A stretch of DNA of 63,437 bases, the filler included. It is 11 parts of 11 records of this genome, joined end to end, with 100 filler letters (N's around TTAATTAATTAA, not from the genome) between each part and the next. Parts side by side here need not be neighbours in the genome. Positions count along the whole stretch, not along the records: positions 42,700 to 45,784 come from SRR11831585_429; 10 more parts are not named here. The stretch is one strand, 5' to 3'. Shown piece after piece: positions 1-63,437 of the stretch (its first letter is position 1; every line of letters starts with the position of its first letter). The translations under genes were made by a program, and so were the position numbers. The notes under the pieces are model-generated. The model saw only the letters and a list, made by a program, of their open reading frames with translations, was not told the origin of the DNA and made no database searches.

Positions 1-29
1 CCTTGTCCGCCCCAGAACGCACCACAATC

Positions 30-66
30 GTAGGCCTGAGAAGACGCAACAGCGTCGCATCGGGCA
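30..66. repeat. REP/PU palindromic unit
   Basis: GTAGGCCTGAGAAGACGCAACAGCGTCGCATCGGGCA resembles the E. coli REP consensus. Confidence 0.7.
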
Positions 67-280
67 ATCAGCATCAAACAATGCCACTCAAAACGACAAA
101 CTACTTTCACCTAAAATACCCTTATCACCTGATATACAGTAAATACCTTACCTGGCGCGAATTTCTTTGAATAACGGCCTACCGCCCCGCTTATTTGCGC
201 ATCTTTTGTCTCGATATACATTTTCTGACATCCTCATCCGCTATGCTACAGGCACTAAAAATGGTTATTGAGGAGCAAAT

Positions 281-940
281 ATGGCTAACTGGTTAAATCA
301 ACTGCAATCCCTGCTTGGGCAAAGCAGTTCTTCTACCTCCTCGTCTGCGGATCAGGGATTGGTCAAACTGTTAGTGCCAGGCGCATTAGGCGGACTGGCT
401 GGGCTGCTGGTCGCAAATAAATCAGCACGTAAACTTCTTACGAAATATGGCACCAACGCGTTACTGGTTGGCGGCGGAGCGGTAGCGGGTACGGTGCTGT
501 GGAATAAATACAAAGATAAAATTCGCGCGGCGCATCAGGACGAACCGCAGTTTGGCGCGCAAAGTACGCCGCTGGATGAGCGTACAGCACGTTTGATCCT
601 TGCGCTGGTCTTTGCCGCTAAAAGTGATGGTCATATTGATGCCAAAGAACGTGCGGCAATCGACCAGCAATTGCGTGGAGCCGGCGTGGAAGAGCAGGGG
701 CGTGTACTCATTGAGCAGGCAATCGAACAACCGCTGGATCCACAACGCCTGGCTACCGGGGTCCGCAATGAAGAAGAGGCGCTGGAAATCTATTTCCTGA
801 GTTGCGCGGCTATTGATATTGACCATTTTATGGAACGCAGTTACCTGAATGCACTGGGTGACGCGCTGAAAATCCCCCAGGATGTTCGTGACGGCATTGA
901 ACGCGATCTCGAACAGCAAAAACGCACTTTGGCGGAATAA
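281..940 (+). CDS. yebE: DUF533 family inner membrane protein YebE
   Basis: 219-aa ORF, TerB-like AAKSDGHID motif, adjacent to ptrB as in E. coli. Confidence 0.93.
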
Positions 941-1121
941 TTCCGCTCTCTGGATAGCCTGAAGTTGACTATTTCGGGCTATCCAGAATCGCACAGCCAT
1001 TTGAACAGGCTGATTTTCTCTGTCTGCATAACATTCGATATCCGCGCCATTACCTGTCATCATCTAAGCAATGACTCCCCTGTTTCGCTTGCATCCCCGG
1101 TGAGTTTTGCCACCCTTATAA

Positions 1122-3868
<2,747 letters not shown>

Positions 3869-3891
3869 GGCATGCTCCAGGCCGAAAAAGC

Positions 3892-4548
3892 CTAGCGTAA
3901 TGGAATGATATCGCCTTGCCAACCCTGTGATGAACGCTGACCGACTAACAATAATGAACCACGATCGGCGCGAACGATGAGACGACCATATTCATCCCAT
4001 AGTGCACTGTTACCACGGGCATTTGCCATCAGCACGGCAATCGAGTACTGATGTGAAAAAAATTGTAAGCGACGGGCCGACGCCAGCAGGTCGGGTTCTC
4101 CCAGACATTGCCCTGTAGTAAACAGTGAACAGGTCGGGTCCATATCCATACCTTGCGGTTGTTCATCGACCACCGTGATGGTTCTGGAACGACGGCCCAG
4201 ACATGCACCATGACTCTGATGGTAGATCCCAGGCGTTTTTCGCCACGGTGCGAACACCGCAATTCCACGAATAAAGCGATCGTTATATTCAACGGGAAGG
4301 CCGGCAATGATGGTCATTCGCCAGGTCGTTGCGGCATAACAAAGCGGGTCTAACAGTGAGAGATCGGGTGGGGCAGGAAGGGCACGTCGCGAATAATCAC
4401 ACCCCAGTAAAGAAAGCGATGGAAAAACTAACAGCTGACATTGTTGCCTGGCGGCGGCCCTCACAAACTCCAGATGATGAGCTACCTGTTCGGTGAGTGA
4501 GGTTTTACGAGGCTCATATTGCGCTGCTGCAACTTTCCAGAACGACAT
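3892..4548 (-). CDS. yobB: Carbon-nitrogen hydrolase family protein YobB
   Basis: 218 aa, nitrilase-like N-terminus (VAAAQY, LLVFP), synteny. Confidence 0.9.
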   Translation of the reverse strand: MSFWKVAAAQYEPRKTSLTEQVAHHLEFVRAAARQQCQLLVFPSLSLLGCDYSRRALPAPPDLSLLDPLCYAATTWRMTIIAGLPVEYNDRFIRGIAVFAPWRKTPGIYHQSHGACLGRRSRTITVVDEQPQGMDMDPTCSLFTTGQCLGEPDLLASARRLQFFSHQYSIAVLMANARGNSALWDEYGRLIVRADRGSLLLVGQRSSQGWQGDIIPLR

Positions 4549-4649
4549 AATGACTTCCTTTTCAAAATGACTGCAAATTATGAGTGCGGTTTAGAAAATA
4601 CTCATAATTTAGCAGGCGTTATGTAAGAAAGTGTAACTCTGTATAAGTT

Positions 4650-4880
4650 TTATTTAAGTTTGGGCTCGTAAGGTAAACGTGACAGATTGACCGAAGCCAA
4701 ACGGTGGGCAATAAGCCGCTCGCGAAACCAGCTGCGCAAATGTTCAGGCTGTTCACGTTCAACCGCTTCAGCGATCACCGGCATATTGTAGCGTTCTTTA
4801 AATGCCACCCCGGCCGCCGCCAAATCGACATTCACTTTATCCATTTCTGTTTGATCCAGTTTAGCCAGATTCTTCAGCAT
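4650..4880 (-). CDS. holE: DNA polymerase III theta subunit
   Basis: 76 aa [32 protein letters not shown]. Confidence 0.97.
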
Positions 4881-5018
4881 TCTTAATCTCCTCATCATTC
4901 GCGGGCAAAAGTTACTAAGAGTGAGCCAGGATGGCAAGCCGGAATTGATGATCCTCGACTCAGACATTAGACAAGGTTATGCTCTGTAAAAAAGTTATTA
5001 CAAAAAGGAATAGATAAT

Positions 5019-5393
5019 ATGGCTTCAACTGCACGCTCCCTTCGCTACGCGCTGGCAATCCTGACCACTTCGTTGGTGACACCTTCCGTCTGGGCACATG
5101 CGCATTTAACGCATCAGTATCCTGCGGCAAACGCGCAAGTGACAGCTGCACCGCAGGCAATCACTTTAAACTTCTCGGAAGGTGTTGAAACAGGATTCAG
5201 TGGTGCAAAAATCACGGGGCCAAAAAACGAAAATATTAAAACATTACCGGCGAAGCGAAATGAGCAGGACCAAAAGCAACTGATTGTTCCACTGGCCGAT
5301 TCGCTGAAACCCGGAACCTACACCGTTGACTGGCATGTTGTTTCGGTGGACGGGCATAAAACGAAAGGACACTACACCTTTAGCGTGAAATAA
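5019..5393 (+). CDS. yobA: CopC-family periplasmic copper-binding protein
   Basis: Signal peptide ending AHAHL, C-terminal SVDGH motif. Confidence 0.95.
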   Translation: MASTARSLRYALAILTTSLVTPSVWAHAHLTHQYPAANAQVTAAPQAITLNFSEGVETGFSGAKITGPKNENIKTLPAKRNEQDQKQLIVPLADSLKPGTYTVDWHVVSVDGHKTKGHYTFSVK

Positions 5394-5396
5394 ATC

Positions 5397-6269
5397 ATGC
5401 TGGCGTTTACCTGGATCGCGCTGCGATTTATCCATTTCACCTCGCTGATGCTGGTTTTTGGCTTCGCAATGTACGGTGCCTGGCTGGCCCCCTTGACGAT
5501 TCGTCGCTTGCTGGCGAAGCGTTTTCTGCGTTTACAACAGCACGCTGCCGTCTGGAGTTTGATCAGTGCCACTGCAATGCTCGCCGTTCAGGGCGGGTTG
5601 ATGGGAACGGGATGGACAGATGTATTTTCGCCAAACATTTGGCAGGCTGTTTTGCAAACGCAGTTTGGTGGCATCTGGTTATGGCAAATTGTTCTCGCCC
5701 TCGTAACGTTGATCGTCGCCCTTATGCAACCGCGGAATATGCCACGTTTGCTGTTTATGCTCACTACCGCGCAATTTATTCTGCTGGCGGGAGTGGGGCA
5801 TGCGACGCTGAATGAAGGGGTAACAGCGAAAATCCATCAGACTAATCACGCGATTCACCTGATTTGTGCGGCGGCGTGGTTTGGGGGATTACTGCCGGTG
5901 CTCTGGTGTATGCAACTCATCAAAGGCCGTTGGCGACACCAGGCTATTCAGGCGCTGATGCGTTTTTCCTGGTGCGGGCATTTTGCGGTGATCGGCGTAC
6001 TGGCAAGCGGCGTGCTTAATGCATTGTTGATTACCGGATTTCCCCCCACGCTTACGACTTACTGGGGCCAACTCTTATTGCTCAAAGCCATCCTGGTGAT
6101 GATTATGGTGGTCATTGCGCTGGCTAATCGTTATGTTCTTGTACCGCGCATGAGGCAGGATGAAGATCGTGCGGCACCCTGGTTTGTGTGGATGACTAAA
6201 CTCGAATGGGCGATAGGTGCGGTAGTGCTGGTGATCATCAGCCTGCTTGCGACTCTCGAACCTTTTTGA
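5397..6269 (+). CDS. yebZ: CopD-family membrane protein
   Basis: 290-aa multi-TM protein, GHA and HL..AAAWFGGL motifs, follows copC-like gene. Confidence 0.95.
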   Translation: MLAFTWIALRFIHFTSLMLVFGFAMYGAWLAPLTIRRLLAKRFLRLQQHAAVWSLISATAMLAVQGGLMGTGWTDVFSPNIWQAVLQTQFGGIWLWQIVLALVTLIVALMQPRNMPRLLFMLTTAQFILLAGVGHATLNEGVTAKIHQTNHAIHLICAAAWFGGLLPVLWCMQLIKGRWRHQAIQALMRFSWCGHFAVIGVLASGVLNALLITGFPPTLTTYWGQLLLLKAILVMIMVVIALANRYVLVPRMRQDEDRAAPWFVWMTKLEWAIGAVVLVIISLLATLEPF

Positions 6270-6281
6270 TGGATTACGAAA

Positions 6282-6623
6282 ATGATGAAAAAAAGTATTC
6301 TGGCGTTTCTGTTACTCACCAGTTCTGCAGCGGCGCTGGCTGCACCGCAGGTGATTACCGTCAGTCGTTTTGAAGTGGGTAAAGACAAATGGGCGTTTAA
6401 TCGCGAAGAGGTGATGCTGACTTGCCGACCGGGTAATGCTTTGTATGTTATTAATCCGAGTACCCTCGTGCAGTATCCTTTAAACGATATCGCACAAAAG
6501 GAAGTTGCCAGTGGGAAGACCAATGCCCAACCCATTTCGGTGATTCAGATTGATGATCCTAACAATCCCGGCGAAAAAATGAGTCTGGCACCGTTTATAG
6601 AACGAGCTGAAAAACTCTGTTAA
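6282..6623 (+). CDS. yebY: DUF2511 periplasmic protein YebY
   Basis: 113 aa, signal peptide, WAFNREEV motif, third gene of the yobA operon. Confidence 0.93.
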
Positions 6624-6650
6624 TTACCTAAAATAGCCTTTTGATTTCCA

Positions 6651-6695
6651 ATAAAAAAACCGCCTCAGTTCTTTCACCAGAACGGGCGGTTTTTA
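6651..6695. terminator. Bidirectional intrinsic terminator
   Basis: AAAAAAACCGCC...GGCGGTTTTT stem flanked by A and T tracts. Confidence 0.75.
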
Positions 6696-6781
6696 ACATT
6701 TCAGCTGATGACCACCACGCTTTTTATTGACCATTTTGCACGCAAACTGGAAAACCTGGCGTCGTCATCTATTCTTAAAGG

Positions 6782-6884
6782 GCAAGGCAACTAAGCCTGC
6801 ATTAATGCCAACTTTTAGCGCACGGCTCTCTCCCAAGAGCCATTTCCCTGGACCGAATACAGGAATCGTGTTCGGTCTCTTTTT
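6782..6884 (+). ncRNA. sdsR: SdsR (RyeB) sRNA
   Basis: GCAAGGCAACTAAGCCTGCATTAATGCC... ending in hairpin plus T tract; sigmaS-type CTATTCT upstream. Confidence 0.88.
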
Positions 6885-7018
6885 ATCTGTTAAAAGCCAG
6901 AAGCATTTCCTTCGCTGACTTTATAGTCAACCATAACACACACTCTACTGTCTGAGTCCAGCGTTTTTTAACATTCTTGTTAAGATTATGTGATCTTTAG
7001 CGCGGGAGGAAAATATTG

Positions 7019-7675
7019 ATGAAACAGCCTGCGCCCGTTTATCAGAGAATTGCGGGTCATCAATGGCGACATATCTGGCTTTCTGGCGATATACACGGTT
7101 GTCTTGAGCAGTTGCGCCGCAAATTATGGCATTGTCGTTTTGATCCGTGGCGAGATTTACTTATCTCAGTGGGAGACGTTATCGATCGTGGGCCGCAAAG
7201 TTTACGTTGTCTGCAGTTACTGGAACAACATTGGGTTTGTGCGGTAAGAGGCAATCATGAACAGATGGCGATGGATGCGCTGGCATCCCAGCAGATGTCT
7301 TTGTGGTTGATGAATGGCGGCGACTGGTTTATTGCGCTGGCAGATAATCAACAGAAACAAGCGAAAACGGCGCTGGAAAAATGTCAGCATTTGCCCTTTA
7401 TTCTTGAAGTACACAGTCGCACCGGCAAGCATGTTATTGCTCATGCCGATTATCCAGATGATGTTTATGAATGGCAAAAGGACGTTGATTTGCATCAGGT
7501 CTTGTGGAGCCGCTCGCGATTAGGTGAACGCCAAAAAGGGCAGGGAATTACAGGTGCTGATCATTTCTGGTTTGGTCATACACCGTTGCGACATCGCGTG
7601 GATATTGGCAACCTGCATTATATTGATACCGGTGCTGTCTTTGGGGGCGAACTGACTCTTGTGCAATTGCAATAA
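7019..7675 (+). CDS. pphA: Ser/Thr phosphoprotein phosphatase 1
   Basis: GDIHG, GDVIDRG, RGNHE, GHT motifs. Confidence 0.96.
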   Translation: MKQPAPVYQRIAGHQWRHIWLSGDIHGCLEQLRRKLWHCRFDPWRDLLISVGDVIDRGPQSLRCLQLLEQHWVCAVRGNHEQMAMDALASQQMSLWLMNGGDWFIALADNQQKQAKTALEKCQHLPFILEVHSRTGKHVIAHADYPDDVYEWQKDVDLHQVLWSRSRLGERQKGQGITGADHFWFGHTPLRHRVDIGNLHYIDTGAVFGGELTLVQLQ

Positions 7676-7867
7676 TTAAAAATCACCGTACTCCTGTGCA
7701 GGTCGCCAGAAACCATCTATAAAATCCTCAATCGGAAAACAACCGCCCTGGCGGATCCGTTGATCGCTCATAGAATAAAGACACTGCTGTTCCGTGTTGT
7801 AGACATCCACAACAATATCTTCACAACCGCCATCCAGGTAGCAAACAAAAAGTACCAGCGCGAACAT
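7676..7867 (-). CDS. yebW: DUF1482 family protein YebW (alternative upstream start at 7951)
   Basis: MFALVLFVCYLDGGC..., synteny. Confidence 0.85.
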   Translation of the reverse strand: MFALVLFVCYLDGGCEDIVVDVYNTEQQCLYSMSDQRIRQGGCFPIEDFIDGFWRPAQEYGDF

Positions 7868-7971
7868 TTCATCCCCGAAGTGTGGTGCCGTACCGTTAAG
7901 TTTAGGAGAGATTTTACAACGGGGGAATAACCAGGACAAATAACCCGCCATGCCGACGGGTTCTTTTTGGA

Positions 7972-8208
7972 TCAGGCAAGACGCATAATCCAGGCATCAG
8001 ATTGTTGATCGTAACGGGTACGGTAAAGGACAGAGTGTTCGCCATTTAGCAGGGCAGGGATACTGGTTTCAGCATCCCAGGCATCCAGTTGCATACATAA
8101 ATCGGGGTCAGATTTACAAGGAATGGTTAACGTTCGATCACCTGGCGATTCACCGTGTAATTCGCCGTCGTCGATTTCAAAAGCGCCTATGCGCACACTG
8201 GTTTTCAT
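7972..8208 (-). CDS. yebV: DUF1480 family protein YebV
   Basis: 78 aa MKTSVRIGAFEIDD, synteny. Confidence 0.88.
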   Translation of the reverse strand: MKTSVRIGAFEIDDGELHGESPGDRTLTIPCKSDPDLCMQLDAWDAETSIPALLNGEHSVLYRTRYDQQSDAWIMRLA

Positions 8209-8325
8209 CTTCGTGCTCTCCATTTAGCTGCCGATTGTGGTACGACCAGTCCGATCGCACCATTTTTCAGCCTAGTTGAGGCAGCCGAATGTGCCAGTCA
8301 AAAAGTGCGCTTTTTTTGTGCGCTG

Positions 8326-8809
8326 TCAGGCGTTACCGGTAAAAAGTTTCCCATCGCGCACCAGTTCACGCGGATAGCTGTTTTTCAATCGCGAACCAAT
8401 CCGTTTGGCTAAACCAATCGGTTGATGCTGGAAAGTAACCAATACATCATCCGCCACTGGCGCGGCTTGCGGGTAAACATCGCGCCCGCGATACCACTCC
8501 TCCGCTTCCTGCGGTGTCAGCTCGAATGCATTCATATTATCGGGTGAGGCAAGAGCAATAACCGCTTCATGCTGCCAGCGATAACCTTTGTTGTGCGTCT
8601 CGGCAAGTTTAATCCCCAACCGAGAAAATCGGACTTTACCGATCAGGGCTTCAATGCCCACCGGGAACAACCACAGTTCTTTGTCACGCTGCCAGAGGCG
8701 CAGGTTTTCATCCCAGTTTAAGCCAACACCTGTAGCCGCCTGACGAATTTGTCCAGCTTCGCGATCTTTCACCGGGCTGAACGGAAAATTACCGACTTTG
8801 TATTTGGGG
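8326..8809 (-). CDS. rsmF: 16S rRNA m5C1407 methyltransferase, 3' part (contig-truncated)
   Basis: C-terminal [16 protein letters not shown]-like region; synteny with yebV. Confidence 0.92.
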
Positions 8810-8909
8810 NNNNNNNNNNNNNNNNNNNNNNNNNNNNNNNNNNNNNNNNNNNNTTAATTAATTAANNNNNNNNNNNNNNNNNNNNNNNNNNNNNNNNNNN
8901 NNNNNNNNN
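8810..8909. other. Artificial contig spacer N44-TTAATTAATTAA-N44; copies at 11481, 13900, 40317, 42600, 45785, 53504, 56354, 59196, 61300
   Basis: Ten identical 100-bp spacers, core has stops in all six frames. Confidence 0.99.
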
Positions 8910-8969
8910 AACACTACAACAGTCACTCGGAGATCAGCAAAGCACAGACACGGGCGACCGCGCGCATAC

Positions 8970-9237
8970 CTTCGTCAATTGTATCGCAAAACTTTACATA
9001 GTCCAGCATGCCGTCGCGACTGTCGTACTTCGCAACCAGAGCGTTCAGCTCATCCTCGCTGACTTGTAATTTGGCGACGGCGAATCCACGCCTGAATTGA
9101 GCAGCGGTAATCTTACCGGTGTGCCGCTTATCAAAGTCCTTGAACCATTCTGACAAACGCACACTCGATGCGCGGATGGCAAGTTTAAGACGATGCTCCA
9201 CGTCGTCCACGGAGACTTGAACAGCAGCACCGGGCAT
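8970..9237 (-). CDS. EF-hand protein, first exon (eukaryote; truncated)
   Basis: MPGAAVQ...RLSEWFKDFDKRHTGKITAAQFRRG...YDSRDGMLDYVKFCDTIDE, then GTATGC donor. Confidence 0.75.
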
Positions 9238-9573
9238 AGCGAGTGCAGAGTGGTACGAGATCACCGTCACTAAAGATCGAAGGAAATGTTGGTGTGCTCG
9301 CTGCAGAATTGTTGAGGCCGTTTCCAATTCGATTTCGACCGTCCTCCATAGATATCGAGAACGGTCAACATTCCGAGGGCTAGCTGGTACAGAGCATCGA
9401 GAACGGTCAATTCCGGTGGTGAAAGATGAGCTAAGTTGTTTGTGTCGAATTCGAGGTCATTCTGAGATATTCTGATGGTTGATGCCTTGGTCGACTTGAC
9501 CCTGCTTGAAACACTGAACAGGTTTATATTGCAACGTCGTCCACAACACTGCAACTGCCAATCGTCGCTGTAG

Positions 9574-10921
9574 ATGCGGACCGAGTCATTTACCTTCGGA
9601 GCCGTATTTCTCGTGTGCATTGCGGCGGTGCTGTCCCAATGCACTCTCCGAACACATGCGCCGCAAACATTTCTCCACGATGATGAATTCACATCTGTAT
9701 CGGGCTTCTGTGTAGCCAACGAGACCGCCAATGCGCACTTATTTTTCTGGTTATTTGAGGCCGACAGCTTTACAGCCAACACACCACTGATAATCTGGCT
9801 CACGGGAGGCCCCGGTTACAGCTCTATGCTTGCGCTGTTCCAGGAGCACGGGCCGTACTTTGTGCAGAGCAACTTGACGCTCACACGCAACCCGAACCGT
9901 TGGAACCGCTTTGCACATGTGCTCTACATCGACCAGCCCGCGGGGACCGGGTTCTCGACGGTGGGCAGCGCAGCAGACATCGTGACCACGGAGGAGGACC
10001 TCGCCGAGCAGCTGGTGCACGCTGTGCGGCAGTTCCTGGAGGCGCGCCCGCAGTACGCCAGCGCACCGCTGTTTGTGACGGGGGAGAGCTACGGTGCGTG
10101 TGCGGGCGTAGCTGGTGCGGATGTGTGCTGACAGGGCGCGTGTAGGGGGCAAGTACGTGCCGTTCACCGCGATGCATATGCTGGAGCACAATGCGCGGCA
10201 CGGACCGCTGTTCCATCTGCGCGGGATCGCCGTGGGCGACGGGTGGACCTCGCCGCTCGTGCAGACGTCCGTAGTGGCGGACACGGCGTACCAGTTCGGG
10301 CTGGTGGACAGGAACGAGCGCGACCACATGGCGCGCATGTACGACAAGTGTGCGGCGCTGGTGGGCGAGGAGCGGTGGCTGGAAGCGGCGGTGCTGTGTG
10401 ATGACATCCTGTTCTTTGCGGTGAACGCGTCGGGCGGCATCAGCGTGGACGACGTGCGCACGTTCGCCAACGACGTGAACCCCGCCATCCGGCACTACCT
10501 CAACCTGCCCTCTGTCAAGGACATGCTGGGCATCAACCCTGCCTTCGTGTTCCACATGAGCTCAGACGCGGTCGCCACGGCGCTGCTGCCGGACGAGATG
10601 AAAGATGCCGCGGGCGTGCTCATTGCGCTGCTGGACCGCGGCGTACCCACGCTGCTCTACAGCGCCAACTTTGATCTGAACTGCGGCGGCCCGGGCACTG
10701 CGGTCATGCTACGCGACCTGCCGTGGACGTCGCAGCTTGCGTTCAACCAGGCGCCCAAGACGCTGTTCCGTGTGCAGGGTGCTGTTGCGGGGTGGACGCG
10801 GTCGTACGGGCCCCTCACACACAGCATGGTGTACGGGGCGGGGCACGTGGCGCCCGAGACACAGCCCGTGAGCGTGTATGCGCTGGTGTCGCAGTTTGTT
10901 GCGGCCCATGCTGTTGCGTGA
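9574..10921 (+). CDS. Serine carboxypeptidase S10; exons 9574-10093, 10146-10921
   Basis: Signal peptide, WLTGGPG, IDQPAGTGFS; removing a 52-bp GT-AG intron restores GESYGGKYVP; Asp in FDLNC, His in GAGHVAP. Confidence 0.92.
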
Positions 10922-11191
10922 TGTTTTTTTAATTGGGGACCAGTATAGGTACGGTACGCTGCAGTACTATCGCATCAACACCCATAACTATAAGGAGCCG
11001 AAGATCGAGCTCTACGTGCCAAGTTGACGCGGACATCTCTGGGAGGACTCACACGAGTGCGGTTTTCTGCATACATTTGGGGGAGGGGGAAGAAGAATAG
11101 CACAACACATCACAAGCACAGTACATCCCGCACGTATTATATTATGTTCACATTTCACCACGCACGCATCCCCCATAGAACACAGCAGCCT

Positions 11192-11452
11192 TTACCGACC
11201 CTCTGGCTTGAGCTTGGGCGGCCGGATGAATTTCGTCTTCTTTCCAGATGCAAAATCTCGCCACGAGCTGCAGGGAACAAACAAAAACGTGAGTCGAACA
11301 ACATTAAAACGAAGATGTCACACAAGAATAGGGCACATTACGAGCGCAGATGGATCGAACACACACGCGCATAGTCCAAAATACGCACTTACACCATATA
11401 CATAGCACACGTACCCCACTCGTTCCTCCCTTGTATTTTCCCACTCTTCTTG
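11192..11452 (-). CDS. DNAJC8: DNAJC8/SPF31-like J-protein, last two exons (11452-11415, 11267-11192)
   Basis: Spliced peptide QEEWENTREERVGSWRDFASGKKTKFIRPPKLKPEGR* matches the DNAJC8 C-terminal WE.TR..RV.SWR.F..RPPK motif; phases consistent. Confidence 0.8.
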
Positions 11453-11814
11453 CTGCATTGGATCGAAAACGCATAAAAAANNNNNNNNNNNNNNNNNNNN
11501 NNNNNNNNNNNNNNNNNNNNNNNNTTAATTAATTAANNNNNNNNNNNNNNNNNNNNNNNNNNNNNNNNNNNNNNNNNNNNCACACACATACACACACACA
11601 TACACAACACGTGAGACGCGTAAGACAAGGAACGATGGCGGATGCAGACATAGGTATGGCATAGAACAGAAAGAGAGTTGATGGCGACAAAGAGCAAGCA
11701 ACAAGACGATACACAAGATGAGCGGGACGCATCTTATCAGACGCACGCGTACACATACACACACACACACATACACAAATATGTGGACACATACACCCTG
11801 CGCCATGCACACAC

Positions 11815-13864
11815 CTCGATCCCAAAGACCCAGTATTCGCAGAGCCGCATGTACAGTGTCTCGCGCATTGCTGTGTGCTGGTACACATGCTCCAGGTAGG
11901 TGCGCACCAGAGTGCTGTCAGACATGTGGTTGACCACCCTATAAATAAATAGAAAACGGACAATGTGAGCGAGGCACACACACACACAGACACACGGTGT
12001 CCACCACAATAAGTACTGTGGAAACAAGCAGGCACAGGGGGACTAACTCCAAGATTCCCAGCACGGTAAGAATGGACGGTGAACGAGGCATGATCCCCCT
12101 GACATACGCTCACAGCCACAAGAGGCAGTAATCGAATACCAACATCACTCAATGATAAACCAGGATAGAAAGCACGTACCGACGAATGACAGTCACCATT
12201 GCATGGAACGCCGCAATCCCACAAGTGCCGGTAGACGATTTGGCGATAATGTCCAAAAGCAGGTCCAGCAGAATGGGAAAGTGTTCGATAAGAAGTGGTG
12301 CTTCCACATTGAGAAGAGCGGGCAGTCGCTATTACACATAAGCAAACGACACGATGTAAAGATAACACACAAACACCGCAGTTGCACCATGTATCGCCGC
12401 AGCACACGCACAGATACACGTGTTAACAAAACAACATGGACACGCACACGCTCTACACACACATTTGAATAAACACACACACGACCCCCATTACAAACAA
12501 CCATCACATACCGATGTCAGGTTTCTCTCTGCCTGTGGATCAGTGCGATCGTAAAACAGCAGACCCAGCACCGCGTTCTGTGTGTACACGGAGGAATGCA
12601 GTCTGACAGCGAGTTTGAACAATCCCTTGCCGCCCTCCAACGCAGACGAGGGCTAACACACCGCAACACAACACACATCACGAGTGAGTGTGGGTTCGAA
12701 CAATAATGAAGACGAAAAACAAGCATGGCAATGCGCTAGGACCAACAAGCAAAACCCAACTATAATTACAAAAGCGCATCAAAGATAGTGTGTTTGTATC
12801 TTCACGCACTCTGTGACACATCGGACATAGAACGGCAGCCGACGATAGAATACCAGAGGAGACGTAGGCATAGAGTCTGCGACTGTGGACACGACCCCAC
12901 TGACGAACAAGACTTGCAAACGTGCGACAGTATGCCCGCTGACATCAAACAACACGAAGCACGCCACGCACACAACAGGGGCTGCAGAATAACACCAGCG
13001 TACCGGGTGTGCGAGGTATCCCGACTCCAATTTCAGGTAGATGGGTAACAATTGGTCCGGCTTTGCAATTCTATGTATACAGAACAGATGAGCGTCCGAA
13101 ACAAATAAAAAATTACAACCTTACAGACGTAGGGTGTCTCCACTGAATCACGTAAGATGCAGCACGTACGAAAACGCAGAAAAGACCACAGCTCACATAA
13201 CACACACATCTCACACTCATCGTAACATGAAATATACACGAACTCGCCACTACTCTCAAAGCATGAGGAGAACGTACTGCAACGAAGATGAAGACGCCAG
13301 GATCGGGAGCACCGCATAGCCCACAACCGTCTGCGAAGAACAAACAATCATATCAATACATATCATACATAATGCTCACACATATGGTACCATACAGTGC
13401 GCACAAACTTATACTTACATAATTATCAGACACAATATCGCACACAGGACCGACCATGCACATACACACGAGGAACGGTACTGGAGAGAGGAGAGAAACA
13501 CTCACGAAAGTTGGAGGCTCGTACATCGGATACGAGACGGAAATAAGCGCACGGACCGCACGATCACACCACAAACAAACCAAGCCAATCGGATATGCAG
13601 GTAAGTATACATATTCGATCACGGGACGACTGAACGCAAGAACTACATCATGCGTGACGGCAGCCAGTGATCGAGAAACATAATTGAGAATACACACAGA
13701 TAAACTGATACAGCGGTACTTTGCACTGAGATATACAGTTGATATAAATATGTGTGAATATAAGAGCAGGATCGCTGTATCGCATACCTCCACAGCATCC
13801 ACGGTGCCCGTGCCCGCCTTGTTGGTGGCGATGTGATAGAACGTGAACCGGATGTGGTGTTTCT
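11815..13864 (-). CDS. DOCK-family (DOCK-C/D, zizimin-like) GEF fragment: DHR-1/C2 end plus helical region; exons 13864-13788, 13330-13278, 13070-13004, 12652-12512, 12328-12180, 11938-11815
   Basis: Spliced KHHIRFTFYHI...VETVVGYAVLPIL...LPIYLKLESGYL...EGGKGLFKLAVRLHSSVYTQN; all introns GT-AG and phase-consistent. Confidence 0.85.
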
Positions 13865-13999
13865 CTGTCAGACTACACACACACACACACACACACACAN
13901 NNNNNNNNNNNNNNNNNNNNNNNNNNNNNNNNNNNNNNNNNNNTTAATTAATTAANNNNNNNNNNNNNNNNNNNNNNNNNNNNNNNNNNNNNNNNNNNN

Positions 14000-14501
14000 A
14001 AAAGGCAGCTTCCTCAAATTCTGCCAACTGCTTGGCGGGCGTTCGGTCACCGAGTTCAACTACCGTTTTGCCGATGCCAAAAACGCCTGCATCTTTGTCG
14101 GTGTGCGCCTGAGCCGCGGCCTCGAAGAGCGCAAAGAAATTTTGCAGATGCTCAACGACGGCGGCTACAGCGTGGTTGATCTCTCCGACGACGAAATGGC
14201 GAAGCTACACGTGCGCTATATGGTCGGCGGACGTCCATCGCATCCGTTGCAGGAACGCCTCTACAGCTTCGAATTCCCGGAATCACCGGGCGCGCTGCTG
14301 CGCTTCCTCAACACGCTGGGTACGTACTGGAACATTTCTTTGTTCCACTATCGCAGCCATGGCACCGACTACGGGCGCGTACTGGCGGCGTTCGAACTTG
14401 GCGACCATGAACCGGATTTCGAAACCCGGCTGAATGAGCTGGGCTACGATTGCCACGACGAAACCAATAACCCGGCGTTCAGGTTCTTTTTGGCGGGTTA
14501 G
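14000..14501 (+). CDS. ilvA: Threonine deaminase, 3' part
   Basis: Regulatory domain FEFPESPGALLRFL; precedes ilvY. Confidence 0.96.
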
Positions 14502-14508
14502 GGAAAAA

Positions 14509-14539
14509 TGCCTGATAGCGCTTCGCTTATCAGGCCTAC
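14509..14539. repeat. REP element
   Basis: TGCCTGATAGCGCTTCGCTTATCAGGCCTAC. Confidence 0.8.
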
Positions 14540-14552
14540 CCGCGCGACAACG

Positions 14553-15446
14553 TCATTTGTGGTTCGGCAAAATCTTCCAGAATGCCTCAATTAGCGGCTC
14601 ATGTAGCCGCTTTTTCTGCGCACACACGCCCAGCTCAAACGGCGTTTTCTCATCGCTGCGCTCTAAAATCATCACGCGGTTACGCACCGGTTCGGGGCTG
14701 TTTTCCAGCACCACTTCCGGCAACAATGCCACGCCACAGCCGAGTGCCACCATCGATACCATCGCTTCATGCCCGCCAACCGTGGCGTAAATCATCGGGT
14801 TACTGATTTTATTGCGTCGAAACCACAGTTCAATGCGGCGGCGTACCGGCCCCTGATCGGCCATAATAAACGGCACCGTTGACCAGTCCGGCTTCTCTAC
14901 CGACACCTGATTACGCACCGGGCAGGGCAGCGCGGGGGCAATCAGCACTACTGCCAGATTCTCCAGCATCGAAAACGCCACTGCGCCGGGCAAGGTTTCC
15001 GGTTTACCCGCAATCGCCAGATCCGCTTCACCAGTGACCACCTTTTCCATCGCATCTGCCGCATCACCAGTAGTAAGTTTAATCTCCACCGACGGGTGTT
15101 CCGCGCGGAAGCGATCCAGAATCGGCGGCAGATGGCTGTAGGCAGCGGTCACCGAGCAGAAGATATGTAATTCGCCAGAGAGCGACGGCCCTTGCTGATC
15201 GATGGTGTGGCGCAACTGCTGATACTGCAACAGCGTTTGCTGGGCGAAAACGCGCAGCTCTTCGCCCGCTTCAGTCAGCGTCACCGTGCGGTTATCGCGC
15301 ACAAACAGCGGCTGACCGAGATCTTCTTCCAGGCGCTGAATCTGCCGTGAGAGCGTGGATGGGCTAACGTGCATCGCCCGCGCGCTGCGGCCAAAATGGC
15401 GGCTTTCCGCCAGATGCAGGAAGGTTTTCAGATCGCGTAAATCCAC
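14553..15446 (-). CDS. ilvY: LysR-type regulator IlvY (GTG start)
   Basis: 297 aa, LysR HTH, divergent from ilvC. Confidence 0.97.
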
Positions 15447-15465
15447 AGGGACAGCCCTCGATGTT

Positions 15466-15520
15466 GACGTTGCAAAAATTGCAATGTGACGTTGTGAATA
15501 TATCAATTTCCGCAATAAAT
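15466..15520. promoter_or_regulatory. IlvY operators in the ilvY-ilvC divergent promoter
   Basis: Palindrome TTGCAAAAATTGCAA plus a degenerate second site. Confidence 0.75.
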
Positions 15521-15595
15521 TTCCTGTCATATAGTGAATTCAATCTCGCAAACGCGAACCGAACAATAAGAAGCACAACATCACGAGGAATCACC

Positions 15596-17071
15596 ATGGC
15601 TAACTACTTCAATACACTGAATCTGCGCCAGCAGCTGGCACAGCTGGGCAAATGTCGCTTTATGGGCCGCGATGAATTCGCCGATGGCGCGAGCTACCTT
15701 CAGGGTAAAAAAGTAGTCATCGTCGGCTGTGGCGCACAGGGTCTGAACCAGGGCCTGAACATGCGTGATTCTGGTCTCGATATCTCCTACGCTCTGCGTA
15801 AAGAAGCGATTGCCGAGAAGCGCGCGTCCTGGCGTAAAGCGACCGAAAATGGTTTTAAAGTGGGTACTTACGAAGAACTGATCCCACAGGCGGATCTGGT
15901 GATTAACCTGACGCCGGACAAGCAGCACTCTGATGTAGTGCGCACCGTACAGCCACTGATGAAAGACGGCGCGGCGCTGGGCTACTCGCACGGTTTCAAC
16001 ATCGTCGAAGTGGGCGAGCAGATCCGTAAAGATATCACCGTAGTGATGGTTGCGCCGAAATGCCCAGGCACCGAAGTGCGTGAAGAGTACAAACGTGGGT
16101 TCGGCGTACCGACGCTGATTGCCGTTCACCCGGAAAACGATCCGAAAGGCGAAGGCATGGCGATTGCCAAAGCCTGGGCGGCTGCAACCGGTGGTCACCG
16201 TGCGGGTGTGCTGGAATCGTCCTTCGTTGCGGAAGTGAAATCTGACCTGATGGGCGAGCAAACCATCCTGTGCGGTATGTTGCAGGCTGGCTCTCTGCTG
16301 TGCTTCGACAAGCTGGTGGAAGAAGGTACCGATCCAGCATACGCAGAAAAACTGATTCAGTTCGGTTGGGAAACCATCACCGAAGCACTGAAACAGGGCG
16401 GCATCACCCTGATGATGGACCGTCTCTCTAACCCGGCGAAACTGCGTGCTTATGCGCTTTCTGAACAGCTGAAAGAGATCATGGCACCCCTGTTCCAGAA
16501 ACATATGGACGACATCATCTCCGGCGAATTCTCTTCCGGTATGATGGCGGACTGGGCCAACGATGATAAGAAACTGCTGACCTGGCGTGAAGAGACCGGC
16601 AAAACCGCGTTTGAAACCGCGCCGCAGTATGAAGGCAAAATCGGCGAGCAGGAGTACTTCGATAAAGGCGTACTGATGATTGCGATGGTGAAAGCGGGCG
16701 TTGAACTGGCGTTCGAAACCATGGTCGATTCCGGCATCATTGAAGAGTCTGCATATTATGAATCACTGCACGAGCTGCCGCTGATTGCCAACACCATCGC
16801 CCGTAAGCGTCTGTACGAAATGAACGTGGTTATCTCTGATACCGCTGAGTACGGTAACTATCTGTTCTCTTACGCTTGTGTGCCGTTGCTGAAACCGTTT
16901 ATGGCAGAGCTGCAACCGGGCGACCTGGGTAAAGCTATTCCGGAAGGCGCGGTAGATAACGGGCAACTGCGTGATGTGAACGAAGCGATTCGCAGCCATG
17001 CGATTGAGCAGGTAGGTAAGAAACTGCGCGGCTATATGACAGATATGAAACGTATTGCTGTTGCGGGTTAA
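15596..17071 (+). CDS. ilvC: Ketol-acid reductoisomerase
   Basis: 491 aa from [15 protein letters not shown] motif. Confidence 0.98.
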
Positions 17072-17084
17072 GTGCGCGCTGATG

Positions 17085-17120
17085 CCCTCACCCCGACCCT
17101 CTCCCACAGGGAGAGGGAGA
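17085..17120. repeat. BoxC-type repeat
   Basis: CCCTCACCCCGACCCTCTCCCACAGGGAGAGGG pyrimidine tail plus hairpin. Confidence 0.7.
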
Positions 17121-17157
17121 AAACACTCAAGGCCTTCTCCTGGAGAAGGCCTTGCTA

Positions 17158-17463
<306 letters not shown>

Positions 17464-17637
17464 TCAGGCGGCGATTTTAGCATGATCCGCAGATGCTAAC
17501 GTAATTGTCAGTCAGGGAGTGGCTGGTACATATATGGCAAAAGCCCGGAAAATCCGGGCTTCGCAGGTCCCTCAAGGGGAGAAAACTTAGGGCCTCTATG
17601 GGCTACAAAGTCATTATCGGGGATGGTTATTTTATTG

Positions 17638-18086
17638 TCAATTTATGAGCGATATGGCATTGATTGACTTGATGACCGCCCTCTGTATGTCTGCAACCAA
17701 CTCATGTGGCAAACATTGATTAAGATACCCTCTGTAAGTCCTTGCTCTGTTTAATCTGTTTCGACTGACTTGTTGTACCAGGTCGGCTTTGGCCCAACGA
17801 ATCTGCTGATCAAAGAATTGCAGGTCATTGATAACATTACTGGCTATTTCAACATGCATTCCACGTTTTAACTTGTCTGGTCGCGAGTGGTTGATAATGG
17901 AACGACGATGCATGCGTTGCCATTAATTTTTCCGTTGAGCACGACAACTAACCTGTTTTTTATCATTTCAGGAGGAATGCGGCCATCGTAATACGTCGTG
18001 CTGAACGGTCCATTTTGGCTAACAGGATAGTTACCAAAGTTGCATTCCAGTATTTCACCAACCTTAGGGCTGAAATTAATCGCCAC
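17638..18086 (-). pseudogene. yifN: Frameshifted PemK/MazF-like gene
   Basis: Two overlapping ORFs in different frames; PPEMIKNRLVVVL...VVPLSTT motif. Confidence 0.8.
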
Positions 18087-18302
18087 GAGTAAACCTCTCC
18101 TTAGTAAACTCTGAAAAAGTAATAACACAACGTTACGACCCGATATTTTCTAAGTCTAATGGATTCACGATGAACTCCGATTTCGGTCTTCTCTCTCTGA
18201 TTTAAACATCCGCAGCCAACCGGTTAGCGGCTTACACGCGGTCACATTCAAATGCGATTCTGCTACAATCCTCCCCCCGTTCGAAGATTGAGCAATACAC
18301 CT

Positions 18303-20324
18303 ATGCGTCTAAACCCCGGCCAACAACAAGCTGTCGAATTCGTTACCGGCCCCTGCCTGGTGCTGGCGGGCGCGGGTTCCGGTAAAACTCGTGTTATCAC
18401 CAATAAAATCGCCCATCTGATCCGCGGTTGCGGTTATCAGGCGCGGCACATTGCGGCGGTGACCTTTACTAATAAAGCAGCGCGCGAGATGAAAGAGCGT
18501 GTAGGGCAGACGCTGGGGCGCAAAGAGGCGCGTGGGCTGATGATCTCCACTTTCCATACGTTGGGGCTGGATATCATCAAACGCGAGTATGCGGCGCTTG
18601 GGATGAAAGCGAACTTCTCGTTGTTTGACGATACCGATCAGCTTGCTTTGCTTAAAGAGTTGACCGAGGGGCTGATTGAAGATGACAAAGTTCTCCTGCA
18701 ACAACTGATTTCGACCATCTCTAACTGGAAGAATGATCTCAAAACACCGTCCCAGGCGGCAGCAAGTGCGATTGGCGAGCGGGACCGTATTTTTGCCCAT
18801 TGTTATGGGCTGTATGATGCACACCTGAAAGCCTGTAACGTTCTCGACTTCGATGATCTGATTTTATTGCCGACGTTGCTGCTGCAACGCAATGAAGAAG
18901 TCCGCAAGCGCTGGCAGAACAAAATTCGCTATCTGCTGGTGGATGAGTATCAGGACACCAACACCAGCCAGTATGAGCTGGTGAAACTGCTGGTGGGCAG
19001 CCGCGCGCGCTTTACCGTGGTGGGTGACGATGACCAGTCGATCTACTCCTGGCGCGGTGCACGTCCGCAAAACCTGGTGCTGCTGAGTCAGGATTTTCCG
19101 GCGCTGAAGGTGATTAAGCTTGAGCAGAACTATCGCTCTTCCGGGCGTATTCTGAAAGCGGCGAACATCCTGATCGCCAATAACCCGCACGTCTTTGAAA
19201 AGCGTCTGTTCTCCGAACTGGGTTATGGCGCGGAGCTAAAAGTATTAAGCGCGAATAACGAAGAACATGAGGCTGAGCGCGTTACTGGCGAGCTGATCGC
19301 CCATCACTTCGTCAATAAAACGCAGTACAAAGATTACGCCATTCTTTATCGCGGTAACCATCAGTCGCGGGTGTTTGAAAAATTCCTGATGCAAAACCGC
19401 ATCCCGTACAAAATATCTGGTGGTACGTCGTTTTTCTCTCGTCCTGAAATCAAGGACTTGCTGGCTTATCTGCGCGTGCTGACTAACCCGGACGATGACA
19501 GCGCATTTCTGCGTATCGTTAACACGCCGAAGCGAGAGATTGGCCCGGCTACGCTGAAAAAGCTGGGTGAGTGGGCGATGACGCGCAATAAAAGCATGTT
19601 TACCGCCAGCTTTGATATGGGCCTGAGTCAGACGCTTAGCGGACGTGGTTATGAAGCATTGACCCGCTTCACTCACTGGTTGGCAGAAATCCAGCGTCTG
19701 GCGGAGCGGGAGCCGATTGCCGCGGTGCGTGATCTGATCCATGGCATGGATTATGAATCCTGGCTGTACGAAACATCGCCCAGCCCGAAAGCCGCCGAAA
19801 TGCGCATGAAGAACGTCAACCAACTGTTTAGCTGGATGACGGAGATGCTGGAAGGCAGTGAACTGGATGAGCCGATGACGCTCACCCAGGTGGTGACGCG
19901 CTTTACTTTGCGCGACATGATGGAGCGTGGTGAGAGTGAAGAAGAGCTGGATCAGGTGCAACTGATGACTCTCCACGCGTCGAAAGGGCTGGAGTTTCCT
20001 TATGTCTACATGGTCGGTATGGAAGAAGGGTTTTTGCCGCACCAGAGCAGCATCGATGAAGATAATATCGATGAGGAGCGGCGGCTGGCCTATGTCGGCA
20101 TTACCCGCGCCCAGAAGGAATTGACCTTTACGCTGTGTAAAGAACGCCGTCAGTACGGCGAACTGGTGCGCCCGGAGCCGAGCCGCTTTTTGCTGGAGCT
20201 GCCGCAGGATGATCTGATTTGGGAACAGGAGCGCAAAGTGGTCAGCGCCGAAGAACGGATGCAGAAAGGGCAAAGCCATCTGGCGAATCTGAAAGCGATG
20301 ATGGCGGCAAAACGAGGGAAATAA
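18303..20324 (+). CDS. rep: ATP-dependent DNA helicase Rep
   Basis: 673 aa; [22 protein letters not shown]. Confidence 0.98.
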
Positions 20325-20328
20325 TCAA

Positions 20329-20362
20329 GGCCGGAAAAGATGCGTCAGCATCGCATCCGGCA
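20329..20362. repeat. REP element
   Basis: GGCCGGAAAAGATGCGTCAGCATCGCATCCGGCA. Confidence 0.75.
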
Positions 20363-20370
20363 CTTACTCA

Positions 20371-21853
20371 TTAATGCACTTCCAGCGGCCAGTGGACATA
20401 GCTCTGCCACTGGCTTTCCTGAGCAATAATCTCTTTACCCAGCGGATGTTGGGTTAGCCAACCTTGCGGAAGCGTCAAGGTCAACAGTTCATGGTTAGCC
20501 TGTAATGTCATCTCTGGCACGAGATCGTCACGGCGACGGCTGGCAAAAATGATGGCCAGGCGTAGTAAACGGCAGAGTTGTTCTGCGACGCGCGGCGGTA
20601 CGGCATTTTGCTGATGCAGCGATGAGAGATCGACCGGATTAGTCTGGTTGAGCAGTAGCGTCGCCAGCAATTTTTCTGTGCGGGGTAAAACCGGGAAGAT
20701 CCAGATTACGCACCAGATAAGCAGCGTGTTGCGGCGCTTGTTTGAAGTCAACGCTCAGGCCGATTTCATGAAGCTGACAGGCGCTGATGAGCAAATCGCG
20801 GCTTATTGCTTCAAGATGCCATTCGTTTTCCACCTGATCGAAGAAGTTAGCCGCAACTTTGGCTACGCGCTGTGCCTGATCAATATCGATCATAAAGCGG
20901 CGTTGAATATTACGCAGCGTACGGCTGCGAATATCCTGCTCGACGGCCAGATGCAACATGCCGTAGACCAGGCCTTCACGCAGCGCACCGCCCGCCAGGG
21001 TCATACACTGAATATTCAGTTCGGTAAAAATGGCGATCAGGATCGCCAGACCACTCGGGAACACTAACGCACGTTCCAGCGTCAGCCCGTCAATCTCCAG
21101 TTCCTCCAGCCGACCGCAATGAATGGCTCGCTGTTTCAATTGCTGCAACTTTTCCAGGGTAATGCGTTCATCCATCCCCTGTGCCATCATGATTTCCTGT
21201 AACGCCTGCACGGTGCCGGAAGCACCAACGCACACTTTCCAGCCGTGATACCGTAATTCATCGGCAACCGGACGTAACACTTCGCGTGCCGCTTTTTCTG
21301 CAGCATCAAAATTTTCCTGCCCCAGATTACGATCGGCAAAATAGCGTTCCAGCCAGGTGACGCAGCCCATCGACAGGCTGAACAACGAGGTGGTTTGTGC
21401 ACCCGTGCCGGTTACCAGTTCAGTACTGGCTCCGCCTATATCCACCACCAGGCGCTGATCGGCACCACCAGTGGTGTGAGCAACGCCCTGATAAATCAGA
21501 CGTGCTTCCTCTTCACCGCTGATCACCTGTACCGGACAACCGAGAATTTCCTGCGCTTTGGCAATAAAATCACCCGCATTGACGGCAAGGCGTAACGTCG
21601 CCGTAGCGACAACGCGAATTTGCGAGGGAGGAATATCTTGCAGACGTTCAGCAAACAGGCGCAAACATTGCCAACCGCGCTCCATTGCTTCATTGGAGAG
21701 GGCATTTTCGCTATTCAGGCCAGCAGCCAGACGCACTTTGCGTTTTATTCGCGTCAGCGTCTGGATGCTTCCAGCCACCTCGCGCACAACCAGCATATGA
21801 AAACTATTCGAACCGAGATCAATGGCTGCATACAGCGACGAGGTGGAACCCAT
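20371..21853 (-). pseudogene. gpp: pppGpp pyrophosphatase GppA, frameshifted near 20671-20685 (possibly a sequencing error)
   Basis: IDLGSNS Ppx/GppA motif; C-terminus in another frame; span 1483 nt is not a multiple of 3. Confidence 0.85.
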
Positions 21854-21977
21854 ACTCTTCATCCTTCAATCTGTCTCTGTGTTGGCTGCATTCTTTCACC
21901 TGAATCACTTACTACAGTAAGCTCATCGGGATTCATTCTCTTGCCATCTTGATACAGTTTGAATGATTTTGAGTATG
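21851..21977. repeat. ERIC/IRU element
   Basis: About 127-bp imperfect palindrome with ATAC...GTAT ends and core GAGCTTAC...GTAAGTGA. Confidence 0.8.
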
Positions 21978-21988
21978 ACATTTTTTAT

Positions 21989-23254
21989 TTAACCTGAACG
22001 ACGACGATTACGCGGAGCGCCAGTACGACGCGGACCATTGCCTGTGCGCGGGCGCGTGAGGCGCAGCGGTTTTGGCAGATCGGTCATCAATGCGTCCGGA
22101 TTGTATTTGCTTACCGGAATTGAGTGACCAATATAGGTCTCAATAGCAGGCAAATTCAATGCATACTCTTCACACGCCAGGCTGATAGAGTGACCGCTTG
22201 CGCCTGCGCGACCTGTACGACCAATACGGTGAACGTAATCTTCACAGTCATCGGGTAAATCGTAGTTAAAGACGTGCGTCACTGCCGGAATATGCAAACC
22301 ACGCGCGGCAACGTCGGTGGCAACCAGAATATCCAGATCGCCACGGGTAAATTCATCAAGAATACGCAGACGTTTTTTCTGCGCGACATCGCCTGTCAAT
22401 AAACCGACACGATGACCATCTGCTGCCAGGTGGCCCCAGATCTCTTCACAACGGTGTTTGGTGTTGGCGAAAATAATCGCTCTGTCTGGCCACTCTTCTT
22501 CGATCAGCGTTTGCAGCAAACGCATTTTTTCTTCGTTAGAAGGGTAGAAAAGCTCTTCTTTAATACGGTGGCCCGTTTTCTGTTCCGGTTCCACTTCAAT
22601 ATATTCGGCATTGTTCATCTGCTCGAACGCCAGTTCACGTACCCGGTACGAAAGCGTGGCGGAGAACAGCATGTTGAGGCGCTGGTTTGCAGGCGGCATA
22701 CGGCGGAACAGCCAGCGGATATCTTTAATAAAGCCCAGATCGTACATGCGATCGGCTTCGTCCAGTACCACCACCTGAATGGCACCGAGGTTAATGTGGT
22801 TCTGCTTGGCGTAGTCAATTAAACGCCCCGTGGTGCCAATCAGAATGTCAACGCCGCTTTCCAGCACTTTCAGCTGTTTGTCGTAGCCATCACCACCGTA
22901 AGCCAGACCCAGCTTCAGGCCAGTAGCTTCCGCCAGCGGTTCTGCGTCGGCATGGATCTGCACGGCAAGTTCACGCGTCGGTGCCATAATTAAGGCACGC
23001 GGCTGATTCACCTTGCGATCGGCAATCGCAGGATGAGAGAGAAGATAATGAAACGTTGACGTAAGAAACGCCATCGTTTTCCCGGTACCGGTTTGCGCCT
23101 GCCCGGCTACGTCACGACCCGCCAGCGTCAGCGGAAGGGCCAGTGCCTGAATGGGCGTACAGTTATGAAACCCTTTTTTTTCAAGGGCTTCTACAACCTT
23201 CGGATGCAGGGCGAAGTCGGAAAACTTCTGTTCTGTTAAATGTGTTTTGCTCAT
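21989..23254 (-). CDS. rhlB: DEAD-box RNA helicase RhlB
   Basis: 421 aa; [20 protein letters not shown]. Confidence 0.98.
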
Positions 23255-23384
23255 AGTGTGGTAGAATATCAGCTTACTATTGCTTTACGAAAGCGTATCC
23301 GGTGAAATAAAGTCAACCTTTAGTTGGTTAATGTTACACCAACAACGAAACCAACACGCCAGGCTTATTCCTGTGGAGTTATAT

Positions 23385-23714
23385 ATGAGCGATAAAATTA
23401 TTCACCTGACTGACGACAGTTTTGACACGGATGTACTCAAAGCGGACGGGGCGATCCTCGTCGATTTCTGGGCAGAGTGGTGCGGTCCGTGCAAAATGAT
23501 CGCCCCGATTCTGGATGAAATCGCTGACGAATATCAGGGCAAACTGACCGTTGCAAAACTGAACATCGATCAAAACCCTGGCACTGCGCCGAAATATGGC
23601 ATCCGTGGTATCCCGACTCTGCTGCTGTTCAAAAACGGTGAAGTGGCGGCAACCAAAGTGGGTGCACTGTCTAAAGGTCAGTTGAAAGAGTTCCTCGACG
23701 CTAACCTGGCGTAA
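23385..23714 (+). CDS. trxA: Thioredoxin 1
   Basis: MSDKIIHL..., WCGPC. Confidence 0.99.
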
Positions 23715-23854
23715 GGGAATTTCATGTTCGGGTGCCCCGTCGCTAAAAACTGGACGCCCGGCGTGAGTCATGCTAACTTAGTGTTGACTTCGTATTAAAC
23801 ATACCTTATTAAGTTTGAATCTTGTAATTTCCAACGCTTCCCGTTTTATCTTAA

Positions 23855-23956
23855 ATGCGAAGTGAACAGATTTCTGGCTCGTCACTCAATCCGTCTTGTC
23901 GTTTCAGTTCTGCGTACTCTCCTGTGACCAGGCAGCGAAAAGACATGAGTCGATGA
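23855..23956 (+). CDS. rhoL: rho operon leader peptide
   Basis: 33-codon ORF MRSEQISGSSLNPSCRF... in the rho leader. Confidence 0.7.
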   Translation: MRSEQISGSSLNPSCRFSSAYSPVTRQRKDMSR

Positions 23957-24040
23957 CCGTAAACAGGCATGGATGATCCTGCCATACCATTCACAACATT
24001 AAGTTCGAGATTTACCCCAAGTTTAAGAACTCACACCACT

Positions 24041-25300
24041 ATGAATCTTACCGAATTAAAGAATACGCCGGTTTCTGAGCTGATCACTCTCGGCGAAAAT
24101 ATGGGGCTGGAAAACCTGGCTCGTATGCGTAAGCAGGACATTATTTTTGCCATCCTGAAGCAGCACGCAAAGAGTGGCGAAGATATCTTTGGTGATGGCG
24201 TACTGGAGATATTGCAGGATGGATTTGGTTTCCTCCGTTCCGCAGACAGCTCCTACCTCGCCGGTCCTGATGACATCTACGTTTCCCCTAGCCAAATCCG
24301 CCGTTTCAACCTCCGCACTGGTGATACCATCTCTGGTAAGATTCGCCCGCCGAAAGAAGGTGAACGCTATTTTGCGCTGCTGAAAGTTAACGAAGTTAAC
24401 TTCGACAAACCTGAAAACGCCCGCAACAAAATCCTCTTTGAGAACTTAACCCCGCTGCACGCAAACTCTCGTCTGCGTATGGAACGTGGTAACGGTTCTA
24501 CTGAAGATTTAACTGCTCGCGTACTGGATCTGGCATCACCTATCGGTCGTGGTCAGCGTGGTCTGATTGTGGCACCGCCGAAAGCCGGTAAAACCATGCT
24601 GCTGCAGAACATTGCTCAGAGCATTGCTTACAACCACCCGGATTGTGTGCTGATGGTTCTGCTGATCGACGAACGTCCGGAAGAAGTAACCGAGATGCAG
24701 CGTCTGGTAAAAGGTGAAGTTGTTGCTTCTACCTTTGACGAACCCGCATCTCGCCACGTTCAGGTTGCGGAAATGGTGATCGAGAAGGCCAAACGCCTGG
24801 TTGAGCACAAGAAAGACGTTATCATTCTGCTCGACTCCATCACTCGTCTGGCGCGCGCTTACAACACCGTTGTTCCGGCGTCAGGTAAAGTGTTGACCGG
24901 TGGTGTGGATGCCAACGCCCTGCATCGTCCGAAACGCTTCTTTGGTGCGGCGCGTAACGTGGAAGAGGGCGGCAGCCTGACCATTATCGCGACGGCGCTT
25001 ATCGATACCGGTTCTAAAATGGACGAAGTTATCTACGAAGAGTTTAAAGGTACAGGCAACATGGAACTGCACCTCTCTCGTAAGATCGCTGAAAAACGCG
25101 TCTTCCCGGCTATCGACTACAACCGTTCTGGTACCCGTAAAGAAGAGCTGCTCACGACTCAGGAAGAACTGCAGAAAATGTGGATCCTGCGCAAAATCAT
25201 TCACCCGATGGGCGAAATCGATGCAATGGAATTCCTCATTAATAAACTGGCAATGACCAAGACCAATGACGATTTCTTCGAAATGATGAAACGCTCATAA
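24041..25300 (+). CDS. rho: Transcription termination factor Rho
   Basis: 419 aa; DGFGFLR, PKAGKT. Confidence 0.99.
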
Positions 25301-25313
25301 ATTTGTCTTATGC

Positions 25314-25350
25314 CAAAAACGCCACGTGTTTACGTGGCGTTTTGCTTTTA
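25314..25350 (+). terminator. Intrinsic terminator after rho
   Basis: CAAAAACGCCACG-TGTTTA-CGTGGCGTTTTG hairpin plus T tract. Confidence 0.75.
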
Positions 25351-25539
25351 TATCTGTAATCTTAATGCCGCGCTGGCGATGTTAGGAAAATTCCTGGAAT
25401 TTGCTGGCATGTTATGCAATTTGCATATCAAATGGTTAATTTTTGCACAGGACTGGTGGGTTTGGAACGGACTTTCCCTTCTGAATAAAGGTCTTCGTGG
25501 TTATACTTCTGCTAATAATTTTCTCTGAGAGCATGCATT

Positions 25540-26643
25540 GTGAATTTACTGACAGTGAGTACTGATCTCATCAGTATTTTTTTATTCACGACACTGTTTC
25601 TGTTTTTTGCCCGTAAGGTGGCAAAAAAAGTCGGTTTAGTGGATAAACCAAACTTCCGCAAACGTCACCAGGGATTGATACCTCTCGTTGGGGGGATTTC
25701 GGTTTACGCAGGGATTTGCTTCACGTTCGGAATTGTCGATTACTATATTCCGCATGCATCTCTCTATCTCGCTTGTGCCGGTGTGCTTGTTTTCATTGGC
25801 GCGCTGGATGACCGTTTTGATATCAGCGTAAAAATCCGTGCCACCATACAGGCCGCTGTTGGCATTGTTATGATGGTGTTCGGCAAGCTTTATCTCAGTA
25901 GCCTGGGTTATATCTTTGGCTCCTGGGAGATGGTGCTCGGACCGTTTGGTTACTTCCTGACGCTATTTGCCGTCTGGGCGGCCATTAATGCGTTCAACAT
26001 GGTTGATGGCATTGATGGCTTGCTGGGCGGGTTGTCCTGCGTCTCGTTTGCAGCAATCGGTATGATTTTGTGGTTCGACGGGCAAACCAGCCTCGCAATC
26101 TGGTGCTTTGCGATGATCGCCGCCATCCTGCCATACATCATGCTTAACCTTGGTATCCTGGGTCGCCGCTACAAAGTCTTTATGGGTGATGCGGGCAGTA
26201 CGCTGATTGGTTTTACCGTTATCTGGATCCTGCTCGAAACGACCCAGGGCAAAACCCATCCCATCAGCCCGGTTACCGCTTTGTGGATAATCGCCATTCC
26301 GCTAATGGATATGGTGGCGATTATGTACCGTCGCCTGCGTAAAGGCATGAGCCCATTCTCTCCTGACCGTCAGCATATTCACCATTTGATCATGCGTGCC
26401 GGGTTTACTTCCCGTCAGGCGTTTGTGCTGATTACCCTTGCCGCAGCACTGCTCGCTTCCATTGGCGTGCTGGCAGAATATTCTCATTTTGTCCCGGAGT
26501 GGGTCATGCTGGTGCTCTTTTTGCTAGCATTCTTCCTCTATGGATATTGCATTAAGCGTGCCTGGAAAGTTGCTCGCTTTATTAAGCGCGTAAAACGCAG
26601 ACTGCGTAGAAATCGTGGTGGCAGCCCCAATTTAACCAAATAA
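25540..26643 (+). CDS. wecA: UDP-GlcNAc:undecaprenyl-P GlcNAc-1-P transferase
   Basis: NMVDGIDG, FMGDAG, HIHH. Confidence 0.97.
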   Translation: MNLLTVSTDLISIFLFTTLFLFFARKVAKKVGLVDKPNFRKRHQGLIPLVGGISVYAGICFTFGIVDYYIPHASLYLACAGVLVFIGALDDRFDISVKIRATIQAAVGIVMMVFGKLYLSSLGYIFGSWEMVLGPFGYFLTLFAVWAAINAFNMVDGIDGLLGGLSCVSFAAIGMILWFDGQTSLAIWCFAMIAAILPYIMLNLGILGRRYKVFMGDAGSTLIGFTVIWILLETTQGKTHPISPVTALWIIAIPLMDMVAIMYRRLRKGMSPFSPDRQHIHHLIMRAGFTSRQAFVLITLAAALLASIGVLAEYSHFVPEWVMLVLFLLAFFLYGYCIKRAWKVARFIKRVKRRLRRNRGGSPNLTK

Positions 26644-26654
26644 ATGAGGATGTG

Positions 26655-27701
26655 ATGACACAACCAATGCCTGGGAAACCGGCCGAAGACGCTGAAAATG
26701 AACTGGATATTCGTGGGTTGTTTCGTACCTTGTGGGCTGGGAAGCTATGGATTATTGGCATGGGGCTGGCGTTTGCGTTAATCGCGCTGGCGTATACGTT
26801 TTTTGCTCGTCAGGAGTGGAGCTCGACGGCGATTACCGATCGTCCAACGGTGAATATGCTGGGGGGATATTACTCGCAGCAGCAATTTTTGCGTAACCTG
26901 GATGTCCGTTCAAACATGGCTTCTGCCGACCAACCATCGGTCATGGACGAAGCCTATAAAGAGTTTGTTATGCAACTGGCCTCGTGGGATACCCGCAGAG
27001 AGTTCTGGCTGCAAACCGACTATTACAAACAGCGGATGGTGGGCAACAGCAAAGCCGATGCGGCGTTGCTGGATGAAATGATTAACAACATCCAGTTTAT
27101 CCCCGGAGACTTTACCCGCGCGGTCAATGACAGCGTGAAGCTTATTGCCGAAACCGCGCCTGACGCTAATAACCTGTTACGTCAGTATGTTGCTTTTGCC
27201 AGCCAGCGTGCAGCCAGCCATCTGAATGATGAGCTGAAAGGCGCATGGGCGGCGCGTACCATCCAGATGAAAGCTCAGGTGAAGCGTCAGGAAGAGGTGG
27301 CGAAAGCCATCTACGACCGCCGGATGAACAGCATTGAGCAGGCGCTGAAAATTGCTGAGCAGCATAATATTTCGCGCAGTGCGACAGATGTACCTGCCGA
27401 GGAATTACCTGATTCAGAAATGTTCCTGCTTGGGCGTCCAATGCTTCAGGCTCGACTGGAAAATTTACAGGCCGTCGGTCCGGCCTTTGATCTCGACTAT
27501 GATCAGAATCGGGCCATGTTAAACACCCTGAATGTTGGTCCAACCCTGGATCCGCGTTTTCAGACCTATCGCTATTTGCGTACGCCGGAAGAACCGGTAA
27601 AACGCGATAGCCCACGTCGTGCCTTCCTGATGATTATGTGGGGCATTGTCGGGGGGCTGATCGGGGCTGGTGTCGCATTAACCCGCCGTTGCTCGAAATA
27701 G
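26655..27701 (+). CDS. wzzE: ECA chain length modulator
   Basis: Two-TM Wzz architecture, cluster position. Confidence 0.96.
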
Positions 27702-27756
27702 CAACACTGCTGCGGTGAGCGCAAAGGCGCTCGCCGCTTATTCGAAGAGAATCGAT

Positions 27757-28887
27757 GTGAAAGTACTGACTGTATTTGGTACGCGCCCGGAAGCCATCAA
27801 GATGGCGCCGTTGGTGCATGCGTTGGCAAAAGATCCTTTTTTTGAGGCTAAAGTTTGCGTCACTGCGCAGCATCGGGAGATGCTCGATCAGGTGCTGAAA
27901 CTCTTTTCCATTGTACCTGACTACGATCTCAACATAATGCAGCCAGGACAGGGCCTGACAGAGATAACCTGTCGGATTCTGGAAGGGCTAAAACCTATTC
28001 TTGCCGAGTTCAAACCAGACGTCGTGCTGGTTCACGGCGATACGACGACGACGCTGGCAACCAGCCTGGCGGCGTTTTATCAGCGTATTCCTGTTGGTCA
28101 CGTTGAGGCTGGTCTGCGCACGGGCGATCTCTATTCGCCGTGGCCGGAAGAGGCTAACCGTACATTGACCGGGCATCTGGCGATGTATCACTTCTCTCCA
28201 ACCGAAACTTCCCGGCAAAACTTGCTGCGTGAAAACGTTGCGGATAGCCGAATCTTCATTACCGGTAATACAGTCATTGATGCACTGTTATGGGTGCGTG
28301 ACCAGGTGATGAGCAGCGACAAGCTGCGTTCAGAACTGGCGGCAAATTACCCGTTTATCGACCCCGATAAAAAGATGATTCTGGTGACCGGTCACAGGCG
28401 TGAGAGTTTCGGTCGTGGCTTTGAAGAAATCTGCCACGCGCTGGCAGACATCGCCACCACGCACCAGGACATCCAGATTGTCTATCCGGTGCATCTCAAC
28501 CCGAACGTCAGAGAACCGGTCAATCGCATTCTGGGGCATGTGAAAAATGTCATTCTGATCGATCCCCAGGAGTATTTACCGTTTGTCTGGCTGATGAACC
28601 ACGCCTGGCTGATTTTGACCGACTCAGGCGGCATTCAGGAAGAAGCGCCTTCGCTGGGGAAACCTGTGCTGGTGATGCGCGATACCACTGAGCGTCCGGA
28701 AGCGGTGACGGCGGGTACGGTGCGTCTGGTAGGCACGGATAAGCAGCGAATTGTCGAGGAAGTGACGCGTCTTTTAAAAGACGAAAACGAATATCAAGCT
28801 ATGAGCCGCGCCCATAACCCGTATGGTGATGGTCAGGCATGCTCTCGCATTCTGGAAGCGTTAAAAAATAATCGGATATCACTATGA
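27757..28887 (+). CDS. wecB: UDP-GlcNAc 2-epimerase (GTG start)
   Basis: [17 protein letters not shown]. Confidence 0.97.
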
Positions 28888-30146
28888 GTTTTGCGACCAT
28901 TTCTGTTATCGGACTGGGTTATATCGGGCTGCCAACGGCAGCAGCGTTTGCCTCACGGCAAAAACAGGTAATTGGTGTCGATATCAACCAACATGCGGTT
29001 GATACCATCAATCGTGGCGAAATCCATATCGTCGAACCTGATTTGGCGAGTGTAGTAAAAACTGCCGTAGAAGGCGGTTTTTTACGAGCGAGCACGACGC
29101 CAGTTGAAGCGGATGCCTGGCTGATTGCTGTACCCACGCCGTTTAAGGGCGATCATGAGCCAGATATGACCTACGTTGAATCGGCTGCTCGCTCCATTGC
29201 GCCAGTGCTGAAAAAAGGCGCGCTGGTGATCCTTGAATCCACCTCGCCGGTGGGGTCAACCGAGAAGATGGCAGAATGGTTAGCAGAGATGCGTCCGGAT
29301 CTCACTTTCCCGCAGCAGGTGGGCGAGCAGGCGGACGTCAACATTGCTTACTGCCCGGAACGCGTGTTACCAGGACAGGTAATGGTCGAGCTGATTAAAA
29401 ACGATCGCGTGATTGGTGGTATGACGCCGGTTTGTTCGGCCCGCGCCAGCGAACTGTACAAAATTTTCCTCGAAGGTGAGTGTGTCGTCACTAACTCGCG
29501 GACGGCGGAAATGTGTAAGCTCACCGAAAACAGCTTCCGCGATGTGAATATCGCTTTTGCTAATGAATTGTCGCTGATTTGTGCCGATCAGGGGATTAAC
29601 GTCTGGGAACTGATTCGCCTGGCGAATCGTCACCCTCGCGTTAATATTCTTCAGCCTGGCCCTGGCGTGGGCGGTCACTGCATTGCTGTTGATCCGTGGT
29701 TTATCGTGGCACAGAACCCCCAGCAGGCGCGGCTTATCCGTACCGCGCGCGAAGTGAACGATCACAAACCGTTCTGGGTTATCGATCAGGTGAAAGCGGC
29801 GGTGGCTGATTGCCTGGCGGCTACCGATAAACGCGCCAGTGAACTGAAAATCGCCTGCTTTGGTCTGGCGTTTAAACCGAATATTGATGACCTGCGCGAA
29901 AGCCCGGCGATGGAAATCGCTGAACTGATCGCCCAGTGGCATAGCGGCGAAACTCTGGTTGTTGAGCCTAACATCCACCAGTTGCCGAAAAAACTGACCG
30001 GGCTTTGTACTCTGGCGCAGCTTGACGAGGCGCTGGCAACGGCAGACGTGCTGGTGATGCTGGTCGATCATAGTCAGTTCAAAGTTATCAATGGCGACAA
30101 TGTCCATCAGCAGTATGTCGTCGATGCCAAAGGAGTCTGGCGCTGA
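28884..30146 (+). CDS. wecC: UDP-ManNAc dehydrogenase
   Basis: GLGYIG, GGHCI. Confidence 0.97.
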
Positions 30147-31213
30147 TGAGAAAAATTCTGATAACAGGTGGTGCCGGGTTTATTGGCTCGGCGCTGGTGC
30201 GTTATATCATCAACGAAACGAGCGACGCGGTGGTAGTGGTCGATAAGCTGACCTACGCCGGAAACCTGATGTCGCTGGCACCGGTCGCGCAAAGCGAGCG
30301 CTTTGCCTTTGAGAAAGTTGATATCTGCGATCGGGCAGAACTGGCACGCGTATTCACTGAGCATCAGCCAGACTGTGTCATGCATCTGGCAGCCGAAAGC
30401 CATGTTGACCGTTCTATTGACGGCCCGGCAGCGTTTATTGAAACCAACATTGTCGGGACTTATACATTGCTTGAAGCGGCGCGGGCTTACTGGAATGCGC
30501 TGACGGAAGATAAAAAATCAGCGTTCCGTTTTCATCATATCTCCACTGACGAAGTATATGGTGACCTGCACTCGACGGATGATTTCTTCACCGAAACCAC
30601 GCCGTATGCGCCGAGCAGCCCTTATTCCGCGTCAAAAGCCAGCAGCGACCATCTGGTGCGCGCCTGGCTGCGGACCTATGGTCTGCCGACGCTTATCACC
30701 AACTGCTCGAATAACTACGGCCCTTACCACTTTCCGGAAAAACTGATCCCGCTGATGATCCTCAACGCGCTGGCGGGTAAATCGCTGCCGGTATATGGCA
30801 ACGGGCAGCAAATCCGTGACTGGCTGTATGTGGAAGATCACGCCCGCGCGCTGTATTGCGTGGCGACCACCGGGAAAGTCGGTGAAACCTATAATATTGG
30901 TGGTCACAACGAGCGTAAGAATCTCGATGTTGTGGAAACCATTTGCGAGCTGCTGGAAGAACTGGCTCCGAACAAGCCGCACGGCGTGGCGCACTATCGT
31001 GACCTGATCACCTTTGTCGCTGACCGTCCGGGGCATGATCTGCGTTATGCCATTGATGCTTCGAAAATTGCCCGTGAACTTGGCTGGCTGCCGCAGGAAA
31101 CCTTTGAAAGTGGAATGCGTAAAACGGTTCAGTGGTATCTGGCTAATGAAAGCTGGTGGAAGCAGGTGCAGGACGGCAGCTATCAGGGCGAGCGTTTAGG
31201 TCTGAAAGGCTAA
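30146..31213 (+). CDS. rffG: dTDP-glucose 4,6-dehydratase
   Basis: [19 protein letters not shown]. Confidence 0.97.
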
Positions 31214-31231
31214 TTTTCAGCGGAGGCAAAC

Positions 31232-32113
31232 ATGAAAGGTATTATCCTGGCGGGCGGTTCCGGCACCCGATTGCATCCGATTACGCGCGGCGTATCGAAG
31301 CAACTGTTGCCGATTTACGATAAGCCAATGATTTACTATCCGCTGTCGGTGCTGATGCTGGCCGGTATCCGCGAAATTCTCATCATCACTACGCCGGAAG
31401 ATAAAGGTTATTTCCAGCGCCTGCTGGGCGATGGTAGTGAGTTCGGTATCCAGCTGGAATATGCCGAACAGCCCAGCCCGGACGGTCTGGCGCAGGCCTT
31501 TATCATCGGTGAAACCTTCCTTAATGGTGAACCTTCTTGTCTGGTGCTGGGCGATAACATCTTCTTCGGTCAGGGCTTCAGTCCGAAGCTGCGTCATGTT
31601 GCGGCGCGCACCGAAGGGGCGACGGTTTTTGGCTATCAGGTGATGGACCCGGAACGCTTTGGCGTGGTGGAGTTTGACGACAATTTCCGCGCTATCTCGC
31701 TGGAAGAAAAGCCAAAACAGCCGAAGTCAAACTGGGCGGTGACCGGGCTTTATTTCTACGACAGTAAAGTCGTGGAGTACGCAAAGCAGGTGAAGCCGTC
31801 GGAGCGTGGTGAACTGGAGATTACCTCCATCAACCAGATGTACCTCGAGGCGGGCAACCTGACCGTTGAACTGCTCGGGCGCGGATTTGCCTGGCTGGAT
31901 ACCGGCACTCACGACAGCCTGATTGAAGCCAGCACCTTTGTACAGACGGTGGAAAAACGCCAGGGCTTTAAGATTGCCTGCCTGGAAGAGATTGCCTGGC
32001 GTAACGGCTGGCTCGATGACGAGGGTGTGAAGCGTGCTGCCAGTTCATTAGCGAAAACTGGCTACGGCCAATATCTGCTGGAGTTACTTCGTGCCCGTCC
32101 GCGCCAGTATTGA
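31232..32113 (+). CDS. rffH: Glucose-1-phosphate thymidylyltransferase
   Basis: LAGGSGTRL. Confidence 0.97.
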
Positions 32114-32765
32114 GCCACTAACCTGGGAAAACGCCTTCTTTGGTGTTAACAGCGCCATCGTGCGCATTACGTCTGAAGCACCGCTCCTGACGCCAGACGC
32201 GTTAGCGCCGTGGTCACGGGTGCAGGCCAAAATTGCGGCATCAAATACGGGTGAACTGGATGCCCTGCAACAGCTGGGATTCTCCCTGGTAGAAGGTGAA
32301 GTTGATTTGGCGCTACCCGTGAACAATGCCAGTGATAGCGGTGCTGTAGTGGCACAAGAGACCGATATTCCCGCATTACGTCAGTTAGCCAGCGCCGCAT
32401 TTGCGCAAAGCCGTTTTCGTGCGCCGTGGTATGCGCCTGACGCCAGCAGTCGCTTTTATGCACAGTGGATTGAAAATGCCGTGCGCGGCACCTTTGATCA
32501 TCAATGTCTGATTTTACGTGCGGCGTCCGGCGATATTCGCGGCTATGTCTCTTTACGGGAACTCAATGCGACAGATGCGCGAATTGGCCTGCTGGCTGGA
32601 CGCGGTGCAGGTGCTGAGCTGATGCAAACGGCGCTAAACTGGGCGTATGCTCGCGGTAAAACAACTTTGCGGGTGGCGACCCAAATGGGCAACACCGCCG
32701 CGCTTAAACGATACATACAAAGTGGTGCGAATGTAGAAAGCACCGCGTACTGGTTATACAGGTGA
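32091..32765 (+). CDS. wecD: dTDP-fucosamine acetyltransferase
   Basis: GNAT fold, cluster position. Confidence 0.95.
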
Positions 32766-32769
32766 TCAC

Positions 32770-33900
32770 ATGATTCCATTTAACGCACCGCCGGTGGTGG
32801 GAACCGAACTCGACTATATGCAGTCGGCAATGGGTAGCGGCAAACTGTGTGGCGATGGCGGTTTTACCCGTCGCTGCCAGCAGTGGCTGGAGCAACGTTT
32901 TGGCAGCGCCAAAGTGTTACTGACGCCGTCCTGCACCGCTTCGCTGGAGATGGCGGCGCTGCTGCTCGATATCCAGCCTGGCGATGAAGTGATCATGCCG
33001 AGCTACACCTTTGTCTCCACCGCCAATGCCTTTGTGCTGCGTGGCGCAAAAATCGTTTTTGTGGATGTTCGCCCGGACACCATGAACATCGACGAAACGC
33101 TGATTGAAGCGGCGATCACCGACAAAACGCGCGTTATCGTGCCGGTCCATTACGCGGGTGTGGCCTGCGAAATGGACACCATTATGGCGTTGGCGAAAAA
33201 GCATAATTTGTTTGTGGTAGAAGATGCCGCTCAGGGCGTGATGTCCACTTACAAAGGGCGTGCACTGGGAACCATTGGTCATATTGGCTGCTTTAGCTTC
33301 CATGAAACCAAAAACTACACGGCGGGCGGTGAAGGCGGCGCGACGCTGATTAACGATAAAGCGTTAATCGAACGAGCCGAGATCATCCGTGAAAAGGGCA
33401 CTAACCGCAGCCAGTTCTTCCGTGGTCAGGTCGATAAATATACCTGGCGCGATATTGGCTCCAGCTATTTGATGTCCGATCTGCAAGCTGCATACCTGTG
33501 GGCGCAACTGGAAGCAGCGGATCGTATCAACCAGCAACGTCTGGCGCTGTGGCAAAACTACTACGATGCGTTAGCGCCTCTGGCGAAAGCCGGGCGTATC
33601 GAGCTGCCGTCGATTCCCGATGGCTGCGTGCAGAACGCGCATATGTTCTACATTAAACTGCGGGATATTGATGACCGGAGCGCGTTGATTAACTTTCTGA
33701 AAGAAGCGGAAATCATGGCGGTGTTTCATTACATTCCGCTGCACGGTTGCCCTGCGGGGGAACACTTTGGTGAGTTCCACGGTGAAGATCGCTACACCAC
33801 CAAAGAGAGCGAGCGCCTGCTGCGCCTGCCGCTGTTCTACAACCTGTCGCCCGTCAATCAGCGTACGGTAATTGCGACTTTGTTGAACTACTTTTCCTGA
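32770..33900 (+). CDS. wecE: dTDP-4-keto-6-deoxyglucose aminotransferase
   Basis: DegT family EDAAQ, SFHETK. Confidence 0.97.
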   Translation: MIPFNAPPVVGTELDYMQSAMGSGKLCGDGGFTRRCQQWLEQRFGSAKVLLTPSCTASLEMAALLLDIQPGDEVIMPSYTFVSTANAFVLRGAKIVFVDVRPDTMNIDETLIEAAITDKTRVIVPVHYAGVACEMDTIMALAKKHNLFVVEDAAQGVMSTYKGRALGTIGHIGCFSFHETKNYTAGGEGGATLINDKALIERAEIIREKGTNRSQFFRGQVDKYTWRDIGSSYLMSDLQAAYLWAQLEAADRINQQRLALWQNYYDALAPLAKAGRIELPSIPDGCVQNAHMFYIKLRDIDDRSALINFLKEAEIMAVFHYIPLHGCPAGEHFGEFHGEDRYTTKESERLLRLPLFYNLSPVNQRTVIATLLNYFS

Positions 33901-33901
33901 T

Positions 33902-35152
33902 ATGTCGTTGGCAAAAGCGTCCTTGTGGACGGCGGCCAGTACACTGGTCAAGATTGGTGCCGGGTTACTGGTCGGTAAGTTGCTGGCGGTGTCATTTGGT
34001 CCGGCGGGGCTTGGGCTGGCGGCAAATTTCCGCCAGTTGATTACCGTGCTCGGCGTGCTTGCCGGGGCTGGCATCTTTAACGGTGTAACCAAATACGTTG
34101 CCCAGTACCATGATAATCCGCAACAGCTGCGCCGCGTGGTCGGCACTTCATCAGCGATGGTACTTGGTTTCTCTACGCTGATGGCGCTGGTTTTTGTGCT
34201 GGCAGCTGCGCCAATCAGCCAGGGATTGTTTGGTAATACCGACTATCAGGGGCTGGTGCGTTTAGTGGCGCTGGTGCAAATGGGGATCGCCTGGGGCAAC
34301 CTGTTACTGGCGCTGATGAAAGGCTTTCGCGATGCCGCAGGTAATGCGTTATCGCTGATTGTCGGCAGCTTGATTGGCGTTCTCGCGTACTACGTCAGTT
34401 ACCGTTTGGGCGGTTATGAAGGGGCGTTGCTGGGTCTGGCGCTGATTCCCGCGCTGGTGGTAATTCCTGCCGCCATCATGTTGATCAAACGTGGTGTCAT
34501 CCCGTTAAGCTATCTGAAACCCAGCTGGGATAACGGTCTGGCAGGGCAGTTGAGCAAATTTACGCTCATGGCGTTGATTACGTCGGTGACCTTGCCTGTT
34601 GCTTACATCATGATGCGTAAACTGCTGGCGGCGCAGTATAGCTGGGATGAGGTGGGGATCTGGCAAGGGGTGAGCAGTATTTCCGATGCCTACCTGCAAT
34701 TTATTACGGCATCGTTCAGCGTATATTTGCTGCCCACGTTGTCGCGGCTAACGGAAAAGCGCGATATCACCCGGGAAGTGGTTAAATCGCTGAAATTCGT
34801 CTTACCGGCAGTGGCGGCGGCGAGTTTTACCGTCTGGCTGCTGCGTGATTTTGCTATCTGGCTGCTGTTGTCGAATAAATTTACCGCTATGCGCGATCTC
34901 TTTGCCTGGCAGTTAGTGGGTGATGTGTTAAAAGTGGGCGCTTATGTCTTTGGTTATCTGGTGATCGCCAAAGCGTCACTGCGGTTTTATATTCTGGCGG
35001 AAGTCAGCCAGTTCACTTTATTGATGGTATTTGCCCACTGGCTAATCCCTGCGCATGGTGCACTGGGCGCGGCGCAGGCATATATGGCAACTTATATCGT
35101 CTATTTTTCTCTTTGTTGTGGCGTGTTTTTACTCTGGCGTAGGCGGGCATGA
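33902..35152 (+). CDS. wzxE: Lipid III flippase
   Basis: 416-aa multi-TM Wzx-like protein. Confidence 0.96.
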
Positions 35153-36228
35153 CTGTACTGATTCACGTACTGGGATCGGATATCCCTCACCATAACCGAA
35201 CCGTTTTGCGGTTTTTCAATGACGCGCTGGCCGCGACGAGCGAGCACGCGCGCGAGTTTATGGTTGTTGGCAAGGACGACGGCTTAAGTGATAGCTGTCC
35301 GGCGCTTTCTGTGCAATTTTTCCCTGGGAAAAAATCGCTGGCGGAAGCGGTCATCGCGAAAGCAAAAGCTAACCGTCAGCAGCGTTTTTTCTTCCACGGT
35401 CAGTTCAATCCCACACTGTGGCTGGCTCTGCTGAGTGGTGGCATTAAGCCCAGCCAGTTTTTCTGGCATATCTGGGGGGCAGACCTGTATGAGCTTTCCA
35501 GTGGCTTGAGATATAAGCTTTTTTACCCACTACGTCGCCTGGCGCAAAAGCGAGTCGGCTGTGTATTTGCCACCCGCGGCGATTTGAGCTTTTTTGCCAA
35601 AACGCACCCAAAGGTGCGGGGCGAACTGCTGTTCTTCCCGACGCGGATGGACCCTTCGCTCAATACGATGGCGAACGATCGGCAACGTGAAGGGAAAATG
35701 ACCATTCTGGTGGGGAACTCCGGCGACCGCAGCAATGAGCATATTGCTGCCTTGCGCGCCGTTCATCAGCAATTTGGCGATACGGTAAAAGTGGTGGTGC
35801 CGATGGGATATCCGCCTAATAACGAAGCGTACATTGAGGAAGTTCGTCAGGCGGGGCTGGAGTTATTCAGCGAAGAAAATCTACAAATTCTGAGCGAAAA
35901 ACTGGAATTTGACGCCTATCTGGCGCTACTTCGTCAGTGCGATCTTGGTTACTTTATTTTTGCCCGCCAGCAGGGCATTGGTACGCTGTGCTTACTGATT
36001 CAGGCGGGCATTCCTTGTGTGCTTAACCGGGAAAATCCGTTCTGGCAGGATATGACGGAACAACATTTGCCGGTGCTGTTTACTACCGACGATCTCAACG
36101 AGGATATTGTGCGTGAAGCGCAGCGCCAGTTGGCGTCGGTGGATAAAAACACCATTGCCTTCTTTAGCCCTAACTATCTACAAGGCTGGCAGCGGGCGTT
36201 GGCGATTGCCGCCAGGGAGGTCGCATGA
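35149..36228 (+). CDS. wecF: Fuc4NAc transferase
   Basis: [12 protein letters not shown]-terminus, cluster position. Confidence 0.95.
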
Positions 36229-37577
36229 GTCTGCTGCAATTCAGTGGCCTGTTTGTTGTCTGGCTGCTCTGCACGCTGTTTATTGCCACGCTGACCTGGT
36301 TTGAGTTTCGCCGTGTGCGCTTTAACTTCAATGTCTTCTTTTCATTGCTGTTTTTGCTCACCTTTTTCTTCGGCTTCCCGCTGACCAGCGTGCTGGTATT
36401 TCGCTTTGATGTTGGTGTCGCGCCGCCAGAAATCTTGTTGCAGGCGTTGCTTTCTGCGGGCTGCTTCTACGCGGTTTACTATGTCACCTACAAAACCCGC
36501 CTACGCAAACGCGTTGCTGATGTACCGCGCCGTCCGCTGTTTACCATGAACCGCGTGGAGACCAATCTTACGTGGGTGATCCTGATGGGTATCGCGCTGG
36601 TAAGCGTCGGCATCTTCTTCATGCACAACGGCTTTTTGCTGTTCCGGCTTAACTCCTACAGTCAGATCTTTTCCAGTGAAGTCTCCGGCGTGGCGTTAAA
36701 ACGCTTCTTTTACTTTTTCATCCCGGCGATGCTGGTGGTCTACTTTCTGCGCCAGGACAGCAAAGCGTGGCTGTTTTTCCTCGTCAGCACGGTCGCCTTT
36801 GGCTTGCTGACTTATATGATTGTCGGCGGCACTCGCGCCAATATCATCATCGCATTCGCTATCTTCCTGTTTATTGGCATTATTCGCGGCTGGATTTCGT
36901 TGTGGATGCTGGCGGCGGCGGGCGTGCTGGGGATTGTTGGCATGTTCTGGCTGGCACTAAAACGCTATGGAATGAATGTGAGCGGCGATGAAGCGTTCTA
37001 TACGTTTCTCTATCTCACTCGCGACACCTTCTCGCCGTGGGAGAATCTGGCGTTGCTGTTGCAGAACTACGACAACATCGACTTCCAGGGCCTGGCTCCA
37101 ATTGTCCGCGATTTCTATGTCTTTATCCCTTCCTGGCTGTGGCCGGGTCGCCCGAGTATGGTGCTGAACTCAGCCAACTACTTTACCTGGGAAGTGCTGA
37201 ATAACCACTCCGGACTGGCGATCTCGCCTACGCTTATAGGCTCACTGGTGGTGATGGGCGGCGCGTTGTTCATCCCGCTCGGGGCGATCGTGGTTGGTCT
37301 GATCATCAAATGGTTCGACTGGCTGTATGAGCTGGGCAACCGCGAGCCTAATCGCTATAAAGCTGCGATATTGCACAGTTTCTGCTTTGGGGCGATCTTC
37401 AATATGATCGTGCTGGCGCGTGAAGGGCTGGATTCGTTTGTCTCACGCGTGGTCTTTTTTATCGTGGTCTTCGGCGCATGTCTGATGATCGCAAAACTGT
37501 TGTACTGGCTTTTTGAAAGCGCCGGACTCATTCATAAACGTACAAAATCATCGCTCCGGACGCAGGTTGAAGGATAA
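36225..37577 (+). CDS. wzyE: ECA polymerase
   Basis: 450-aa hydrophobic protein, cluster position. Confidence 0.95.
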
Positions 37578-37579
37578 CA

Positions 37580-38320
37580 ATGAATAACAACACCACGGCA
37601 CCAACCTATACGCTGCGTGGCTTACAGTTGATTGGTTGGCGTGATATGCAGCACGCCCTCGATTATCTGTTTGCTGACGGGCAGCTTAAGCAGGGAACGC
37701 TGGTTGCCATTAATGCTGAAAAAATGCTGACTATTGAAGATAACGCCGAGGTCAGGGAGTTAATTAACGCTGCCGAATTTAAATATGCGGATGGCATCAG
37801 CGTTGTACGTTCAGTACGTAAAAAGTACCCGCAGGCGCAGGTTTCCCGCGTTGCCGGTGCCGATCTCTGGGAAGAGCTGATGGCGCGCGCAGGCAAAGAA
37901 GGGACGCCGGTATTTCTTGTGGGCGGTAAACCTGAAGTGCTGGCGCAAACTGAAGCTAAACTGCGCAACCAGTGGAATGTGAATATCGTTGGCAGTCAGG
38001 ATGGTTATTTTAAACCCGAGCAGCGTCAGGCGCTGTTTGAACGCATTCATGCCAGCGGTGCGCAAATCGTCACCGTTGCGATGGGATCGCCAAAGCAGGA
38101 GATCATCATGCGCGACTGCCGTCTGGTACATCCAGATGCGCTGTATATGGGCGTTGGCGGGACTTACGATGTTTTCACCGGTCACGTAAAACGCGCACCG
38201 AAAATCTGGCAAACGCTGGGGCTGGAGTGGCTCTACCGCCTGCTTTCGCAGCCGAGCCGCATTAAGCGTCAGCTTCGTTTGCTGCGTTATTTACGCTGGC
38301 ACTACACCGGCAACCTATGA
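37580..38320 (+). CDS. wecG: UDP-ManNAcA transferase
   Basis: TagA/WecG family RVAGADL, GSPKQE. Confidence 0.96.
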
Positions 38321-38335
38321 TTTTCCTCTCTTTGT

Positions 38336-38378
38336 AAAGCGACGGAGTGGTCACTCCGTCGCCTGTCTGCTTTTTTAT
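38336..38378 (+). terminator. Terminator after the wec operon
   Basis: GCGACGGAGT-GGTC-ACTCCGTCGC hairpin, T tract nearby. Confidence 0.65.
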
Positions 38379-38510
38379 TACACAAAGCATTCAAATTTTT
38401 AATGCTTTATTTGCCATTTCTCCTGAATTACGAAAACATTTGCAACACTCGATGTACCCATAACGATAACCGGTAACACCGGAAAGCATGCAAACACAAC
38501 ACGAGGATTT

Positions 38511-39896
38511 ATGGCAGATAACAAACCAGAGCTACAGCGTGGGCTGGAAGCTCGACATATCGAACTCATCGCCCTGGGGGGCACCATTGGCGTCGGCCTG
38601 TTTATGGGGGCCGCCAGTACCCTGAAATGGGCCGGGCCATCCGTATTGTTGGCCTATATCATCGCCGGGCTGTTCGTCTTTTTCATCATGCGTTCAATGG
38701 GCGAAATGTTGTTCCTCGAACCGGTTACCGGTTCGTTCGCCGTTTATGCGCATCGTTATATGAGCCCGTTCTTTGGCTATCTCACCGCCTGGTCTTACTG
38801 GTTTATGTGGATGGCGGTGGGGATCTCTGAAATCACCGCCATTGGCGTTTATGTCCAGTTCTGGTTCCCGGAGATGGCGCAGTGGATACCCGCATTGATC
38901 GCAGTGGCGCTGGTGGCGTTGGCGAATCTGGCGGCGGTGCGGTTGTACGGCGAAATCGAGTTCTGGTTCGCGATGATCAAAGTCACCACGATTATCGTGA
39001 TGATTGTCATTGGCCTGGGCGTGATTTTCTTTGGCTTTGGCAATGGCGGGCAGTCGATTGGTTTTAGCAATCTCACAGAGCATGGCGGTTTCTTTGCGGG
39101 TGGCTGGAAAGGGTTCCTGACCGCTCTGTGTATTGTGGTGGCGTCCTACCAGGGCGTGGAGCTGATTGGCATTACTGCCGGTGAAGCGAAGAATCCGCAG
39201 GTGACGCTGCGCAGTGCCGTAGGCAAGGTGCTGTGGCGGATCCTGATTTTCTACGTAGGCGCGATTTTCGTTATCGTCACCATCTTCCCGTGGAATGAAA
39301 TAGGCAGCAACGGCAGCCCGTTCGTACTGACTTTTGCCAAAATCGGTATTACCGCAGCGGCGGGCATTATCAACTTTGTGGTGCTGACGGCTGCGCTCTC
39401 TGGCTGTAACAGCGGCATGTACAGTTGCGGACGTATGCTCTACGCACTGGCGAAAAACCGTCAGTTACCGGCGGCAATGGCGAAAGTTTCCCGTCACGGC
39501 GTACCGGTTGCGGGTGTGGCAGTATCTATTGCTATTCTGCTAATTGGCTCATGCCTGAACTACATCATTCCCAATCCGCAGCGTGTGTTTGTCTACGTCT
39601 ACAGTGCCAGCGTGCTTCCGGGGATGGTGCCATGGTTTGTGATATTGATAAGCCAGCTGCGTTTTCGGCGTGCACATAAAGCGGCGATTGCCAGCCATCC
39701 GTTCCGCTCAATCCTGTTCCCGTGGGCCAATTACGTAACAATGGCATTCCTGATTTGCGTTTTGATCGGCATGTACTTTAATGAAGATACGCGTATGTCG
39801 CTGTTTGTTGGCATCATCTTTATGCTGGCGGTGACGGCGATTTATAAAGTTTTTGGCCTTAATCGCCACGGGAAAGCGCATAAACTGGAGGAATAA
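38511..39896 (+). CDS. yifK: APC-family amino acid permease YifK (ThrP)
   Basis: [16 protein letters not shown]. Confidence 0.95.
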
Positions 39897-39948
39897 GCAG
39901 CAAAACGCACAAACCGTAACCAAACGCGCAATTTATTTAAAAAGGGAC

Positions 39949-39985
39949 TAGACAGAGGGGTGGGAAGTCCGTATTATCCACCCCC
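39949..39985 (+). promoter_or_regulatory. argX operon sigma70 promoter
   Basis: TAGACA-17 bp-TATTAT, GC-rich discriminator. Confidence 0.75.
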
Positions 39986-39998
39986 GCAACGGCGCTAA

Positions 39999-40075
<77 letters not shown>

Positions 40076-40132
40076 TTTAGTCCCGGCGCTTGAGCTGCGG
40101 TGGTAGTAATACCGCGTAACAAGATTTGTAGT

Positions 40133-40209
40133 GGTGGCTATAGCTCAGTTGGTAGAGCCCTGGATTGTGATTCCAGTTGTCGTGGGTTCGAATCCCATTA
40201 GCCACCCCA
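40133..40209 (+). tRNA. hisR: tRNA-His(GTG)
   Basis: Anticodon GTG, G-1, CCA end. Confidence 0.97.
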
Positions 40210-40229
40210 TTATTAGAAGTTGTGACAAT

Positions 40230-40316
40230 GCGAAGGTGGCGGAATTGGTAGACGCGCTAGCTTCAGGTGTTAGTGTCCTTACGGACGTGGGGGTTCAAGT
40301 CCCCCCCCTCGCACCA
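40230..40316 (+). tRNA. leuT: tRNA-Leu(CAG)
   Basis: 87 nt, long variable arm, anticodon CAG; contig ends at its CCA. Confidence 0.97.
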
Positions 40317-41250
40317 NNNNNNNNNNNNNNNNNNNNNNNNNNNNNNNNNNNNNNNNNNNNTTAATTAATTAANNNNNNNNNNNNNNNNNNNNNNNNNNNN
40401 NNNNNNNNNNNNNNNNCCCTCGCGCCCGGGCGCGCATACATTCAGCGATCTGCGCACGGATGGGGCGTTTTCGCAGTCTCGATCGGACAGCAAGTAAAGC
40501 AGCAACCAAACCGATCGCACAGCTAGGCTCCATTAGTTCTGTACGCAGTTTCCTATGACCCGCCTGCGGCCAAGAAGTGGTCTCCTAGTAGCTAGTCCTA
40601 ACCGACTTCACGTCATCTCACGTACACACAGAAACAGACAGGCGCGGTGTCGGTTCATCGACTTGTGCTTGCGTACATAATGCTTCGTTCCCACATATTT
40701 ATGCATCAATATGTTTAGTCGAGAATGATGATGTCGCTTCATTGCCACACAAAACGAGGAGAGATCACCTGAACACTTGAAAAGACCCATAGTCGGTAGG
40801 CACTCCCAATTTGCTACAGAGGTCCGTTACCGTGTTTGGTCGCCTAAGTGTTGCTAATTTTAATAAAACTGATTTTGGCCAAGTAATCCGCTTGAAAATG
40901 TCTTGCTTTCCCATTTCTTGTAAGGATGAGGATGTCACGTTTACCATTGAGCTTTATAGCGGGAGTAGGGACATCATACACGTTGTGCTGCTGATGAGTT
41001 GTATTACACATCGCCGATGAACTAGTTCGTCTAGTTCTCTTGCGCAGCTCACACACCAATTGCACGCGTTTCGATCGATCGATATATAGGAGAATCTCAG
41101 GAGATATAGCGCGAGATGAAGTGACACACAGGGGTGGGAAAATCTGCGTGTGATCGTGCAGCTGTGTTTGCTGCCAATCACACACAGAAACACACCACAC
41201 TTTCACAGTGTTTGCCTCTGTGAACATTCTCTCTCTCCCGTTTTCACACA

Positions 41251-42585
41251 ATGTCGGCTCCCACGCAACTTTTCGGACCCTATCGCGCCACACTCATCCA
41301 GGGCGGCATCATCGTGCGATGGATGGAGTATGGTGAAGGTGTTCCTGTTGTTCTTGTTCACGGCATGGGAACCAGCCCGATGGTTTGGCGTGATGTCGCC
41401 CCCCTGCTCAACAACGTGAAATTGTACGCGTGGGAGATGGTGGGATACGGCGAGTCTATGCATGAGGGAATCAATCGAGATATCTCTGTGTCAAAGCAGG
41501 CGGACTATCTGCTCGCGTGGATGAGGGTATGTGTTGTTTGTGTGACTTCATCTGCAACATGTCTGATCTCGTTGTGTAGGCGATCGGCTTGGATCGTGCG
41601 GTTTTGGGCGGACATGATATTGGTGGCGGTGTTGTTCAGATCGCTGCGACTCGAGAACCTTCCGCCTGTGTGGCGTTGTTTCTGACCAACACCATCTGTG
41701 ATGGCGCGTTCCCGTCGCAGCAGATGCTGTTGTTCAAGCGAATGGGATGGTATGTGTATTTGAATGTTGTTTGATTTGCGCGGGTTTCTCATGCGGTGAT
41801 GGTGGGATTTCGCAGGATCTTGGACAAGATGCCCAATGCAGTTTTCAAGACCGTCTTCAAGAAAATGATGGATCGAACGCATGACACCCAGGAAGCTGCA
41901 GACGCTGCGTTCAACTTGTACTGGCCTCTATACGGCAGCACAGGTACTTCCCCATCCCCGATCCCCGATGCGTCGATTCCTCACGCACCTGTTTTGTGTT
42001 TTGTGCTTGACAGGTGACGCCGTGCGTGCATTCACGCTCCAGGCCAAATCTCTCCGTCGCTCCGATGTGGAAGGCATCTCCGATCGCCTCGCCATGATGC
42101 GTGTGCCCACTCGGATGGTATGGGGCGCCTCGGACGAATGCAACCAGCTGCGGGCCGGTGAACAGCTTGCGACCGAACTGCACGCGCCCATGTATACGCT
42201 CATTACGGGCAGGCATGCGACACCGGAGGATCATCCGGCGGTGGTGGCTGCGGAGATTCTATCGCTGGTGCACTCGGTCAGGCATCACTGCCCACGGTCG
42301 TCGTCGTCACGTTCCGAAACGCCGGCGATTGGTGGGACGGTGCGAGATGCGGAGCACGGTGGGGTGTTCCTGCAGAACCGCACACACACTACTACCACCA
42401 CCAACACCAACACCAACACCACAACAACCAACACCAACACGTCCACCACCAGCCATGATAACAGTCATAGTGTGGTGGAGGCGGGATCGAGTTGCACGGT
42501 GGCGCTGCACTGTGAGATGGCGCGGGAGGAACGGCGCCTGGGGACACGGCCCAACAGCAGCCAGCTGCCCGCGATTGCACGCTGA
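41251..42585 (+). CDS. Alpha/beta hydrolase (Asp nucleophile, epoxide hydrolase/dehalogenase-like); exons 41251-41526, 41580-41749, 41816-41943, 42014-42585
   Basis: VHGMGTS, EMVGYGES, GHDIGG, VWGASD, GRHATPEDHP; three phase-consistent GT-AG introns. Confidence 0.88.
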
Positions 42586-42908
42586 GAGAGAGACGGGATN
42601 NNNNNNNNNNNNNNNNNNNNNNNNNNNNNNNNNNNNNNNNNNNTTAATTAATTAANNNNNNNNNNNNNNNNNNNNNNNNNNNNNNNNNNNNNNNNNNNNG
42701 TGTGTGTGTGTGTGTGTGTATGCGTATGTTTCGCAGACTTAGAGGGTGTGGTGTGTTAGTAGTCTTGCCTGCGTTAGTAGTTTCGGTGACAGTTGCATGC
42801 CTTTACGTATGTTTTGTGTGTGTCTGTTTATGAATGTACAATTGCTGAGAAGAAGGCGTGTGCAAAGTTGAGACACTGCGCATCTTTTTTAATACTTCTG
42901 CGTTGCAG

Positions 42909-44233
42909 GTATCTCGATGACGGTTACGACGTGATTACGTTAATCGCCTCCTGTGGCCTTATGCTCAAACACGAGTGGCCGTTGCTGCTTCCGAGCGATG
43001 AGAATGTTCAAATGCTCGGGAAACGAACATTTGATATCTGCGAATATGTGGTGAACTTGGCTCGCGAGGAAGGGGTATGACTCACTTATCTACATTTTTC
43101 GCGTGTGTGTGGTCGTCATATGTCTGTATATCTGTACAGCAACATGAGCACGATGTCTGTGACTGTTTCGTGCCACGTATGTGTAAGCAAGCGTTTGAGT
43201 TTGTATGTTCTTTCCAGCTGCAGGGTACATGTTGTGTGTTCTTTTTTAAATTTATGTGTGTGCGTGTGTGCGTGTGGTTTTCCATATTAATTCCTCTTCG
43301 TTGTAGGGTCTTGCGCCCGGCATGCAGCCGGTATCCGAGCCTGTGGTGGTGCATCATGCTTGTCATGCGCGTGCGCAGAATATTGGCTTCAAGGTACGGT
43401 TTACGTTTATCGTTGTTGTTGTTTTCACTTTCTCACTGATTGTGTCATGGGCTGCGATTCTGTCGTGAGCCGTGTTGATTGTATGAGTTGGGCCTTATGC
43501 TTGTTTATGTGTGTCTGTGTGTATCTGCTTTGGAGAAATTCCTCAGCTGAAACGGAGCGTTCTGTATCCTCACAGGCAGTGTTTAACGCTTGCATGTATA
43601 ATCACACTCCTTTCACTCACAAAATTCAATTGCAATGTGTGCAGTCGCTGGAAATGTTGAAGTTGGTTCCTCAGCTCAAGCCAACCTTCTCGGAGCGTTG
43701 CTCGGGGCATGGTGGGTCCATTGGCGTGAGTTCCGTATGTTGCTGTTGTTGTCCCTCGTGAACAGAAGAGTGCCCGTGCTAACGTGTGGTTGTGTGCACG
43801 TAAATTGTTGTGTGTGTGCAGGAGTACCACGACACGGCCATCAAGCTATGCAAGCCGGTGGCGTCGCGTGTGAACCGTGTTGCGGAGAAAGGTACGCCAG
43901 GTCCGTGCGTGCTCGATTCTCTTCTGGAAAGTGCGCACAACCAGCTGTTGTCTCGGTTCACAACTGTGAGTTTCCCCCTCCTTGTCGCTCATACTCGTTC
44001 TCGCAGCACAAGGGGACGTGTTGGTGGTGAGCGACTGTCCGCTGGCTGCGAAACACATCGTGCAAGTCGCGGGAGGCTCCCAGCCGCGCAACCACCATCC
44101 CATTGAGATCATGGCCAGTGCGTATGGGCTGCGACCCCTGCCAGCCGCAACAACACACAGGGGAAGCCGTGCGGAGAGGACACGTACGCGAACACAGTCT
44201 GCCGTTGCTGCTACTGCGAGCGGTGTAGCGTGA
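42909..44233 (+). CDS. CCG-domain Fe-S oxidoreductase (GlpC/HdrB-like, RFO-type), C-terminal part; exons 42909-43074, 43307-43393, 43645-43734, 43822-43891, 44007-44233
   Basis: Spliced ASCGLMLKHEWP...FDICEY...HHACHARAQNIG...ERCSGHGG...VSDCPLAAKHI...HPIEIMASAYGL. Confidence 0.85.
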
Positions 44234-44421
44234 GCCATATGGATACGTACAGACTTTCTCCCCTTTATGTTTATAACAGATAAAACGAGACACTGAGTCG
44301 AATAAACGAGCCATCCTGACTAACAACTAACCTAGCAGCCCTCGCGCAAACGAGTGCCATCCCAAAACTTACAACTTAACCAGCAGCCTTCTCCCTTACA
44401 TCCTTCTCTTACACTCACTCT

Positions 44422-44721
44422 CTATGGCTTGAATGCGGTTCCATCTGCACTCGGCCTTTTCACGGACACTGCATGAAACCACCCAATTGCAGACCCGTTG
44501 AACGTAATAACGACCTTCTTCGTTCCGAGCGAACTCAACGTGGAAGATGGCTTCACCGGGTTGGACTTGGCGGCCGATTCGCCATCAACAGCATACACGA
44601 GATGTATCCTCACCTTATCGGGCACCTTCATCACACTCTTTACAAAATCTTGCAGTGCATCCTCTGCGTTCACATCGACAACGCTCTCAGCCTGCACTCC
44701 ATATTGCCACCGCACCAGCAT
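44422..44721 (-). CDS. Small hypothetical protein (99 aa, possibly ubiquitin-like beta-grasp)
   Basis: MLVRWQYGVQ... ORF with protein-like composition, fits between flanking genes. Confidence 0.45.
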   Translation of the reverse strand: MLVRWQYGVQAESVVDVNAEDALQDFVKSVMKVPDKVRIHLVYAVDGESAAKSNPVKPSSTLSSLGTKKVVITFNGSAIGWFHAVSVKRPSADGTAFKP

Positions 44722-45048
44722 TTCCCCGCTACACGCAACCACCACCACTCCCAGCAGCCTTGCAGATAAGCCACAGCCCGCGCGGCCCACACAGAAATTC
44801 GTTGCCCCGCATATTTCGTACACACAGCGTGTCTGGTAAAGCACACAGCGATCGAGTTGATCGAAGGCCGCGATCGCCCGATCCGGGAAAAACGAATACG
44901 TCAGCACGCATTCGCAGCAAACACAGCTTCTGCACCGTGGAGCAAAACAGCGTATCTTGTCCCCGCATCGCGCTGGATGCCGCTGGTGGTGTGTTTCGGA
45001 CGCAGATAATTGTGTGGAGCTCATAGCTCGGTTATTGTTCCCTTTCGC

Positions 45049-45779
45049 ATGATGGCCCCGCTGTCGCAGCTGGCCGTGACCGAGCAGCCCGTCGGCTACG
45101 TGGAGCGTGAAACGAGAGAATGGAGGAACAAGCTGCGGTCTTTGCTGCTCAAGCTGATGTTCTTTCAGTATTTACCACTGCTGGTGTTGGCGTACATTTA
45201 CGCAGGCCCCGATTTTCCCTTCCGGACATTTCTCGCGTCCTGGTTTGCTTGCGTCGTTTCGTTCAGCTCCCCTCTTCCCGCTGAGTCAGCTTTTATTCTG
45301 GCGAATCTTTCGCTGACAATTATCATGTTTTACATGGGCTATACTTCGACTGGCATATTTGCTCTCGCCAGCTTCCATACGTCCCTTACTCCGATTTTCT
45401 CCGCGGTTACGGGCGGTCGCTTGGCCTCATTCATGGGGACTGTGCAAATGGTGTTGATATACGTGGTCTTCGCGTACCTGCATCAGCACTCTATGATCCC
45501 TCCCGCCACCATCACAATTCTTGGTGTCGCCCCGATATATTGGGCGTCAAACGTGATCATGAACGTGACAATGTATGTGCGATTTCCGTTGTTGGCCCGC
45601 ACTTATTATAACGCACTCACTCCTATGTTGCGCTATTTGTAGATACCCGTACTGTGTCAATCGATTGCTGAAGCCGTTGTTGGATTTGCGAGAGCAGACG
45701 CGCCGAAGACGCAAGGCGACGGACGAATTGTTTAAAGCTAATCGCCATATTCAACAATCACTGGCACGCTACTCTCATG
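45049..45779 (+). CDS. Membrane sensor histidine kinase, N-terminal part; exons 45049-45572, 45643-45779
   Basis: Several TM helices, then charged helix and ANRHIQQSLARYSH resembling the HisKA H-box ANxAKSxFLAxMSHE; ends at GTATG donor. Confidence 0.62.
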
Positions 45780-45884
45780 GTATGNNNNNNNNNNNNNNNN
45801 NNNNNNNNNNNNNNNNNNNNNNNNNNNNTTAATTAATTAANNNNNNNNNNNNNNNNNNNNNNNNNNNNNNNNNNNNNNNNNNNN

Positions 45885-45912
45885 GGATAAGGCGTTCACG
45901 CCGCATCCGGCA
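45885..45912. repeat. REP element at contig edge
   Basis: GGATAAGGCGTTCACGCCGCATCCGGCA. Confidence 0.85.
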
Positions 45913-45917
45913 AGTGG

Positions 45918-47090
<1,173 letters not shown>

Positions 47091-49280
47091 TTAAGCCGTT
47101 TTCAGGTCGCCAACCGGACGGGCTGGCTCAACCGGAGGATAGTACGGTTCGTTATGACGCGCTTTATTACGCAGACCTTCCGGCACTTCATACAGCGGGC
47201 CGAGGTGCTGATATTGCTGTGCCATATCGAGGTATTTTGCGCTACCGAGGGTGTCCAGCCAGCGGAACGCGCCGCCGTGGAACGGAGGGAAGCCCAGGCC
47301 GTAGACCAGCGCCATATCCGCTTCCGCCGGAGTGGCGATAATGCCTTCCTCCAGACAGCGCACCACTTCGTTGACCATCGGGATCATCATGCGGGCGATA
47401 ATCTCTTCTTCGCTGAAATCGCGCTTCGGCTGGCTCACTTCTGCCAGCAGGTCTTCAACGGCGGCGTCTTCTTCTTTCTTCGGCTTACCTTTGCTGTCTT
47501 CTTTATAACGCCAGAAACCGAGGCCGTTCTTCTGACCAAAGCGGTTGGCATCAAACAGCGCGTCGATGGCATCGCGGTAATCTTTCTGCATCCGCTGCGG
47601 GAAGCCTGCTGCCATGACAGCCTGAGCGTGATGCGCGGTATCAATGCCCACAACGTCCAGCAGATATGCCGGGCCCATCGGCCAGCCAAACTGTTTTTCC
47701 ATCACTTTGTCGATCTTGCGGAAATCCGCGCCGTCGCGCAGCAGCTGGCTGAAACCGGCGAAATACGGGAACAGCACGCGGTTAACAAAGAAGCCGGGGC
47801 AGTCGTTAACCACAATCGGCGTCTTGCCCATCTTGCTCGCCCAGGCGACAACTTTCGCGATGGTTTCGTCGGAGCTTTTCTCGCCGCGAATAATTTCTAC
47901 CAACGGCATTCGGTGGACCGGGTTAAAGAAGTGCATCCCGCAGAAGTTTTCCGGGCGTTCCAGCGCGTTGGCCAGTTCGCTGATAGGAATGGTTGAAGTG
48001 TTAGACGCCAGCACGGTATCCTGGCGTACTTTTTGTTCGGTTTCTGCCAGTACGGCTTTTTTCACTTTCGGGTTTTCAACAACCGCTTCTACCACAATAT
48101 CCACGCGGTCAAATCCGGCGTAGTCGAGCGTTGGGTGGATTGTGGAGATCACGCCAGCCAGTTTCAGACCATCGATCTTGCCGCGCTCAAGCTGCTTGTT
48201 CAGCAGTTTCGCGGCTTCGGTCATGCCGAGGGTTAACGACTTGTCGTTGATATCTTTCATGACAACCGGCACGCCTTTCCACGCAGACTGGTAAGCGATG
48301 CCGCCGCCCATAATGCCTGCACCCAGCACCGCGGCCTGTTTCGGGGTTTCAACGTCTTTGGTGAGTTTCTTCGCTTTGCCTTTTACATATTGATCGTTAA
48401 GGAAAATGCCGACCAGTGCGCGGGCTTCGTTGGTATGCGCCAGCGGGACAAAACTTTTGTTTTCCAGGTTTAAGGCTTCTTCACGACCAAAACGGGCCGC
48501 AGCTTCAATGGTTTTTACTGCGGTGATGGGGGCCGGATAATGTTTCCCCGCTGTTTGTGCGACCATCCCTTTAGCGATGGTGAAGCTCATGGTGGCTTCA
48601 ATCTTGCTCAGTTTTAGTGGTTCCAGCTTCGGCTGACGTTTTGCTTTCCAGTCGAGGTCGCCGTTAATGGCCTGGCGTAAAACCGCCTTTGCGCCTTCAA
48701 CCAGTTTTTCTGCTTTGACTACGCCATCCACCAGACCGATTTTCAGCGCCTGATCCGCGCCGACATCTTTACCGGCGGCAATGATTTCCAGCGCACTGTC
48801 AGCGCCCAGCATACGTGGCATACGTACAGAACCGCCAAAGCCAGGCATGATGCCCAGTTTGGTTTCCGGCAGACCGATGCGCAGATCCGGCGTCGCCAGA
48901 CGATAATCGGTCGCCAGCACGCATTCGCAGCCACCGCCCAGCGCATAGCCATTGACGGCAGCAATGGTCGGCACCGGCAGATCTTCCAGGCGATTAAACA
49001 CGCTATTGGCAAAGTGCAGCCACTGACTTAACTGTTCTTCAGGAACGAGGAACAGGGACAAAAATTCGGTGATATCAGCACCGACGATAAAGGCTGCTTT
49101 GTTCGAACGCAGCAGCAGCCCTTTTAGATCTGATTGCTGTTCCAGCACGCCGATGGCCTCGCCGAGGCTGGCGACGGTCGCAGTGTCGAGTTTATTAACT
49201 GAACCTGGGGCATCAAATACCAGTTCGGCAATGCCATCTTCCAGCCAGTCAAGGTACAGGGTGTCGCCTTTGTAAAGCAT
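47091..49280 (-). CDS. fadB: Fatty acid oxidation complex alpha subunit
   Basis: 729 aa from MLYKGDT; crotonase plus 3-hydroxyacyl-CoA dehydrogenase domains. Confidence 0.98.
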
Positions 49281-49305
49281 GTCAGTCTCCTGAATCCGCA
49301 AGGTG

Positions 49306-49322
49306 ATCTGGTCGTACCAGAT
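49306..49322. promoter_or_regulatory. FadR operator
   Basis: ATCTGGTCGTACCAGAT 17-bp palindrome upstream of fadB. Confidence 0.92.
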
Positions 49323-49469
49323 GAGTCGAAGTGTGTATTTTGTGTTAAAAATATGCAAACAAAAGATTAAAGAAATGCCGATCTGATCACGCTCGGCAGA
49401 AATCACGCTCTGGATGAACGATGTGCTAAGATGCGGAGACTTAAGGTCAAAAAAACAGAAGGGTAAAAA

Positions 49470-50801
49470 ATGGAATCACTGGCCTCGCTCTATAAAAATC
49501 ATATAGCTACCTTACAAGAACGGACTCGCGATGCGCTGGCGCGCTTCAAGCTGGATGCGTTACTTATTCACTCCGGCGAGCTGTTCAATGTTTTTCTCGA
49601 CGATCATCCCTATCCGTTTAAAGTGAACCCGCAATTCAAAGCGTGGGTGCCGGTAACTCAGGTGCCAAACTGCTGGTTGCTGGTGGATGGCGTGAACAAG
49701 CCGAAACTGTGGTTCTATCTGCCGGTTGATTACTGGCACAACGTCGAACCGCTGCCGACCTCTTTCTGGACTGAAGATGTGGAAGTGATCGCGCTGCCGA
49801 AAGCCGATGGCATTGGTAGCCTGCTGCCTGCTGCGCGCGGCAATATCGGTTATATCGGTCCGGTGCCGGAACGTGCGCTGCAACTGGGTATTGAGGCCAG
49901 CAACATCAACCCGAAAGGGGTTATCGACTACCTGCATTACTATCGCTCCTTCAAAACTGAGTACGAACTGGCCTGTATGCGTGAAGCGCAGAAAATGGCG
50001 GTCAACGGTCACCGCGCGGCAGAAGAAGCGTTCCGTTCTGGCATGAGCGAGTTCGATATCAACATTGCCTATCTGACCGCGACCGGTCATCGTGATACCG
50101 ACGTACCTTACAGCAACATTGTGGCGCTTAACGAACACGCTGCGGTACTGCATTACACCAAACTGGACCATCAGGCACCGGAAGAGATGCGCAGCTTCCT
50201 GCTGGATGCCGGGGCAGAATATAACGGCTATGCGGCTGACCTGACCCGTACCTGGTCGGCAAAAAGTGACAACGACTACGCGCAGCTGGTGAAGGACGTT
50301 AATGATGAACAACTGGCGCTGATCGCCACCATGAAAGCAGGCGTCAGCTATGTGGATTACCACATCCAGTTCCATCAGCGCATCGCCAAACTGCTGCGTA
50401 AACATCAAATCATCACCGATATGAGTGAAGAAGCGATGGTCGAAAACGATCTTACCGGGCCGTTTATGCCGCATGGTATCGGCCATCCGCTGGGCCTGCA
50501 GGTGCATGACGTCGCTGGTTTTATGCAGGATGATAGCGGTACGCACCTCGCGGCACCGGCAAAATATCCGTACCTGCGCTGCACCCGTATTCTCCAGCCG
50601 GGCATGGTGTTAACCATCGAACCGGGTATCTACTTCATCGAATCGCTACTGGCACCGTGGCGTGAAGGGCAGTTCAGCAAGCACTTCAACTGGCAGAAAA
50701 TTGAAGCACTGAAACCGTTCGGCGGCATTCGTATCGAAGACAACGTGGTGATCCACGAAAACAACGTGGAAAACATGACCCGGGATCTGAAACTGGCGTG
50801 A
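49470..50801 (+). CDS. pepQ: Xaa-Pro dipeptidase
   Basis: M24 motifs HGIGH, TIEPG, IRIED. Confidence 0.97.
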
Positions 50802-51415
50802 TGGAAAGCTGGTTAATTCCTGCGGCACCGGTCACGGTCGTTGAAGAGATCAAAAAGAGCCGCTTCATAACGATGTTGGCGCATACCGATGGCGTTGAGG
50901 CGGCGAAAGCGTTTGTTGAATCGGTGCGGGCAGAACACCCCGATGCCCGGCACCATTGCGTGGCGTGGGTCGCGGGTGCGCCGGATGATTCTCAACAGCT
51001 GGGTTTCTCTGACGACGGGGAGCCGGCGGGAACGGCAGGTAAACCGATGCTCGCCCAGCTAATGGGCAGCGGCGTCGGGGAAATTACCGCTGTGGTAGTG
51101 CGCTACTACGGCGGCATATTGCTTGGCACCGGTGGGTTAGTGAAAGCGTATGGCGGCGGCGTGAATCAGGCGCTGCGCCAGCTAACGACCCAACGCAAGA
51201 CGCCATTAACCGAATATACTTTGCAATGTGAATATCATCAGTTAACCGGCATTGAAGCGTTGCTGGGGCAGTGTGACGGCAAAATTATCAACAGTGATTA
51301 TCAGGCATTCGTTCTGCTGCGGGTGGCGCTTCCGGCGGCGAAAGTGGCTGAATTTTCCGCAAAGCTGGCGGATTTTAGCCGTGGTTCATTGCAATTGTTA
51401 GCGATTGAAGAATAA
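50801..51415 (+). CDS. yigZ: IMPACT family protein
   Basis: SDDGEPAGTAG, RYYGGILLG. Confidence 0.96.
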   Translation: MESWLIPAAPVTVVEEIKKSRFITMLAHTDGVEAAKAFVESVRAEHPDARHHCVAWVAGAPDDSQQLGFSDDGEPAGTAGKPMLAQLMGSGVGEITAVVVRYYGGILLGTGGLVKAYGGGVNQALRQLTTQRKTPLTEYTLQCEYHQLTGIEALLGQCDGKIINSDYQAFVLLRVALPAAKVAEFSAKLADFSRGSLQLLAIEE

Positions 51416-51453
51416 TCCCCACTTCGTTTTGCAGAACTAAGGAAGCGGCAGAG

Positions 51454-52905
51454 ATGCATTTTCGCGCCATTACCCGAATCGTTGGACTACTGGTCATCTT
51501 ATTTTCAGGGACCATGATTATCCCTGGGCTGGTAGCACTCATCTACCGGGATGGAGCGGGCCGCGCTTTTACCCAGACCTTTTTTGTCGCCCTCGCCATT
51601 GGCTCTATGCTGTGGTGGCCGAACCGCAAAGAGAAAGGCGAACTTAAATCCCGTGAGGGGTTTCTGATAGTGGTGCTGTTCTGGACCGTGCTGGGTAGCG
51701 TCGGTGCGCTCCCTTTTATCTTCTCGGAAAGCCCGAACCTCACGATTACCGATGCGTTTTTTGAATCTTTCTCTGGCCTGACCACTACGGGAGCCACTAC
51801 GCTGGTGGGGCTGGATTCGCTCCCTCACGCCATCCTCTTTTATCGCCAGATGCTGCAATGGTTTGGCGGGATGGGGATCATCGTGTTGGCGGTTGCGATA
51901 CTGCCTATCCTCGGCGTGGGTGGGATGCAGCTCTATCGCGCAGAAATGCCCGGCCCGCTGAAAGATAACAAAATGCGCCCGCGAATTGCGGAAACGGCGA
52001 AAACCCTGTGGTTGATTTATGTCTTGCTGACCGTCGCCTGTGCGCTGGCGTTGTGGTTTGCCGGAATGGATGCCTTTGATGCCATCGGCCATAGCTTTGC
52101 GACTATCGCTATTGGCGGCTTCTCGACACATGATGCCAGTATCGGTTATTTCGATAGCCCGACTATTAACACTATCATTGCTATCTTCCTGCTGATCTCC
52201 GGCTGTAACTACGGTCTGCACTTTTCACTGTTAAGTGGGCGTAGTCTGAAGGTTTATTGGCGCGATCCGGAATTTCGCATGTTTATCGGCGTACAGTTTA
52301 CGCTGGTGGTTATTTGTACCCTCGTACTGTGGTTTCATAATGTCTACAGTTCGGCGCTGATGACAATTAACCAGGCGTTTTTCCAGGTGGTGTCGATGGC
52401 GACAACCGCCGGGTTTACAACTGACAGCATTGCCCGCTGGCCGCTCTTTTTGCCGGTACTGCTTTTATGTTCAGCCTTTATCGGCGGTTGCGCCGGGTCA
52501 ACGGGCGGTGGCCTGAAGGTGATCCGCATCCTGCTGCTGTTTAAGCAGGGGAACCGTGAGCTGAAACGACTGGTGCATCCGAACGCCGTCTATAGCATTA
52601 AGCTGGGGAATCGCGCACTGCCGGAACGTATCCTCGAAGCCGTTTGGGGATTTTTCTCCGCCTATGCATTGGTGTTTATTGTCAGTATGCTGGCGATTAT
52701 CGCCACGGGCGTGGATGACTTTTCTGCCTTTGCGTCGGTTGTTGCGACATTGAATAACCTGGGGCCAGGGCTTGGCGTGGTTGCTGATAACTTTACCAGT
52801 ATGAACCCGGTGGCTAAATGGATCCTGATTGCCAACATGCTGTTTGGTCGTCTCGAGGTCTTTACATTGCTGGTGCTCTTTACCCCGACTTTCTGGCGTG
52901 AATGA
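51454..52905 (+). CDS. trkH: Trk potassium transporter
   Basis: Pore motifs TTTG, AIGG, TTAG, NNLG. Confidence 0.97.
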   Translation: MHFRAITRIVGLLVILFSGTMIIPGLVALIYRDGAGRAFTQTFFVALAIGSMLWWPNRKEKGELKSREGFLIVVLFWTVLGSVGALPFIFSESPNLTITDAFFESFSGLTTTGATTLVGLDSLPHAILFYRQMLQWFGGMGIIVLAVAILPILGVGGMQLYRAEMPGPLKDNKMRPRIAETAKTLWLIYVLLTVACALALWFAGMDAFDAIGHSFATIAIGGFSTHDASIGYFDSPTINTIIAIFLLISGCNYGLHFSLLSGRSLKVYWRDPEFRMFIGVQFTLVVICTLVLWFHNVYSSALMTINQAFFQVVSMATTAGFTTDSIARWPLFLPVLLLCSAFIGGCAGSTGGGLKVIRILLLFKQGNRELKRLVHPNAVYSIKLGNRALPERILEAVWGFFSAYALVFIVSMLAIIATGVDDFSAFASVVATLNNLGPGLGVVADNFTSMNPVAKWILIANMLFGRLEVFTLLVLFTPTFWRE

Positions 52906-52916
52906 TGGAGTAATAC

Positions 52917-53462
52917 GTGAAAACATTAATTCTTTTCTCAACAAGGGACGGACAAACGCGCGAGATTGCCTCCTACCTGGCTTCGGAACTGAAAGAACTG
53001 GGGATCCAGGCGGATGTCGCCAATGTGCACCGCATTGAAGAACCACAGTGGGAAAACTATGACCGTGTGGTCATTGGTGCTTCTATTCGCTATGGTCACT
53101 ACCATTCAGCGTTCCAGGAATTTGTCAAAAAACATGCGACGCGGCTGAATTCGATGCCGAGCGCCTTTTACTCCGTGAATCTGGTGGCGCGCAAACCGGA
53201 GAAGCGTACTCCACAGACCAACAGCTACGCGCGCAAGTTTCTGATGAACTCGCAATGGCGTCCCGATCGCTGCGCGGTCATTGCCGGGGCGCTGCGTTAC
53301 CCACGTTATCGCTGGTACGACCGTTTTATGATCAAGCTGATTATGAAGATGTCAGGCGGTGAAACGGATACGCGCAAAGAAGTTGTCTATACCGATTGGG
53401 AGCAGGTGGCGAATTTCGCCCGAGAAATCGCCCATTTAACCGACAAACCGACGCTGAAATAA
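52917..53462 (+). CDS. hemG: Protoporphyrinogen IX dehydrogenase (menaquinone)
   Basis: Flavodoxin-like STRDGQT. Confidence 0.96.
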
Positions 53463-53483
53463 GCATAAAGAATAAAAAATGCG

Positions 53484-53503
53484 CGGTCAGAAAATTATTT
53501 TAA
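53484..53503 (+). promoter_or_regulatory. rrnA P1 UP element; contig breaks at the rRNA operon repeat
   Basis: CGGTCAGAAAATTATTTTAA directly after hemG. Confidence 0.8.
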
Positions 53504-53603
53504 NNNNNNNNNNNNNNNNNNNNNNNNNNNNNNNNNNNNNNNNNNNNTTAATTAATTAANNNNNNNNNNNNNNNNNNNNNNNNNNNNNNNNNNNNNNNNN
53601 NNN

Positions 53604-56204
53604 TACAATACCCAACACGTACGTTATTCTCGGGACGATACACATGTTCACCAGCGCTATCGCCTGTGATGTTGTGAGTCGCTTGGCTCTGATGATGTGG
53701 CATATGTAGTCCACACTGGCTTTGAGTGCTTTGAAGGCGGGCTTCCACTCCAAAGCCGTCGTGAACAGAATGCCAAGATATCTCCATGATTCGTACGGGT
53801 GACGCACAGGTATCTCCTCCCCTCGTATTGTGATGTGGGGGTTGTATGTGTCCGTGCGTTGTCCTCTCCAATACGCAATGTGGCTTTTTGCGGGGTTGCA
53901 TGTCATTCCCACTGCGTCTAAATATTCCGTCATCCTATTCACTGTGTCTTGCAGTGCATCCTTACTCTCCTCGAATAGGGAGACATCATCAGCGTACGCA
54001 CATACCGACACCTTTGTTGCGTCTCCAAGATGGAAGCCTTTGCTGTGCTCTTCCAACATGCACAGCAGAGGGTCCATGAAGACCGCAAACAGGAGCGGAC
54101 TTAGTGCATCTCCCTGCATGATGCCGCGTTCCAAGGGGAAAGGATCGGTGAGACCATGACCCGTGCGTACCTGTATTGACGTCAGCTTGTGCATCGTCGT
54201 TATGAACTCGATTAGTGGTGCAGGGAATTGAAGGCGACGCATCGCAGCCTCAAGTGCCCAGTGCTCCACACTGTCAAATGCTTTGGTCAGGTCCATGCTC
54301 GCAAGGTACAGGTGTTCCTTTGCGGAGTGTGCGTGCTCAATTGCGTTGAGCATCGTAATGATATGTTTCTTCGTTCCTCCTCCGTGTAGGAAGGCCCCTT
54401 GACACGGGTTGAGGATCATTGACAGCGAGTCACGTAGTCGTGACGCAACGATCTTACTCATCACCCTTATCGCGAGAGGCAAAAGGGCGATCGGTCTCGT
54501 ATTCCGCAGCACTCTCGGGTCGGTTTGACCCTTACGCTGAGGACTCATCTCAACTGAAATCTCACCGATATGCGATGGATTTCGGAAACATTCCGTAATC
54601 ATCTCGCGCAGGCCCTCTCGGGCTTGCGTTCCGAGAGATTTGAGGTGCGCAGGGCTGAGCTGATCATGTCCGGGTGCCTTATCGAGTGCGAGGTCGCGCA
54701 GGACATCATCGAGCTCATCCACCGTCACCTCACCCAGCGCGCAGGACCACATGTCCGCACGTACGGGTTTGTGAGTAGGTATGTTTCTGATCATCACTTC
54801 TGCATGTTCATGCGCTCTCACTTTGCTAGACGATATGTCCGCAAAGTATCTTCTTACCGCGCACTTCACCTGATCAGGTGAAGTGATTACGCTGTCATTG
54901 TCCTTCACCATCATAATACTCACAGGAGTGTTCTGCTCAAATAGCTTGCGGATTTGAGGTTTGCGCCAGCCCCTATTCCGCTCATATTCTATGCATCGCT
55001 GTGTCCAGCGATCTCGTATCACCTCGCGACGATGCGCCCGTATGGTACGTATCTCGCGCTGTTCATATACTTTCAGTATGTTCTTGCTCAACATACTGTA
55101 ATGTCTCCAATATCTGACACTTGATGTTGTCAGAGGTGTCAATTTCTCGTCTCGCGCTGCAGCTTTGATGATGCAGCGTTGCAACTCACTTGAGGCGTAG
55201 AACACCTCGTTCTCTACATTCGCAGCCAGTTCTCTGTCTAAGACAGTGATCAGCTTGCGTATCAACTTTGACTTTGAGTGTAGGATCGCCGCCTCCTTCC
55301 CGTGAGTTGGGAATGACGAACGCACACCCAGTGTATTTCTTGCAATGCGAGCCAGATGCAGAGACCATTCACGCAGAGATTCGCATGCGGTCAGTTGCTC
55401 TGCGTCGCGAACGTATAACGCATCTTTATCGGTGCGTGCACTTGTTCTATGCGGCTGTTGTAAGTACGATCGTTTAACGGGTCGTACAGGTACAATGCCG
55501 TAATTATCTTGCAACACCGCGATGAGGGCGTCATGATCCGCCACACCGAGGTGCGTAGTACACTTCTCTATCCCATCCAGTAATGAACGAGATGCAAACA
55601 TGTAATCAATCCTCGAGTTGTGACCGTGGGTTAAACCTTTTGCTGTAGGATGTTTTGCGCGGAAAACATCTACAAGGTTGCACCCTGAGGCCCACAACTG
55701 AAGATATCTTCCTCGCGTAGTGTTGCTGATCGCGGTGTCATTCGTGTTGAAGTCACCCGCGATTAGAACACTAATGCTCTGATCATGCGCAGCCACAGTA
55801 ATGGTACGCAATTTCTTCAATATCCTCTTGTACAGAGGGTCCGTGGTGCTTCCTGCAGGTAAGTAGGTGCTTACCAGTTGCAGTTGCGTTACTTCTGTTC
55901 TTAGTATCACAGATATGATACGTCCTTCACAATGCTTCTCAACATTGTGCACAAAATGAGCCATGTTTGGATGTAGGGCTATTGCAGTCCCTGCGTGTCC
56001 ATTCATGTCATCTTGATGCACATGTATCTCATATCCCAGTGCGTAACGCACTGAGCGTATATCTCTCTCATTCCGGAGTTGATGGTCCTGCAGAAGCAGG
56101 ACCTCCGGCTGTTCTTTCTGTATTATCTCTTTGAGAAGGTGCAGGTGTAAGGGGTGTAAGAGGCTGTTTGTGTTTACATTAAAAATTTTCATGATTGTTG
56201 TCAT
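53604..56204 (-). CDS. LINE ORF2: APE endonuclease and reverse transcriptase (3' truncated)
   Basis: NVNTNSL, GDFN, RIDY, ADH; KAPGHD, RPIALL, DLTKAFD, QGDALSPLLF, YADD, YLG. Confidence 0.95.
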
Positions 56205-56213
56205 ACAGTGTGT

Positions 56214-56351
56214 CTACAAAAAACACGTAGCCTCTTCCCTCCTTAGCACCACCTTCATTTCTTCGACCGCCTTAGCGGTACGTTTCTTATCATCGTGGAG
56301 TTTCTCTTCCACGCTGTTCTTCCTGTGACCAGTGAGCCTTTCGGCTGCACT
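56214..56351 (-). CDS. Putative LINE ORF1 3' end
   Basis: 45 open codons of charged sequence (SAAERLTG...EEATCFL) ending in TAG, 9 nt before the ORF2 ATG. Confidence 0.55.
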   Translation of the reverse strand, partial: SAAERLTGHRKNSVEEKLHDDKKRTAKAVEEMKVVLRREEATCFL

Positions 56352-56470
56352 TGNNNNNNNNNNNNNNNNNNNNNNNNNNNNNNNNNNNNNNNNNNNNTTA
56401 ATTAATTAANNNNNNNNNNNNNNNNNNNNNNNNNNNNNNNNNNNNNNNNNNNNATTTGCTTGTCACATAC

Positions 56471-57594
56471 CCGGGACGCCTGATACACGGCGGCACACGC
56501 GTCCTCCCACAGTCCCTGCTGCAAGGACACCTCTGCCAGTCTGCGATACACAGTGTGGTCCAACAGCGGTGTGCGCTCGATCCCGTGCAGGACATACGCC
56601 GCTTGTGCAAGATCCGTAGCACGATCGGCGGCCGCGTGGAAGAACTGCACAGCGAGGGCACGGTCCCCGACAGCAAGCGATCCCTGTGACAAAGCGAGAG
56701 AGATGAAAGAGAGACAGAGACAGAGAGAGAGGGCAGGGGTGAGTAGAGAGACACATCGATTTGTGTGTCATATAGTGTACGTGGAAGGAGACCACAGACA
56801 CGCATGCAAGAGAAGAGATAGAGAGAAAGAATGCATGGGACGCGTAAGAACATATCGGCGCACCTCAAACACGCCTGCGTTCATGAGAATGATCGGGTCG
56901 GCATCGGGCATATTAGCAGCATCATGCATGAGTGCAAGGGCGTCCGTGGGTGCGTCCTTGTAGATGAGCGATGCCAGGCTGCGGAGGATGGTAGCGGAGG
57001 GCTTGTGCGCAAACGCACGCTGCAGCAGGGAGACGGCTACACACACACAAAAAAAAACACGACACATGTAAGCACGGGCGTGCACGAAAGGCTGACGATG
57101 AGAAACACACAAAAATGATCTCAAAGGAAGGAGAAAGCGAGACACAAGGATACGATGCTGCATGAAGATAGAACGTGGAACTCTTATACCTAAGGGCCTA
57201 TCACCGGCTGCAGTCGCCAAAGTCGCAGCAGCCTCCAAGGAGTCAAACGCAAGATCCACCATGGTAGATCGCTCAGCCCGCTCGGCAGCCCCCAGAAACA
57301 AGTTCAAAGACGACTGCGGGGTGTCTTCCAGTACGATGCGAGCCAGTTCAAACATAGCGTGCGGCATATCGGGGAACGTGTTGATTGCGGTTTGCAGCAG
57401 ATTCGCTGCTTCCTGAAGCTGACCTGATTCGGTCATTTGTTTTGCTTGCGCACTAAGAGCACCGGGTGATGAGGAGACTTGATTCGATGAAACAGTTGCA
57501 TATACATTGCAGCATGGTAATCTTCCACTGTTGCTTCCTGTGCCACGACGACGGACACAAGAAGAGCCGCAATGACGGCGATGGCCCTCATCAT
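56471..57594 (-). CDS. Secreted TPR-like helical repeat protein, 5' part; exons 57594-57506, 57452-57190, 57036-56864, 56683-56471
   Basis: Signal peptide MMRAIAVIAALLVSVVVA; GQLQEAANLLQTAINTFPDMPHAMFELA TPR pattern; phase-consistent introns. Confidence 0.75.
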
Positions 57595-57826
57595 GGCTGA
57601 AGATCCAAAGGAATCAATGAACTTCGCCGCTATTATTCGCTGGGACTGAAAACGAGGAAAGCAGGTTGGGTGACAGGCGAGCGGACAAACAATGCTGCCA
57701 GGGCGCAAACGAGTTTTCAAGTTCAAGTTTTCATGAATGCGCCATTAGTCCCGCTTCTTTTAACTTCCTCGTTCTAAGTCCGCTGCAGCGGCCGAATTAT
57801 GGCTAATTCGATGTAAACTGTGTTCT

Positions 57827-58543
57827 ATGCGAATGACACAAATCGAGTACAATTCTGGACCGCATGAATACCTCATTCGACGACTTCAGCCATCGGATGT
57901 AGAATCCCTCGCTCAAGCGTTTGCAGACTCTTTCTCGCGGGATCCCCTCTGTGCGTTCCTGCAGTTCGATCCGAGTTCGCATGCGTCCTACGCACGCGAT
58001 ACAGCTGCGGAGTGGCTCCAACACGGCCTCTCCTTTGTGGCCGTGGAACGCAACGCCCCTGATGCAGTGGTCGCGTTTCAAGTGTGCACCCTGCTCCCAC
58101 CCGCTCTCTCTAAGCCCCACGCCACACCGCCCACGCAGCAGGAACCTTCCTCGCGTTCACTGCGGTTTCTTTTGGAATGCTTGCACACACTGGACCGCGT
58201 AATGAGCATCCACGCACAAGTTCAAGGCGTTGACGCCGCTCAGGTCATGCTCATCGGATCGATCGGCTGCTTGCGTGCCCACGAGGGCCGTGGACTAGCA
58301 ACGCAGCTCAACACGATCTGTCTGCAGCATGCACACAGCGCAGGAATGCGGTTCGCGTATGCACAGACGGCATCGCTGGTGTCTCAGCGCGTGCTTGCGA
58401 AGGGCGGCCTGTGTGTGGTGTATGAGGTTGCAATGCGGGACTTGGTGTTTGATGGGGAGCGACCGTTTGTGCGGTGGGCGCAGGACGCACTCGAGACGGG
58501 GTCGCGGACGCTGCAGCTGATGGCGACGCGGTTGGATGTGTGA
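57827..58543 (+). CDS. GNAT N-acetyltransferase, arylalkylamine-NAT-like
   Basis: Intronless 238 aa; SF..DPL, GLSFVA, HEGRGLA acetyl-CoA loop, SQRV. Confidence 0.8.
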   Translation: MRMTQIEYNSGPHEYLIRRLQPSDVESLAQAFADSFSRDPLCAFLQFDPSSHASYARDTAAEWLQHGLSFVAVERNAPDAVVAFQVCTLLPPALSKPHATPPTQQEPSSRSLRFLLECLHTLDRVMSIHAQVQGVDAAQVMLIGSIGCLRAHEGRGLATQLNTICLQHAHSAGMRFAYAQTASLVSQRVLAKGGLCVVYEVAMRDLVFDGERPFVRWAQDALETGSRTLQLMATRLDV

Positions 58544-59331
58544 GAGGGTGCGTTCGTTGATACGGTGCATGTGCATTGCCGCGGCGTGTTAGCGTAGAGG
58601 CATTCTGTACACGTGCTGCTGTGTGATGTTCGGGTCTATCGGGTATGGCATATCGCACGAGTAAGCGCACCTTGAGTCACATATGCTGTTGAAGTCGCAT
58701 GATGCAGAAACCCCGAGGAAAATGACACCTTCTGCTCTGTATCAGCGGTAAGGTCTCTGCTCATTATTGGTGCCTGTTCTGATATGTGTGCAGAACAACC
58801 ACGTAGCACCCCTATTGTACAATGAGTTGTGGTTGTACGTGTGTGAAGGAATGGCCTTGAGCCAATATAATGAATTCACAATCAATTTGTTTATAGATTT
58901 TCCACTTGCGCAAACTTACAGCACCACCGTCTATATGTAATTCATCAAATATTCTTAATCCCTAAGCTCACGTAATACACATCATAGGTCACTGCACTAC
59001 CACACCCCACACACAACAACACACAACGCCAAAGACACACACACTCATAGATACCGAACGAATTTGAAAGAGAATTCGTAGTCACCAGCACACATACACA
59101 TGCCGTGGCTCAAACAGTCAACAGACAACGAAGTGAGCCACACGCACGCACACGCATACGGGCGCGGCACACACACACACATACACACACACACANNNNN
59201 NNNNNNNNNNNNNNNNNNNNNNNNNNNNNNNNNNNNNNNTTAATTAATTAANNNNNNNNNNNNNNNNNNNNNNNNNNNNNNNNNNNNNNNNNNNNTGCAC
59301 CACACACACCCCTCCCGAGTACCACGCGTAC

Positions 59332-61080
59332 CGCGGTCTGGGCTCGTCTGTGCAGGAACAGCACGGCATACGCAAACACGTATCGCAGAATGAATTGCGC
59401 CAGGAAGGGGTCCGCCATGAAGGACAAGACCGCACTGTCTACATCTGTAACGACAGAACACACAGATGTGAGCACACACACACACATACATTATTCACAG
59501 CCATACAGCACAAGAGACCGCCGGCATCGGATACCGTGATACTGAGTGGGTGCAAAACACACGACATACAACATCTCAGTAGACGGTACCTGGTTCAGCC
59601 GCCATGACACCGGCAATCGCCGACAAGACAGCCTGTGTCTGCTGGATCGCACGCTGAAGGACGGGGGCGGCCGGCGGTGCCAACAGACCCGCAGCCACAC
59701 AGAACGCAGCAAGGGGCGAGTGGAGGAAGCTTGTCAGCAGTCCTCCGTTGCGGGCATCTGAAAGCAAATGAGGGGGCATATTTGAGATAAATGCAGGTTA
59801 TTCATGATTTCGTGCACAGACGATGTGGGCGCGCACACCGACGAGAAACAGTCATAAACTGCAAATATAGCGGCACTTGCACCACGAACGCGTTATTGCG
59901 CATGCACAAGCAGCCAAACGTACCGGTGATGGGCTGCTTAGGAGAGAGCATCACCACAACCGGCTGGTTGAAACATCCGCGGACCGACTGCACACATACA
60001 CACAGAAACACACGCGTCATAACACACGCAAGTGCAAACCACAAGGCCCAACATCACGGCATCCAGTCTGTTACACGACACGCACTCACTAGAACAACAG
60101 AATGCGTGTACGCAGAACGCTGTAAGCAAAGCACGCGTGTACCAACGATACGAGGACGAACCTCGAAAGCAGAGGCGTTATCGGAGTCAACGACCAGGAA
60201 GAGGGGCCGTCGTGTGAAGGGCATGACATCGGTCGCGTATAAAACACATTGTGGAGTCGGGACAGAAGACTTGTGACGGAGATAGACACCTCCAGCGGAA
60301 AATATGCTGTTACTCTCGGGTGCGTCTACAATACGACACGACACACAGAAAGACGTAACAAAGGAAGTCAGCAAATGAAGAGAAAAATACATGGAAAAGG
60401 ATAGCGACGGAACCACACAGCCGGTGGAGAGGCACCTGTAGTCACAGGAGAATACCGGAACAGATAAACAGAACAGATAATCAGATGGGGACAGTTCCGC
60501 ACACATACACGTGGTGAACCAAACACAAAAAGCACACGCAACACTTGACACACCCTCACGCACCTGCAGGTACTGAGTATCCGTCTGCGGAGATATAGAG
60601 CATGGTGGCTCCATTCTCACCGCTCTCCTATACAGACACGTATAGATAGTTAAGTACAGAAACACACACACATACACACACGAGCAGTATCAAAACAGAA
60701 CCACGAACAAGAGCGAATTGGGAGTGTATACCTTGGTGCACGTAGCCATGCATATCATAAGCTGCTCCACGCTGGGTCGGTGCAGCACACACTTGTGCGG
60801 ATTCGCCGTGTTATCCTAAAACAGGATTATGTTAATCCCATTCCCAAATCACCGCGACTCTAGCGACCCTGCAAAGTATCTCGCGCATGCAACAAAAGAA
60901 TATCGCAATTCATATATGAGTCGAATTGTTGATAAACACTCGCTAATAAAATAAACGATAAGAGGAACGCACCTGCAGAAACAGCACGCGGTCCTGTGCG
61001 CTCTGATCACTGACAGCGACCTCGAACTCGAGGCTCTGAACCATGCGGTAGGCGTCGACCGACAACTCACTGAATTTGGT
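59332..61080 (-). CDS. SCAI: Protein SCAI homolog, internal part; exons 61080-60973, 60815-60732, 60627-60564, 60325-60162, 59987-59924, 59757-59590, 59444-59332
   Basis: Spliced KFSELSVDAYRMVQSLEFE, NPHKCVLHRPS, LYISADG, PFTRRPLFLVVDSDN, FNQPVVVMLSP, FLHSPLAAF, DPFLAQFILRYVF in SCAI order. Confidence 0.9.
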
Positions 61081-61399
61081 CTGAAGCGAAGACAACAGAT
61101 AAACAGTCAGAACAGAGTGATATGAATATAGCGGTGTAGTGCACCGAGACACATATCCAAACATTCTGAAGCATTACGGTGAGGCAGCGACAAATCAGCA
61201 GGCATGATAATATCTGAGGAAGAAGAAACAACGCACGAGATATAGTGAGAAGCACACACACACAAACATACGCACACACACAACACACACACACACACAN
61301 NNNNNNNNNNNNNNNNNNNNNNNNNNNNNNNNNNNNNNNNNNNTTAATTAATTAANNNNNNNNNNNNNNNNNNNNNNNNNNNNNNNNNNNNNNNNNNNN

Positions 61400-62560
61400 G
61401 CTAACCCAGATAACGTTAAGAATGAGCTAGCTCAATACGATGTTATTCCTGAAGAGTGGGGCGGTGAGAATATCTTCGTTCATATCTCTGCAAAACAGGG
61501 TACAAACATTGATTCACTACTTGAGTCTATCCTTTTACAAGCAGAAGTTCTTGAACTCACTGCAGTTAAAGATGGTATGGCTTCTGGTGTTGTCATCGAA
61601 TCACGCCTAGATAAAGGCCGTGGTCCAATTGCAACTGTTCTTGTACAGTCAGGTACTCTGAACAAAGGTGATATCGTACTTTGTGGTCAGGAATATGGCC
61701 GTGTTCGCGCAATGCGTGATGAAGTTGGTAACGAAGTTAACGAAGCTGGTCCTTCTATCCCGGTAGAAATTCTAGGTCTTTCTGGTGTTCCTGCGGCGGG
61801 TGACGAAGCGACAGTTGTACGTGATGAGCGTAAAGCGCGTGAAGTTGCAAACTATCGTCAAGGTAAGTTCCGTGAAGTGAAACTGGCTCGCCAGCAGAAA
61901 TCTAAACTAGAGAACATGTTCTCTAATATGACTGCGGGTGACGTTTCTGAACTGAACATCGTACTGAAAGCTGACGTACAAGGTTCTGTTGAAGCAATTT
62001 CTGATTCATTAGTGAAACTATCTACTGATGAAGTAAAAGTGAACATTGTAGGTTCAGGTGTTGGTGGTATTACAGAAACAGATGTAGTACTAGCAGCAGC
62101 TTCAAACGCTATCGTTGTTGGCTTTAACGTTCGTGCTGATGCATCAGCTCGTCGTGCAGTTGAAAACGAAAATATCGATCTACGTTACTACTCAATCATC
62201 TACCAATTGATTGATGAAGTTAAAGCGGCAATGAGCGGTATGCTTGCTCCAGAATTCAAGCAAGAAATCATTGGTCTTGCTGAAGTTCGTGACGTGTTTA
62301 AGTCACCGAAACTGGGTGCAATCGCTGGTTGTATGGTTACTGAAGGTACAATCAAGCGTAACAGCCCAATTCGTGTACTACGTGATAACGTGGTTATTTA
62401 CGAAGGTGAACTTGAATCGCTACGTCGCTTTAAAGACGACATGCAAGAAGTTAAGAACGGTTATGAGTGTGGTATCGGCGTTAAGAACTACAACGATGTT
62501 CGCGTAGGCGACCAAATTGAAGTATTCGAAACGGTTGAGATTCAACGTACCATCGATTAA
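61400..62560 (+). CDS. infB: Translation initiation factor IF-2, 3' part (Vibrionaceae-like)
   Basis: ISAK, LDKGRG, KADVQGS, ECGIG; AT-richer codon usage than the E. coli contigs. Confidence 0.97.
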
Positions 62561-62652
62561 TTCGTTAAAATTGATGAGACCTAATGATTATTCGTTAGTC
62601 ATAATGGCTCATCAACTAGAACAAACGGCAATGTTCGGTTGTTGAATACGCC

Positions 62653-62692
62653 ATGGGGGAGTGGGATTACCATTCCCCCATTCTTTCTATTT
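62653..62692 (+). terminator. Hairpin/terminator between infB and rbfA
   Basis: ATGGGGGA...TCCCCCAT followed by T-rich tract. Confidence 0.55.
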
Positions 62693-62704
62693 AGTGAGAA
62701 AATT

Positions 62705-63100
62705 ATGCCAAAAGAATTTAGCCGTACTCAGCGTGTGGCTCAGCAACTACAAAAAGAACTAGCGATGATCCTTCAACGCGAAGTTCGTGATTCTCGATTG
62801 GGAATGGTGACCATTTCTGATGTAGAAGTTTCTCGTGACCTTGCTTACGCTAAAGTGTTCGTCACTTTCTTATGTGTAGGCGAGCAAACACCAGAATCAT
62901 GTTTAAAAGCATTACGTGAGCATGAAGCTCATATTCGTATGATGCTTGGTAAACGTATTCGCTTACGTCTAACACCTGAAATTCGTTTCCACTATGACAG
63001 TACCTTAGTAGAAGGTATGCGTATGTCGAACCTTGTTTCTGAAGTAGTCAGTACCGATAAGCGTAAGCAAAAAGATGCGGGTCGCGAGGACGAAGAGTAA
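62705..63100 (+). CDS. rbfA: Ribosome-binding factor A
   Basis: [29 protein letters not shown]. Confidence 0.96.
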
Positions 63101-63437
63101 TGGCTCGTCGTCGTAAAGGGCGTCCGATAAATGGTGTGGTGCTGATTGATAAACCAACCGGCATCTCATCAAATGATACCCTGCAAAAAGTTAAGCGCCT
63201 TTTCTTTGCAGAAAAGGCAGGACATACCGGTGCGCTAGATCCTCTAGCAACGGGTATGCTTCCGATCTGCTTGGGTGAAGCAACTAAGTTTTCTCAGTTT
63301 CTGCTCGATTCCGATAAACGTTATCGCGTGATCGCAAAATTGGGTGAGCGTACTGACACATCAGATTCAGATGGTGAAGTAGTTGAAACTCGTGAAGTGA
63401 ACGTAGACCGCGAAACTCTGATCCGTTGTATCGAAAA
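63100..63437 (+). CDS. truB: tRNA pseudouridine-55 synthase, 5' part
   Basis: TAATG overlap with rbf[20 protein letters not shown]. Confidence 0.96.

Follow-up and report, generated by a model that had tools for sequence, protein, structure and literature searches.

A 5'-truncated, intron-bearing eukaryotic gene for an RFO-type Fe-S protein, a further member of the published rubrerythrin-RFO-DUF3501 system

The protein RFO was named by Cardenas et al. 2016, who defined it on the basis of the gene arrangement rubrerythrin-RFO-DUF3501, and in the available passages of that paper it is proposed to substitute for the lost rubredoxin domain (PMC5114695). A eukaryotic counterpart was described by Gray et al. 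2020, where the available text reports nuclear genes for RFO, DUF3501 and an aerobic-type rubrerythrin in many protist lineages, with products that are mostly predicted to be mitochondrial and with an alphaproteobacterial origin (PMC7050145). The eukaryotic trio was reported for more than 20 species in that year, and in Andalucia the three genes are, according to the same text, unlinked and their products predicted to be mitochondrial (PMC7050145). RFO has been reported in Amoebozoa, Mantamonas, Rigifila, Gefionella, Naegleria and other Heterolobosea, as well as in hemimastigotes, Ancoracysta, cryptists, glaucophytes and Developayella, and it is given as absent from Opisthokonta, Metamonada, Euglenozoa, Alveolata and Chloroplastida (PMC7050145). 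The published distribution is one of mitochondria, and the system as a whole is absent from Metamonada in Table S3(C) (PMC7050145). From this broad but patchy distribution Gray et al. argue, in the text available, that the system was present in LECA (PMC7050145). Later papers, in the excerpts available, cite the trio as an established ancestral bacterial trait found in scattered protist mitochondria (PMC8134430, PMC12699882).

Here we describe the 3' part of a further gene of this kind, and compare it with the protist and bacterial RFO genes and with the related CCG-domain proteins.

The truncated gene on contig 6

The window, by which we mean the whole stretch of 63,437 nt that was analysed, consists of 11 unrelated contigs that were joined and are divided by ten 100-nt spacers (N44 + TTAATTAATTAA + N44). 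E. coli chromosomes are 100% identical to contigs 1 (1-8809), 4 (14000-40316) and 7 (45885-53503), which explains the enterobacterial sRNA, thermometer and tRNA matches in Rfam, and contig 11 carries infB and rbfA from another bacterium. The eukaryotic share of the window is only about 15 kb. Other contigs are eukaryotic in look, with an S10 carboxypeptidase exon, a LINE-like ORF, SCAI and an intron-bearing alpha/beta hydrolase gene; when proteins of 147-471 residues were searched, the S10 peptidase ORF on a neighbouring contig had one match at E<=1e-10, which was 41% identical. As the assembly is heavily contaminated, the eukaryotic nature of any bacterial-type gene in it needs to be demonstrated first.

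The RFO-type gene sits on contig 6 (42700-45784, 3085 nt). On the plus strand of 42909-44233 we confirmed the five exons and four phase-consistent GT-AG introns of the original prediction, with the intron lengths that it had given (Table 1). The spliced exons give 212 codons with no internal stop, followed by TGA, and an unspliced read of the same interval meets 6 stops. Exon sequence is 58% G+C, against 45% G+C and 37% T in the introns. The intron ends (GTATGT.., ..TGTAG/..TGCAG) resemble those of the alpha/beta hydrolase gene on contig 5 (GTATGT..TGTAG at 41527-41579). The gene is therefore eukaryotic and nuclear, as had been proposed; four of its GT..AG introns are present in full, and the upstream sequence looks like the end of a fifth intron.

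Table 1. Features of the RFO-type gene and its 5' surroundings, in window coordinates
Feature	Coordinates	Strand	Details
Artificial spacer	42600..42699		N44 + TTAATTAATTAA + N44; outside the gene; separates two unrelated contigs
Further upstream intron, 3' part (apparent)	42700..42908	+	T-rich tract and CAG at the end; 38% T, like the other introns
Exon 1	42909/42910-43074	+	1 base of a split codon + 55 codons; begins YLDDGYDVITLIASCGLMLKHEWPLLLP; last Cys of first CCG domain
Intron	43075-43306	+	232 nt, phase 0, GTATGA..TGTAG
Exon 2	43307-43393	+	29 codons; HHACHARAQN motif; tblastn E 2e-5
Intron	43394-43644	+	251 nt, phase 0, GTACGG..TGCAG
Exon 3	43645-43734	+	30 codons; ERCSGHGGSIG; tblastn E 4e-4
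Intron	43735-43821	+	87 nt, phase 0, GTATGT..TGCAG; 96 nt with alternative donor
Exon 4	43822-43891	+	70 nt = 23 codons + 1 base; linker helix, poorly conserved
Intron	43892-44006	+	115 nt, phase 1, GTACGC..CGCAG
Exon 5 (last)	44007-44233	+	SDCPLAAKH, HHPIEIMASAYGL, 33-residue tail; TGA 44231-44233; tblastn E 2e-6

The exons were tested against chance by tblastn of a full-length relative, P0001, against both strands of the whole window. This gave four collinear matches on the same strand, in exons 1, 5, 2 and 3, with E 4e-18 for exon 1, and the next-best match anywhere in the window was at E 0.09. Exon 4 (23 residues) had no tblastn match of its own in the whole window, and its support consists of the reading frame and of gap-free continuity in the spliced alignments. 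For the third intron there is an alternative in-frame donor at 43726 (GTGAGT), with which the final three codons of exon 3 would be lost; with the 87-nt intron of the original prediction, and so the longer exon 3, relatives align gap-free. All the motifs quoted in the original prediction are present in the spliced peptide (ASCGLMLKHEWP, HHACH, ERCSGHGG, SDCPLA and HPIEIMASAYGL), and the spliced alignments show no counterpart in relatives of its C-terminal tail of 33 residues.

Contig 6 starts directly after the spacer, and the gene is therefore truncated at its 5' end. Relatives align from 42910 onward only, and the apparent extensions upstream of this position are not conserved. What remains is about 40% of the protein, with the second CCG domain complete and, of the first, only the last Cys; about 265 residues of the bacterial-length form are absent, and more for the eukaryotic forms. 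The ferredoxin-like domain, most of the first CCG domain, the site of the eukaryote-type insert and any presequence lie off the contig, and a comparison of relatives with all contigs gave no match to N-terminal RFO exons elsewhere in the window.

Relatives, phylogeny and origin

A search with exon 1 led to one longer protein, P0001, of 442 residues and 62% identical, which has two CxxCxxCxxxC ferredoxin-type motifs and a single Pfam CCG match at residues 203-286. The best 120 relatives of P0001 are 65-88% identical to it, and the named members among them belong to Rhodospirillaceae, other Alphaproteobacteria and unclassified 'Proteobacteria'. The spliced peptide aligns with the C-terminal 175 residues of these bacterial proteins of about 442 residues, and its residues 1-179 are 42-53% identical to all 120 of the 120 alphaproteobacterial relatives (best E 3e-58).

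In a scan of 1.84 billion representatives P0001 had 5814 matches at E<=0.001, and the best 150 of the 5814 were used further. Sixteen of these 150 are extended at the N-terminus, have an insert following the ferredoxin domain, or show both features, and are called eukaryote-like in the following; it should be noted that this is a proxy label, and that only P0122 of the 16 is verified as eukaryotic. P0122 (503 residues) is the RFO of Andalucia godoyi letter for letter, as far as the table in PMC7050145 shows. The bacterial loci that were matched over the full query length have spans of 1326-1368 nt, without room for an insert of the eukaryote type.

In the main tree (IQ-TREE, 86 rows, 180 columns) the window peptide falls inside a 100/99 clade of 50 rows, together with 15 alphaproteobacterial RFOs, the 16 eukaryote-like rows and 18 further representatives, and this RFO clade leaves out GlpC, GlcF and 34 other representatives. 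The joining of alphaproteobacterial and eukaryote-like proteins in one clade agrees with Fig. 7 of Gray et al., going by its legend (PMC7050145). The bacterial ancestry that the original prediction put forward is consistent with this tree and with Gray et al. 2020, both of which point to an alphaproteobacteria-like source.

Within the same RFO family, the gene may have been inherited from the mitochondrial ancestor or have been acquired laterally at a later time, with an alphaproteobacterium as donor. A crown alphaproteobacterial clade (100/99) leaves the window peptide outside in both the 86-row and a 55-row tree, and the free trees set it among insert-bearing eukaryote-like rows, which speaks against a later transfer. 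Its nearest rows are mostly eukaryote-like, with a sister that differs between the trees; in the 86-row tree it is sister to P0130 at 100/80 (568 residues, Arg-rich N-terminus, 47% identity to the window peptide), but not so in the 55-row tree. The at least five introns accumulated in the gene, and the presence in LECA argued in the available text of Gray et al. (PMC7050145), count against a later transfer as well. On the other side, the window peptide is closer to neither group, with 42-53% identity to alphaproteobacterial and about 47% to eukaryote-like RFOs. In AU tests one clade of the window peptide and the 15 alphaproteobacterial rows costs 12 log-likelihood units and is not rejected (p-AU 0.29), and one clade of the peptide and the 16 eukaryote-like rows costs 61 units and is borderline (p-AU 0.053), so that the 180 columns do not separate vertical descent from later transfer. 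Only 3 columns discriminate eukaryote-like from alphaproteobacterial RFOs, and the window peptide splits 2 to 1 on them. We consider a later transfer unlikely, and the gene would then probably descend from the mitochondrial ancestor.

At the site of the upstream intron of the window gene, P0203, another eukaryote-like RFO, has 17 extra residues, rich in F, L and K, that look like an unspliced intron. With considerable doubt we speculate that the window gene belongs to a sparsely sampled branch of eukaryotes outside the published list, perhaps with an intron position in common with P0203; the nearest protein to the window peptide is 53% identical, and the S10 peptidase ORF had the single match at 41% given above. 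If P0203 does have an intron at this very position, the nuclear gene for RFO, and the intron with it, would be older than the split of these lineages.

Residue conservation, family assignment and bacterial neighbourhood

Among 83 diverse members the (nearly) invariant Cys residues are C208, C239, C240 and C281 in the first CCG domain and C339, C368 and C408 in the second (P0001 numbering), along with H336, H340 and H430; within the alphaproteobacterial set, H371 and H414 also never vary. Of the columns of the 83-row alignment that lie in the fragment, 2 are invariant and a further 12 reach at least 90% conservation, and the window peptide keeps all 14. An alignment of 136 RFOs has 44 columns in this region with at least 95% conservation; the window peptide agrees at 42 of them, with no Cys or His lost, and its two departures at near-invariant columns are P to A and E to D.

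These two departures, together with the unusual tail of 33 residues and the fact that only a fragment is seen, would suit a decaying or non-functional copy (a pseudogene), or else an RFO that has lost its rubrerythrin partner and works alone or with something else. There is some precedent for the latter, as RFO alone is listed for Parvamoeba monoura in Table S3(C), from transcriptome data (PMC7050145). Against both possibilities stand the 212 codons without stop or frameshift and the conservation just described, and we give them only a small chance beside an intact gene of the system. A tblastn search for rubrerythrin and DUF3501 within the window found neither gene, the best E being 0.6; this search covers about 15 kb of eukaryotic sequence, and the eukaryotic partner genes are reported to be unlinked.

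The assignment to RFO had to be weighed against GlpC (anaerobic glycerol-3-phosphate dehydrogenase subunit C), or a paralogue of the GlpC/GlcF/LutA kind, unrelated to rubrerythrin. Both exon 1 and the relatives have GlpC as their best NCBIfam match, and many of the relatives carry the JGI name 'glycerol-3-phosphate dehydrogenase subunit C'. However, the full-length relatives reach 152-179 bits on the GlpC model (NF008369 / TIGR03379), and P0001 176 bits, under the equivalog cut-off of 278, and exon 1 has 20.2 bits. An RFO profile was built as an HMM from 27 operon-linked RFOs, and over its positions 267-445 the spliced peptide scores 207.1 bits, end to end. In the same region the Andalucia RFO reaches 222.3 bits and E. 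coli GlpC 45.7 bits. Identity to E. coli GlpC (b2243) is 27.6% (E 4e-12). The alignment shows CSGHGG and CPLAxxH in the spliced peptide and in all RFOs shown, against CCGIAG and CETCKWQ in GlpC; CSG and CPLA thus take the place of CCG and CxxC in the window peptide, and GlpC lies outside the 100/99 clade.

The surroundings of the bacterial relatives point the same way. A scan of reference genomes for homologues gave 80 loci, 69 of them with Alphaproteobacteria in the title. A rubrerythrin of about 139 residues without rubredoxin domain is encoded directly upstream of the RFO homologue in 80/80 loci, and a DUF3501 gene directly downstream in 78/80, both misses ending at a contig edge; the definition of RFO by Cardenas et al. 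is based on this same arrangement (PMC5114695). A Fur-family gene lies upstream in 65/80 loci, and the only one scanned, that of locus L001, passes the Irr cut-offs. Pfam scans of two of the loci showed neither glpA nor glpB adjoining the bacterial RFO gene. We regard a GlpC identity as highly improbable, and that the gene encodes RFO, a GlpC/HdrB-related Fe-S protein as originally predicted, is well supported, with the score on the RFO profile, the altered motifs, the tree and the gene order in bacteria as its basis.

With Pfam, none of the five exon peptides, each scanned singly, had a match, PF02754 included, so that formally the fragment itself gives no CCG hit, an outcome that the original prediction had named as a refutation; the PF02754 match of P0001 covers residues 203-286 only and overlaps just the first ~20 residues of the fragment. 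The one NCBIfam match of the exon peptides is the weak GlpC match of exon 1. These near-empty results are explained by the single exon peptides being too short. A CCG relationship of the C-terminal half is suggested by the NCBIfam GlpC alignment and by the predicted-fold matches to LutA and HdrB given below, in which both CCG domains are similar.

Bacterial contamination of contig 6, which the E. coli and other bacterial contigs in the window might suggest, is for practical purposes refuted, since four T-rich GT..AG inserts interrupt the reading frame and unspliced translation meets 6 stops, no aligned protein exceeds 53% identity (223 aligned of 270 compared), and the splice sites resemble those of the hydrolase gene on contig 5, which is eukaryotic.

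Proposed working and comparison with known systems

The AF2 model of P0001 (pLDDT 96.8) matches a LutA model, 9a6l_A (E 1e-9, TM 0.84 on target), and also HdrB (8rwn_B, 5odc_B) and EtfD (9ojn), and a profile search of PDB sequences returned only HdrB, at E 1.6e-4. The predicted fold of DUF3501 has a single match, the solved protein of unknown function 3fjv, which offers no functional lead. We know of no solved RFO structure. HdrB binds two non-cubane [4Fe-4S] clusters by way of full CCG motifs. Such full motifs are absent from the second domain of RFO, which is Cys-poor in a manner specific to RFO and reads C..CSGHGG..CPLAxxH in place of C..CCG..CxxC. Together with a C-terminal HP(I/V)(E/Q) this forms a second-domain signature, which was derived from the alignments made here, is unpublished as a definition, and is present in the spliced peptide. 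As a speculation, the invariant pattern of three Cys plus His in this second domain might build a metal centre that differs from the clusters of HdrB.

Taken together, we suggest, with a probability of about 0.8, that the fragment is the 3' part of a nuclear protist RFO gene with spliceosomal introns, whose product would be mitochondrial and would feed electrons to rubrerythrin. The original prediction had considered a mitochondrion-related organelle as a possible site; the published distribution is in mitochondria (PMC7050145). The protein would be imported into the mitochondrion, bind Fe-S clusters, and pass electrons from a donor to the di-iron centre of a rubredoxin-less 'aerobic-type' rubrerythrin; with these electrons the rubrerythrin would reduce hydrogen peroxide, and DUF3501 would be the third component of the system. 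The proposed electron supply follows Cardenas et al., and the neighbouring irr gene in bacteria fits a role in iron or oxidative stress. The literature searched, in the portions available, holds no experimental test of the rubrerythrin-RFO-DUF3501 system, and nothing on its working, its donor or the role of DUF3501.

As the eukaryotic trio was already in print, the original description of the locus as an unusual system was overstated (PMC7050145). The identification was right and the novelty is low, the window gene being a further member of a published system. Each further intron-bearing RFO gene from a genome nevertheless rules out contamination, which is a real risk beside E. coli contigs, and each further instance at genome level sharpens the map of where the trio was retained and lost.

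Among the described proteins, the window gene compares most directly with the Andalucia RFO. Both are nuclear genes of bacterial type with the same C-terminal motifs, fall in the same 100/99 clade and have similar scores on the RFO profile. The identity is 47.5% over 183 residues and the window gene is not Andalucia's gene; it differs further by its extra C-terminal tail of 33 residues, and only the C-terminal ~40% is present. With the bacterial RFO of the irr-rubrerythrin-RFO-DUF3501 clusters it has in common 42-53% identity, 42 of the 44 conserved columns and the same Cys-poor second CCG domain, whereas the bacterial gene is intron-free and placed between rubrerythrin and DUF3501, and the window gene has introns and no linkage to partners. 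GlpC, the nearest curated NCBIfam model, is alike in overall architecture and fold family, but it retains CCG and CxxC in place of the CSGHGG and CPLAxxH of RFO, lies outside the RFO clade and has other partners. The other CCG-domain electron-transfer proteins, HdrB, LutA and EtfD, have a fold like that of the P0001 model at only 15-21% identity.

The probable upstream intron and the possible C-terminal tail of the RFO gene

P0203, a representative RFO protein labelled eukaryote-like by a proxy (an insert or N-terminal extension), carries a unique 17-residue insert rich in F, L and K at residues ~185-201, which is missing in the 13 other aligned rows. The insert ends one residue ahead of the start of the window's first exon (42909), and the residue in between aligns with the window's split codon. 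From this alignment the insert looks like an in-frame intron that was translated instead of being spliced out, and its position would be that of the window's upstream intron. The alpha/beta hydrolase gene on contig 5 served as the same-genome reference for splice-site style; it has short GTATGT..TGTAG introns (e.g. 41527-41579) and a Thr/Asn-rich low-complexity stretch close to its end.

At its 3' end (44134-44230, +) the RFO frame extends 33 codons beyond the end of its bacterial and eukaryote-like relatives, which stop just after AYGL. This Arg-, Thr- and Ala-rich extension may be either a genuine tail or an unrecognised 3' feature.

Other features of the window

Ten identical spacers of 100 nt (N44 + TTAATTAATTAA + N44) divide the window into 11 separate contigs, and adjacency across a spacer has no meaning for gene neighbourhood.

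Features of the window by position
Feature	Position	Strand	Remark
E. coli contig	1-8809		ptrB-exoX
E. coli contig	14000-40316		rep-ilvC-wec
E. coli contig	45885-53503		fadBA-trkH
infB (C-terminal part), then rbfA	61400-63437 (contig)		43% G+C
Serine carboxypeptidase S10 exon	10112-10918	+	Pfam E 8e-33
Alpha/beta hydrolase gene	41224-42585	+	contig 5
Open frame	44425-45024	-	RFO gene's contig
Open frame	45049-45642	+	RFO gene's contig
870-aa open frame	53604-56213	-	endonuclease/exonuclease/phosphatase and reverse-transcriptase domains
ORF matching eukaryotic protein SCAI	60057-60689	-	PF12070, E 3e-10
Spacers 1-5	8810-8909, 11481-11580, 13900-13999, 40317-40416, 42600-42699
Spacers 6-10	45785-45884, 53504-53603, 56354-56453, 59196-59295, 61300-61399

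Three contigs are each 100% identical to E. coli chromosomes, and the Rfam matches to RyeA/SdsR, the trxA thermometer and tRNA are located on them; within a eukaryotic assembly they represent either a bacterium eaten as food, a cloning host or a contaminant. As the infB part is only 76.6% identical to E. coli infB, its contig is assigned to a second, non-E. coli bacterium. The 870-aa frame, which stays open as far as the end of its contig, represents a LINE-like non-LTR retrotransposon. For the S10 exon the near-length homologue search returned a single protein at E<=1e-10 (41% identity), and this scarcity of homologues suggests a poorly sampled eukaryotic lineage.

The two frames beside the RFO gene had no match in Pfam; their candidate start codons would lie head to head, only ~25 nt apart. 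As leads only, the minus-strand frame is similar over its final 99 residues to DNase II clusters (ESM Atlas score 0.94, 29/30 matches), and the plus-strand frame, whose product looks like a multi-pass membrane protein, resembles bacterial MASE-type membrane modules (Atlas 0.98).

Bacterial rubrerythrin-RFO-DUF3501 loci

Among the 80 bacterial reference-genome loci (L001-L080), seven are titled as other phyla despite an alphaproteobacterial-type cluster (L002, L013, L020, L021, L027, L033 and L034), and these titles may be binning errors in genome bins. A Fur-family gene sits directly upstream of rubrerythrin-RFO-DUF3501 in 65 of the 80, and that of L001 exceeds the Irr cut-offs.
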